The notes beneath the pieces were generated by a model that had not been told where the DNA came from, did not search any database, and saw nothing but the letters and a program-made list of their open reading frames with translations. Shown here piece by piece: positions 1-64,000 of a DNA stretch of 64,000 nt; the first letter of the stretch is position 1; each line of letters starts with the position of its first letter. Source of the DNA: the human T2T-CHM13v2.0 reference genome, Homo sapiens. A program made the translations under genes and the position numbers. The stretch lies in the NCBI RefSeq assembly GCF_009914755.1, contig NC_060930.1. The stretch is one strand, 5' to 3'.

Positions 1-290
1 GTTGGATGGGTTAAATACAAGCTCCTGGAACTGCCCCCATCCTGACCTCCAAGCCAAGATAGGAAACCAAAATCAACACCATACTCCTGGGGGAATTACA
101 AAGATCAATGACTCAATCAAAGACAAAAAAATATGTAGTGGGTGATTTCTATCATGTCCTCCTTTAACTCATCTGTTTGGATAACGTGACAGCCACAAGA
201 TTTGGAGAATGACTGTAGATTATTTCAAATCTATTCAGGAGGTAATGCCATCTCAGCTGACAGTCTGGATGTAGCAAATTTACTGGCTCC
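1..290 (+). mobile_element. ERVL-class endogenous retrovirus internal remnant (pol, RT N-terminus)
   Basis: Degenerate match to ERVL pol motifs (LELP...NQ...PGGI..I, SPFNSP.W, WRMTVDY: 'tggagaatgactgtagattat'); frameshifted. Confidence 0.75.
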
Positions 291-341
291 AGTTAGCATT
301 GCCTCTCCTCACCCATGACCAGTATTCTGTTATTTATTTAT

Positions 342-624
342 GACTGGATTCCAGGTCTGGTTGCTACATGTTGGATTGCTCCAGATCTTGTTGCTCCACA
401 TTGGAAGGTTCTCAGTCGTGTTCACCAAGCATCAGTAGGAATAGTAGAGGTAAGTAGGTGCTGAGGCCTTCTGAATCACACCATTGCTACCCTTTGGCTG
501 GTTGTTTTCCTGACACCTCTTAGATTTCATTCTCTGGTTCTGGAACCAGGTCTTAACCTGTTTGTAGCTAAGGCTCAGGATATTGGAAAGTTCTTGCATC
601 TGCTGGAGGCTGAGATATTTCTGT
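342..624 (-). pseudogene. NANOG: Processed NANOG pseudogene fragment, truncated at both ends (one of the NANOGP loci; NANOGP3 is my unverified guess)
   Basis: Minus strand translates [90 protein letters not shown], i.e. NANOG homeodomain helices 2-3 and start of the W-repeat. Runs through the parental KQ|VK and Q|KA exon junctions without introns; premature TGA at 432-434. Confidence 0.95.
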
Positions 625-666
625 TATTATTGGGAAAGAGGAGGAAAACTGGACTATTAAAGACTG

Positions 667-913
667 ACTCCCTGAGCGTGTTATGGAGCACAGCACTTGC
701 CCTCAGCCTTGGACTGCCAGCTCCAGACATTTACAGAGAGAAATAGCCTGTAATCGCAGCACTTTAGGAGGCCAAAGTGGGCAGATCACTTGAGCTCAGG
801 AGTTCAAGACCAGCCTGGGCAATATGGCGAGACCCCGTCTCTACAAAAAAAATACAAAAATTAGCCATGTATGGTGGCACTTGCCTGTAGTCCCAGCTAC
901 TCAGAAAGATGAG
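667..913 (+). repeat. 247-bp inverted duplicate of 5842-6088 (MaLR-like flank plus partial Alu)
   Basis: Base-by-base reverse complement of 5842-6088 with no mismatch or indel seen; flanked by ctggactattaaa repeats at 649, 914 and 930. Confidence 0.95.
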
Positions 914-1039
914 CTGGACTATTAAAGAGCTGGACTATTAAAAAAAAGTCTAAGGCTTTAGGACTTTTTTTCTGGAAGATCTGAGAGAAATATGACCTCC
1001 TGAAGTAAAAGTATCAAGAAGTTGGGATGAAGTGAGTTG

Positions 1040-2650
1040 CCTCTGTAATGGGAGGCAATCAGTTCAGTCCAGCTGGTATTCCTTATGAACAGTTAACAGA
1101 GGAAAAAAAGCTGCACGCCTGGTTATATATGGGCCTTTTTGGTGTGCAGGCACCAGCAGATGCAGATGGCTGTTGCATTTCAGCCTCACTTACAGATGGC
1201 CAAGAAAGTGTAGTGAAGGGATATTTTCCCAAAGGACAAAACTTCAGGTGGCACATTTAGTTGTCCACTTTGCATGGAAAAAGAAATGGCCTGATGTATG
1301 GATCAGTGCTAATTTTTGGGTAATGGCTAATGTACTGGCCCACTTTTCAGAGAAAGAATGAGACTGGAAGACTAGGAGCAAAGAAACCTGGGGGAGAGGT
1401 ATGTAGATTGAATGGGCACAGAGTGTGTTTTTTGATCCCTGTGAGTGCTCACCAAAGGTCAAGCACTGCAGAGGAGTTTCCCAGTAATCAGATGGACAAG
1501 ACAATCCCCATCATGCATGTCAGTTAGCTTCTCTTTCCAGTTATTCTGGTGCTTGCCCAGTGGGAAAGGGTGCCATGCGACCATGGCAACGGGGATGGAG
1601 GCCGTGGACGTCCCCTCACTCAGGTGATCTGGCCACCACAGCTTGAGTGCTTAACCTACCAATAGCAGAGGCCAAAGGTGATCTTGTAATGTTGCATTAT
1701 TCCCTGGAGGGATCACCCAGGCCCCTACGTCAGGTTGATTACATCAGAATCCTCTTATCATGGAGGTGGCATCAACTGGTTCTTAATGAATACACACATA
1801 TTCAGATTATGGATTTACTTTCTGTTCTTATGACGCTTCTTCCAGCATTTGTTGACTTAAAGGTTTATCTTTTATTGTGGTGTCCCACTCAGCATTTGCC
1901 TTGACCAGAGGCACATTTCATGGCCAAGATGTGCAACAATGGGCTTACGCTCTCAGAACATGTTGGTCTAACTGCATGTCTCATCCCTCAGAAGTAGCTA
2001 GCTTGAAAGAATGATGGAAAGACCTACTAAAATTTGAGGTGCTGTTCTAGAGGATGCAGTACATACACGCCTTAATTCTACAGTGGTGACTGCCTTATAG
2101 TCAGGATCCAAGGGTTCGAGAACAAAAAGGTAAGGTAGGAAGGGCCCCTTTCATTATTATTCCTTTCAATACACTTCCAGAACTTCTCCCTTTAATCTTC
2201 ATAACCATGGATTTGGTGGGTTTGGGGGTCCAAGTGCCCAAGGAAGGAATGCTTTTCCATGCTTAACAGTCAGGCAGTCCTGTTAAATGGAAAATTGAGC
2301 CCCGCTGTTTGGCCGTTTTTGGCTCTTGTGCTACTTAACCTAGAGGGAGCTAAAGGGGTGACTCTTACGGACGCATGATAGAAACCAATTAATAATGAGA
2401 AAATGAGTTGTTACCTTACCAGGTAAGGTGTTTGAAACCCAGGGGATTCACTATAGCAATCAGTAAACGCCCCAAAGACTGAGGTATGACAGGAAGGGGG
2501 TTTGGGTCACCCTATCAGGTAAAGAACCCCATCCAGCTAAGGTTTTAGCAGAGGATAAGGGGAACGTGGAATGGGTAGTGGAAGAAAAAAGTCATGATTC
2601 TCAAATTAGAATTTGTAACTGGTTAGAGAATTAAGGAATGTAGCAGCTGT
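1040..2650 (+). mobile_element. ERVL internal remnant (RNase H, integrase, 3' region)
   Basis: ORF fragments PYEQLTEEKK, LQVAHLVVHFAWKKKWPDV and QVDYI, plus degenerate 'DQGTHF' and 'HPEAAGL.E' integrase motifs typical of ERVL pol. Confidence 0.85.
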
Positions 2651-3158
2651 TTTGTGTTAATTGTCTCCCCTACCCCCTTCTCTGTTAATTTTTTTTGCAA
2701 TGTTTTAATAAAATATAATTTATATAACATACAGTTCACCATTTGAAAGTACATAATTTAATGTTTTTTTCTATATTCATAGCACCACCATCTAATTCCT
2801 GCACATTTCCATCATCTCAAGAAGAAACCTCTGTCAGCAGTTATTCTCTATCACCTCTTCCCCCATCTATTGGCTAATGGATTAATCACTAATCTACTTT
2901 TTGTCTGTATGGATTTGCCTATTCTGGACATTTCATATAAATGGAATCATACAATATGTGGCCTTTTGTGTCTGCTGTACTTTAGAACAATGTTTTCAAG
3001 GTTTATCCGTATTGTAGCATGTATTAGTACTTCATGCCTTCTTATGGCTAATATTCCCTTGTATGAATATACCATATCTCGTTTATCAATTTACCAACTG
3101 ATAAACATTAGGGTTGCTTCTACTTTTTCCTATTATAAATAATGCTGCTATAAACATT

Positions 3159-3269
3159 CATGTACAAGTTAGACTTGTCCTACAAAAACTTGTACAAAAC
3201 TTTGTACAAAAACCTGTACAAAACCATGTACAAAAACTTGTAGAAAAACTTCTTGTACATGTACAAGTT
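3159..3269. repeat. 12-bp-unit tandem array (tgtacaaaaact-like) inside L1
   Basis: About 6 degenerate units, bounded by catgtacaagtt at 3159-3170 and 3258-3269. Confidence 0.85.
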
Positions 3270-3597
3270 TCTGTTGACATATGTTTTCTTTTCTTTTGAT
3301 TATATACCTAGAAGTAAAATTTCTGGGTCATGTATTAAGTAGTAATATGTTTAGCGTTTTGAGGAACTCCCAAACAGTTTTCCACAGTTCTACACCACTT
3401 TACATTCCCACCAACAATATACGAGGGTTCCATTTTCTCCACATACTTGTCATCAAAAATTATTATTATTTTTATTATAGCCATCCCAGTGGGTATGAAG
3501 TGACTTCTCATTGTGGTTTTGATCTGCATTTTCCTAACGACTAATGATGTGGAACATCTTTTCATGAGTCTTTTGGCCATTTGTATGTCTTCTTTGA

Positions 3598-3937
<340 letters not shown>

Positions 3938-4873
3938 GGGTTGTCTTTTAAATATTGCATTGTAAGAGGTTTTTTTGTCATGAATTTTGGATACACTAGA
4001 CCCTTAGCAGAGACATGATTTGCAAATATTTGTCTTCTATTCTGTTGGTTGTTTTTTCACTTTCTTGATGGTGTCCTTTGATACTCAGAAGTTTTAAATT
4101 TTGATAAATTCCAGCCAATTTGTCTATTTCTTCTTTGGTTGCTTGTACTTTTAGTATCATATCTAAGAAACCATTGCTTAATCCAAAGTCATAAAGATTT
4201 ACACTTAAGTTTTTTTTAAGAGTTTTATAGTTTTTGCTTTTGATTTAGGTCTTTGATCTATTTTGAGTTAATTCTTGCATATGCTGTGAGATACGGGTAC
4301 AAATTCATTCTTTTAATGTGGATATCCAGTAGTCCCAGCACTATATGTTCAAAAGATAATTCTTCTTTCCCTATTCAATGGTCTTGGGACCCTTGCTGAG
4401 AGTCAGTTAAATATAAATGTATGAGTTTATTTCTGGACTCTCAATTCAATTCCATTGATATCTATCCTTATGCCAGTACCACAATGTCTTGATTACTGTT
4501 GCTTTGCAGTAAGTTTTAAATTTGGGAAACGTGAGTTCTCCAACTTTGTTTTACTTTCTAAGAATTACTATTACTATTTGGCTACTTCTGTTTTTTTTTT
4601 ATTTCTACATGAATTTTAGGATCAGCTTGTCCAGTTTTGCAAAAAAGGCAGTTGGAATTTTGATAGAAATTGCATTGAATTTGTAGATGTTCCTGCTCTT
4701 TTAAACAAAAAGCAAAGTAGTGGCTAAAGTTTAATGGTTTTGGAATATGCCTGAATGACATTACCCTACAGTGATATGTAGCTGATGGGATTTTGTATGT
4801 TCCCTGTGTTGGGGATACAAATTTCTCATCTAAATAAAGGATAAAAGCAGATGTTAAGAAGTAAGCAGGTGGA

Positions 4874-5375
4874 CAGTCCTGGGTATTTTCTACTTTTCAC
4901 TCTATATGCAGGCTGCACCTTTCTCCATCCTGCTCTGGGCCCCAGGAGGCTGACCTTTGTGGACCGCATCAACCAAGCCCCCTTGCTCTCCAGCTTTTGG
5001 TTGGATTCAGCCAATAGGAGGCACCAGGAAGAGACTGGAAAGTAGGAAGAAAGAGAGGTTAAGACATTGCACAAGCTCCCTCTCTGCTGAGGTGAAGTTT
5101 GGCAGTGGCTGTGTTTTTCTCTCAGTAGCACCATTCCTATTGGATCACCCTGTCCTGAAGCAAAAGATCTCTCTGGGTTCTGGTAAACAGTCCATCGACT
5201 TAAAATTTCAGGTGTAAGGGTGCTGGTGGCTTCCTATGGCTAGCCCTGGGGTGCATCATCATCCTTTATCGGTTTCTCCTAACCTTGCCAAAATCTTCAT
5301 AAATAGTCTGTTATTAAACTCCCTTTAATCAGCTGTTTCTAGTGTGCCATCTGCTTCCTATCATCCCTGATAGTC
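4874..5375 (+). mobile_element. LTR33-like ERVL LTR, probable 3' LTR of the 1-2650 provirus
   Basis: 'cctgctctgggccccaggaggctgacc...ccaataggaggcacc' core, attaaa signal, 'gtgtgccatctgcttcct' end, purine tract just upstream. Confidence 0.7.
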
Positions 5376-5574
5376 AAAATGGAAAGATCTGTAAGATATC
5401 TTAAGTCAAAGAGGCAATATGCAGAGCAGTGTAATATGAAATCTGTAATACTCTATTATTTGTAAGAGAAGGAGTAAGGAGAATATATCTTATTTTCTTA
5501 AATATTGTGTTAGGTAGGAATTAGGCTTAGCATTAAATGATAATATCCAAAAAGAACAGTGGCTTTTAAAAGAT

Positions 5575-5669
5575 CTTTCTTTCTTTTCTCCCTTCCTTCC
5601 TTCCTTCCTCTCTTTCTCTCTCTTTCTTTCTTTCTTTCTTTTCTCCCTTCCTTCCTTCCTTCCTCTCTT

Positions 5670-5705
<36 letters not shown>

Positions 5706-5748
5706 CTCCTTCCTTCCTTCCTTCATTTCTTTCTTTCTTTTTTTCTTC
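5575..5748. repeat. Polypyrimidine (TTTC/TTCC/TC)n tract at Alu tail
   Basis: Near-pure pyrimidine run abutting the Alu. Confidence 0.95.
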
Positions 5749-6010
5749 TCAGGATCTTGCTCTGTTGCCCAGGCTGGAGTACAGTGGTGTGATCTTGGCT
5801 CACTGCAACTTCTGCCTCCTGGGCTCCAGTGATCCTCTCACCTCATCTTTCTGAGTAGCTGGGACTACAGGCAAGTGCCACCATACATGGCTAATTTTTG
5901 TATTTTTTTTGTAGAGACGGGGTCTCGCCATATTGCCCAGGCTGGTCTTGAACTCCTGAGCTCAAGTGATCTGCCCACTTTGGCCTCCTAAAGTGCTGCG
6001 ATTACAGGCT
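5749..6010 (-). mobile_element. AluJ-like (donor of the 667-913 duplicate)
   Basis: Reverse Alu lacking its extreme 5' end. Confidence 0.9.
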
Positions 6011-6400
6011 ATTTCTCTCTGTAAATGTCTGGAGCTGGCAGTCCAAGGCTGAGGGCAAGTGCTGTGCTCCATAACACGCTCAGGGAGTTAGTTTCTTTCT
6101 AGTTCACCAGCCCTCCTTCCTTAGGGCAGGTTCTTGTCCTCCAATGTAATGTTACATCCACTCTTCAGGAAGCAGGATGGAATGGAGAAGAAGGGGCAAA
6201 GGGCATGTCCCAAGGAAGGTTCCTGGAAGTTGCCTCATAGCCTGTTTGTCTGTATCCCATCTGGTCACATCTAACTATAAGGGAGCCTGGGGAACATATT
6301 TTTAATTCCTGGCAGCCAGGTGTCCAGCTAAAAATTCTAACACTATTTAAGAAGAGAAGAATGAAAATGGGAAGTAATTAACAGTCTTTGTCACATATGT
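6011..6400. mobile_element. Old MaLR LTR (MLT1J/K-like)
   Basis: 'ggcagtccaaggctg', 'ggtcacatctaactataagggagcctggggaa' resemble MLT1J/K. Confidence 0.55.
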
Positions 6401-6769
6401 GCATTTAAAAGTAACTTGAGAAGAATATCAGGAAACTGTTCTCAGTGGTTATCTGGTGAGGGGGGGGAGGAGGTGGCAGGTGAGAACAAGACAGATGAGG
6501 AAGAATAGTTGCAGAGAGAGTCTTCACTATATCTCTTGCAACATATTTTGACTATGAACCATGGATAGGTATTACCTATTTCTAAACTTAGATTAATTTA
6601 AAATTCTTTCCTAAAGATAAGTAAATAAGATAAGAGAAAATAAAGAAAAAAATATTCCAGCCAGTCTAAACTTTGGTAAGAATAAAAGAGCCATGGAGTT
6701 CAGTGAGCTAATGGCCCCCAACTATAGGGCCATTAATGACCTAATCAGAGGAAGAAGGTATAACCAGGG

Positions 6770-7238
6770 TATATTAGTTTTCTATTGCTGTGTAACAAAT
6801 ACCACAACCTTAGCAGCTCAAAATAACACAAATTTATTATCTCACAGTTTTTGTGTTGGGAGTCTGGTTTTAACTGGGTCCTCTACTCAAGGTCTCATAA
6901 GGCTTAAATTAAGATGTTGTATAGCTGTGCCATCATCAGGAGGTTCAACTAGGGAAAGAGCCACTTCCAAACTCACTTAAATTGTTGGCAGAATACATTT
7001 CCTTGTTGTTGTCAGCTGTAGTCTGGGGACACTCCCAACTGCTAGAGGCTGCCCTCAGGTCCTAGCCACACGGTCCCTCCATTTCAGCAACACGCCTTTG
7101 TCAAATTTTGCTCATACTTTAAATCTCTGTTTTTCCTTCTGTGACCAGCCAAAGAAAACTCACTGCTCTTAAGTGGCTAATATGATTAAGATAGGTACAC
7201 ATACATAGTCTTCCTTTCTTAAAGTTAACTGCGCCCAT
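6770..7238 (-). mobile_element. MaLR LTR (MLT1E/F-like)
   Basis: 'tattagttttctattgctgtgtaacaaataccaca...aatttattatctcacagtt' reverse MLT1 end. Confidence 0.8.
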
Positions 7239-7361
7239 AAAGATCAATGGAATAGAATAGACAGCTCAGAAACAAACCCTCACATATGCAGCCAAATGAT
7301 CTTCAACAGGGGTGCCAAGATCACTCAGTGGGAGAAAGGACAGTCTCTTCAACAAATGGTT
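7239..7361 (+). mobile_element. Short L1 ORF2 fragment
   Basis: DQWNRI...KDSLFNKW motif. Confidence 0.85.
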
Positions 7362-7368
7362 CAAAGAA

Positions 7369-7452
7369 GTTGAACTCCTGACCTCAGGTGATCCGCCCGC
7401 CTCATCCTCCCAAAGAGCTGGGATGAGAGGTGTGAGCCGCCGTGCCAGGCCC
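7369..7452 (-). mobile_element. Alu left-arm fragment
   Basis: 'gaactcctgacctcaggtgatccgcccgcc...gtgagccgccgtgccaggcc'. Confidence 0.9.
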
Positions 7453-7607
7453 AGCCCCACATTATTTACATTCAAATTTCCCACGGACATTGTTTAATCA
7501 TTAAGATCTGGGACAAAGTTAAAAATGCTAGCAACAGCGATTTCAAGTCCTTACCTCTCCCAATTTCCTATGTGTGTTCAAATGATTAACTCTTTAAGAT
7601 ATATTTT

Positions 7608-7916
<309 letters not shown>

Positions 7917-8635
7917 TTAAATTTTCTTTTACTATAAAAATGTTAATGTGCAGAAAAGTAGAGAAAGTCATGTACTGAACCACCAAGTATACATTACCCA
8001 GTAGTTCCAGCATTTATTGAGTGCCTGTGCAAATCATTGTACAAAATATTTGTGAAACACTGTTTTCACTTTATTCTCTCAACAACCTTTTAAAATAAAT
8101 GTCATCTTACTTAACGATAAGATAAATATTATACCTTATGTATGCAGAACATTGAGACTCAAGTTGGGTAAAAAATTGCTCGAGGTTACGCAACTCATAA
8201 TTTGTAGAGCTAGAATTTAATTTTATTTATTTGTTTTCTCTCTTTTTTTCTATCCCATTATTACTCATTTTCCTCCCTAGTCCATTATGCTATTATTGCC
8301 CAATTACATCTTTATATGTTATAAATCCATCAATAGTTTTATAAGTATTACTTTATGCAGTTGTCTTAAATCAGAAAAATTACAAGCAAACACACATTTA
8401 TGCTTTTATAAGTCACCTGTGTAGTTACCCTTATTGCTGCTTTTTATTTCTTTGTGAGGATTCGAGTTACTGTTTAGCATCCTTTCATCTCACTTGTAGG
8501 GCAGTTCTGCCAGCACAGAGCTAGGATTAGAACCAAGGTCTTCTAACTCCAAGTTAAAGACTATTTCTACCACATCTCAGGGGCATGAGAGCCTGTGAGT
8601 TCCAGGACTATCTTTCCATGAGGAGCTCAATTTCA

Positions 8636-8767
8636 TCATTCTGGATATTGGTCCCGCCAGAATTTCTCAACACTCTTATGAATCCTTTTCACCCTTCATT
8701 GCCACAGAAGTTTTAATGAGCAAGCGAGTCGTACTGTTTTCTTGGTTTCTTTTCCGGTATCATATGA
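8636..8767 (-). pseudogene. Candidate terminal coding exon of fossil gene
   Basis: Acceptor ctcattcacctgtag; SYDTGKETKKTVRLACSLKLLWQ*RVKRIHKSVEKFWRDQYPE*. Confidence 0.45.
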
Positions 8768-8820
8768 CTACAGGTGAATGAGATATGGTTAGCAGCAAGC
8801 CAGATGTTAAGAAGCAGTGA

Positions 8821-8903
8821 TCTCATTGTTCAATTCCCACCTATAACTAACCTGCACATTGTGCACATGTACCCTAAAACTTAAAGTACAATTAAAAAAA
8901 AAA
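8821..8903 (+). mobile_element. Minimal L1PA insertion with 5' inversion (twin priming)
   Basis: Inverted 3'UTR piece 8821-8844, then sense L1PA 3' end and A tail; TSD aagaagcagtga at 8809-8820 and 8904-8915 at a TT/AAGA site. Confidence 0.9.
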
Positions 8904-9244
8904 AAGAAGCAGTGAGGCAGGGGAGAGGTGGGAATTGAAACCCACAGTTATGATGTGAGTTCAGGTAGCCAAAGACAAATGGATAATCTAATTATGAATC
9001 TAGTTGTGAGAAAAGCAGTATTTGCTAAACTCAGTAGTGAGATTAGGAACTGAGTCATCAGATCAGAGAGAAGGCAGACCAAAGTGAGCCAAATATAAGC
9101 AAGTAATAATCTCTGAGCATTATAATTCAAAGAGATCTGTGTGTTGGATGACTAGGGCTAGTTCCAGAAATGGCGCATAAAAATTAGTTGCCTTTTGTTC
9201 AATGCTTGCAGCTGTAGGTGGAAGTGTCAGGGCTACGTGTTCAC

Positions 9245-9407
9245 CTGGTAGAAAGTTCTAAACTGGGCATGATCTAGGAAGGGGAAGGAAGCCTCTAGGA
9301 TCCTTCCTCTGAGCCATATCCTTCCCAATGTATTAAATCATTATTTATTTAATTTTGAATAATATATGCAGGGCTTCTCAAGAAGAATGGACATCTTGAA
9401 GTTCCAG
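9245..9407 (-). pseudogene. Candidate fossil exon
   Basis: Acceptor ttttcttctttttaaaattatag, donor CAG|gtgaac; LELQDVHSS*EALHILFKIK / (frameshift) FNTLGRIWLRGRILEASFPFLDHAQFRTFYQ. Confidence 0.5.
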
Positions 9408-9476
9408 CTATAATTTTAAAAAGAAGAAAACTCCCTATAATTTAAGTGTTTAATCCTATTAGTATATTTCAATTAC

Positions 9477-9616
9477 AGCATGTATGAACTCATTTGGAGA
9501 GGACATAAAAAATCTAAGCTTATGGTCTTTATGAGTATGAGACCCATGGTTAATGGGCCTTCTGGTAAAATTCCCTCTCCTCAGCCATACCCTGCAATAG
9601 CTCAGATGTCAGGGAC
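9477..9616 (-). pseudogene. Candidate fossil exon
   Basis: ttttgaatag|G SLTSELLQGMAEEREFYQKAH*... / HKDHKLRFFMSSPNEFIHA|gtaatt; phase fits the 14151-14185 exon. Confidence 0.45.
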
Positions 9617-11659
9617 CTATTCAAAACGTATTGGTTTTATAAAACTGATACATGCTTATCACAAAAAGGGCTACGGAAGAGTATATAGAAGAAAGTTAAA
9701 AAACAAAACCAACAAGCAAAACCCCCACTATCAACTACCCAGAAATAATTGTCATAACATTTGGCAACATCATCCTAGTTCCTAGTGATCTCTCTATGTA
9801 TGTACCCATATTCACACATAGACATAATTCTACAAAAATGGGACCTACTGTAAATGCTTTTTTTAAAAACAAAAAGCATTAAATTTGTCTTTACTTGAAC
9901 TAAACTGGAGAAAAGCTAGTGAAATTGGTAGAATTGCTCAATCTCAGATTAATAAGTTTCTTCACATCAAGCAATTTTATTTTCCTAGAAGATAACTCTA
10001 AAATTTCAAAAGATTTTTTTACTTAAAAAAAAAAAAACCCAATCACCAAAATGCTTCAATTCAAGCAGTATCTATGGATCTGCCTGCACTGAAGGTAAGC
10101 AACATGGCACCATCTTTCTAACCTACCCCTACAACACCATATTTCTGTTAAGTGTATTATTATTTTTTCATTATCAAGATTCATAAATTTACTCTGTCCT
10201 GTAGCCATAATTCTCAGCTTTGCTTTTTCTTTAAGCCATTGAATGTGTTTAATGACCAACCTTCCACTTCCGTGTTTTTAATTTTTCACTTAACAATTGG
10301 CTTGCTGGGTTTTGTTGTTGGATGGCTTTTTCAAAAATAATTCATGAGCACTAAATTTCATGAATTGCTGCTTATTTTAAAGTTTGTTTCCTGCCTTTAT
10401 GTTTCAAGCACAATTAGATGGACACAAAGTTACCCTTTCCTTTCCTCAGAACTTTGTAAGCAGAGCTCCATTGTCTTCTGGCATTGAATGCTGCTGCTGA
10501 GGTGTTGGAGGTCAGGCTCATCTGCACCTCCCTCACAGCCCTTACACTTAGAGGAGCTTTTCTTTTTCTACATGGATGTCCTTAAAGCTTTTAGTTTATT
10601 TCAAGATATGTGTAAGCATTAAATATTCTTTATCAGATTTTCCTGGGAAATTTTTTCTAGTGCTTTGTGTTCTCTTTTTGTTATTAAATCTTTAAGTACA
10701 TTTTCTTTCACTATTTGCTTTTTAAAATTTAAGAATACCCATTATTTTTATATTAGATCGCCTTTGTCTAGATTCCATATTAGTAGTCATCTGTCTAGTA
10801 ATTTTCATCTTTTTTCCATTTCATATTTTAATGTTTGCTCAAGGCTGTCTTTTATCAACTCAATGGTTTTTTGTCATACATATTTTACTTTTGATTACTT
10901 CTGTGGTCTTTAGCTATGAAAAGACTGATGAGCCTCCTGGACTGGCCTCTCAATACGGTGGATATTATCACCATGGGTTCATAGTTTTTGGCTTTGCTCA
11001 TTTTTTTTCTTCCTTAGATCAGCCTCCTTGCTCCATTTCTTGAATGAGTCAACTCATCTCTTACCTCTTCAACAGTGGCAGAAAATTTGGATAGATGTTT
11101 GTAATCCATTACTGATTTCTTGGAAACTTAAGGAATGGGAGAAGTTGCAAGATAGTAGATGAACTGGGGAAGAGAATTCCAAGAAGGAACAGCATGTGAC
11201 GGATACCTGGAGTAGAAAAAAAATAGTGGAGCTTTTGAGGCAATGAGAAAAGGATTATGTGGGTCAGGAAGCACAAGCTTGAAAGACAGCAGTGCTAGGT
11301 AAAGTGAGGGAGGCCAGATAATATAAAAGGCATTTTAGACTATGAAGTTTGGATTACATCCTTAGAGTACTGGGCTGGGGCAAGGTAGAGGAAGTGGTGG
11401 TTACTAAAGAACTTTAAACAAAAAAGGACAAACATTAATGTTTTTTAAAAAAATGATAGCTACGGTCGTAGGGTAGAATGAAGAATAGAAAGTAGAAGAT
11501 CAGTCAAGAAACCCTTAACACCTACTCACAGATGGTGGTTGGTTAGCAAAGGTGTTAAAAACAGGAGGAAGAAACATAGAACTTTTTTAAATGTAGGAAA
11601 CTGGATGTATTAAATATATGTTTGCATCCATACCAGTTTGACTTATTATAGAGAAAACA

Positions 11660-12100
11660 TGAAAGGAATTCAAATGTTTATCAATAGGTGAATTTAAACA
11701 AATTATGATATTTCCATGCAATGGAATACTACTCAGTCACAAAAGGAATGAACTAATAATATACAAAACATAGATGAATCTGAAAATAATTATGGTAAGT
11801 GAAAGAAGAATGAAAAGAAGAGTTTATACTGTAAGATTCTATTTATATAAAATTCTAGAAAATACACACTAAGCTGTCATGATGGAAAGCATATCAGTGG
11901 CTAGTTTGGGGAGTAGGGAGAGGTGGGCCAGAGGGATTACAAAGGAGCATTAGGAAACTTTCGGGGATGATGGAGATGTTTATTATCTTGATTATGGTGG
12001 TAGTTTTGAATGTATACTTGTGTCAAAGCTTATCAAATAATGTACTACAATTATGTACAGTTTATTTCAGTTATACATGAATAAAGCTGTTTTACTATTA
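11660..12100 (+). mobile_element. L1M (MC/ME-like) 3' end
   Basis: 'atggaatactactcag...aaattatggtaagtgaaagaag...atcttgattatggtgg...aataaagctg'. Confidence 0.75.
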
Positions 12101-12329
12101 AAATGTAATTTTGAGGTAGTTTAATAGCATTTAGTGAAGAGAACGAGGGATAGGAAGACAAAAAAGATTATTATAAGGTTTCTGGAATGAGATAATTTCT
12201 GTGAAGATATTTAAAGCCCTGGCAATGGATGAGACCACCAAGAGTAGGAATGGAAGAAGGTCTAGGACTGAGTGTGGAGGACAGCTGATATTTACAAGCT
12301 GTGTGGAGAAGGAGCAGAGGTCTTACTTC

Positions 12330-13200
12330 TTTGTGGGGTGTGCCATTGTTGATTTATCTCTTATTGAGAGAGATCATGTTTATTGCTAATATTTTTCATT
12401 TCTGAGCTGCAACGAATAACCTTATACATTTTGGAAGTGTGTGTACATGTAATCTGTAAGATAAATTTTTAGATGTAGAATTTTCTGGATCAGAGGGTAG
12501 GAGTAGTTGTGATTTTGGTAAATAATGCTAAATTCCTCTTCATAGAAGTTGTACCTATTACATTCCCATCAGCAATATGAAAATGCCTCTTTCCCCACAA
12601 CCTCATCAGCACAGAAGATTATCAAATTTTTGACCTTTCCTAATTTCACAAGTGAAAATTGGTAGCTCAGTATTATTTTAATTTGCATTCTTTAGCTATG
12701 AGTGAGATTAAACATGTTTTATTGGTTAAGAGTCATTGGGAGGATTGTTGTACCTTTAAAAAAATTGAGTTATTGATTTTTTTTAACACGTTATACATGC
12801 TTTCTTTATATAAGGAAAAGTAGCCCTTTGCTTCCAATATATCTTGCATATATATTTTCCCAGTTTGCTGTTTGTCTTTGAAATTTGTTTATGGTAGCTT
12901 CGGCCTTGTAGAAATGGTTGATTTTCGTATTGTCAAATTTATAAATCTTTTTGTTTATGGTTCTTGAGTTTTGTGTCATAGAGAGGTTTTTCCAACTCTC
13001 AAAGAATTCTCTCGAGATTTCTTAGAACTGATTTATAATTTCATTATTTACTCTGAAATCTTTGATTCAATTGTATATTTTCCTGGTGCAAGTGGGAGGG
13101 GTTAAGACAATTTTAGTTTTATTTTTAGATGGCTACCTGGTTTCCCAAAATCATTTATAAAATAACTGTCTTCTCACCATTGACTGGAAGATTTCACCTT
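12330..13200 (-). mobile_element. Old L1M fragment
   Basis: Degenerate reverse ORF2 end ('ttacattcccatcagcaatatga', 'ttttaatttgcatt'). Confidence 0.65.
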
Positions 13201-13239
13201 TATCTTTGTTAAGTAAAAGAGAAGGCTTTATAAATGAGG

Positions 13240-13615
13240 GTTTTAGAATGTATTTGAATGCTGACACTTAATCCCAGTGCAACACTGTTGGGAGTTGCGG
13301 CCTTTGGGGTATTTAGGTCATAAGGGCTCCACCTTCATGAATGGATTAATGTTGTTATAAAAGCCCTTTATGAAGGAGTTTGGTCCTCTGTCCCTTCTGT
13401 CTTCTGCCATGTGAGGACACAGTGTTTCTCTTCTTTGGATGACACAGTGTTCAAAATGCCATTGTGGAAGCCAAGAGCAGCCCTCACCAGATGCTGGTGC
13501 CTTGATCTTGGACTTCTCAGCCTTCAGAATGGTAAGAAATAGATTTCTGTTCTTTATAAGTTCTGTTCTTTATAGGTCTGTGCTATTATACTAGCACAAA
13601 ATGGACTAAGACAAT
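13240..13615 (+). mobile_element. MaLR LTR (MST/MLT1A-like)
   Basis: 'gggctccaccttcatgaatggattaatg...ccttgatcttggacttc...aaatggactaagaca'. Confidence 0.85.
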
Positions 13616-13711
13616 GAACATGTATGCAGATATGTTTAAATTTCATGGTGGAAAGAAAGATGACTTCTATTTTCCTGTTGTAGTAGAGGGTGTTGATGGA
13701 TACAAGGCAGC

Positions 13712-14070
13712 AAAGTCCATTTCTGCTATAACAAAACACCATAGACTGATGGCGTAAACAATCAATATTTGTTGCTCACAGTTCAGAAGGCTGGAAGTGC
13801 AAGATCAAGCTGTCAGCAGATTTGGTGTCTGGTGAGAACCTGCTTCCTTGTTCATAGACAGCTGTCTGCTTCCTGTGTCTTCACCTGGCAGGAGGGTTAA
13901 GGGAACTCGCGGGAGCCTCTTTCATAAGGGCATGAATCTCATTCTTGAGGGCTCCACACTTACGACCTAATCACCCCCTAAAGTCCCCATCTCTTAATTC
14001 TATCACCCGGGGGGTCAGGATCTCAGCATTCAAATTTAAGTTGGGGGACACGAACATTCAGATCATGGCA
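13712..14070 (-). mobile_element. MaLR LTR (MLT1A/MST-like)
   Basis: 'gctataacaaaacaccatagactg...ctcacagttc...ggctggaagtgcaagatcaag'. Confidence 0.85.
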
Positions 14071-14150
14071 TAAACCAACCGTTCTAATTGCATTATTTTC
14101 TCTAGAAATGATCGGCTGCCTCTGTGTGGGCAAAGAAAAGGCCTATCTAC

Positions 14151-14185
14151 CTTGGAAACAAAGCTTTGGAAAACTCATTGCTGGT
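14151..14185 (-). pseudogene. Candidate fossil micro-exon
   Basis: gtctgtttctttag|TSNEFSKALFP AG|gtagat, 35 nt. Confidence 0.45.
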
Positions 14186-14206
14186 CTAAAGAAACAGACA
14201 ATTGAG

Positions 14207-14526
14207 GCCAGGCGCTGTGGCTCATGCCTATGCTCCCAGCACTTTGGGGAGCCGAGGTGAGAGGATCTCTTGAGCCCAGGAGTTCAAGACCAGCTTGGGT
14301 AACATAGTGAGACCCCACGTCTACCAAAAAAACATTAATAAATTAGCCAGGCATGGTGGCTTGTGTCTGTGGTCACAGCTACTCAGGAGGCTGAGGTGGG
14401 AGGACTGCTTGAGCCTGGGAGGTCGAGGATACTGTGAACCATGATCGCACCACTGTGCTCCACCCTAGTCAACAGAGCAAAGCCCCATTTAAAACAAAAA
14501 AAGGAAAAAGAAAAGAAAAAGAAAAA
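14207..14526 (+). mobile_element. AluJ
   Basis: Full dimer with J-type 'gaggatctcttgagcccagg' and A-rich tail. Confidence 0.95.
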
Positions 14527-14712
14527 ATGAAATACACAATTGGACAGTAAAAGAGCCTCTAAAGGGGAAGCAAACAAGAGGTTAATAGGGCATTGATGAC
14601 TAAGAACCCATTTTGCAATATTCTCTGGAGCTGGCCTTGCATTTAGAATGAATGTGAACCTGAAACTCTTCAGGATTCAGGGCAGGGGATGGCATATGAT
14701 CTATTTGCCTAC

Positions 14713-14940
14713 ACTTTGCTTCAGCTGACAGCAGCCGGCAGGTCATGATCCCTGTTTTCTCCCATGATTTGTTGTCTCAGCTGCCAGATGACAGTGCTAT
14801 TGGGCTGCTCCTAACTATGATCACTCCTTAGCCTGTCCTCGGGTAGCTCTTGCTTCCAGATTTTATTAACCCACACATCCCAGCTGGGTTTCTGGAAACC
14901 CCCACCCACCCACCCTGTGAACTGCTGACGTTGCTGATGA
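14713..14940 (-). pseudogene. Candidate fossil exon (3' boundary uncertain)
   Basis: gctctcactgcccacag| HQQRQQFTGWVGGGFQKPSWDVWVNKIWKQELPEDRLRSDHS*EQPNSTVIWQLRQQIMGENRD. Confidence 0.5.
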
Positions 14941-16236
14941 CTGTGGGCAGTGAGAGCAGCAAGTGGGAAACAATCTTATGAAAGAGAGAAGAATGTGAGT
15001 CAGCTGGATAGATGGTATTATGTGAAAGAAAGAAGATGCATTGGGAAAGTAGGATAAGCCTCATTCTTTTAATAAATACTCATCAAAAGCTGATTACAGA
15101 ATAGTACTGGATTATAAGATTGAAGTTCCTCCTAAGCCTTTCCCATAAAGATAGGAAGCATGATTTCATCTTTCATTTCATCTTTGAAGATATTGGTTAC
15201 TGGTCTTCATATGAGCTAAGTGCTCATTAAATGGTTGCTGAATGGATTAATAAAGGAGGGACTATTTTAGTGTCTTTGCTTGTGCCATTCTCTCCCTGGA
15301 ACACTTTCCCTTTTCTAATATAACTCCAGAAATTCCACTTTCGTCTGAAGGCTCCCCCCTCCTCCATGAAGCCTTATGTGACTAACTTCTGCCTAAAGTT
15401 AGCTTCCCCTTTCTAAAGTCTATGGTACAGATAGTTGAATCTATGTCAATAACACATTCTGTCCAATATTTTGCTTCCATATTCCTCTCTCCCACTGTGG
15501 ATCTTTTTAATGCTGTGTAGATACAGAAATATACATTCTTACTCTCCAACAAGTGTGTGCATTTCCTAAATGCAGGGACGACATCTTTGACTTCTTTCCG
15601 AATGTCCATGGTTCCTGATAGCGTACTGGGCACAAAGTACTGCCCTCGAAGTACTTATTTATTTGACTACCTATTATCTCTATCTAAAGCAAATATTGTT
15701 AGAAAAAGGCTGAGGCTTATTGTTAACCCATACAGGACAGAGAATTGTAATGATCTTTCTTCCTAATCCTTAGCTTAATCCTCCTAATCCTGTAGCTTAA
15801 ACCCTGAAAATGTTTGCATCCTTGATCTATAAGGAATGTTATAGCATGTGACTCTATTAAGTGTGGAAAATTGAAAGGCAAATTAAAATATTTTTATTTG
15901 GCAGCATCATGAAACTGTTGAGGTCTATAGACATAATCTTCATATGAATGCTAAACGTAGTACTTACTATCAATAGATGTTCAAGTCCAATGTTACTGAG
16001 CTGTGACTGTAGCAATTCGCTAATCTTCCTTTGAACATACACTATTTACTTTTTAAAGTCTAAGTTAAAAAATCAATTTTTTTCTCTCTAGTGAATTTTA
16101 TGATGCTTTTGTTTTATATTATTCAACCTAAAACTTCTGAGATTTTTAAAAGGCTAACAGCAGGTTGTGAATGTTCAAATAGACAAAATTACAAAGTACA
16201 CATTCATTACTGACTTAGCTCAGCTTCCTGAGATAA

Positions 16237-16592
<356 letters not shown>

Positions 16593-16965
16593 CCACAAAG
16601 ATAAATTCTTTGAATCAGAGAGAATGAATACTAATATTAGAGTTGAGACGGGTAAAAGGGCAACAGAAGGATTATGGGGTGCATAGAAGAGGAGGCTTTG
16701 ACAATCTAGATACTTTCTCTCCCAAGCCCAAGTATGTATTATTTTGTATTGTTATTACCCCTTAGTCATAGACTGGAGACTTATGCCAGGATTTATTGAC
16801 TCTTCAAGTCTCATTATCAATCTGCATTTAAGATTTAACAGCAAAGTTTGAGATTGAAAGATTACTTGTTCAGACACAAAATAACTTGATCTTCTTGTGG
16901 AAACTCAGCTTTAAATAAATAAATAAATAAAATAACAATAGATTTCAACAGTAAAGTCTTTGTTT

Positions 16966-17243
16966 GGCTGGGCGCAGTGGCTCACACCTGTAATGCCAGC
17001 ACTTTGGGAGGCTGAGGTGGGCAGATAACCTGAGGTCAGGAGTTTGAGACCAGCCTGGCCAAGATAGTGAAACCCTTTCTCTACTAAAAATACAAAAATT
17101 AGCCAGATGTGGTGGTGTGCACCTGTAATCCCAGCTACTCAGGAGGCTGGGGCAGGAGAATCACTTGAGCCCAGGAGGCGGAGGTTGCAGTGAGCCGAGA
17201 TTACACCACTGCAGTCCAGCCTGGGCCACAGAGTGAGACTCCA

Positions 17244-17277
<34 letters not shown>
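16966..17277 (+). mobile_element. AluSx-like
   Basis: Full dimer with long A tail. Confidence 0.95.
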
Positions 17278-17280
<3 letters not shown>

Positions 17281-17444
17281 TGAGAAAATGGTAAACATGT
17301 AAGTCTTAATACATTGTTTTTATATAATGATTACAACAATAAGTCTATTCTGTACAGTTAGATATAAGGATATAACTAGACTTTTTCTTACAGTAGCATG
17401 TACGTCATGAGGGAGGATGTGATAGGAGTCAAAGTGCTCTAAGA

Positions 17445-17573
17445 TTGGGATGATTATATGTCCCAATTTGCCCAGGAGAGTTCATGCTTGTGCCTGTTTT
17501 CCCAGTGTAATAGTTAATACTACCCCCTTATCTCAACAGCATCCTAACTTAGATGATAAATTACTTGGCTACT
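17445..17573 (-). mobile_element. MER81-like hAT fossil
   Basis: 'tatgtcccaatttgcccagg...cccagtgtaatagttaatac...gatgataaatta'. Confidence 0.6.
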
Positions 17574-17838
17574 TTACACATATAGGACTTAGTGACCTGG
17601 TGAACTTGGGGAACAAGCAACAGAGCAGAGGCAAAGATAAAGTTAAGATCTCATTCCTGGTTGTCTCATCGTGTGGTAGGGCCACTGACATAAACACTGG
17701 GTGAGCTTGTGAATACTTGTCTCAGATCTGGAACTTCTAGTAGGATGTTTCCTAAGACCGAGAAGATGGTTGGTTCCACCCATTCCAATTATTTGGGTTA
17801 TTAATTGTTCTGAGGCATTTCAGTTAGTTAAATCTAAC

Positions 17839-18031
17839 CTGTCATCCCTCAGTTCTTCTTTGAGTATATGAGAAAACCTAAGAGGCTCCCAAGTTGACTG
17901 TACAGCTGAGAGTTTTCCACTGAGAAGTCCAAAAAGGCCCCGTTGTCATCAACCTCACATTTACCATGATAGGGTCTATAATTCCAAGTTAACTGGGTGA
18001 GGAAGGGGCTCAGGTTTCTATTTGCATTAAG
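17839..18031 (-). pseudogene. Candidate fossil exon
   Basis: ctattcctcctattctctatag|LNANRNLSPFLTQLTWNYRPYHGKCEVDDNGAFLDFSVENSQLYSQLGSLLGFL / (frameshift) LKEELRDD AG|gttaga. Confidence 0.55.
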
Positions 18032-18199
18032 CTATAGAGAATAGGAGGAATAGTTTCCTATTTAAAAAATAAATTTTTTAAAGTGTGAATATTCCATAAA
18101 CCAACAAACAGAAAGAAATTTAGAATGTGCTCACTGAATTAGTCAGTTCAGTAATAATTATGGTGGTGATTCTGGAGAAGGGCGTGGAAGAGACAGCTT

Positions 18200-18560
18200 G
18201 GGGAAGAGAACAGTGCTAAGACAAGAACCAGAAGGCCTGGATTCTGGGTTTGATTATGCCCCTTCTGGCAATGGGATCTTGAATAAGTCATTTATCTTCT
18301 TTAAATTGCAGTTTCTTCTGTAAAATGAATTAAGAGAAAAATTAAGAATATTTGTAAGCACTAGCCATGTGCCAGGCACTACTCTAAGCACTTTATGAAT
18401 CTCTAAAACAAACCAATGTATTATTGGCATTATTTCCATTCTAGAGATGAGGAAATTGAAGCATGGAGAGATGAGTTAACCTTCCTAAGACCACGCCCCT
18501 TCTCAGTGGCACCTCTAAGATTTGAAACTGGGCACTATGCTTTAACTCTCCTGACTACCA
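18200..18560. mobile_element. MIR fragments, two in opposite orientation
   Basis: MIR core 'cagtttcttctgtaaaatg' and 'agatgaggaaattgaagc'. Confidence 0.7.
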
Positions 18561-18594
18561 TCGGGTATGCCCGTTCACCATTTTACATTCTGCT

Positions 18595-18910
18595 ATATGT
18601 CTTGGGAAAATGACCCATGTGGGTGTCCTTGCTCTCTGGCTTCCAGTTGGGTTCCAACAGTGACAAGAGATTGGAGAGTGGGAGGACAGATTGGTTTCTT
18701 TCTCTTCCCAGTTGCCTCCCTAAGAGGCCATCACAGATTGGCTGATTCTTTTATCAAACGTGGTGTCTCTTGTCGAGTGCCCTCTCCATACAGTTAACCT
18801 ATACCAGTTCTAAAAACTGCTTTTTTTTCCCCCTCCATTCTCTTTTAGGCTAGGAATAGTAACAGCTCTTTGATCTTGCCAGTCTGGGATACTGCACCAC
18901 CCTTTGCTGT
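18595..18910 (+). mobile_element. LTR33-like fragment
   Basis: 'ccttgctctctggcttccagttgggttc' shared with the 4874 LTR type. Confidence 0.55.
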
Positions 18911-19727
18911 CAGAATCCTTTCTGATTACACATTGCAACTTTAAAGTTGCACATGATGTACTCTACCAGAAGGAAGCTGATTTCGTGGTCACAATACTAT
19001 CTGTCTGGAGTGGTGGGGGTTCTGCTTAGCAAGGACTCCCCTAGTTGGGCCTCTTAGAATGGAGAAAGTTGACAGTTTCAGGACTGAGATATTTGAGAAA
19101 ATCAGGAGGGTGCTGAACAGCTTTGTTTCTTAACTTCCTGGCCAGAATGTGTAGATTTTCAGTACCTCCCAACGTTTCCAGATGTATTTAGCTCCTACAC
19201 ACTAACCTTCTTTCATTACTGAATGTGTCATGGAGTTAACACATATTCTTGCTTCTGCCTGAAACCTTCTTTCTTCTTTTTGCATAGAAAACTCAGATAT
19301 CAGCATGAATGTTACTTGGTTAGGGAAGCCTTCCCTGGAACAAACCCCTCATTTCTGCCAGGATGGATGAGTATCCTCATATATGCTCTAACAGCTTTCT
19401 GAGCCTTTCCTTCACAACACTTAACATAGTTTCTAATTATGCATTTGGTGGTTATTGGATCCATATCTCCCCTCTCCCTAGAAAGGAAGTTCCAAAAGGT
19501 CTGAGGTTGGTTTTGACTTTGCTCGACATTAAATTTCCAGGACTGAGCACAGTTACTGACTCTGGTGGTCACTGAAAAATGCTATTATGTATCCATGGAC
19601 AGATGTATGACTAAGCATCATGTAAACTGGTGACAATGGTAGACTGGGAAGAATAAAATGAGAGCGCTATCTAGTGGCACCAGGTGCAACAAGCAAAATG
19701 GGGCCAAGTTTTTGCCTGAGGCCTTAC

Positions 19728-19787
19728 AAAAGTGTTGAAATCCTTGTGGAGAAAATTTTCTTTTTCTCAGGAGGGCAGTAGAATATC
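19728..19787 (-). pseudogene. Candidate fossil exon
   Basis: gtcacttctaag|...|gtaagg, 60 nt; frame ambiguous (e.g. IFYCPPEKKKIFSTRISTL). Confidence 0.35.
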
Positions 19788-20171
19788 CTTAGAAGTGACT
19801 AGACTTATGACAGTAATGACATGAGGAAGAATATGTCACAAAGTTAACAGGAAGATTGACTCCAATCACAAGAAGTGAGGGCTGCAGAGGCCATGAAGGG
19901 ATGGAAAACTTTTTCTTAGTTTTATCACTACTGGGTAATGGGCAGAGCCTGGGAGACAGAGAAGAGAACAGGCCGTATGGAGCACGCATCAACAACCCTG
20001 AGCTTCAGAGCACTTAGTACTGCAAGAAGAATGTGTAAGAAACTCTGGAACCCAGTTCCTGGGAGAGTGAGGGAACACCAGTGATTTCATTGGTATTAGG
20101 CTTGAAATATTGATTATTTTCTTTATTCCATATTTCACATTGTTATCCACATACCCCTTCTGACTACATAC

Positions 20172-20792
<621 letters not shown>

Positions 20793-21195
20793 ACAGACGT
20801 CTTAATGAAAATGAACCATTACAGTAATATACTAGGGCAAGGGCAATTTGTTCATTATCGACAAGCAAATCACTAAATTATGTAAATTACTGGATTAGAC
20901 AGGCAGAATTACTTTTCTTTCAGAGAATAATCAAATATTACTTTAAAATGTTCATTTGTTTAAGTTTTTGGCTTTAGATCCAGAAAATCCAAATATTTGA
21001 ATTTACATCTATTAAAAACCAAATTCAACCTCGAGACGGAAGTCCATCATTCATAGTCCACAGTAGAATATATGAAACCACGAAGATTTTTAATTTCCCT
21101 TAATAAACCTGTTTATTGAGCACTTCTATTTCCCCTCCTTCCCCCTATTTTTGTTTTAAAACATCCTTTCATGAAAGAACAATATTTAAATAAAC

Positions 21196-22154
21196 CTTTG
21201 AGGAACAGATAGAGCTATTTAACAAGTGAGGTAATTATATATTATCATTCCCACATGATGGGGGTTTATAAAGGATTTAAAAGTTTGTTTCTGCATTTGT
21301 TTTCAAGGACTTGCCCAAGCACGGAAACTCCATATATATCAGCGACTAGGGAAAATTGATTCTAATAGATTTTTCTTCCAAGAACAGGAATCTTTCTATT
21401 TCATATTGCACATGAATATTAAGTAAACTACCTGCTGGAAACAGAAAAAAAAGCTTTACTCAAATATAAGTTGCTGATTTAAATAAACTGTTGTACTTTA
21501 AATAGAAAAAAACTCTAAATATAAATAATAAAGTAGCATTTCTAAGTGTAGCTACTAGGTTTATTACTGAGTTCTGCAGGGAACTGAATGACCTAACCCC
21601 AAATACCATCCTTTTATGACCAATTTGTGTGGACAGTTATAAATAGTGCAGTGAACTCTGCCTACAAGGCTGTAAGCCAAAAATTTTTGAGTGAATAAAG
21701 GGACTGCTGTTCTTTGTGAATAAGCAATTATTAAATGTTGTTTCTGAAACTGGAAGCTGAGTAAAGCAGTTTGTCAGTAGACAGTCTAATATAAAAGAAA
21801 TTAATTTGATAAAAGTTCCCTCAAAAATGGCTTATGTACTTTGTACACTATGTATGGATCTATTTACACATGTAAAAATTACTTCCATGTAGACATAGCA
21901 TTGATATATTTATTTATTAAAATTTCTTCATTAGAATAAATTATATAGCGTCAAAACTTTGGCAACATTTTAGTGTAAGAACTGTTTGTGCTCTTAAAAA
22001 ACTATTCTGTTTATAACTATAATACATATTCACTGGAGAACGTGCAACAATAAATGCATACTGACTAAAAGAAGAATGAAAACTATTCAAACTCTTACCT
22101 TCTAGAAGCAATCAAGTGTAACTTACCTCCAAAGTTATGACTCGCAGCTCTTTC
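21196..22154 (-). pseudogene. Cluster of four candidate fossil exons (22127-22154, 21666-21785, 21432-21495, 21196-21345)
   Basis: Lengths 28/120/64/150 nt with AG/GT ends; one frame joins as KELRVITLE|TVY*QTALLSFQFQKQHLIIAYSQRTAVPLFTQKFLAYSL|YNSLFKSATYI*VKLFFLFPA|VADIYGVSVLGQVLENKCRNKLLNPL*. Confidence 0.5.
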
Positions 22155-23059
22155 CTAGTTAGTGAATATAGGTGTACATCACCATTTTAAATTGCTGCTG
22201 TTGGCATAATTGATTTTTAAAACCAACTTTCAAAACCAACTTGTATAAGCCCAGATTTTAACTGGGACATGCAATTCTAGGGCAGCAAGAGTGGAGGAAA
22301 AGATACAGGGAATAGTGGCAGAGAAGGAGCAACACCATGCAATGTGTTTTGCTTCCTGATGACACTCTCAGAGGCAAAGTCTGTTAGCGGGGGCACTTCC
22401 TGGATCAGGCACTATGTGCTCAGAAAGGCCGTATGGAGAAATCCTATCTTGGAACAGTCTTTTAAAGGAAAGAAGGGGAAGGTATTTATCTGCTGCCTCC
22501 TTTTGACTTCTTTCTTCCACTGGTCAAATTTTGTCTCATGAGGAAGTTTACTCCCTCACATCACTCAGCATCTTTGGGAGTCACTTGCCAAACCACATCC
22601 CATGTCCTGAAATGAGATTCTCTATCTAAATTTGGAAGTGACAGGAAGGACCAGAGACTGTAAATGTGTAGCTGACGGCCCCAGGAGGTAGATTTTTATA
22701 GGTCTACACCTAGCAGGTCAGTCATAGCAAGTGCTTAGGTAAAACAAAGCAAACCAGGGTCAATGAGACAGCTAAGAAAACCTGTGGAGGCAAATAAGAT
22801 ATGTACTGAAGAAATAATTTAGGTTATTTTCCACAATAACTAAGGCTGCAGTGAGAATCTTTTTGCATATATCTTGTGTACTTCTATGTGTATGGTCTTA
22901 GAATAAATTTCCAGGAGATATATTACTGAGTCAAAAGTTACAATTACTGTAACTGTGATACACTTGAAAAATTGCCCTCTAGAAAGGTTAGACCAATTTT
23001 ATTCCATCCAACAGTCACAAGAATACTCATTTCCTCATGAACTTGCCAACGCTGTAATT

Positions 23060-23440
23060 TGTGTCAGTCAGTGTTTGTGAGATTATGCTGCAGTAACTAA
23101 TGACCTGGCAAATGGCAGTGGCTTACAACCAACATTTTTTTCCTTTTCACATATGTTAGCTGCAGATTGACTTAAGCTCTTCTCCATGTGCCATTGATCT
23201 CAGGGCTCAGACTAAAGGAGCAGCCCCATCTCAGTCTGATGCCAAAGGAAGCAGAGGGATAATGAAACTCCAGAATGACTCTTAAAAATTATCTGCTCAG
23301 AAATGACACATATCACACTTGCTTACATTTCACTGGTCAGAGCAAGTCATACTGCAAAGGCTGATTTCAGTGAAGCAGAGAGTTATAATCCTTGAAAAGG
23401 AAGGGGCAGTGAATAACTGGTAAAAAATATAATCTACCAC
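23060..23440 (-). mobile_element. MLT1J/K-like MaLR LTR within old L1
   Basis: 'tatgctgcagtaacta...cagtggcttacaac...cactggtcagagcaagtcat'. Confidence 0.65.
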
Positions 23441-23779
23441 ATTATCTTTGCCAATGAAATGTGGGAATGGAATAATATAATTATTTTAAATGTACACTTC
23501 TTTGATTACTAGTTAGGTTGAAACATTTTTGTATGCTTATTGGCAATTCATTTTTCTTCTTTTGGAAATTGTTCTTGCCTTTTGCCCATTTTCTGACTGA
23601 ATGCTTTCTTATTAATTTGTAAGACTTTTTGCATATGAAAGATGTATATATTTCCTTCATTCAATTTAAATAATGATGTTTTTCCAAAGACAAATTTTTA
23701 AATGCATGTGGTCAAATACATGTTTTTTTTTTTAAAAAATGGTTTTCTATTTCATTTCTTGCCTTAGTGTAGAAGAATG

Positions 23780-24270
23780 TTACATTAATGTTTCCCAATG
23801 AATCATGCCTCCAAGCATCCATGCCCTTTTGTGGTCCCCTCCCACTGCAACTTGGCCATGAAGCTTTCTTTGGCCAAAGAGAAATTAGCAAAGCATGATG
23901 CAAGGAAAAAGCTTGATAAGCACTTACACGTTGAAACTTACACACTGAAACTTACACCTTGAAACGTCTCCTCTTGGAATGCTCTATCACCGAGACTTGA
24001 GCCAACATCTAAAGAGGTCCAGACATGTTGAGACTCCATGCTATGAGAGAAAGAGGGGCATATCTGACTAGGTCGCAGCTTTTCCAGCCCTCCTCGTGGA
24101 GGCACCAGACATGTGAATGAAACCATTGAGATTTCCACACCTGAGTTGAGTGACCACTGGCAACACCAGCAAAGTGCTTCCCACTAGAGGCCAGTCCAGT
24201 TGCAGAATCGTGGTTACAAATATGGTGGTTGTTTTGAGCCATGAAGTTTTTGCTTAATCAATAGCTGAAA
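23780..24270 (+). mobile_element. MLT1G/H-like MaLR LTR
   Basis: 'ggccatgaagctttctttggccaa...caccagacatgtgaatgaaacc...ggttgttttgagcc'. Confidence 0.65.
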
Positions 24271-25055
24271 TGCTTAGTGTCCTCCTTTTCTCAAGAATTT
24301 AAAATGTTCACCTGTAGTTACTTTGCTGGTTTTATAGTTGTTTTGGGTAAACATTCAGCTTTGTCCATTTGAAATAAATTCTTGGGTAAGGAGTGGAGTG
24401 AGAATTTAATGACAGTTACTGTTATTACTTCCATTTCGCAAATGAAGAAACTAAGGCTTAGGCTTAGTGAAGTTAAGTGACTTGTCTAAAACCAGACAAT
24501 AAGAAGCAGATCAAGATTCTTACAGTCTGACCCCAGAGCTCGAGCTCTTACCCCTATACTGTGGACCTGGAGCCCAGGCAAGGGCAAGGGGTCTGCCCTG
24601 CCCCTCATCAATAGCTGCACATCACTTCACAAACAAGCATCTTCACACTTGCTCTGTGTCTTTTATAAAATATGGTAATTAGAAAGATTGCTTTTAAATA
24701 TTTTTACCCTGATTTATTTTTATCCTAAAAATAGGATCTATTTTTACCCTACTTTCAAAAACAGGCTATACTTCTATTGGAATTTAGCGCATGTGGTAGA
24801 GACACTGCCAGATTAGAAGGAACCTGATTTAGCATTTGGGTTCAAGGTGAAGACTTGGTTTGGGATGAGTGAGTGTTTGAACAAGAGGAAAGAAGGAACT
24901 ACTCCCAGTGATTTCTCCAGGTTTTTGTGTCAAAGGAGCATCTAGGATATGGGATTCTGTCCTTTCAGTGATGTTGTTGGTGGAGGAGGAAAGTTTGATG
25001 GGGAAAGTTAGCTTTAAGCATATGTGCCATCTCCAGCAGGTGTTGGTATTCATAC

Positions 25056-25230
25056 CATACACTCCTGACTCCCACCAGGAGGCTTGTGGTGACAGGCTGC
25101 AAGCTACATGATTCCCGGGGTGGTCAGAGGTGTCAGGGAGTCTCCTTCCAATAGTCAGTTCTTGAGATCATTGGTATTGAAATCCAGCTTGAGGTCAAGA
25201 AAGAAGGTGTGTCGCAGGCTCAATTAGTCC
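25056..25230 (-). pseudogene. Candidate fossil exon
   Basis: tttccgtgattatgttttag|G D*LSLRHTFFLDLKLDFNTNDLKN*LLEGDSLTPLTTPGIM / LQPVTTSLLVGVRSV TG|gtatga; TG+G gives Trp at both junctions. Confidence 0.5.
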
Positions 25231-25318
25231 CTAAAACATAATCACGGAAATACAGATCCTGAGGGGGTTGCTTCTTAATGAAAGATAGCTAGAGAGGCTG
25301 GATTAAGACACAGATTGA

Positions 25319-25662
<344 letters not shown>

Positions 25663-26711
25663 CTATGAAGTCACAGGGGAAAGTGTATCTATATCTACAT
25701 CTACAATGTCTATAGATATCTCCATCAAATGCCAGAAACCAAAAGAACACCGTGAACAGACCCACAGTTCTGAAGAATTATCAAATGTGTAAACCAGAGG
25801 GAAATGCTTTCAATTCAGGTGGTTAATTAAGCACAAACATTTATCTACTCTTCCTACTGAGACTCCCATTAAAATGATGATAAACAAAATTTTTTTAAAA
25901 AGTATAAGCCCACAACAAGATAGGGCACACCCAGAAAGCAAATATTTAATAATAAAGATGAGTCAAGGAAATTAACACTAACATAAATACAAGAGGCAGT
26001 TGATCTACCCAGCAGACTACATAGAACTTCCAGATTCAAAAGTCTGAGTTGACAGGTGGGGTGGAAATCAATGGGACTGATTGAAGATTCAGATACAGAT
26101 TATGTGGCTCCACATACCTACCCTTTCTCCTTCATCAACCTCAACAGCAACTGGGTATTCATTCCTTGGTCAAAAGTGGACTGGAAGGATTTTTCCTTAA
26201 GTAATAGAACAAATCAACGGGGATAAACTGGGGCAGCTAGTGTGGACTTGATATTCCCGATAAAGTCCTTCTCATTCTGGCATTCAGGGTACCCCAGGCT
26301 CTCATCCACTCACTTTAAAGTGAAGCCAATGGGAATAGGCTGTTTCACTCCTTCCCACTCTGCAGGTGAAAGAGTCTTGTAATAGGACAGTCACCTATAT
26401 CCCAGAAGAGGAGGTGGAACCCAGATACTATAACAACTGTAAAAAAATCTCAGGTGAGAACAATTGTCCTTCACTACCCCAAATATCATTCTTTAGATGA
26501 TAGAAAATGAGAGTGGGCTATCAATATGTAGATTCAGGGAAGCAAAATACTGTTAAATATAGTGAAAAGAACATAAAGAAATCACATATATTATGTAAGA
26601 ACAAATGGAATTATCTAGCAGAGCTTCCAAGCATTAGCAAAATGAAAGAAAATACATGGAAATTTTGCAAGACATATAGACACACACACTTACATCTATA
26701 TGTGTATACAT

Positions 26712-27145
26712 TACTATAGTTTGGATGTTTTTCCCCTCCAGATCTCATGTTGAAATTAGATCCCCAGTGTTGGAGGTGGGACCTAATGGTAGGTGTTTTG
26801 GTCATGGGGGTGGACCCCTCATGAACAGGTTAATGATTTCTCTGGCAGCAGGGGAATGATTGAGTGAGTTCTTACAATATTGGTTCCCACAAGAGATGGT
26901 TGTTAAAGAGAGCATGGCACCTCTCCCCATCTCTCTTTGCTTCTTCTCTTGCCATGTGATCTCTGCAAACATTGGCTGCCCTTTGCTTTCCACCACGAAT
27001 GGACGCAGCCTGAGGTCCTCACCAGATGCAGATGCCAGAGCCATGCTTCTTGTATAGCCTACAGAACTATGAGTCAAATAAACCTCTTTTCTTTATAAAT
27101 TACCCAGCCTCAAGTATTCCTTTATAGCAACACAAAACAGACATA
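26712..27145 (+). mobile_element. MSTB-like MaLR LTR
   Basis: 'tatagtttggatgtt...ctcatgttgaaatt...aaataaacctcttttctttataaattacccag'. Confidence 0.9.
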
Positions 27146-28298
27146 CATATACATACATACATATATACACACACATGTATATACAAATATAGGAATACAT
27201 CCATACAAATATATATGGTGAAAAGGAATATAGCAGGCAAAGGACAAAACCCAACTTAGGAAAAATGACTCAGAACATTCCCTACAATTACTTACCATGA
27301 TATTGCAGAGCTAGAGGAACAAATGTAGAAACAGATCAATGTATTAATGGAAAATTCATCTGTGATAAAAATCAGTGGGGTTTGGATTCAGTAAACGGTA
27401 CAGTGGCAAGTAGCTATCCATGGAGAAAAATAGAAAGTTATATCCTTGATTCATACAATATACAAAAGTTCATATGGCTTAAAGAGCTAAACATAAAAAA
27501 TGGTAAGAACTCAAAGAAAACAGTAGAAGCATATTGTTTCTGCCAAGACTGCATTAATAATCAGCAACTGACATTCAGGATAGGATTTTGCCACAAGGAA
27601 CAAGGATACCAAGGGACAGGAATCAGAGACAGATGATAGCATTTTACCTTAGAGAACTCCCAGCCAGACAGAAGGAGAACCAGGGTAAATTCACTCTTTC
27701 CAGTCCTGGGAGACTGTGGGAAGAAGAACTGGGCAACATAGTAGGAGAGTAAATCATTGGACACATGTCCTAAGAGAGGAAGACATGTCAGATCAATTGA
27801 GGAGAATAAGGGCAGAAGAGCTCTTGCTTTACTTCCTACATGGGTTGTGGAGGACATGGCTGTGCCCGGGTTGTGTGCCCGGGCTGCACACCTAACATGG
27901 TGGTGTGCAGCAACGTTAGGAGAGGGACAGATTGGGTAGAGGTCATTGTATTTCTGAATTCCTGTGCTTCTCCAAGTGGATACACCAAGTTAAGAGCCAT
28001 CGGAGCCTGTTATAAAGTGGGTGGGTTGGCCCTGCACCAAACACTTAAGTGTTGGTCACCTAGGCCGGAGGGCCATATATATTTGTATGGATGTATTCCT
28101 ATATTTGTATATATGTGTGTTTATGTGTATATAAATATATATGTATGTGTTTGTGTTGCAATAAGGAAATACTTGAGGTTGGGTAATTTATAAAGAAAAT
28201 TTATAAAGAGGAAATATGTGGCAGATGCTCAGTGGAGTCTGCAATCCAGCAAAGACCAGAGGAAGCCAAGGGAGTGGGGAGGCTGCTATGGTTCTTAC

Positions 28299-28529
28299 CA
28301 GGCTGAGAAGAAATAGACTTTGGTGTCACCAGCTGCAGAATGCCAGTGGTAGATGCTTACTGAATACATGTGGCTTGGATGGAGCCAACGGTCACCCAGT
28401 GAGCACCAGGACAGCTGTTTTACAGATGGTGCTAGTGAGGACCTGGAGCACTGTGCACATTCCTGAGCACTCCTTCACTCTGTCTCCTGAGCTCACATTA
28501 GCCCACCTCTTTCATCTACCAAATCTGAT
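28299..28529 (-). pseudogene. Candidate fossil exon (5' boundary uncertain)
   Basis: ...WCSLGDRWLHPSHMYSVSIYHWHSAAGDTKVYFFSA TG|gtaaga. Confidence 0.45.
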
Positions 28530-29045
28530 CTTGGGAGAAGCAGTGGTGAAAGTGGAGATAGTGGTGGTGGGGTGCATACAAGATTGACTAAACAATTATC
28601 CCCTAAAAATGAGCATTACCTAAAAGGCCTGTTTAAATTGTTAAATCAGGCTAAGGGGTAAATTGGCTTGACATTTAGTTAGTTTTCTCTTCAGCATGAA
28701 GATGATGGACAAGGGACAAAATGAAGAAACTACATTCTCTCTGGACATTAAAGTGTACAACACATTCATATCAGCAACAGGCTATGGGAAAAACTTTCCA
28801 AAAATATATAACACAGAACTAATGTCCTTAATAAGAAGACAGAAGTGTAGAAAAACAGACAAAGGATTCAAATAGGCAATTCAAATGAGACAATTAAAAT
28901 GGCCCATAACTATATGAAAAAATACTCAATGTCTTTTAAGGAACTGTAAAGTAAAACAAAAATAAGATTCTTTTTTTCTCGGTATATTGGCAAACAAGAA
29001 AAAAGCTGATTATCCCCTAGCTTGTTTTTTAATATAAACATTTGC

Positions 29046-29184
29046 CGAGTCTTGTGATACTCTGGTTGACCAGATTCCTCCTGATTGAAACTCCACATGA
29101 ATTCTCTTATTTAAGGGTATCAGCACAATCTAACAGGAAGTCCTTTGGAAGAGATCTCCAGAGGCACAGAATCTAGTGGCAGCT
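29046..29184 (-). pseudogene. Candidate fossil exon
   Basis: aaatctgtttcag| ...ILCLWRSLPKDFLLDCADTLK / REFMWSFNQEESGQPEYHKT; donor degenerate (gcaaat). Confidence 0.4.
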
Positions 29185-29890
29185 CTGAAACAGATTTCTT
29201 CAGCGACCTTGGGTGTAGACTTTCAGTGCCTTATTCATCTAAAACTTAAGGCGGACGAGACCTACTTTTTCCATGTCTCATTGAAATGTGATCAAGATTA
29301 ATGGCCTAACATAGAAAACGTTTCCAGCACCTTGAAAGACCAGGCACATTATTCAATGCCTGCCTCTATAAATCTGGCAAAAATCAGTCTAATTCACTTG
29401 TCAGGAAAAATGTTCACTTAAAACCATATAATTTTAGAACTTGATGTTTAGAAAATGATCGAATCCAGTGTTTTTCAAAATGTCCTTCAGACCGATAGTG
29501 TTATCTGAGACTTAGGGAATAGTTGACTCTTAGAGAGTATAGATTTAGAAGCTATATACCACATGAACTTGATGTACACAGCTACTGCACTTGTCTCACA
29601 GGTGTACATACCCTCCTCCACCCTAAGGCTACACTATAATTATTAGATTTGTGTAATCTGGCATTAAAATATGACAAAGATGCTTTCCTGCTCCAATTTT
29701 TAGCCTTTTACAGCGCATCACATGTTATTTTTCTAAAGTAAACTAAATGCAAATTTCTCCATGTTTTTGCTGCCTGCCTTACAGCATTTGAGGGAGGATC
29801 CTTCATACATTTGTAATAGACAAAAAGAAAAAAAAATCCAGATTGTGAGTCTTGTGGTTTTTTTCTGTTTAAAATTTAAACCATGTACAA

Positions 29891-30158
29891 TTTTTTTTTT
29901 TTCCTGAGACAGGGTCTTGCTCTGTCACTCAGCCGGAGTATAGTGATGTAATCACAGCTCACTGCAGCCTTAAACTCTGAGCTCAGGCAATCCTCAGCCC
30001 AGCCTTCTGAGCTGCTGGGACTACAGGTGCACACCACCATGCCCAGATGATTTTTAAAATTTTTTTTAACTTTTTGTAGAGACGGGGTCTTATGATGTTG
30101 CCCAGTCTGGCATCAAACCCCTGAGCTCAAGCAATCCTCCCACCTCAGCCTCCCAAAA
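29891..30158 (-). mobile_element. AluJ (5'-truncated)
   Basis: Poly-T followed by diverged reverse Alu. Confidence 0.9.
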
Positions 30159-30747
30159 TGCATGTACAACTTTTTGGTCCAAATTGCTTTGGATAAGTCA
30201 AATTAATATACACTTTGCTAACCAATATGAGTACATTCCTGTAAGCATAGTTATGTTGAAATACATGTGTTAAGATGAAAAAAAAAAAAGCCTCAGAGAT
30301 CAAGTATTCCATCCTGGAGGGCGGAGCTTCTGCCCTGCCCCTCCTAATAATATAATAATAAACATAAAAACATCTTCTATATAATGGGTGCTTACTATAT
30401 GGCAAGTGTTATACTTTCTTTAGCTTATTTCACCCTCATGATTCTAATTCCACTTTATAGATGAGACAGCTGAGGCTTGGAGAAGTTTAGTAATTTACCT
30501 AAGGTCTCACAGATGCTAGAGTCTACAAGCTGAATTACCATATAATAGTAATTCCTTGTTACTTCCTTCTGGAAACAGAACAGCTATACTTTTTTCCTAT
30601 TTTAAATATTGAGCTTTTGCTTCTGACACCTTTGCATGTTTCCCACATAGCCTTTAGGTAATTTATTAAAGTGTAGTTCCAACAGTGTTAATTCTCAGCT
30701 TGAAACTCTTGAATAGCTTTTCATCACCTAGAACAACAATAAGAATG

Positions 30748-30920
30748 GTGGTTCTCAAAGTGTGGTCCCTGGACCAGCAGTAGCAGCATCACCTGGCAAT
30801 TGATAGAAATGCAAATTCTCAGGCCACACCTCGGCCTCACTGAATCTGAAACAGGGTGGGGCTCAGCAGTCTAGGTGTGTATAATTTCTTGGGGGTGATT
30901 CTGATGCAGCACTCTCAAGC
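30748..30920 (+). mobile_element. MER5A hAT fossil
   Basis: 'gtggttctcaaagtgtggtccctggaccagcag...agaaatgcaaattctcaggcc'. Confidence 0.85.
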
Positions 30921-31288
30921 TGGATCTTTAGATGACAGTGAGATCCCATGGTCTGCTCCTGCTGACCCTTGTAGCCTGTTCTTGCTGCTCACTGCTTCAC
31001 TCCCAAACCTCATGTGTATCCCCTACACATACTACAGCTGCTTCCTGTCCAAAGCCAGTGTTACCCGGTGGTTAAGCACAAGGATTCTGCAGCTGGTCTG
31101 CCTGGCCTTGAATGCCACCTATAGCATTTACTAGCAGTGGTGACCTGAGTCAAATTACCTAACTTCTCTGAGCCTTGGTTTTTCCATATACAGAATGAGG
31201 ATGAGGATAATAACAGTATCTACTTCATTTGTTGTTACAAGAATTAAATGAATCACTACATGCGGAGTACTTAGAATAGCATCTGGCA

Positions 31289-32240
<952 letters not shown>

Positions 32241-32444
32241 CTTGTAATAACCTGTATTCCCATAGTCCCCTTTTCTCTATGTTTCCTCCTCTTCCTCCTC
32301 TTTAGAACTCACTGCAGGGTTTGCCTCCTCCAGGAAGCCTTCCCTGACTTCCCCAGAGACAGATTTAGTCTAGCTCCTCTGTGGAGCCACATACACACAC
32401 ACACACACGTATATATATACACACACACAAACACACACACATAT

Positions 32445-33820
32445 ATTTTTAAGAGCACATTTAGGTTTACAGAAAAACTGCATAGAAAGTACCGAGAGTT
32501 CCATATACTTCCTCTCCTCACCACCTCCCTCTGCTTAATTTCTCCTATTAACATCTTGCAGTAGTGTGGTGTATTAATTACAACTAGTTTATCAAAGAAT
32601 TACAACCAGTTAACCACTATTGGTTCATACTATGAGCCAAAAGTCCATGGTTTACATTAGGGTTCATTCTTTCTATTGTATAGTTCTATGGGTTTTGACA
32701 AATTCACGATGTCCTATATCCACCATTATCATACAGTTTCACTGTCCTAAAAATGTCCTGCATTCTGCATATTCATCCATCTCCCCACCCTCCTGAACTC
32801 TTGGCAGGCACTGATGTTTTTACTGTCTCCACAGTTTTATCTTTTCCAGAATGTTATATAGTTCAAATTATACAGTATGGAGCCTTTCAGATTGGCTTCT
32901 TTCACTTAGCAATATGCATTTAACTTTCCTTCTTGTCTTTTCATGGCTTGATAGCTTGTTTCTTTTTAGGGCTGAATAATATTCTATTGTCTGGATGTAC
33001 CACAGTTTATCCATTCACTGAAGAATATCTTGGTTGCCTTCAAGTTTTATAAATGAAGCCGCTATAAACACCCATGTGCAAATTTTTGTGTGGACATAGT
33101 TTTAAAATCCTTTAGGTAAATACCAAGGAGTGAGATTGCTGAATCATAAGGTCAGATGATGTTTAGCTTTGTAAGAAACTGCAAAAATACCTTCCAAAGT
33201 GCATGTATCATTTTGCATTCCACCAGCAATGAATGAAAGTACCTGTTTCTCCACATCCTTGCCAGCATTTGGTGTTGTCAGCCTTTTGGACTTTAGCCAT
33301 TCTAATAGGCATGCTGTGGTATCTCATTTTATTCTAATTTGCAATTCCCTAATGACATATGATGTGGAGCAATTTTCGTGTGCTTATTTGCCATCTGTAT
33401 ATCTTTTTCGGTGGTATCTGTTCAGATCTTTGGCCCACTTTTTAATTGGGTTGTTTTCTTATTGTTGAGTTTTAATTGTTCTTTGTATATTTTGAAAACA
33501 AGTCCTTCATCAGAGATATGTTTTTGCAAATATTTTCTCCCAGTCTGTGGCTTGTCTTTTCGTTCTCTTAACAGTGACTTCTGCAGAGCAGTTTTTAATT
33601 TTAATGAAGTCTAGCTTATCAATTTTTTCTTCTATAGATCATGCTTTTAGTGCTATATCTAAAAAGTCATTGCTAAACCAAAGGTCTCCTAGATTTATTT
33701 AGGTAAATATGTAAATATTTATTTAGATAAGAATAAATTTATCTAGATTTATTGCCTATGTGATCTTTAAGAAGTTTTACAGTTTTACGTTTTACATTTA
33801 AGTTTATGGTCCATTTTGAA
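32445..33820 (-). mobile_element. L1MA/MB 3' portion
   Basis: 'ttaggtttacagaaaaactg...gagttccatatac' 3'UTR followed by reverse ORF2. Confidence 0.85.
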
Positions 33821-34056
33821 TTGTCGCACTATCTTTTTATTATATTTATCATATCTTACTTGTACTAGTAATTGTGGCACTATCTTTATTATATTTATTG
33901 TATCTTACTTGTACTAGTAATCCATAATCTCAAGGAAAACTCACAGACAGATACAGTAAAGCTTTACTTTACTGTACCTGTCTTTACTTGTACCTGTCTT
34001 TACTGTACCTGTCTATGAGCTTTCCTGGAGATCATGGGTTATATCTACTAGTAATC
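33821..34056. repeat. Complex local tandem plus inverted duplication
   Basis: ~50-bp tandem duplication; imperfect inverted repeat 33921-33960 vs 33999-34038; internal 15-16-mer repeats. Confidence 0.85.
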
Positions 34057-34151
34057 TCATTACTAAGTAGGCCTCAAAAAATTAGTGAGTAATATCATCC
34101 CACTCTGCAACTCAACCATTCATAAAAGCATCACGGAGGCTGGAGGCTTAC

Positions 34152-34342
34152 CAGCCTAAAGAAAAGATGCAGAACTTTTTGGTTTAAACCTTTGCTTCCA
34201 TGCTTTTATAAACATGGAACAGCTATTTCCTCTAAGTTGCTGCATGAAGGTCTCTGAGTGTCAACAATGCTGTCCCCTTAAAAGACTAAGAATAGATGAG
34301 GCTTTTATTTTCATTGGAACTGGATTTACTTCCAGTGCCATC
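34152..34342 (-). pseudogene. Candidate fossil exon
   Basis: ccctgaccccttgccag| ... CTG|gtaagc; frame uncertain, stops in all frames. Confidence 0.35.
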
Positions 34343-35324
34343 CTGGCAAGGGGTCAGGGTGGTGGGGAGAGTCAAAAGTTTGAGGATTATATGGCCACTC
34401 TCCCATCAATTCAATTCAATATGACTCACAGTTTCCTGGGTAAAATATTCTTTTTTTCTATTTATATGCTTATTGATTTAGAAATAAAAGCAAGCTCTGT
34501 AAGGAAAGAATATAGAATACTTTTTCTATTTCCAAAGCAAAGAAATATGTCTTAACTCTTCTTTTTCCGTGGAGAGATACACACAAAAATAAAATGTTCA
34601 GATCTATTTTTTGTACAGTGATCCAATGGTATAGTTTTTCTGTGATCATCGCAATTTCACATAAATGTAATTTAACTTACATCTTTCAAAATTTTGTTTA
34701 TATAAATAAATTCACAAATTAGGAAAATTCTTTGTTGGTCTGTATTGGAAGGTGTCCCTGGGACATTCTCCTTTTGGGGCTGGAGGCCACTAAGCAAATG
34801 TCAGTTTGGTTACAGACTCTTCTCTAAAGTGGTAGTGCCTAGGCCTTCAATGTAAGTTGGACACTACAACTTAATTGTAACAGCAGGTTTTGTTTAACAC
34901 CAATGTGATCTTTGCAATGAAAGCATGTGGTTGTTGATTGGGTACATATTTTTAAAGGATTGGTGGGATGTTTGTCGTTGGTGGACAATTTAACCATGTA
35001 GTAAAAGTTGAAACTACTCCAGCAGGCCCTAAATAGGGAAGGCCTAATGGCCAGCATTTCATGGGCAGTGTCTTGAGACTACAGGCATTTGAAGCAGGTT
35101 AGCTCTGCCCTCAACTTTCTAATATAGCTAAGGATGAAAACCCTGAGGACCTCGGGTTGCTCAGAACTCAGATACCAGTTCTCTCCTTGATAACTACTAA
35201 GACTCGCAGTTTCTTAATCTACCATCTGTCTTAATAGTATTGAAACTTCGAGCCTTTTTCAGCTTCCTTGGTGGAGTGATGAATTCCAGCTCTAGTAGTA
35301 ATGGCCATTAAAAGGGTTTGCAGG

Positions 35325-35982
<658 letters not shown>

Positions 35983-36470
35983 CACTCCCACTGTTTTTTG
36001 AAGCACATAAAGAAGCTAAGCAAAAATTGTGAATTGTGAATTAGCTTTCCTATAACTCCTAATAAGTCTTTATAGATCAAGCCAAGAGAGCTTGGTAGGT
36101 AAGTCAGGCAGCTGCATCCATTTCTCGATTGACTTACATAACCCTTTAGGTGGGTTCTTCTTCAACAGAAGGGCAGTTAGAAGGGTGAGACTCCAAGCAC
36201 ACACTAACGATTTCTAGCTGCTGAGATTGGCATGCAATCTTATTACTCTTTGGACAAAGGAATAAGGGGAATTATGAGCACAGAAGTCAACAGATACTCA
36301 AGGAAACAGTTTAAAATTTATCTGTTGTGTGCCACAGAAAAACATAAGTATTATTTCTAGTAATTGAAAATCTTAGGTTGAAGGATATAAGACAAAATAT
36401 CAGTAGATATAGAGTTATCCATACACAATAGATATTGAATTCTCATTTTTATAGATTTTTTCATTTATAA

Positions 36471-36475
<5 letters not shown>

Positions 36476-36530
<55 letters not shown>
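36476..36530. repeat. (CA)n microsatellite
   Basis: About 25 CA units. Confidence 0.98.
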
Positions 36531-36697
36531 CTTCCTTTGCAGAGTTAATGGTTCATGCAGGAAAGCCACTTCTGGCCTGAAGTGAGGGACAGCTTCAGAT
36601 CTTTAAGGTGACATAGGTAGGATGTTCCCATGAACTTTCCATTCTCCAGGCTTTTTTTGTAAAAGTTTGGGTACCTTGATTTGACCTCTCTGCTTAC

Positions 36698-36779
36698 CAC
36701 ATATCTTTCTAGCCAGTCAGTGTTCAGTAACTTTGGGACATATTTGATGTCGGGTCTTGAGATCCCTTGAAGTCTAACC
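36698..36779 (-). pseudogene. Candidate fossil exon (phase 2 to 0)
   Basis: ctgcag|G VRLQGISRPDIKYVPKLLNTDWLERYV|gtaagc, 82 nt, no stop. Confidence 0.6.
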
Positions 36780-36938
36780 CTGCAGTCCAGGTTATTGTAC
36801 ATGAAATTACACAGTCAATCATTAAACATTGAGAGTATAGGGTTAACACTTCCATTATGGCCCTCCCCAGACCACTGGACCAGATCCAGAATGCTTAGAT
36901 GCCAAGCTCAACCCTGGACTTATTGAAGAATGACTTAC

Positions 36939-37069
36939 TGAAGGAGGAGCAGAGTCTGAGGTGAGGCGGAGTGAACATAAATGGTGTTCCCAATTGTCTG
37001 GCCTTTTTGGGTTTCACAGATGCATATTGGTGCAAATTGTATGTATTTCTTTTCTTCTGTGGGTGGACG
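36939..37069 (-). pseudogene. Candidate fossil exon (phase 0 to 2)
   Basis: cactctttttcacag|RPPTEEKKYIQFAPICICETQKGQTIGNTIYVHSASPQTLLLL CA|gtaagt, 131 nt, no stop. Confidence 0.65.
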
Positions 37070-37236
37070 CTGTGAAAAAGAGTGGGTGGTACAAAGGGAA
37101 GTGAATATGGAGAATATAACCATTTTATGTTTCTGTTTAATCGCAGTTTTGAGAAGGATGCAGAAAGTCACCTGAAAGGGAGTTTTAGGTTAATTATGGA
37201 TTTCAATTTTTTATGTCTAGTCATGTTCCCTGTTAC

Positions 37237-37319
37237 CAGGAATAATCAAGAATCAGCTTGCCTCCAGGGGAATAGGCCTTGTGTCTTGGCGTCTGCTTCA
37301 GAGTGAGTGGTCACTCTGT
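37237..37319 (-). pseudogene. Candidate fossil exon (phase 1 to 0)
   Basis: ccacatag|AC RVTTHSEADAKTQGLFPWRQADS*LFL|gtaaca, 83 nt. Confidence 0.5.
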
Positions 37320-37439
37320 CTATGTGGCCAAGTGGATGCCATTTAAAGGGGTACTGGCCTCACCATAATGAGTTCAGAAGTAAAGAAATGTGGGATTGTA
37401 GAGTTACTTAACATATACTGCAATTTTCATTGCAAATAA

Positions 37440-37890
37440 CTTTTTTATTATTGAGGTGAAATTTATAAAACAAAATGAGCCATTTTAAGGTGAACAATTC
37501 ACTGGCATTAGTGCATTCACAATGTTGTGCAACCACTGCCTTTATCTAGTTCCAAAACATTTTTTTACTCCAAAATAAGATTTTGTACCTGTTAATGCTG
37601 TTGTTTTACTCCCTATTCCCTCCTTCCTCCAGCCCCTAGAAACCATCAATCTGCTTTCTGTTCACCTATTTTGGATATTTCTTATAAATGGAATCATAAA
37701 CATGTGGCATTAGGCTTTTAAGGTTCACCCATGCTGCAGTATGTATCAGTATTTCACTCCTTTTTATGGCTGAATAATATTCCATTATATGGATATACCA
37801 CATTTTCTTTGTTCATTCATCCATCAGTGGTCATTTGGGTTGTTTCAACTTTTAGCTATTGTGAATAATGCTGCCATGAGCATTCATGTT
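37440..37890 (-). mobile_element. L1MB 3' end
   Basis: 'attgaggtgaaattta...gtgaacaattc...cacaatgttgtgcaacca'. Confidence 0.85.
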
Positions 37891-38358
37891 GGATAGCAAA
37901 TAACTGTTGCTCTTCTCTTTTTTGAGCCCCTTCAAAAGATGCGGGTTGGAGGAGTTTTACCTGACTTCATTTTCAGTTCTTCTGGTGAACCTCTTCAATT
38001 TTATTCTTATCCCAAATTCCAGCTTGGTTCCTCACTGAGTGATAACTAAGTACCTGGTTACATGACCTGTTTTGTATGTCATAGTATGTTGTATGTATGT
38101 ATATAATAGTATGTCCTGACCAATAAGTTTGGTATTGACCCTGGACATAGCCAAGAAGTGTTGGAAAGATGATTCCTGCACTGTGGCCAGTTATATGAAT
38201 CCTAACTCAGGGAATTTCCATGATCATAAATGATTTGTTCAAAGCCTGGAAGATGTCAGCTCTCTGTGGTGGTATGCCAGATTCCCTGGCCCTCAATCCT
38301 CCTCTTCCCTTCAGCCTACCATGGATCTCTGCCTCATGTCCCACTTTATGTAAAACTA

Positions 38359-38438
38359 TTAGATTGGTGCAAAAGTAATTGCAGTTTTTGCCTTTAAAAG
38401 CAAGGGCAAAAACCACAATTACTTTTGCACCACCTTAA
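38359..38438. mobile_element. MADE1 (Hsmar1 MITE)
   Basis: 80-bp palindrome ttag(a)ttggtgcaaaagtaattgc...caattacttttgcaccacc(t)taa with TA flanks. Confidence 0.95.
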
Positions 38439-38975
38439 TAAAAGTTCATCTGTCTCTACTTCAGCCCTACAGGGCACTAAGTTCTGCTCCCCAGCATGAG
38501 TTCATCAGGTGTGTCCTGTCCTTGAGACCTAATGAGATCATAACCTAAGACTCTCCATCATCACACTTCTTCTTGGCACAATACTAACTTCTCTGATCTA
38601 TACTAATCTTCCACTATTTCCATAAACATTACCCCCATTTGTGCAAAATGGGGATCTCAAATCTTACTATTTAGTGTTGTTATTGAATAAAATAAGAGAA
38701 GCAAAATAGCTAGCACAGTTTGTGGCACATGAAAGGTCCACACTAAATGTAATCTCCCTGCCTCTTACCTCTCACTGAAGCTCTCTGAATTCAGCCCTGT
38801 GTCTGGTCCTTTCTGACCAATTATTCTCTGCCTGTGTTCTTGATTTCAGCCCCATTCCCTTGCCCACAACTGGGATGACTCCAAGAATGCATTCTGACCT
38901 CTCCAGTTAGGGTGAGGTGCTCAGTGAGTACAACTGTGGAAGGAACAAAGGGCTTCTCAGGTATAACCAGCTTAC

Positions 38976-39140
38976 TTGAGAGGTTAAAAGTGTAATAAAG
39001 TAAGCCAACTCTCGTGTTGAATGCCTTCTCATGATCATTTAGAAGTGAATTGATCTCCTGTGAGGACAGATTCACACACCATGGTAAATGAGCAAATGCT
39101 CCATAATATCTGGGACAAATCTTCCTTCCACAAAGGCAAT
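38976..39140 (-). pseudogene. Candidate fossil exon (symmetric phase 1-1, Cys-containing)
   Basis: ctcttctgagctctcctcag|AT CLCGRKICPRYYGAFAHLPWCVNLSSQEINSLLNDHEKAFNTRVGLLYYTFNLS A|gtaagc, 165 nt, no stop. Confidence 0.65.
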
Positions 39141-40674
39141 CTGAGGAGAGCTCAGAAGAGATGATATTTCACTTAGCATCGTTTATCAAGTGTAGAAAAT
39201 GATTTCAATAGTTGTGTTAAGGGTGGAAATGGGCCTTATAATCAATATAAGATGAGCTGCTTTCTGCCACTCTTTTGAATAACTGTAATCAAAACTGACA
39301 AAAAACAGGTTAGGCTTTTAATATCTCTCAATTATATGAGGAGGAACTGGGATGACTTGAACACTGCAATTAAGTCTCTGAGGCCAAAGGTCTGTGGTGA
39401 AAACAGGCATAATTTTACAGTCCTTTCTATTGGACAATGAACTCAGCATTTCATCCTCACAGTACCTAAGAGTGTCATAGCCTACATTTGCACCTGAACT
39501 AGTAATGGAATATGTGAAAATTTGCCTGGCACATAGCTATTGCTTAATCAACAGTAGCGAGCAGTATGTGTGTGTGTGTGTTTGGTGGGGGGAGTGAAGA
39601 TTTCTCTCTCAAACATATGAGCAGAAACTCAATAAAGAATTAATTTTCATGGGAAATAGAAAAGGTTCCACCCAGCATACTTTGAAGAGCTATTATTATT
39701 CATTCATCTTTAGTGCACAAGAGAAAAAGAGCAAAGTGGGGCAGGTAAGGGGAGATAAGAGATCTGTTTAGGTTTACTGCCTTAAGTAAAACGTAAGTCT
39801 ATTGCACAGTATTTCTATCAGGTTAGCCTTAACAGGCCTTTCATACATTGCCTTCACATAGCACTAAAGCTGGTTAGGAACAAAACTGTTCTCCAGGATT
39901 TCATGCACCTGAATCATTGCCTTTCCTACCACCCTCGTACTTAGTCTCTTTCAGAAATCTTACTCTTTGTCTCATCATTTTTCCCCACTTTGAGTTAGAT
40001 GTGGATTCACATCCTGACTCTACCTATCCATGTGACCTGAGTGAACCCCAGTGTCATCAGCTGGAACATGGGAACAATACAATACCTACCTTCTAAAGTT
40101 AATGTGAGGATGAAATGAGATAATGCATGAACAAGAAGTGCATTACAAGGGGCTCCTTAAATGGTTCTTTCATTTCCTCTCTGGCTCTACCTACTTCTCT
40201 TCCTTTCTAGCATCGGTTAGGTCATCCTTCTGTAGAGACCGTGGGCAAAGAGACAAAGGCATCGGGCCTCCTGGATGCCTCCTCCATCCCAGCCTGGCTC
40301 CCTATTTGTCTAAGAGAAGGAAACCAAGCCAAGGCACAAAGGCACAGAAGCAAGCATTGGCTGGGCACCTGAAGTTGGTCATATAGAGGAGAAAAGATTT
40401 TCAGCTTCCCCTTAAGGCCTACCCTAATGTAGCGTTAACCTAAGCCTTTAAATGTACCTCCCATCATCCCCACCATGTACCTTGACAATTTTCTGACCCA
40501 GGAACAGATATCTACCCCATTCCACTCTACCTCTCTCTCTGGCCCCACACTGTGCTTTTGCTATTGTGATTTCCTCTGCATAGAGCTCTGTTTACTCACT
40601 TCTCCTTTGAAAGTGCACAACTTGGTGAAACACACCTTTCCTGAGAAGCCTGTCTGCCCATTTATCAACCCTTC

Positions 40675-42910
40675 TTACACTGCCACAAGTCAAGGAATGC
40701 CAAGGATTGCCAGCAACCACCAGAAACTAGAAGGAGCAAGGAAGAATTTTTCCATAGAGCATTCAGCAGGAGCATGGCCCTGCTAACACCTTGATTTTGG
40801 ACTTCTAACTGCTGGAACTGTGAGAGAATAAATTTCTGTTGCTTTAGGCTACCCAGCTTATTATATTATATTTCATTACAGCAGATCCAGGAAACTAACA
40901 CAACCAGGAAAAGCTGAAACTTATTGATTACTGGCTTAAACAGTCCTCTTCCTATTTCAAAGTCTATTCACCTTTTGGGATACCAGTTACAAACTTACCT
41001 ATTTCTCTTACTCTGAGCCCCCAGTGGATTGGCAAGTCAGAAGTTATTGAAGGAAGGTAGAGCAAGATGGTTGGATAGGAGCTGCCACCAATTGTCCTCC
41101 CCACAGGAATACCAAATTGAACACATATCCACATAAAAAGCACCTTCATAAGAACCAAAATTCAGATGAGAGATTGCAGTACTTTCAAATTCATTTTACA
41201 ATGTTAATATTTCCCTGATACCAAAACCAGACAAACACACTGAAAAAAAAAAGCAACCTATAGGTCAATATCCCTAATGAACATTAATGCAAAAACCCTC
41301 AACCAAATACTAGCAAACCAAATTCAAATATACATTAAAAAGATAATTCATCATGACCAAGTGGGATTTATTCCAGAAATACAAGGATGTTTCAACATAT
41401 GCAAATTAATCAATGTGATATATATCCTATCATTAGAATGAAGGACAAAAATGATCATTTCAATTGATGCTGAAAAAACATTTGATAAAATTCAACATCC
41501 TTTCATAATAAAAACCCTCAGAAAACTAGGTATTCAAGGAACATACTACAACACAGTAAGAGCCATATATGACAGACCCACAGCTAATATCATGCTGAAC
41601 GGGGAAAAACTTACAGCCTTTCCTTTAAGACCTGAAATATGACAAGGATGCTCATTTTCACCACCGTTATTCAACATAGTACTGGAAGTCCTAGCTGGAG
41701 TAATCAGACTAGAGAAAGAAATAAAGGTATCCAAATTGGAAAGGAAAAAGGCAAATTATCCTTCTTTGCAGGTGATAGGATCTCATATTTGGGAAAACCT
41801 AAAAACTCCACGCAAAAACTGTTAGAACTGATAAACAAATTCAGTAAGGTTGGAGGATACAAAATCAACATACATAAATCAGTAGCATGTCTATATGCCA
41901 ACAGTAAACAATCTGAAAAAGAAATCAAGAAAGTAATCTTATTTATAGTAGCTACAAATAATATAAAATACCTAGGGATAAACTTAACAAAAGAAGTCAA
42001 AGATCTCTGCAATGAAAACTATAAAACACTGATGCAAGAAACTGAAGAAGACACAAAAAATGAAAAGATATTTGGTGTTCATGGCTTGGAAGAATCAGTA
42101 TTGTTAAAATGTCCATGCAAGGGCTGGGCATGGTGGCTCATGCCTGTAATACCAGCATTTTGGGAGGCCTAGGTAGGAGGATCGCTTGAGGCCAAGAGTT
42201 TGAGGCCAGCCTGGCCAACATGCGAAAACTCTGTCTCTACTATAAAAAAGTACAAAATTAGCCAGGCATGGTGGCACATGCCTATAGTCTCCAGCTACTC
42301 AGGAGACTAAGCCATGAGAATTTCTTGAATCCCGAAGGCGGGGGTTGCAGTGAGCTGAGATTGCTGCTCCACTGCACTCCAGCCTGGGTGACAGAGCAAG
42401 ACTCTGTTTAAATAAAATAAAAATAAAAATAAAATGTCCATACTACCCAAAGCAACCTACACATTCAGTATAACCTCTATCAAAATACTAATGACATTCT
42501 TCACAGGAATAGAAAAAAAAATCCTAAAATTGATATAGAACCACAAAAGACCCCAAATAGCCAAAGCTATCCTGAGCAAAAAGAATGAAACTGGAGGAAT
42601 CACATTACCTGACTTCAAATTACACTACAGAGATATAGTAACCAAAGCAGCATGGTACAGGCATATAAACAGACATATAGGATGACTACAGTCAACAATA
42701 ATTTATTGCACATTTAAAAATCACTAGAAGAATATTATTAGATTGTTTGTAACACAAAGAAAGGATAAATGCATAGGGTGATGGATACTCTACTTGCCCT
42801 GATATGATTATTATGCATTGTATGCCTATATCAAAATATCTTATACATTCCATAAATATATACACCTACTATGAACCCACAAAAATTAAAAGTTGAAAAA
42901 TGAAAAAAAA
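40675..42910 (+). mobile_element. Composite L1MA copy: MLT1 part + unique flank + L1 5' end (40675-41182), ORF2 segment (41183-42680), L1 3' end and A tail
   Basis: 40675-41182 is a diverged reverse complement of 56765-57270; ORF2 motifs ([33 protein letters not shown]); 3' end resembles 48810-49025. Confidence 0.85.
42122..42430 (+). mobile_element. Alu inserted in L1 ORF2
   Basis: Dimer; flanking repeat aaaatgtccat. Confidence 0.9.
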
Positions 42911-43992
42911 AACCTTTCTCTTGTTTTTCTAAAACTCTAACTGGATACCCTGCATTTTTCTTTGCTAAATTTGGTAACCCTAATTGGGAAATATGTTGCA
43001 AAAGGCAAAGATGGGGAAATACACTATATTCATTTGAAGTATGCTGGGGGGGTAGACTATGAAAGTGAATGCAATTTTTTGACACTCTCCTGAGAGAACT
43101 GCCACAACTTTCATTACTAGTATTCACTTCTTCCACCATGGGATTGTCACTCATTAGAGACATGTAGTTGCTGTGCCCCTTAAGGAAGCCCCTTATGGCT
43201 GAAAGCAGGTGGTTCCAAAGCCTGTCCTACACTTGCTTCTCCCTCACATCTTATGAGCCAGACCACTAGATCCCACAGAAGAAAAGGATCAGGGAGGTAA
43301 TTTTTCTACAGAAAAGCACTGGATTCGCATAAGTGATATATCAAGCTTCTAATGTCCTTTTTATCTTTTATTTGAATAATCATTTGTATAACTTTCCCAT
43401 CTGTGTGTACATTTTAAACAAATGAAGCAGCTTCCTCTCACTAACATGTTTTCTCTTCCTTAAAATGACATCCTCTTCTAATTTACTCAACCCTAAAAAC
43501 CCCCTCTTCAAATACATTTTCTCTGTTGGTTTCATGCATCTCAGAGAAAGGAAAAAAGGGTTCATTTTAGTAAATAAGCCCTGGCTTTAAAAATGCTCTT
43601 ACCATTTCACACTCCAGAAAATAAGGAGATGAACACACACACACACACACACACAAACTAATTAGAATTAACTAAATTTTATAATATATTAAGTAATAAA
43701 ATTACAATGCAAAACCATTGCAGCGTCCTTTTGATTGCTCTGAACTCCACCCCTCCCTGTCAAACAATAGAAAGGGGAAAGTGCTTTAAACTCTCACTAG
43801 GGTGGGGCTGCTGCCTGCCGCCTGCTCTCCGAACTGTCTTGCAGCTGGAGAAGAGCAGCCAAAGCTCCTGCAGACTTCATGTTGGAACTTCACACATTCA
43901 TTCCAACAAAGAACACAGCACGTAGCAGGAGAACATACTGCGCTTATTCTTCTTAGTATAAGGGCAGATAACCTCTCTATTTTTATCTTTAC

Positions 43993-44052
43993 CTTCATTG
44001 AAACAAAAACAAGTAAATGGAAGAGCAGACGCCTCTTCATAAAGCTAGTCAT
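43993..44052 (-). pseudogene. Candidate first coding exon, signal-peptide-like
   Basis: ATG at 44052: MTSFMKRRLLFHLLVFVSMK|gtaaag; basic residues followed by a hydrophobic stretch. Confidence 0.4.
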
Positions 44053-44225
44053 TGTCCTATTCCTCTGTTCTATTCACTCTCAAACGATTCCATTGGGGAC
44101 CCCTGAGCTGTGAAGAAGGACAGGGCCCTGCCTCCACTTTTTCATCTTTCTCCTTAACTCGGGGAAGTCTGGCTTTTACTTCCAACCGCTCAACTGACAC
44201 TGTCTTTCAAAGTTTACCAATATCT

Positions 44226-44315
44226 AGGGTGGCCAAATGGGGATGCTTCTGAGGGTGAAAAAAAGATGCTACTAATAATTATCCTGGGACAACAGGCGTA
44301 AATGCAAACAGTCTC
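44226..44315 (+). mobile_element. MER81-like fragment
   Basis: 'tagggtggcca...ctactaataattatcctgggacaacaggcgtaaa'. Confidence 0.55.
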
Positions 44316-44636
44316 ATCAAGAACCTCCCATCTGTATCCAAACCTCTCTTCCCAGCATCTTTCTGGAGCTTCCACAGCATTTAACACGGTCCCCATCCCT
44401 GCTTTTTGGAATCTTTGTTTCCACTAATCTTTAACACTTCAACTGTCCTTCTTTACTCGAAGGCCAGCTCAGAGCTTCTTTGCTGGTTCCTATCTCCTCC
44501 ATTGATTGAAAAAGTTCCCAGATTGATTGCTTGGTTCTCCTGTTTGTCTCTAGATTTCTCCTCACAGACCTGCATTCTCATGACTTCAGCTCTCCCTGCA
44601 TCATGACTCCCAAGTCATTTCAAAGTGAAATTATTG

Positions 44637-44785
44637 TCCAGGTCGGTGGCTTATGCCTGTAATCCCAGAACTTTGGGAGGCTGAGGCCAGCAGATCACTT
44701 GAGCTCAGGAGTTTGAGACCAGCCTGGGCAGCATAGCCAGAACTTGTCTCTGGTAAAACAAACAAACAAAGAAATAAACAAAAAC
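44637..44785 (+). mobile_element. FLAM/Alu monomer
   Basis: Single left arm with (AAAC)n tail. Confidence 0.85.
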
Positions 44786-44989
44786 GAAATTATTAGGAAC
44801 TCTAAGACAGCAACAGCAGATTATTAAATCCCAAACCTGGGCCTCCTTCTGATCACAGAGCCCTGCACCTGGCCACATGCCCATGTAACCGACTCTGCCA
44901 TTAGTTAAATGACTAAATAAGTATATAGTACATTCTTTCAAAAAGCAGTAAAAGGAAATAAGAAAATGGCATAAAAGAGAGAGAAAGTA

Positions 44990-45448
<459 letters not shown>

Positions 45449-45524
45449 CTAATCTCAGAGAAGAGCCACACTTCTTCACGAAGGCTAGAGAATGGAGACA
45501 ATGAGCATAGAAGCAGCATGGTGA

Positions 45525-45914
<390 letters not shown>

Positions 45915-46179
45915 TGAGATGTTGCTTCGTCTCTTTATCTAATTACTGTGGTGCACAATAAAGTGAATCAGACCTGTCAGTGTCTCCAGAAAGCTTACAG
46001 TTCCAGAAGAGACAAAACACCAATATGAAATTTAGGACAAAATATGATGAGTGAGTTGGAAAACCTCATTTAGTTAAACTAAGCTTCCTAGAAATATCTT
46101 CCTGCTAAATATTTGTTAACTTGGCTTAATACAGAAGGAAAACACAAAATAATATAAATAGCATGGTAGAAATGACATG

Positions 46180-46358
46180 GTACATTGCATTAGGCATTAT
46201 AAGTAATCTAGAGATGAATTAAAGTATATAGGAGGATGTGCAAAGCTTATATGCAAATACTACACCATTTTATACCAGGGACTTGAACATCTGTGGATTT
46301 TGGTATCTGCAGATGATCCTGGAGCCAATCCCCAATGAATACTGAGGGACAACTCTGT
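46180..46358. mobile_element. Tigger3-family (TcMar) fragment
   Basis: 'aagtaatctagagatga...ttatatgcaaatactac...ccaatccccc...atactgagggacaactc' terminus. Confidence 0.75.
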
Positions 46359-46549
46359 ATACACACATACAAATACATGCACATGTGCATATATACACAT
46401 TTATACATACACACACACGCATGCACACTCACACATATAGACATGCACATATCATTTGAGTCAAATCTACATGAACCTTACCTAGAGTTTTCTGTTTATT
46501 CACAGAACTGCCTAGAGGCAATAGAATACCAAGTTAGAAATCAAGTTGA

Positions 46550-47095
46550 AGCAACATTTACTCAGCCGCTATTTACTAGGGAGTGCTGTCTGCCAGGAAT
46601 TGTTCCAGGGGCTTACGATGTTGTGATGAACACAAAATCTCCTGCAGCCACAGGACTTACATCCCACTGGGGAGGCAGAGAGTGAACATTACATATAAAT
46701 ATCTAACATAAAATCAGATCATGGTGTGCGCAATGAAAGAAGATAGAGGAGGTGGGGGTGTAGAGAGACAGTGCGTGTGTAGGAGTGGGCTCACACTATT
46801 TTAATCAGGGATCAGTGAAGGCTTCCTGAGATGGTGGCATTTATGTAGGAAAAGGAATGAAAAGAGGGGTGAGTCACGTGAAGAGTGGGGAGAAGAGCAC
46901 TCCAGGATGAGGAAATCACAAGGGGAAAGGCCATGGGCAGGGTGTGCTTGGAAGCTCAAGGGATGGCAAGGAGCCCAGTGTGACCTGAGCAGTGAGATGA
47001 GAGGGTATTGGGAAATTAGGTCAGAGGGGTAGCTCTGGCCAGGACACTGTGACATTTGCAAGTGAAAGTAAAGATTCTGGACTTTAAGAGATACT
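46550..47095 (-). mobile_element. L2 fragment
   Basis: 'gggatcagtgaaggcttcctgagatggtggcattt...gagcactccagg...aaggccat'. Confidence 0.7.
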
Positions 47096-48479
47096 TATCT
47101 CAGTTTTGAAAAATGAGAAGAGTCATCCCCCAGATAAGGAGGAAGAAAAATTCTAGGCTGAGGAAACAGCATGTGCTATGGTACGAAGGAGTGGCTGGCT
47201 TTGCGTCTTCCGTTGAGTTTCTGAGAGTTGATATCAGTGGAATCAAGGCTAAGAGGTGGTGAGCCTGTGCGTAGTTCGAGGCCAGGCTAAAATGTGCCCA
47301 ATGCACAACTCACCATCAGACCAGCCCCGCTGGGTTCTCCTGGGTGGGAGGTGAGCCCAGTGTGCCAGCAGGTTGTGGGAGGAGAGGTCAGTTCAGAGAC
47401 ACACTATCATTGACAGAGAGAAGAGTTAGTCCAGACCCATGCTTTCTTCTGCAGCCATTATATTCTCTTTCCTGGGCTCAGAAGCAGAAGGCTCAGGAAG
47501 CTACTGCTCCTGAAGATGGGATCAATTACACGCAAAAGTGGACGCCTGTGCTCCTGGATTGGGAAGGTTGAAGGAAGAGAAGGAGGCTCATGAACAAATG
47601 GGCAGTTTGCACAAGGAAGTAGGGACAAAAGAGTGAAATCGCCACAAAGCGTGAAGCTCCTTGCCGTGAGCAAGGCTGGGACACATGGGACAGAGTCTCT
47701 GACAAATGCTCCCTTCTCTCTGAGAAGGGCCTGTTCCTGCAGGCCCAATTCAATCTTATCTCTGTTAAGTATCTGATCACTGCTTACCCATCAGCACACC
47801 GTGAAACAAAACAGGCCAGGCATCTCAGAGTGACCTCCTAAGCATGGAACAGGGAATTCTATGTTCTGAACTAATATGGCCCTTGGCAAAATTGTGCAAC
47901 AGTTGAGGCTGCTGTTTACTAACTCCCACATCCACTTGCAGCCCAGGACTTTGCTTTGGTCCCAGCAAGGGTGTTAGCTGATGAGGCTGGATGTGTTACG
48001 CCATAACACAGCATGTTGGAAGGGGCCTTCATATAGAACGTTTGAAAGTTTCTGCTTCAGGGACCTTGTTTCTAAAGGGCTGAGGTGTGGCATGAGACAG
48101 GAAGAGATCTGCCTTACTCCTGAGAGAGGCGACTGGAACACTGCCTCTGTTCTCTTTATCTACAGAGAAAGAAAGTGATTTTGGAAGATTGGTCTGACTG
48201 AAAGAAGTTTCTGGAGTGATGAGAAAGGGGTGTGATTGGATAGTGCTTGCCTTACACTGTGAGAATTATGTGTTCCTTCATTCTTTGACCAAAATTTATT
48301 GAGTGCCTCCTATAGGCTGGGCATTGTTCAAGGTGCCATGGTTATAGCAGTAAACATATTTCTGTTGTTTCATATTTCAAATATTTTAAAGAGTAAGAAC
48401 AGAATCAAAAGACGTTGGGAAAAATCCTTCCCCTCCCCTGGTGTACCTTAATAATGAGTCACCACAGAACATTCTACAG

Positions 48480-48696
48480 CAAGCTTGTCCAACCCCCAGC
48501 CTGCAGGCTGCATGCAGCCCAGGACAGCTTTGAATGTAGCCCAACAAATTCATAAACTTTCTTAAAACATTATGAAATTTTTTTTGCAAAATATTTTTTT
48601 TTAGCTCATCAGCTATCATTAGTGTTATATTTTATGTATGGCCTAAGACAATGCTTCCAGTGTGGCCCAGGGAAGCCAAAAGATTGGACACCCCTG
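48480..48696. mobile_element. MER30 hAT MITE
   Basis: 'ttgtccaacc...ggcccagggaagccaaaagattggacacccctg'. Confidence 0.9.
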
Positions 48697-48765
48697 ATCT
48701 AGAGCAATAGAAGGGTCTGGTAGCTGGCTAGATTATTTGGGGAATTCAGGAGATGTCAATCATTT

Positions 48766-51700
48766 TTTTTAAAAAAAGCTTATGTTTAATGTTTTAAAAA
48801 CTTATTTTTAATTTTTAATTTTTGTGGGTACATAGTAGGTGTATATATTTATGTGGTACACAGAATATTTTGATACAGGTATATAATGTGTAATGACCAC
48901 ATCAGGGTGTATGAGGTATCCATTACCCCACGCATTTATCCTTTCTTTGCATTATAAACAATCCAATTATACTCTTTTAGTTATTTTTAAATGTGCAATA
49001 AATTACTGTTGACTGTAGTCATCCTGTTGTGCTATCACATACTAGATCTTACTCATTCGATCTAACTATATTTTTGTACCCATTAACCATCCCTATTTCC
49101 ACCACTGCCCCTCCATTCCCAGCCTCTGGTAACCAGCCTTCTACTCTATCTCTGTGAGTTCAATTGTTTTAATTTTTAGTTCCCACAAATAAGCAAGAAC
49201 ATGTGAAGTTTGTCTTTCTGTGCTTGGTTTATTCTTAACATAATGTCTTCCAGTTCCACCCATGTTGTTGCAAATGACTGGATCTCATTCTTTTTTATGG
49301 CTGATAAGTACTCCATTGTGTACAAGTACCACATTTTCTTTATCCATTCATCTGTTGATGGACACTTAGGTTGTTTCAAGTCTTAGCTATTGTGAATAGT
49401 GCTGCAACAAACATGGGAGTGCAGATATCTCTTGGACATAGTGATTTTCTTTCTTTTGAGTATATATCTAGCCATGGAGTTACTGGATTATCTGGTAGCT
49501 CTATTTTTAGATTTTTTTTTGAGGAACCTCCAAACTCTTCTCCATAGTGGTTGTACTAACTTACATTTCCACCAACAGTGCATGAAGGTGGCCTTTTTTC
49601 CACGTGTTCTCCAGCATTCATTATTGTCTGTCTTTTGAATAAAAGTCATTCTTACTGGGGTGAGCTAATATCTCATTGTAGTTTTCATTTGCATTGCTCT
49701 GATGACCAATGATGTTGAGCACCTTTTCATATGCCTGTTTGCCATTTGTATGTCTTCTTTTGAAAAATGTCTATTCAGATCTTTTTCCCATTTTTAAATT
49801 GGATTATTAGATTTTTTTTCCCTATTGAGTTGTTTGAGTTCATTATAAGACTGGTTATTAATCCCTGGTCAGATGGATAGTTTGCAAATATTTTCACCCA
49901 TTCTGTGGGTTGTCTCTTCACTTTGTTGATTGTTTCCTTTGCTGTGCAGAAGGTTTTAAACTTGATGTGATCCCAATGGTCCATTTTTGCTTTGATTGCC
50001 TGTGCTTGTGGGGTATTACTCAAGAAATCTTTGCCCAGATTAATGTCCTGGAGAGTTTCCCCAATGTTTTCTTGTAGTAGTTTCATAGTTTGAGGTCTTA
50101 GGTTTAAGTCATTAATTCATTTTGATTTGATTTTTGTATGTAGTAAGAGATAGGGATCTAGTTTCATTCTTCTGCATATGGATATCCAGTTTTCCTAGCA
50201 GCATTTATTGAAGAGACTGTCCTTTGAGCAAACTGTGTTCCTGTGACTTTTGTCAAAAATGAGTTTACTCTAGGTGTATGGATTTGTTTCTGGGTTCTCC
50301 ACTCTGTTTCATTGGTCTGTTGGTCTGTTTTTATGCCAGTACCATGCGTTTTGGTTACTATATCTCTGTACTATAATTTGAAGTCAGGTAATGTGAGTCC
50401 TCTAGCTTTGTTCTTTTTGCTCAGGATAGCTTTGGCTATTCTGGGTCTTTTGGGGTTCCATGTCAATTTTAGGATTTTTTTTCTATTTCTGTGAAGAATA
50501 TCATTGGTATTTTGATAGGGATTGCATTGAATCTGTAGATTGCATTGGCTAGGATGGACATTTTAACGTTGATTTTTCCAGTTTTTTATGTCCTCTTCAA
50601 TTTCTTGAATCAATGTTTTATAGTTTCCATTGTAGAGATCTTTTAGTTCTTTGGTTAAGTTTATTCCTACCTATTTTATATTATTTGTAGCTACTGTAAA
50701 TAAGATTATTTTCGTGATTTCCCTTTCAGAATGTTTGCTGTTGACATGTAGAAATACTACTGATTGGCTGGGCTCAGTGGCTCACCCTGTAATCCCAGAA
50801 CTTTGGGAGGCCAAGGTGGGAGGGTCATTTGAGACCAAGCGTTCGAGATCAGCCTGGCTAACATGGCAAAACCCTGTCTCTACAAAAAATACAAAAATTA
50901 GCCAGGCGTGGTTGTGCACACCTGTAATCCTAACTACTCAGGAGGCTGGCACATGAGAATAGCTTGAACCCATGAGGTGGAGGTTGCAGTAAGCTGAGAT
51001 CACACCACTGCACTCCAGCCTGGGTGACAGAGTGAGACTCCTTTTCAAAAAAAAAAATCTACTGATTTATGCATGTTGATTTTGTATCCTGCAACTTCAC
51101 TGAATTTGTTTACCAATTCTAATATACTTTTTATGGAATCTTTAGTTTTTTTGAAATATAAGATCATATCGTCTGCAAACAAGGATAATTTGACTTCTTC
51201 CTTTCCAATTTGGATGACCTTTTATTTCATTCTTTTGTTTGATTGCTTTAGCTAGGACTTCCAGTACTATGTTGAATAACAGTGGTGAAAGTAAGCATCC
51301 TTATCTTGTTCCAGATCTCAGAGGAAAGGCATTCAGTTTTTTTGTGTTTAGTATGATAATAATTGTGGGTCTGTCATATATAGCTTTTACTGTGTTGTGG
51401 TATGTTCCATGAACACCCAGTTTTTTAGTGATTTTTTTTTTAATCATGAAGGGATGTTGAATTTTATCAAATGCTTTTTTAGTATCAGTTGAAATGATCA
51501 TGTGGTTTTTGTCCTTCATTCTATTGGTATGATGTATCACATTGATTGATTTGTGCATGTTGAGCCATCCTTGCATCTCTGGGATAAATCCCACTTGGCC
51601 ATGATAAATGATGTTTTTAATCTGTTGTTGAATTTGGTTTGCTAGTATTTGGTTGAGGATTTTTGCATTAATGTTCATCAGGGAAATTGGACTTTAGTTT

Positions 51701-54700
51701 GATTTTTTGTGTGTCTTTGGTTTTAGTATCAGGGTAATACTGGCCTCATAGAATGAGTTAGGAAGTTTTCCCTTCTCTCCTATTTTTTGGAGTAGTTTCA
51801 GTAGGATTGACATTAGTTGTTCTTTAAATATTTGGTACAACTCAGCAGTGAAGCCATCAGGTCCTGGGCTTTTCTTTACTGGAGATTTTTCTTGTTTCAG
51901 TTTTGATCTCATTACTTTTTATTGGTCTGTGCAGGTTTTGGATTTCTTCATTGTTCAATCTTGGTAGGTTTTTTATGTCTAGGAATTTATCCATTTCTTC
52001 TAGATTTTCCAATGTACTGGCTTATAGTTGTTCCTAATAGCCTCTGATAATCTTTTGAAGTTCTACAGTATCAGTTATAATGTATCCTTTTTCATCTTCA
52101 GTATTATTTATTTGGGTATTCTCTCTTTCTTTCTTAGTATGGCTAAAGCTTTGTCTATTTTGTTTATCTTTTCAAAAACCCAACTTTTCATTTCATTGAT
52201 TTTTGTATTGTTTTCTTTGTTTAAATTTCATTTATTTCTGCTCTGATCTTTATTATTTCTTTTCTTCTACTGATTTTGGGTTTGGTTTACTCTGGCTTTC
52301 ATAGTTCTTTAAGATGCATTGTTAGTTTGTTTATGTGAAGTTCTTCTACTTTTTTTGATATAGATGCTTATAGCTGTACACTTTCCTCTTAGTACTGCTT
52401 TCACTGTATCCCATAGGTTCTGTTAGGTTGTGTTTCCATGTTCATTTGTTTCAAGAAATTTTTAAATTTCCTTCTTCATTTCTTCATTGACTCACTGATC
52501 ATTCAGGAGCACATTGTTTAATTTTCATGGTTTTTTTTTGTAGTTTCCAAATTTCTCTTGTTATTGATTTCTAGTTTTATTTCACTGTGGTCAGAGATGA
52601 TATTTGATATAATTTCATTTTTTTGAATCTTTAAAGACTTCTTTTGTGGCCTATCATAAGGTCTATTCTTGAGAATGATCCATGGGCTGAAGAGAAGAAT
52701 GCATATTCTGCAGCTATTGCATAAAATGTTCTGTAAATATCTATTAGGTTCATTTGGTCTGTAGCGCAGGTTAAGTCCAATGTTTCTTTGTCAATTTTCT
52801 GTCTGGATGATGTGTCCAATGCTGAAAGTAGGGTGTTGAAGTGTCCTGGTATCATTGTATTGGGGTCTATGTCTCTCTTTAGCTTTAATATTTGCTTTGT
52901 ATATCTGGGTGCTCCAGTGTGGGTGCACACATATTTACAACATATATTTGCAGCTCATTATATAACGTTAAAAGGTTCAAGTCAGCAAGAGGATATAAAC
53001 ATAGACCCCAATACAATGATAAGGGGACATTTCATATTTATAAGTGTATATCATATCTTCATATTTATAATTATAATATAGATATATATTTATATTATAT
53101 TTACATATAAATATATCCTGTTCATATGTTTATATCCTCTTGCTGACTTGAGCCCTTTATCATTATATAATGACATTCTTTGCCTCTTTTTATAGTTTTG
53201 TCTTGAATTCTATTTTATCTGATATAGGTATAGCTATTTCTGCTCTTTTGTTGGTTTCCATCTGAATGAAATATCTGTTTCCATTCCTCAATTTTCAGTT
53301 TCTGTGTGTCTTTATAGGTAAAGTGTGTTTCTTGTAGGCCACAGATCATTGGCTCTTGTTTTTGTTGTTGTTGTTGTTTGTTTGTTTTAAATCCATTCAG
53401 CCACTCTGTGATTGGAGAGTTTAGTCCATTTACATTAAATGGTATTATTGATCAGTAAGGACTTGCTCTTGCCATTTTGCTATTTGTTTTCCGGTTGTTT
53501 TGTGGTCTTCTCTTCCTTCTTTCCTTCCTTCCTGTCTTCCTTTCCAGTCAAGGTGACCTTCTCTGTTGGTATGTTTTAATTTCTTGCTATTTATTTTTTG
53601 TGTATCTGTTGTATGATTTTTGATTTGAGGTTACCGTGAGACTTGCAAATAATATAATCCATTATTTTAAACCGGTAACAACTTAGCACTGATTGTGTAA
53701 ACAAAATAACAAGCAAGCAAAGAAAACTAATACACAAGCAAAGAGAAACAAGCAGAGAAACAAACGAGCAAAGAGAAAACTAACGAATGCTCTACATTTT
53801 AACTGCATCCCCCCGCTTTTTAACTTTCTGTTGATTTATGTCTTATTATACTCTCTGTGTCTCAAATAGTTGTTGTAGTCACTATTTTTTATTGGTTCAT
53901 CTTTTAGTCTTTCTACTCAAGATCTGAGGAGTTTACACACCACAGCTACAGTGTTACAATATTCTGTGTTTTTCTGTGTGCTTACTATTACCAGTGAGTT
54001 TTGTACCTTCAAATGATTTCTTGTTGCTCATTAATTTTATATTCTTTCAAATTGAATAACTCTCTTTAGCATTTTTTGTAGGACAGGTCTGGAGTTAATG
54101 AAATCCCTCAGCTTTTGTTTGTCTAAGAAAGTCTTTCTTTCTCCTTCGTGTTTGAAGGATACTGTCACTGGATATACTAGTCCAGGATAAAATTTCTTTT
54201 TCTTCAGCACTTGAAATACATCACGCTACTCTCTCCTGGCCTGTAAGGTTTCTGCTGAGAAGTCTGCTGTCAGATATATTAGAGCTTTATTGTAGGTTAT
54301 TTGTTTCTTTTCTCTTGTTGCTTGCAGATCCTTTCTTTATCCTCAACCTTTGGGAGATTGACTATTAAATGTCTTGAGGCAGTCTAATTTGTTTTAATTC
54401 TGCTTGCTATTCTATAACATTCTTGTACCTGAATAGGGATATCTTTCTCTAGGTTTGGGAAGTTCTCTGTTATTATTCCCTTTGAATAAACTTTCTACCC
54501 CTATCTCTCTCTCTACTTCTTCTTTAAGGCCAATCACGGTTAGATTTGCCCTTTTCAGATTATTTTCTAGATCATGTAGATGTGCTTCATTCTTTTTTAT
54601 TCATTTTCTTTTGTCTCCTCTGACTGTGTATTTTCAAATAGCCTATCTTCAAGCTCACTAATTCTTTCTTCTGCTTGATCAATTCTGCTGTTATCACCCT

Positions 54701-56895
54701 GATTCATTCTTTGGTATGTCAATCGCACTTTTCAACTCTAGAATTTTTGCTTGTTTCTTTTTTAAATATTTCACTCCTTTTGTTACATTTACGCGATAGG
54801 ATTCTAAATCCCTTCTCTGTGTTATCTTGAGTTTCAGTGAGTTTCTTCAAAACAGCTATTTTGAGTTCTCTATCTGAAAGGTCACATATCCCTATCTCTC
54901 TATGATTGGTCCCTGGTGCCTTATTTTGTTTGTTTGGTGAAATTATGTTTTTCTGGATGGTCTTGATGCTTGTTGATATTCATCAGTGTCTGGTCATTGA
55001 AGAGTTAGGTATTTACCATAGTCTTCACAGTCTGGGCTTGTTTGTACTTGTCCTTTTTAGGAAAGAGTTTCAGGTATTTGAAGGGACTTGGTGTTGTTAT
55101 CTAAGTTTTTGATCATTGCACCAGTATCTGCATTTGTGGGCCCCCCAAGCTCAGCAACGGTGTGTCTCTTGTAGACTCACAGAGGCACCACCTAGGTGGT
55201 CTTGGATAAGATCCATAAGAATCCCCTGGATTATGAGGCAGATAAATTTTTGTTCTCTTCCTTTACTTTCTCCCCAACGAACAGCATCTCTCTCTCTCTC
55301 TCTCATTCTCTGCAAAGCTGCCTGTTCTGGGGGGAGGCCTGACACAAACACCTCTGAGGCCACCATCACTGGCACTGCTCTGTGTTAGACTTAGAACTAG
55401 CACAGCAATGGGTCTTGCGGAAGGTCCGCAGTAACCACTGTCTGGCTACCGCCTATGTTTGCTCAAAGGCCCAAGGGCTCTACAATCAGCAGATGATTAA
55501 GCCAGTCAGGCTTGTGTCTTTCTGTTCAGGGTTATGAGTTCCCCAGTCCTGGGTGGGTCCATAGATGCTGTTTGGGAGCCAGGAACTGGAGTTAGAAGCC
55601 ATAGAAATCTAACTGGTACTCTCTTCCACTGCAGCTGAGCTGGCACCCAAGCAGGAAAACAAAGTTCTTCTCACTCTTCTCTCCCTTTTCCACAACCAGA
55701 GCAGTCTCCCTCCATGGCCACTACCACCCCAGGCTTGTGGCGAGTACTGCCTGGCTACCACCGATGTTCACTCAAGGCCCAAGGAGTCCTCAGTCAGTTT
55801 GTCGTGAGTGCTTCCAGGCCTGGGACTCTCTTTTCAGGGAAGTGGGCTTTCCTCTGCCCCAGGGCAGGTCTAGAAATGTCATCCAAGAGCCAAGGCCTGG
55901 AATCAGGGACACCAAAAGTCCACTTGATCCTCTACCCCACTGTAGCTGATGTGGTACCTAGGCTGCAAGACAAAATCCCCTTTACTTTTATCTCTCCTTT
56001 TCTCAAGCAGAAGCAGTCCCTCATAATCACCACACCTGGGAATGTGCCAAGTCTCATCTGAAGTAAGCGCAGCTCTGAGTCTCACCCAACGCTCATGGTG
56101 AGTACTGCCTGGGTACTGTTGCTGACTATTCAGCACCCAAGGGCTCTTTGTTCAGCAGGTGATAAATCTTGCCAGGACTAGCTGCTTCCCTTCAAGGCAA
56201 TAGGATCCCTTCTTGCCCAAGCTGTATCTAGAAATGTCTGGGTACTAGGGCCTGGAATGGGAGCCTCAGGACTCTGCCTAGTACTCTATACTGCTGTGGT
56301 TGAGTTGGTATGCAAGTTGCAAGACAAAGTCCTATTTAGTCTTCCTTCTCTTCTTAAGCAGAAGGAAGGAGTCTCTTCTGAAGCTGTGAGCTGCTCTGCC
56401 CGGGGTTCAGAGAGGGGCAGCTCAAGCACTCCCTTGGATACCCTGGCTGGTGTCTCACTACGTTACATGCTCCGCAAATCCACTGGCTCTGAGCCTATCA
56501 TAGCACCTTGACTTGCCCAGGAATTGCAGTTCTTGTGGCCTAGGCTGTTTTTCAGGTTTATTTAGAACCCCAGAGCATTTTAACTCACAGCATCAAGGCT
56601 TGCTGGAACTCAGGTTTCGACTGCTAGGATGGCTGATTCTCCTCTGGCTAAGGCTAGTCTAGATGCTCCCTCCATGGGCACTGGCTGAGTTCTGCCTGGT
56701 GTTGCTTTCTGCTGTGACAGGGCAGCACTGGGTGCCTCTTTCAGTTATACGAAGTTCAACCCAGGTACTGTAATCTCTCACCTAAATTTTGGTTCTTATG
56801 AAGGTGTTTTTATGTGGATATGTGTTCAATTTGGTGTCCCTGTGGAGAGGACAATTGGTGGCAGCTTCTATCCAGCCATCTTGCTCTACCTCCCT
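48766..56895 (-). mobile_element. Full-length degenerate L1MA (L1MA2/3-like)
   Basis: 5'UTR start at ~56894, repetitive 5'UTR 55.4-56.7 kb, ORF1 and ORF2 remnants (EN, RT: [27 protein letters not shown]), 3'UTR; TSD tcaatcattt at 48756-48765 and 56896-56905. Confidence 0.92.
50766..51057 (+). mobile_element. Alu inserted in L1
   Basis: Dimer; flanking repeat ctactgatt. Confidence 0.9.
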
Positions 56896-57042
56896 TCAAT
56901 CATTTCTGAGTGACCAATCAACTGGGGGCTCAGAATAGGAGAAATAGGTAAGTCTGTAATTAGTATCCCAAACGGTGAATAGACTTTAAATAGGAAGAGG
57001 ACTGTTTAAGTCAGTAATCAATAAGTTTCAGCTTTTCCTGAT

Positions 57043-57510
57043 TGTGTTAGTTTCCTGGATTGGCTGTAATGAAGTATAATATAATAAGCTGGGCAATTTA
57101 AAACAACAGAAATTTATTCTCTCACAGTGCCAGCAGCTAGAAGTCCAAAATCAAGGTGTCAGCAGGGCCATGCTCCCTCTGAAGGCTCTATGGAAAAATT
57201 ATTTCTTGCTTCTTCTAGTTTCTGGTGGTTGCTGGCAATCCTTGGCGTTCCTGGATTTGCAGCAGTGTAACTCCAATCTCTGCCTCCATCTTCACACGGC
57301 CTTTGTCCCTGTGTGTCTGTGTGTCTCCAAATATCTCTTTTTATAAGGACATTGATCAGTGGATTTAGGGCCCACCATGATCCAATAAGACCTCATCTTG
57401 ACTTGATTACATCTGCAAAAGCCTTTTTCCAAATAAGGTCAAGTTCACAGGTACTGGGGGTTAGGACTTCAACATGTCTTTTGTGGGGATACAATTCAAC
57501 CAACAACACT
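57043..57510 (-). mobile_element. MLT1B/C-like MaLR LTR upstream of and co-oriented with the L1
   Basis: 'tgtgttagtttcctgg...aacaacagaaatttattctctcacag...ttataaggacattg'. Confidence 0.85.
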
Positions 57511-57729
57511 GATTGACATTAATGGTGTGCCAAGAGGATTGGTGAAGGTGGCAGCAAGGAGACACACTGTCTGTGGAAAATTTAAAAGCAATAATAAAAC
57601 CAACTGAAAAATCAGTCTTTGTTATTAACACCATGCTCCCAGAATTCTAAACAATATTGACAGTCAAATACTCCTATCAGGGCCCTCCCACCTGGCCTGT
57701 ACAGGGATGTTTGTGTTTGTACACCATTT

Positions 57730-58122
57730 ACATGAGTTTTCTAGAGCTGCCATAACAAAGCACCACAGATTGGGTGGCTTAAACAATAGAAATTTATTTG
57801 CTCACAATTCTGGAGACAAGGAACCCTAGATCAAAGTGTCAGCTGGATTGGTTTCTCCCAAGGCCTCTCTCCTTGGCTTGTAGATGGCCATCTTCTCCCT
57901 GTGGTTTCACATAATCTTTCTTCTCTGTGAGTCTGTGTTCAAATTTCTTATTCTTATAAAGACACCAATCATGTTGTATTAGGGCCCACTCTGATGGCCT
58001 CATTTTTAACTTAGTTACCACTTTAAATTCCTTATCTCCAAAGAAAGTCACATTCTGAGATACTGGGAGTTAAGAGAGTTCAAAAATGAATTTTGAGGGA
58101 GACACAGTTCAGTCCATAACAT
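57730..58122 (-). mobile_element. MLT1A/B-like MaLR LTR
   Basis: 'gctgccataacaaagcaccacagattgggtggcttaaacaatagaaattt'. Confidence 0.85.
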
Positions 58123-58504
58123 TCTTGAACCCATCTATAAAGTATTTTAGGTATGATTACAGTAGAAACAAAAATCCTACATTTTCCAGAAAATACATTC
58201 TCCTATTCACTAGCATTCTGTTACCATACATATTACTGCAGCATTCACAAATGGGTTCCTAGGAAACACAGTTTCATGGGATGTTTTTAAAAGACACTGC
58301 TTGATAAAAGTGGTCCATGGTCAAATAAGTTTGGGAAACAAAAAAAAAAGAGCAGGTTTTCTCAAACTTGGCTTACCTGGTAACACCTTTTAGAAAGGTG
58401 CTCTGTAGAACAAAGTTGAAAGAAGCTGGCTTATGGCAAATTTTAAGACTATAAAAATTGTAGTGGTATTGTTAGGAGCACATATATATATAAAATTGCC
58501 CTTA

Positions 58505-58622
58505 ATGGCGTGAACCCGGGAGGTGGAGCTTGCAGTGAGCCGAGATCGCGCCACTGCACTCCAGCCTGGGCAACAGAGCGAGACTCCATCTCAAACAAAC
58601 AAACAAACAAACAAACAAAAAA
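58505..58622 (+). mobile_element. 5'-truncated AluY
   Basis: 'aatggcgtgaacccgggaggtggagcttgcagtg' Y diagnostics; (AAAC)n tail. Confidence 0.9.
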
Positions 58623-59651
58623 TAATGCCATTAGTCACTGAAAAGTTATAATAATACTCTTGTATATGTATTTTACTACCACAGAGCAACAAAAAGCTAG
58701 TAACTAAAAACTTGGTAATGTTATTATTTTTTATTTTTAATTTATTTTTATATATTTTTTCCTCAATCTCACATCATTGACATGTAGTAATATTTTAAGG
58801 CTATCTTTTATGACTGGAGTCTAGAACACAAACAAACATAAATTTGAGAATTGAAGAAGAGTTAATTGATGTTAACCCTAATGTCCATTAGTTGAGAGCC
58901 ATTGGCTAACAGATCTGGCATGAGATTGAAAGTAAAGACAGCATCTTCCATGGAGGCCTTGCAGTGTTCCTAGATCCACTTTACGTAAAAGAATGAAAAT
59001 GACAGAAAAGTATAAAGAAACAATTAAAACCATCCAAAATCTGACCAGCTAAAGGAAATCACTGTGCATATTTCAAATTGCTTCCATTCTTTTTAGTATG
59101 CTTACTTGTATTTGTTGCATAGTTGTTATTTTATTGCATATCAGGCTCCATGATCTGTGTCATGTACTAAAACCACATGATGATTATTTTATCATGTCAT
59201 TAAAAATTATTCATAAATACCTTTTCTAGCAGTTGCAAATGCTACATACCATTCATTCCAAAACATAACATTTATAACTGTTTCTGTATCAGTAGACTTA
59301 CTTTGGGTTGTCTAATTTTTTAAAATTATAAGTAGCACTATGAAGAGATATTGTTATACTGATATACATGAATATATATATATAATATGCACTTTGCATT
59401 TCTGATCATCTTCTTATGATAGATTCCTAGAAATAGACTATCTCAGTAAAAATATGAATATTTTAAAGCTCTTAGGTTAGTGTTATCGAAGTGTGGGAAA
59501 GTGCCCATTTTGCTTTATCTCTGCCAGTGTTGTGTATTATACTCTTAAAAAAACCCGACTCTACCAATTTTGTTAGCAAAAATTAATTCCATTTCCCGTT
59601 TCATTTCCTTGATTACAAGTAGGTTTGTTTATTTTTCTATTCATTCATTAG

Positions 59652-60385
<734 letters not shown>

Positions 60386-60419
60386 TTCCCACCTTTGGTT
60401 TTGTTAAATCTTTATTTGT

Positions 60420-61135
60420 TTTTATTTTGTTAACCTTTATTTTCAGTCCAGGGGTACACGTGCAGGTTTGTTACTTAGGTAAATTGTGTGTCACAGGGGT
60501 TTGGTGTACAGAGTATTTTGCCACCTAGGTAATAAGCATAGTACCTGATAGGCAGGTAGCTTCTCAATCCTCACCCTCCTCCCACCCTTCACCCTCAAGT
60601 AGGTGCTGGTGTCTGTTGTTTACTTCTTTATGTCCTTGTGTACTCAATGCTTAGCTTCCACTTATAAGTGAGAAGATGTGGTGTTTGGTTTTCTGTTTCT
60701 GCACTAGTTTGCTCAGGATAATGGCCCCCAACTCCATCCCTGTTGCTGCAGAGGACATGATCTTGTTCTTTTCCATGGCTGTGTGGTATTCCATAATGTA
60801 TATGTACCATATTTTCTTCATCCAACCTACCATTGATGGGCATTTAGGTTGGTTCCATGTCTTTGCTATTGTAAATAGTGCTGCAATGAACATACACACG
60901 CACGTGTCTTTATCCTAGAATGATTTTTATTCCTTTGTGTATATACCCAATAATGGGATTGCTGGGTTGAATGGTAGTTCTAAATTCTTTGAGAATCACC
61001 AAGCTGCCTTCCACAAGGCTGAACTAATTTACTTTCCCATCAGCAGTGTGTAAGAATTCCCTTTTCTCCACAACCTTGGCAGCATCTGTTGTTTTTTGAC
61101 TTTTTAATGACAGCCATTCTGACTGGTGTGAAATG
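60420..61135 (-). mobile_element. Older L1PA (PA13-16-like) 3' end
   Basis: 'gggtacacgtgcaggtttgttac'; reverse ORF2 end CMFIAALFTIAKTWNQPKCPS. Confidence 0.85.
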
Positions 61136-61440
61136 TATATGTCACATTTCGTTTAAGTCTGCATTAAATCTGTAGATCACTTTCAGTAGTACTCAATCAT
61201 AACGGTATTAAGTTTTCCAATCCATTAACACAAGACGGCTTTTCAAGCTTTCCCTTTTTTGTGAATTTTTTTTCATATCCTTTGCCTTTTCTAGGCAGTC
61301 TTAATATCTTTAATTGTCAATGTTTACCAACTCTTTATATATTAAGGACATTCACCTTTTGTTATATTGTGTCACATATTTTCCCCAGCTAGCTATTCAG
61401 CTTTCCATTTTAATTTTTTTTGGGGGTGGGTGGGGGCGGG

Positions 61441-61733
<293 letters not shown>

Positions 61734-62153
61734 TGATGATGTTTTGCTATGAGTTTTATATCAACTTAAAGTTTACAGTAGTCTTTTGAATTTTTTTTAA
61801 GGATAATTTTTTAAAACTGCACTCAGCTAGAAAAATAGCTAGCATTTATTGAGTGCTTACTATTCTATAAGCACTATCTTAAATGCTTGACTTGTACTAG
61901 TTCTTTTATCCTCACAACTCTGTAAGTGCTATTATTACCATCCCTACTTTGCATACGAAGAAACTAAGGCATAAGCAGGTTAGGTAACTTCCCCAAGGTC
62001 ACATAGTTAAAGTCAAGCAATCAGATGCCAGAGACCTTGTTCCTTGAGCTCTATGTTCTACTGCCTCCTGTCCTTATTTGTGCCTTTTTCTCTCTATTCA
62101 TGATCAATCATTTTATATGTTTATCAGGGAAAATGACTAAGAAGCAGGGAGTC

Positions 62154-63346
62154 TTTTTTTTACTATACTTTAAGTTCTGGGGTACATGTGCAGAACGTGC
62201 AGGTTTGTTACATAGGTATACACGTGCCATGGTAGTTTGCTGCACCCATCAACCCATCACCTACATTAGGTATTTCTCCTAATACTATCCCTCCCCTGGT
62301 CCGCCCAACCCCTGACAGGCCCCAGTGTGTGATGTTCCCCTCCCTGTGTCCATGTATTCTCATTGTTCAGCTCCCACTTATGAGTGAGAACATGTGGTGT
62401 TTGGTTTTCTGTTCTTGTGTTAGTTTGCTGAGAATGATGGTTTCCAGCTTTATCCATGTCCCTGCAAAGGACATGAACTCATCCTTTTTATGGTTGCATA
62501 GTATTCCATGGTGTATATGTGCCACATCTTCTTTATCCAGTCTATCGTTGATGGGCATTTGGGTTTGTTCCATGTCTTTGCTATTGTGAATAGTGCCGCA
62601 ATAAACATGTGTGCATGTGTCTTTATAGTAGAATGATTTATAATCCTTGGGGTATATACCCAGTAATGGGATCGCTGGGTCAAATGGTATTTCTCGTTCT
62701 AGATCCTTGAGGAATCGCCACACTGTCTTCCACATGGTTGAACTAATTTACACCCCCACCAACAGTGTAAAAGCAGTCCTATTTCTCCATATCCTCTCCA
62801 GCATCTGTGGTGTCCTGACTTTAATGATCACCATTCTAACTGGCGTGAGATGGTATCTCATTGTGGTTTTGATTTGCATTTCTCTAATGACCAGTGATGA
62901 TGAGCTTTTTTTCATATGTTCGTTGGCTGCATAAATGTCTTCTTTTGAGAAGTGTCTGTTCATATCCTTTGCACACTTTTTGATGGGGTTTTTTTCTTGT
63001 AAATTTGTTTCAGTTCTTTGTAGATTCTAGATACTAGCCCTTTGTCAAGTGAGTAGGTTGCAAAAATTTTCTCCCATTCTGTAGGTTGCCTGTTCACTGT
63101 GATGATAGTTTCTTTTGCTGTGCAGAAGCTCTTTAGTTTAATTAGATCTCATTTATCAATTTTGGCTTTTGTTGCCGTTGCTTTTGGTGTTTTAGTCATG
63201 AAGTCTTTGCCCATGCCTATGTCCTGAATGGTATTGCCTAGGTTTTCTTCCAGGGTTTTTATGGTTTTAGGTCTTACATTTAAGTCTTTAATCTATCTTG
63301 AATTAATTTTTGTATAAAGTGTAAGGAAGGGGTCCAGTTTCAGTTT
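62154..63346 (-). mobile_element. 5'-truncated L1PA (PA7/8-like)
   Basis: ORF2 C-terminus (WKTVWRFLKDLE.EIPFDPAIPLLGIYP) plus 3'UTR; 19-bp TSD taagaagcagggagtcttt at 62138-62156 and 63347-63365. Confidence 0.95.
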
Positions 63347-64000
63347 TAAGAAGCAGGGAGTCTTTGCAAGCTCAAGGTAGGATCTTTGTCAAACAGGAAA
63401 TATGGTATTATGCAGCAGTGAAACGAGGTCAGTTCTGAGTCCTCAGTCTAGGTTACAGGAACAAAGTTAAGAGTTTGTTCTTATGAGGAATAGAACTGAG
63501 TATGTCTCTAGGTCAAGAAAAACACTGTGGCAAAAATGAGAACATTGAGCAACTAATTCAAAATTTCATATGGAACAGTTTCAATAACCATCGGGTAAAT
63601 GACTTCTTATGGTGAGTGTGCTCAGAAGTGCTCACTAATACTGGTTGATTGAGAGTGATATTTACAATACCAAACAGTCATGTCATTAATAGTATAACAA
63701 CTTTTTCTTACCAGGGGCTTTTTTGAGCCAGTAAAGGAGAGGATCTTCCCTAGGATTTTTGTTTGTTTTTAAGACTAGCAATGTGCTAACTGCATCCCTT
63801 CTACATCCATGAAAGAGAATGCACCCTAGGCTCTCTAGACCAAACTCAGGCATGCTTTACTTGTGGCATGCATTCAAAAGGAGGAGAACATGGTGAAAAT
63901 GTCTTGAACATCATTCTAGTAACCATAGTGATACCAAAGCAAACCTGGATCCTTATCTCATATCTTGTTTATTTTTCAGAAAGAATTTATTTACACATAG

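What the first reader, a model, noticed from the sequence alone, without database searches (positions are those of the whole stretch)
649..945. Very recent templated insertion: perfect 247-bp inverted copy of DNA 5 kb away
667-913 is the exact reverse complement of 5842-6088, including an old diverged Alu plus its non-Alu flank, so it is not an Alu retrotransposition. It is bracketed by ctggactattaaaga (649-663, 914-928), and gagctggactattaaa is tandemly repeated (911-926, 927-942). Iterated junction synthesis plus a nearby inverted template is the signature described for polymerase theta-mediated end joining or MMBIR/FoSTeS. Zero divergence implies it is lineage-specific or polymorphic (or homogenised), and the pair could promote inversion of 914-5841.
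Basis: partly seen in the sequence, partly recalled or inferred. Interest (0 to 1): 0.7.

Follow-up and report, generated by a model that had tools for sequence, protein, structure and literature searches.

The report
Small inverted duplication inside NANOG pseudogene
A 247-base stretch of DNA sits copied backwards, 5 kb from its source, inside a dead copy of the NANOG gene; it likely arose by a replication or repair slip, likely in the human lineage, and is an ordinary, well-catalogued kind of small rearrangement.

Summary
In detail: 667-913 is the exact reverse complement of 5842-6088. The right arm is the donor. The left arm lies inside the 5'UTR part of NANOGP3, which runs to 1073, past its RefSeq span. 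In 9 of 9 NANOG paralogs, position 648 joins 921 with 0-1 bases between, so the insertion is 649-920 (272 nt) with almost no target loss.

The junction scar is made of repeated pieces of the ancestral 16-nt unit 921-936, with 3-nt microhomology at both switches to the donor. There is no poly-A and no L1 endonuclease motif at the edges.

This fits the published class of small inverted duplications (<1 kb, within 5 kb; median 284 bp), most likely formed by microhomology-primed template switching. Zero mismatches only bound the age at about 1.2% divergence, so fixed or polymorphic is open. The 4.9-kb spacer is not inverted here. No ape or population data could be reached.

Side finding: 2005-2733 is copied behind a young L1 on chr3, implying a source L1 at 2004|2005 that this assembly lacks.

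The parts
649..920 (.). Whole insertion relative to the NANOG-family ancestral state (272 nt); target loss 0-1 nt in an A run
   Evidence: 9 of 9 paralog loci join the bases aligned to 648 and 921 with 0-1 nt between
649..663 (+). Local copy read across the end-to-start joint of the 16-nt unit 921-936; identical to 914-928
664..666 (+). 3-nt linker; with 667-669 it reads as a further pass over the unit with two single-base gaps, and it also resembles the donor's outer flank
   Evidence: sequence
667..913 (-). Exact inverted copy of 5842-6088 (79 nt non-Alu flank plus 168 nt Alu, no poly-A)
914..920 (+). 7-nt local copy (CTGGACT) of 930-936, entered through GAG shared by the donor end (911-913) and 927-929
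921..942 (+). Target site: 921-936 is ancestral NANOG 5'UTR; ATT at 937-939 is seen only in NANOGP3 and creates the 6-nt repeat ATTAAA (921-926, 937-942)
342..1073 (-). True extent of processed pseudogene NANOGP3 (RefSeq gives 342-624), interrupted by the insertion; an older internal deletion lies near 622-624
5842..6088 (+). Donor segment in its native place
   Evidence: The Alu aligns unbroken over 5841|5842 to many window Alus; one LTR-like paralog aligns across 6088|6089, weakly
5726..6009 (-). Old Alu whose 5' 168 nt were copied
914..5841 (.). 4,928-nt spacer between the arms, in ancestral orientation in this assembly
   Evidence: NANOGP3 pieces and flanking old-repeat pieces are collinear across 913|914; Alu intact at 5841|5842

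Best explanation
This is a small inverted duplication: 5842-6088 is copied backwards into the NANOGP3 5'UTR with short repeats of the target unit on both sides, likely made by a stalled or broken DNA end that switched template on 3-nt microhomologies, likely in the human lineage. Shown: donor and recipient identity, 0-1 nt target loss, a scar built from circular passes over unit 921-936, GAG and ACT microhomologies, no poly-A. Inferred path, read on the minus strand: an end in the unit slipped on the 6-nt ATTAAA repeat, primed on the donor at 5842-5844, copied 247 nt, came back at 934-936, re-copied about 20 nt of the unit with two single-base skips, and joined 648 without microhomology. Inferred enzymology: replicative switching (MMBIR/FoSTeS type) for the long tract, with theta-like abortive synthesis possible for the short pieces. 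Whether the unit had already been partly duplicated before the 247-nt event is open. No function is expected.
For: Exact 247-nt copy with sharp ends. Paralogs fix the empty site (9 of 9). 649-663 and 911-942 are exact substrings of the circularised unit, and the end-to-start joint is in 0 of 9 paralog loci. The donor end shares 3 nt with the bases before 930 and 0 nt with those before 649; the donor start shares 3 nt with 934-936. Size, distance and microhomology match the published class, whose authors favour a replicative origin.
Against: The microhomologies are short. The ancestral target matches the donor no better than about 6% of 57,238 nearby sites at either switch (3,358 and 3,214 sites score as high), so donor choice is not explained by homology alone. 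The 648|649 joint has no microhomology. The path needs four or more switches if it was one event. DNA versus RNA template cannot be told from sequence. No ape orthologue or population data were seen.
Confidence: 0.75

Rival explanations
1. RNA-templated patch: a plus-strand transcript over 5842-6088 was reverse-transcribed from the broken top-strand end, endonuclease-independently (class 2 TSIP type). A read-through transcript of the L1 inferred to have sat at 2004|2005 is a candidate template.
For: The insert's top strand is the cDNA orientation of a plus-strand RNA. The left junction resembles the donor's outer flank (166 of 57,238 sites score as high, post hoc). A young plus-strand L1 source is implied 1.1 kb away. 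RNA patches are proposed for class 2 TSIPs.
Against: Orientation agrees by chance half the time. There is no splice or poly-A mark. TSIP donors are described as distant. The one known read-through ended at 2733. This haplotype lacks the L1. Inverted duplications are reported as not typically retrotransposition-associated.
Confidence: 0.1
2. Old duplication, older than the human-chimpanzee split, kept identical by chance or by gene conversion between the arms.
For: P(0 of 247) is 0.05 at 1.2% divergence and 0.02 at 1.6%; close inverted arms can convert (general knowledge).
Against: P is 5e-4 at 3.1%. There is no decayed homology beyond 663-916, so a conversion tract would have to cover the whole copy exactly.
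Confidence: 0.07
3. Classical L1-mediated insertion (target-primed reverse transcription) with a 15-nt target-site duplication 649-663 / 914-928.
For: A formal 15-nt direct repeat brackets the copy. A TT/AAAG step, recalled as a tolerated endonuclease site, lies inside the unit.
Against: No poly-A at either end, and no TTTT/A at either edge on either strand. The 'duplicated' 15-mer is not the paralogs' state of the site. The Alu part is the 5' half with upstream flank.
Confidence: 0.03
4. Assembly artefact.
For: Perfect identity; no reads were seen here.
Against: The junctions carry 18 and 7 nt of locally templated extra sequence with internal gaps, which an assembler would not build (inference). 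Flanks are collinear with paralogs.
Confidence: 0.02

Closest known systems
Small inverted duplications ('Inverted Dup', Sudmant 2015, PMC4617611; Schloissnig 2025, PMC12350158; passages read)
   Same: Under 1 kb, inserted within 5 kb of the other copy, inverted, 1-15 bp microhomology, no retrotransposition marks; 247-272 nt against a median of 284 bp.
   Different: Those sets are polymorphic calls; polymorphism here is untested. This case has an unusually readable scar because NANOG paralogs give the empty site.
Polymerase theta templated insertions (Carvajal-Garcia 2020, PMC7165422; passages read)
   Same: Short direct repeats of sequence within 30 bp of the break, several rounds, short microhomologies, AT-rich template.
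   Different: The main tract is 247 nt and from 5 kb away; the paper's insertions were 1-157 bp, first-round tracts rarely over 10 bp, distal templates under 0.1% of repair.
Templated sequence insertion polymorphisms, classes 1 and 2 (Onozawa and Aplan 2016, PMC5110952; first third and passages read)
   Same: Templated patch of similar size; microhomology and extra junction bases as in class 2.
   Different: Donor is local, not distant; no poly-A or endonuclease motif as class 1 needs.
Inverted-repeat-mediated (NAHR) polymorphic inversions (PMC13629690; passages and supplement search)
   Same: A perfect inverted pair flanks 4.9 kb.
   Different: No inverted allele is seen here, and no chr6 entry matched the coordinate terms tried (hg38 terms from a recalled offset).

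Membership tests
Small inverted duplication | Duplicated stretch under 1 kb in inverted orientation | tested here: met
   247 nt; definition
Small inverted duplication | Inserted within about 5 kb of the other copy | tested here: met
   4,928 nt between the arms
Small inverted duplication | Donor intact and spacer not inverted | tested here: met
   (outer donor edge only weakly: 22 of 500 shuffles reach the score)
Small inverted duplication | 1-15 bp microhomology at junctions | tested here: met
   3 nt at both donor switches, 0 nt at 648|649; class statement
Small inverted duplication | Polymorphic among humans | not testable with these tools
   one genome only; supplement searches gave no entry
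Class 1 TSIP / L1 target-primed insertion | Target-site duplication of 5 bp or more | tested here: inconclusive
   formal 15-nt repeat, but not the paralogs' state of the site
Class 1 TSIP / L1 target-primed insertion | Poly-A tail after a polyadenylation signal | tested here: not met
Class 1 TSIP / L1 target-primed insertion | 5'-TTTT/A-3' at the insertion edge | tested here: not met
Class 2 TSIP | Microhomology or added bases, no poly-A | tested here: met
Class 2 TSIP | Donor in a distant genomic region | tested here: not met
   donor 4.9 kb away; definition
Polymerase theta templated insertion | 3-30 bp repeats of sequence flanking the break, in several rounds | tested here: met
   649-666 and 914-920
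Polymerase theta templated insertion | Short tracts from a template within about 30 bp | tested here: not met
   main tract 247 nt from 5 kb
Polymerase theta templated insertion | Dependence on POLQ | not testable with these tools
   historical germline event
Inverted-repeat-mediated inversion | An allele with the spacer inverted exists | not testable with these tools
   not inverted in this assembly; other haplotypes not available

The most novel reading that the evidence does not exclude
The inverted copy is a reverse-transcribed patch made from the read-through RNA of a young, now missing L1 that sat 1.1 kb away at 2004|2005, the same ghost element whose 3' transduction survives on chr3. 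That would make active L1s a source of the common local inverted duplications now credited to replication errors.
Probability: 0.06. Interest if true: 0.65.

Novelty: new member of a known kind. Interest (0 to 1): 0.27.

Why it matters
By itself it matters little: it lies in a truncated pseudogene with no annotated functional element. Its value is as a clean worked example. The NANOG paralogs supply the empty site, so the junction path of a germline inverted duplication can be read almost base by base, and an ape orthologue would settle one event versus two. It may also cause false inversion calls or, rarely, seed a 4.9-kb inversion. The side finding, an L1 source locus that is empty in this assembly but left a transduction on chr3, points to a polymorphic or lost active element worth looking up.

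Tried and rejected
Alu retrotransposition: rejected (5' half plus flank, no poly-A, donor intact). Spacer inversion in this haplotype: rejected.

Hairpin next to the target as the trigger: 941-971 folds at -7.6 kcal/mol, z -1.73, 11 of 200 shuffles as good; inconclusive. Extended homology guiding donor choice: not significant with the ancestral target (about 6% of sites); the 0.3% figure uses the product junction and is post hoc. Continuity of the donor's outer edge rests on one diverged paralog (22 of 500 shuffles); direct searches found no paralog across it.

Chimpanzee state: PMC1457002 lists a 418-nt chimpanzee NANOGP3 interval, which fits neither 732 (with insert) nor 460 (without) and depends on an unknown query span; no supplement was readable, so it was not used.

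Catalogue look-ups, all without a chr6 entry: PMC4617611 (1 file), PMC13629690 (3 files), PMC12350158 (3 files, the main one cut when stored), PMC6191304 (1 small file). PMC7783806 gave no coordinates. The hg19/hg38 terms came from recalled offsets, so these negatives are weak. Two wanted papers (deletion-breakpoint templates; great-ape variant tables) were not held. Unseen supplements may list this variant. A full-text search for NANOGP3 gave 5 papers; in the two read the passages seen do not mention the insertion, and the other three were seen only as listings. A search of upstream spacer DNA (4700-5560) found no further recent copies.

Full report
Observation. Window 667-913 is the exact reverse complement of 5842-6088, 247 of 247 bases, with no exact extension on either side. 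It is the longest exact repeat in the window; the next inverted exact repeat is 41 nt. Genome-wide, only these two places carry the non-Alu part at high identity, and the Alu part matches other Alus at 85-90%. The 15-mer at 649-663 and 914-928 and the 16-nt tandem pair at 911-942 are as described.

Which arm is native. The Alu at about 5726-6009 aligns unbroken across 5841|5842 to many other window Alus. An LTR-like element (MLT1 type, label recalled) continues across 6088|6089 in a pairwise alignment with one chr9 paralog, though weakly for that piece (22 of 500 shuffles). The right arm is therefore the donor.

The target site. A genome search with 929-2400 hit nine loci over the part within 929-1073, on chromosomes X, X, 9, 12, 7, 15, 2, 14 and 12. 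These are the chromosomes listed for NANOG and its pseudogenes in PMC1457002, and 7 of the 9 loci also align to the annotated NANOGP3 span 342-624. NANOGP3 thus runs from 342 to 1073, and the insertion is inside its 5'UTR part (the UTR label is recalled). In 9 of 9 paralogs the base aligned to 648 is followed, after 0-1 bases of an A run, by the base aligned to 921. The insertion is 649-920, 272 nt, with essentially no target loss. NANOGP3 pieces on both sides keep one orientation, as do flanking old retroviral-like pieces (ERVL type, label recalled; L026), so the 4,928-nt spacer is not inverted in this haplotype.

The scar. Call the ancestral stretch 921-936 the unit. Both 649-663 and 911-942 are exact substrings of the unit read in a circle, and the end-to-start joint occurs at 649, 914 and 930 but in 0 of 9 paralog loci. 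Paralogs have G or GT where NANOGP3 has ATT at 937-939; this makes a 6-nt repeat, ATTAAA, on both sides of the unit and may be an older change or part of the same scar. The donor end shares GAG with the bases before 930 and nothing with the bases before 649; the donor start shares ACT with 934-936. Bases 664-669 read as one more pass over the unit with two single-base skips.

Mechanism. The inferred path is slippage on the 6-nt repeat, a switch to the donor on 3 nt, 247 nt of error-free copying, a return on 3 nt, a sloppy re-copy of the unit, and a blunt join at 648. An equally possible history has the unit partly duplicated earlier and the 247-nt event adding a 15-23 nt target duplication; only an ape orthologue separates these. 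Against a strong homology-guided model, the ancestral target matches the donor no better than about 6% of 57,238 nearby sites at each switch. A nearby hairpin is not significant. A long pyrimidine tract at 5574-5747 lies about 95 nt from the donor and might expose single-stranded DNA; this is conjecture. The short pieces look like polymerase theta insertions, but in PMC7165422 insertions were 1-157 bp, mostly templated within 30 bp, with distal templates under 0.1% of repair (passages read). A replicative switch fits the long tract better. There is no poly-A and no TTTT/A at the edges, so target-primed insertion is unlikely. An RNA template cannot be excluded.

Age. Zero differences in 247 nt give a 95% upper bound of 1.2% divergence; P(0) is 0.05 at 1.2%, 0.02 at 1.6% and 5e-4 at 3.1%. 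With a flat prior, about 95% of the weight lies below 1.2% and 39-52% below 0.2-0.3%. Taking 1.2% as the human-chimpanzee value and 0.1-0.3% as human haplotype depth (both recalled), a human-lineage origin is likely and fixed versus polymorphic is about even.

Comparison with what is known. PMC4617611 reports that 54% of sequenced inversions were inverted duplications, nearly all under 1 kb and within 5 kb of the other copy, and not typically linked to retrotransposition (passages). PMC12350158 reports 277 such events with median 284 bp and mostly 1-15 bp microhomology (passages). This case meets every feature that could be tested. It fails class 1 TSIP (no poly-A, no motif) and the distant-donor feature of class 2. 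I found no catalogue entry for this locus in four supplement searches. These were partial files and partly used recalled coordinate offsets, so it may well be listed elsewhere.

Side finding. Window 2005-2733 is copied at chr3:25,701,569-25,702,295 with 722 of 729 identities. There it follows an L1 3' end and poly-A and ends in a second poly-A about 20 nt after an AATAAA signal. The block sits inside an older L1, whose 3' end resumes after it and differs from the first 3' end at many sites. The younger 3' end carries a motif found 485 times in the genome, which I recall as the human pre-Ta diagnostic. This is the anatomy of a 3' transduction whose source L1 stood at 2004|2005, a TT/GAAA step, where this assembly has uninterrupted old repeat sequence (L025 and L028 align across it). 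The source is therefore polymorphic or lost. No other near-identical copy appeared among the candidates scored (40 of 228 and 40 of 134). Nothing ties it directly to the inverted copy; the link is only the low-probability novel case.

Verdict. Real, correctly spotted, and a new member of a common known class; interest 0.27.

Noticed in passing
window 2005-2733; L015, L029 (chr3:25,701,569-25,702,295, minus): 99% copy (722 of 729) behind a young L1 3' end and before a second poly-A, nested in an older L1: a likely 3' transduction whose source L1 at 2004|2005 is absent from this assembly. Possibly a polymorphic or lost human-specific source element.
   Followed up: partly
window 342-1073: NANOGP3 is longer than its RefSeq span: it includes 5' sequence at 622-648 and 921-1073, with an older internal deletion of about 345 nt near 622-624 relative to processed paralogs.
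   Followed up: partly
window 40675-42899 versus 48805-57270: Several older inverted similarities: 40675-41182 / 56765-57270 (508 nt, 91%), and 41168-42899 matching 48805-51779 in four pieces at 80-88%. Could be two copies of one transposon family or an old inverted duplication.
   Followed up: no
window 27087-27218 versus 28073-28199: Inverted match of about 130 nt at 87% with a 41-nt exact core, about 0.85 kb apart; might be another small, older local inverted copy.
   Followed up: no
window 941-971: Near-perfect hairpin just beyond the target site; z -1.73, not significant.
   Followed up: yes
window 3181-3251 and 5574-5747: A 12-nt tandem array (5.9 copies) and a long pyrimidine-rich tract next to the donor Alu.
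   Followed up: no
window 56-146 and 1079-2595: Old retroviral-like internal sequence (ERVL type, label recalled) flanks NANOGP3 in one orientation; about 1 kb seems missing relative to paralog L026.
   Followed up: no

What the first reader, a model, noticed from the sequence alone, without database searches (positions are those of the whole stretch)
40675..42910. Local daughter of the neighbouring L1 carrying its upstream LTR and unique flank (candidate LTR-driven 5' transduction)
40675-41182 mirrors 56765-57270 (roughly 85-90% identical by eye) across MLT1 LTR, ~150 bp unique spacer, TSD copy and L1 5' end, so it derives from this specific locus. It then jumps to mid-ORF2 at a TAC microhomology and to the 3'UTR at ~42680, ending in an A tail. 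The copy starts ~70 bp downstream of a TATA-like motif in the co-oriented LTR (~57340). Hypothesis: an LTR-initiated L1 transcript was reverse-transcribed with template jumps and inserted about 6 kb away in opposite orientation. Alternative: DNA-level multi-switch duplication. The TSD is weak (aacccttct 40667 / aacctttct 42911).
Basis: partly seen in the sequence, partly recalled or inferred. Interest (0 to 1): 0.7.

Follow-up and report, generated by a model that had tools for sequence, protein, structure and literature searches.

The report
Two-age mosaic of neighbouring L1 copies
An old human L1 fragment carries a 508-base copy of its neighbour's front end and flanking DNA that is only about half as diverged as the rest of it, so it likely arose through later DNA exchange between two nearby copies and only mimics a 5' transduction.

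Summary
The anatomy is real. 40675-41182 is an inverted copy of 57270-56765 (LTR 3' half, unique spacer, TSD copy, L1 5' end), the spacer has two copies in the genome, and both internal jumps exist. It is not one event. The 508-bp piece differs from its source at 45 of 504 sites, the ORF2/3' body at 215 of 1349 (p=9e-5). Trees give stem/tips of 0.091/0.04 for the 5' end and 0.017/0.094 for ORF2, with similar total divergence, so the split times differ, not the rates. The body is still the neighbour's closest sampled relative (99/98 support), from an early split. The A tail sits in the middle of a ~190-bp MITE whose other half is absent from the window, so the proposed TSD is doubtful and the upstream flank is lost. 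No dispersed daughter was found. Best reading (0.5): two same-family L1 insertions 6 kb apart exchanged DNA by non-allelic gene conversion, and a late repair event copied the neighbour's 5' end and ran about 375 bp into unique flank. An early LTR-driven transduction needs a later conversion added (0.15). Known kind of process; interest 0.3.

The parts
40675..41182 (+). Late-copied 508-bp piece: inverted copy of 57270-56765
   Evidence: 45 mismatches of 504; mismatches spread evenly along it
40675..40901 (+). 3' half of the neighbour's upstream LTR (MLT1-type; name recalled, no repeat library on hand)
   Evidence: Tied best hit of the LTR query at 90%, other copies 74-79%; changes split about evenly between D and S
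40902..41040 (+). Copy of the unique spacer
   Evidence: 2 matches in the genome
41041..41050 (+). Copy of the neighbour's left TSD, 2 changes
   Evidence: Sequence
41051..41182 (+). L1 5' end copied from the neighbour; ends in the TAC overlap at 41180-41182
   Evidence: 92.9% to S versus 73-82% to 20 other copies; 9 rare shared against 9 private changes
41183..42115 (+). Old L1MA-type ORF2 piece (subfamily name recalled)
   Evidence: 83-85% to S, as for unrelated copies; sister to S in the tree
42122..42430 (+). Alu inserted in the body with its own short duplication; absent from S at this site
42430..42678 (+). Second ORF2 piece, ending at the AG overlap of a 1.3-kb internal deletion
42679..42910 (+). 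L1 3'UTR end and A tail
   Evidence: 82.4% to S; 20 of 40 same-family copies are closer
42906..42988 (-). Half of a ~190-bp palindromic MITE (MER3-like; name recalled), broken at its T-run by the A tail; other half missing
   Evidence: Profile positions 2-89 match at E=3e-15; no significant match for the other half in the window
40667..40675 (+).
   Evidence: 8 of 9; 1.5% of random flanks match as well; right copy lies in the MITE half
48770..56895 (-). Neighbouring full-length L1MA-type element S, with its own Alu at 50766-51057
   Evidence: 10-bp TSD identical at 56896-56905 and 48756-48765 (read)
57044..57490 (-). Whole LTR upstream of S, co-oriented; TATAAAA at 57345-57339

Best explanation
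The element is a two-age mosaic: an old L1 body plus a younger 508-bp copy of the neighbour's 5' end and flank, most likely made by DNA exchange between two nearby inverted L1 copies rather than by one transduction. Shown: two split times, local origin of the 508 bp, sisterhood of the ORF2 pieces, the A tail in a MITE T-run, and loss of the MITE's other half. Inferred: (1) D and S each inserted by ordinary target-primed reverse transcription, tail to tail, 5.9 kb apart; (2) while still nearly identical they were homogenised by non-allelic gene conversion, which left the short common stem of about 1.7%; (3) much later, after roughly two thirds of S's present divergence, a broken end in D's own 5'UTR invaded S, copied outward about 375 bp past the homology into spacer and LTR, and was end-joined at 40674, deleting D's upstream flank (one-sided invasion or MMBIR-like repair); (4) the 5-kb and 1.3-kb internal deletions formed at 3-bp and 2-bp microhomologies, the first at or after step 3. 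No function is proposed.
For: Mismatch 45/504 versus 215/1349, p=8.6e-5; non-CpG 41/498 versus 206/1334, p=4.2e-5. Shared:private rare variants 9:9 in the L1 5' end versus 18:219 in the body, p=1.1e-5. Stem/tips 0.091/0.043,0.033 versus 0.017/0.093,0.095; S's totals are 0.124 and 0.112, so rates are alike. Late-level sharing reaches 41175, 7 bp from junction 1. Relatedness is strictly local: spacer 2 copies; a 31-nt D/S haplotype pattern with up to 2 mismatches hits only D and S (about 46% detection per copy). Shared ORF2 changes are 12 non-synonymous to 3 synonymous, like neutral decay (D 55:12, S 65:9) and unlike family polymorphisms (23:23). Missing MITE half. Conversion between repeat copies is reported as elevated within about 10 kb for Alu (PMC6598467, PMC8230782; passages), and L1 breaks can be repaired by conversion from other L1s (PMC3924843, PMC7407515; passages citing Tremblay 2000).
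Against: Shared variants in the body are not significantly clustered (p=0.13 and 0.28) and there is no long identical run (p=0.62); plain early descent of D from S fits this at least as well as conversion. The candidate TSD beats 98.5% of random flanks. The copy starts 75 bp downstream of a TATA-like motif in a co-oriented LTR, unexplained here. That D once had its own 5'UTR is assumed, not seen. The reading needs about four events. No outgroup genome could be examined. The 10-kb conversion effect is cited for Alu, not tested for L1 here. The pattern was built from D and S, so their own match is by construction, and no positive control pattern was run.
Confidence: 0.5

Rival explanations
1. 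Early DNA-level multi-switch inverted duplication of S (primed at the MITE A-run on S's A tail, jumping at AG and TAC, ending in the LTR, deleting the left flank), followed by a later conversion that overwrote the 508-bp piece.
For: Explains locality, even low-level sharing in all four body segments (12, 2, 2, 3 rare shared; 7 versus 1.9 expected outside the first segment, p=0.003), neutral-type shared changes, microhomologies and the missing MITE half with two events.
Against: The late conversion must cover nearly the whole 508 bp, to within 7 bp of junction 1. D ends at the L1 3' end in a T-run with no 3' flank of S, the usual signature of retrotransposition. D and S are not sisters in the 3'UTR tree (low power).
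Confidence: 0.2
2. One reading: an early LTR-started transcript of S was retrotransposed 6 kb away as a 5' transduction, and the 508-bp piece was later homogenised by gene conversion.
For: ORF2 sisterhood 99/98; A tail in a T-run; 8/9 TSD-like match; co-oriented LTR with TATAAAA upstream; L1 sources with only 5' transductions exist (10.1101/2024.04.18.590093, passages).
Against: No dispersed daughter; a strong local-hopping bias is not known for L1 (own knowledge); S would already have carried many non-synonymous changes; a true TSD needs the MITE to have been cut within about 10 bp of the insertion site; described 5'-chimeric insertions are mostly near full length with clean 14-17-bp TSDs (10.1101/2025.02.02.635956, section 24). 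After discounting three CpG-like sites the left end shows no older remnant.
Confidence: 0.15
3. Late RNA-templated repair: a nascent LTR-started transcript of S, or its cDNA, served as template to patch a break at D's 5' part, which is why the patch ends near the LTR's start site.
For: Same two-age data as the best reading; patch end 75 bp from the TATA-like motif. Insertions with sequence templated near the site and two-RNA template switches occur in L1 assays (PMC11702581, passages).
Against: No RNA hallmark: no splice junction, no extra G at the 5' junction, start about 40-45 bp short of the expected start site; DNA templating needs fewer assumptions.
Confidence: 0.08
4. One event (RNA or DNA) made the whole element, and the 5' piece merely evolved more slowly.
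For: Colinear order of parts and sisterhood in ORF2.
Against: S's total divergence from the family is similar in both parts (0.124 versus 0.112) while its division into shared and private differs sharply; other copies' 5' ends are only about 80% alike; the difference holds without CpG sites.
Confidence: 0.03

Closest known systems
Non-allelic gene conversion between neighbouring repeats (Aleshin and Zhi 2010, seen only through PMC6598467 and PMC8230782)
   Same: Excess of shared non-diagnostic mutations between copies under about 10 kb apart; distorted ages
   Different: Described for Alu; here multi-kb inverted L1 copies, and the youngest tract includes about 375 bp of non-L1 flank
One-sided invasion / coupled homologous and non-homologous repair; L1-to-L1 conversion at a break (Belmaaza and Chartrand 1994, title seen in the references of PMC4888836; Tremblay 2000, seen through PMC3924843 and PMC7407515; mechanism details recalled)
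   Same: One end guided by homology, copying runs past the homology, other end joined without homology, with deletion
   Different: Experimental systems; here a fixed germline fossil whose homologous start has since been deleted
FoSTeS/MMBIR template switching (PMC4888836, section 13 passages)
   Same: Nearby template, inverted copy, 2-3-bp microhomologies
   Different: A single multi-switch event cannot give two split times
L1 5' transduction and 5'-chimeric L1 insertions (10.1101/2024.04.18.590093; 10.1101/2025.02.02.635956)
   Same: Upstream unique DNA joined in sense to an L1 5' end, A tail at the 3' end
   Different: Those are single events with clean TSDs, mostly near full length and dispersed; this one has two ages, a lost flank and no dispersed sibling

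Membership tests
L1 5' transduction | Upstream flank of a source element joined in sense to the L1 5' end | tested here: met
L1 5' transduction | Flank and L1 body inserted together (same divergence from the source) | tested here: not met
   8.9% versus 15.9%; trees
L1 5' transduction | One TSD around the whole insert at an endonuclease site | tested here: inconclusive
   8/9 match, 1.5% by chance, but the other MITE half is missing
L1 5' transduction | 5' end at an upstream transcription start | tested here: inconclusive
   75 bp downstream of TATAAAA; no expression data
L1 5' transduction | Empty site in an outgroup | not testable with these tools
   No other primate genome held (no relatives)
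Non-allelic gene conversion between neighbours | Excess shared non-diagnostic variants between nearby copies | tested here: met
   12 versus 3.0 expected, highest of 1431 pairs; 15, highest of 780 pairs
Non-allelic gene conversion between neighbours | Segments of one pair with different divergence | tested here: met
Non-allelic gene conversion between neighbours | Discrete tracts within the body | tested here: inconclusive
   Clustering p=0.13 and 0.28, low power
Non-allelic gene conversion between neighbours | Species-tree incongruence at orthologous sites | not testable with these tools
   Needs primate orthologues
One-sided invasion repair | Copied tract passes the end of homology and ends at a junction without homology | tested here: met
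   About 375 bp of non-L1 flank; 1-bp overlap at 40675
One-sided invasion repair | Homologous start point retained on the other side | tested here: inconclusive
   Tract ends at the TAC junction; any earlier 5'UTR of D is gone
L1MA1-3 subfamily | Diagnostic 3'UTR of a named subfamily | not testable with these tools
   No repeat library; D and S share the 3'UTR type of most of 40 top hits; the name is recalled

The most novel reading that the evidence does not exclude
An LTR-driven transcript of one L1 was captured locally, 6 kb from where it was made, either as an early 5' transduction later overwritten by conversion or as the RNA template of a later repair. This would mean that L1 reverse transcriptase or break repair can use a nascent neighbouring transcript in the germline.
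Probability: 0.2. Interest if true: 0.65.

Novelty: new member of a known kind. Interest (0 to 1): 0.3.

Why it matters
It is a natural fossil of exchange between neighbouring L1 copies that copied unique flank and so looks like a 5' transduction. It shows that flank barcodes used to assign L1 source and daughter, and divergence used to date copies, can mislead for close pairs. The two-clock test used here (shared versus private variants by segment) separates the cases. There is no sign of function: both copies are decayed and lie inside the GCLC-AS1 span (hub annotation).

Tried and rejected
Single late origin: rejected. Slow evolution of the 5' piece: rejected. Fully unrelated body: rejected by ORF2 sharing. 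An apparent 8 shared 3'UTR variants (13 controls mostly of another 3'UTR type) fell to 3 with 40 matched controls; 26 of 861 pairs share as many and D shares 6 with L108. Splicing at either junction: no GT-AG. Older remnant at the left end: 5 mismatches in 27 bp, p=0.076, three at CpG-like sites, so no support. A mutation cluster in the first 33 bp after junction 1: it is 4 mismatches from L016, so partly family variation. Alu as a clock: D's Alu has 12 private non-CpG changes of 223 (5.4%) versus 4.1% per lineage for the 508 bp, not decisive. Exchange between the two Alus: 2 rare shared states, not remarkable among 1275 pairs. Left flank search gave only itself, so flank continuity across the site was not tested. 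The automated TSD scorer returned 0 for S (likely badly placed windows); S's TSD is read. Literature: one search on the locus (listings only) showed no paper on it; the one held supplement of PMC11838501 has no chr6 or GCLC hit, but its tables were not held, so the locus may be listed there. Primary papers of Aleshin and Zhi, Tremblay, Gilbert 2005 and Khan 2006 were not held and were not read.

Full report
Terms. D is the element at 40675-42910 (+). S is the full-length L1 at 48770-56895 (-). Family names (L1MA, MLT1, MER3, L2) are recalled; no repeat library was available. Control copies are top-scoring hits from the own genome (40 scored of 3,352-15,173 candidates per search), so they lean towards similarity with the query. 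One divergent row, L048 (branch 0.25), was dropped.

1. Observation. The self-comparison of the window finds D in five pieces against S on the opposite strand: 40675-41182 at 90.7%, then ORF2 and 3' pieces at 80-88%. The first piece holds the 3' half of the LTR upstream of S, a unique spacer, a copy of S's left TSD and about 130 bp of L1 5' end. The spacer has 2 matches in the genome. S holds the whole LTR and an intact 10-bp TSD, so S is donor and D recipient. Junction 1 has a TAC overlap and junction 2 an AG overlap; neither is a splice junction.

2. Two clocks. The 508-bp piece differs from S at 45 of 504 sites, the body at 215 of 1349 (p=8.6e-5); without CpG-like sites 41 of 498 versus 206 of 1334 (p=4.2e-5). 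Against 20 other 5' ends, D and S are 92.9% alike but 73-82% to the others; they share 9 rare states and have 9 private ones, whereas in the body the ratio is 18 to 219 (p=1.1e-5). Trees give a stem of 0.091 with tips 0.043 and 0.033 for the 5' end and a stem of 0.017 with tips 0.093 and 0.095 for ORF2. S's total path is about the same in both (0.124, 0.112), so the rate is not the cause. The 508 bp last shared sequence with S after about two thirds of S's present divergence, the body after about 15%. Late-level sharing runs to 41175, 7 bp from junction 1, and mismatches are even along the piece.

3. Is the body related to S? By raw identity, no more than other copies: S ranks 31st of 39 for D's 3'UTR, D ranks 31st of 39 for S's ORF2 piece, and 20 of 40 3'UTRs are closer to D than S is. 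By shared derived states, yes: 12 rare shared sites against 3.0 expected in the first ORF2 piece, the highest of 1431 pairs (p=7.8e-5); 7 against 1.9 in the other three pieces (p=0.003); and D+S is the only starred clade of the 40-row ORF2 tree (99/98, bootstrap not fully settled). In the short 3'UTR tree they are not sisters. The shared ORF2 changes are 12 non-synonymous to 3 synonymous, like neutral decay. A 31-nt pattern holding five shared states matches only D and S genome-wide at up to 2 mismatches; with about 46% detection per copy a source lineage with more than about five other copies over this stretch is unlikely. The sharing is not significantly clustered, so these data cannot tell early descent from early homogenisation.

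4. Target site. D's right flank matches 6 other loci of a palindromic element of about 190 bp. A profile from five of them matches positions 2-89 at 42988-42906 and finds no other half in the 64 kb; the only other hit under E=1 is the palindromic self-match. D's A tail sits at the element's internal T-run, a typical L1 endonuclease site (own knowledge). A clean insertion would leave the other half directly before D's 5' end; what lies there looks L2-like (recalled). I count this evidence as neutral on the TSD and positive for a lost flank.

5. Mechanism. Shown: two split times, local donor, ORF2 sisterhood, lost flank, no dispersed sibling. Inferred best reading (0.5): two ordinary insertions of one family, tail to tail 5.9 kb apart, homogenised early by conversion; then a late break repair that began in D's 5'UTR, copied S outward about 375 bp past the homology and was end-joined at 40674; internal deletions at microhomologies. 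Homology guidance is inferred because a random nearby patch would seldom be the sister's 5' end in matching orientation. Rivals: early DNA-level duplication plus late conversion (0.2), early LTR-driven transduction plus late conversion (0.15), late RNA-templated patch (0.08), single event (0.03). The weights rest partly on my priors: chance neighbours of one family are common, while L1 has no known strong bias to land beside its source.

6. Comparison with what is known. Conversion between repeats is reported as raised within about 10 kb for Alu (PMC6598467 passages; PMC8230782 passages), and breaks in L1 can be repaired from other L1s (PMC3924843 and PMC7407515 passages). Microhomology template switching is reviewed in PMC4888836 (passages). 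L1 5' transductions exist, with one source giving only those (10.1101/2024.04.18.590093 passages). 5'-chimeric insertions are mostly near full length with TSDs, and multi-species alignment is the stated way to tell sequential from simultaneous parts (10.1101/2025.02.02.635956 sections 20 and 24); that paper places L1MA1-3 as primate-specific (passages). D fails the single-event criterion of a transduction and meets the sequence criteria of neighbour exchange. One search on the locus showed no paper on it (listings only); that preprint's supplementary tables could not be seen.

7. Verdict. New member of a known kind; interest 0.3. Primate orthologues would settle the order of events.

Noticed in passing
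window 56736 (minus strand): S lacks about 140 bp of 5'UTR present in other copies (gap at query position 165); outside the piece copied to D.
   Followed up: no
window ~50581 versus 42070-42098: S has lost about 25-29 bp of ORF2 that D retains.
   Followed up: partly
window 41183-41215: First 33 bp after junction 1 are unusually changed, yet only 4 mismatches from L016 and 6 from L005; family variation or a short patch from another copy.
   Followed up: partly
window 42122-42415 and 50766-51051: The Alus in D and S are both on the + strand, similarly old (12 private non-CpG changes of 223 each) and share 2 rare non-CpG states.
   Followed up: partly
window ~57720-58120: A second LTR copy of a related type, co-oriented, about 680 bp upstream of the first (family D15).
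   Followed up: no
window 56008-56097: An annotated GCLC-AS1 exon lies antisense inside S's 5'UTR (hub table).
   Followed up: no
L097 and L098: Near-identical L1 3' ends on contigs C24 and C23 form the one starred pair of the 3'UTR tree, likely a duplicated block; served as a positive control.
   Followed up: no
window 60609-61135 and 62325-62852: Another pair of nearby L1 fragments, direct, 77% alike.
   Followed up: no
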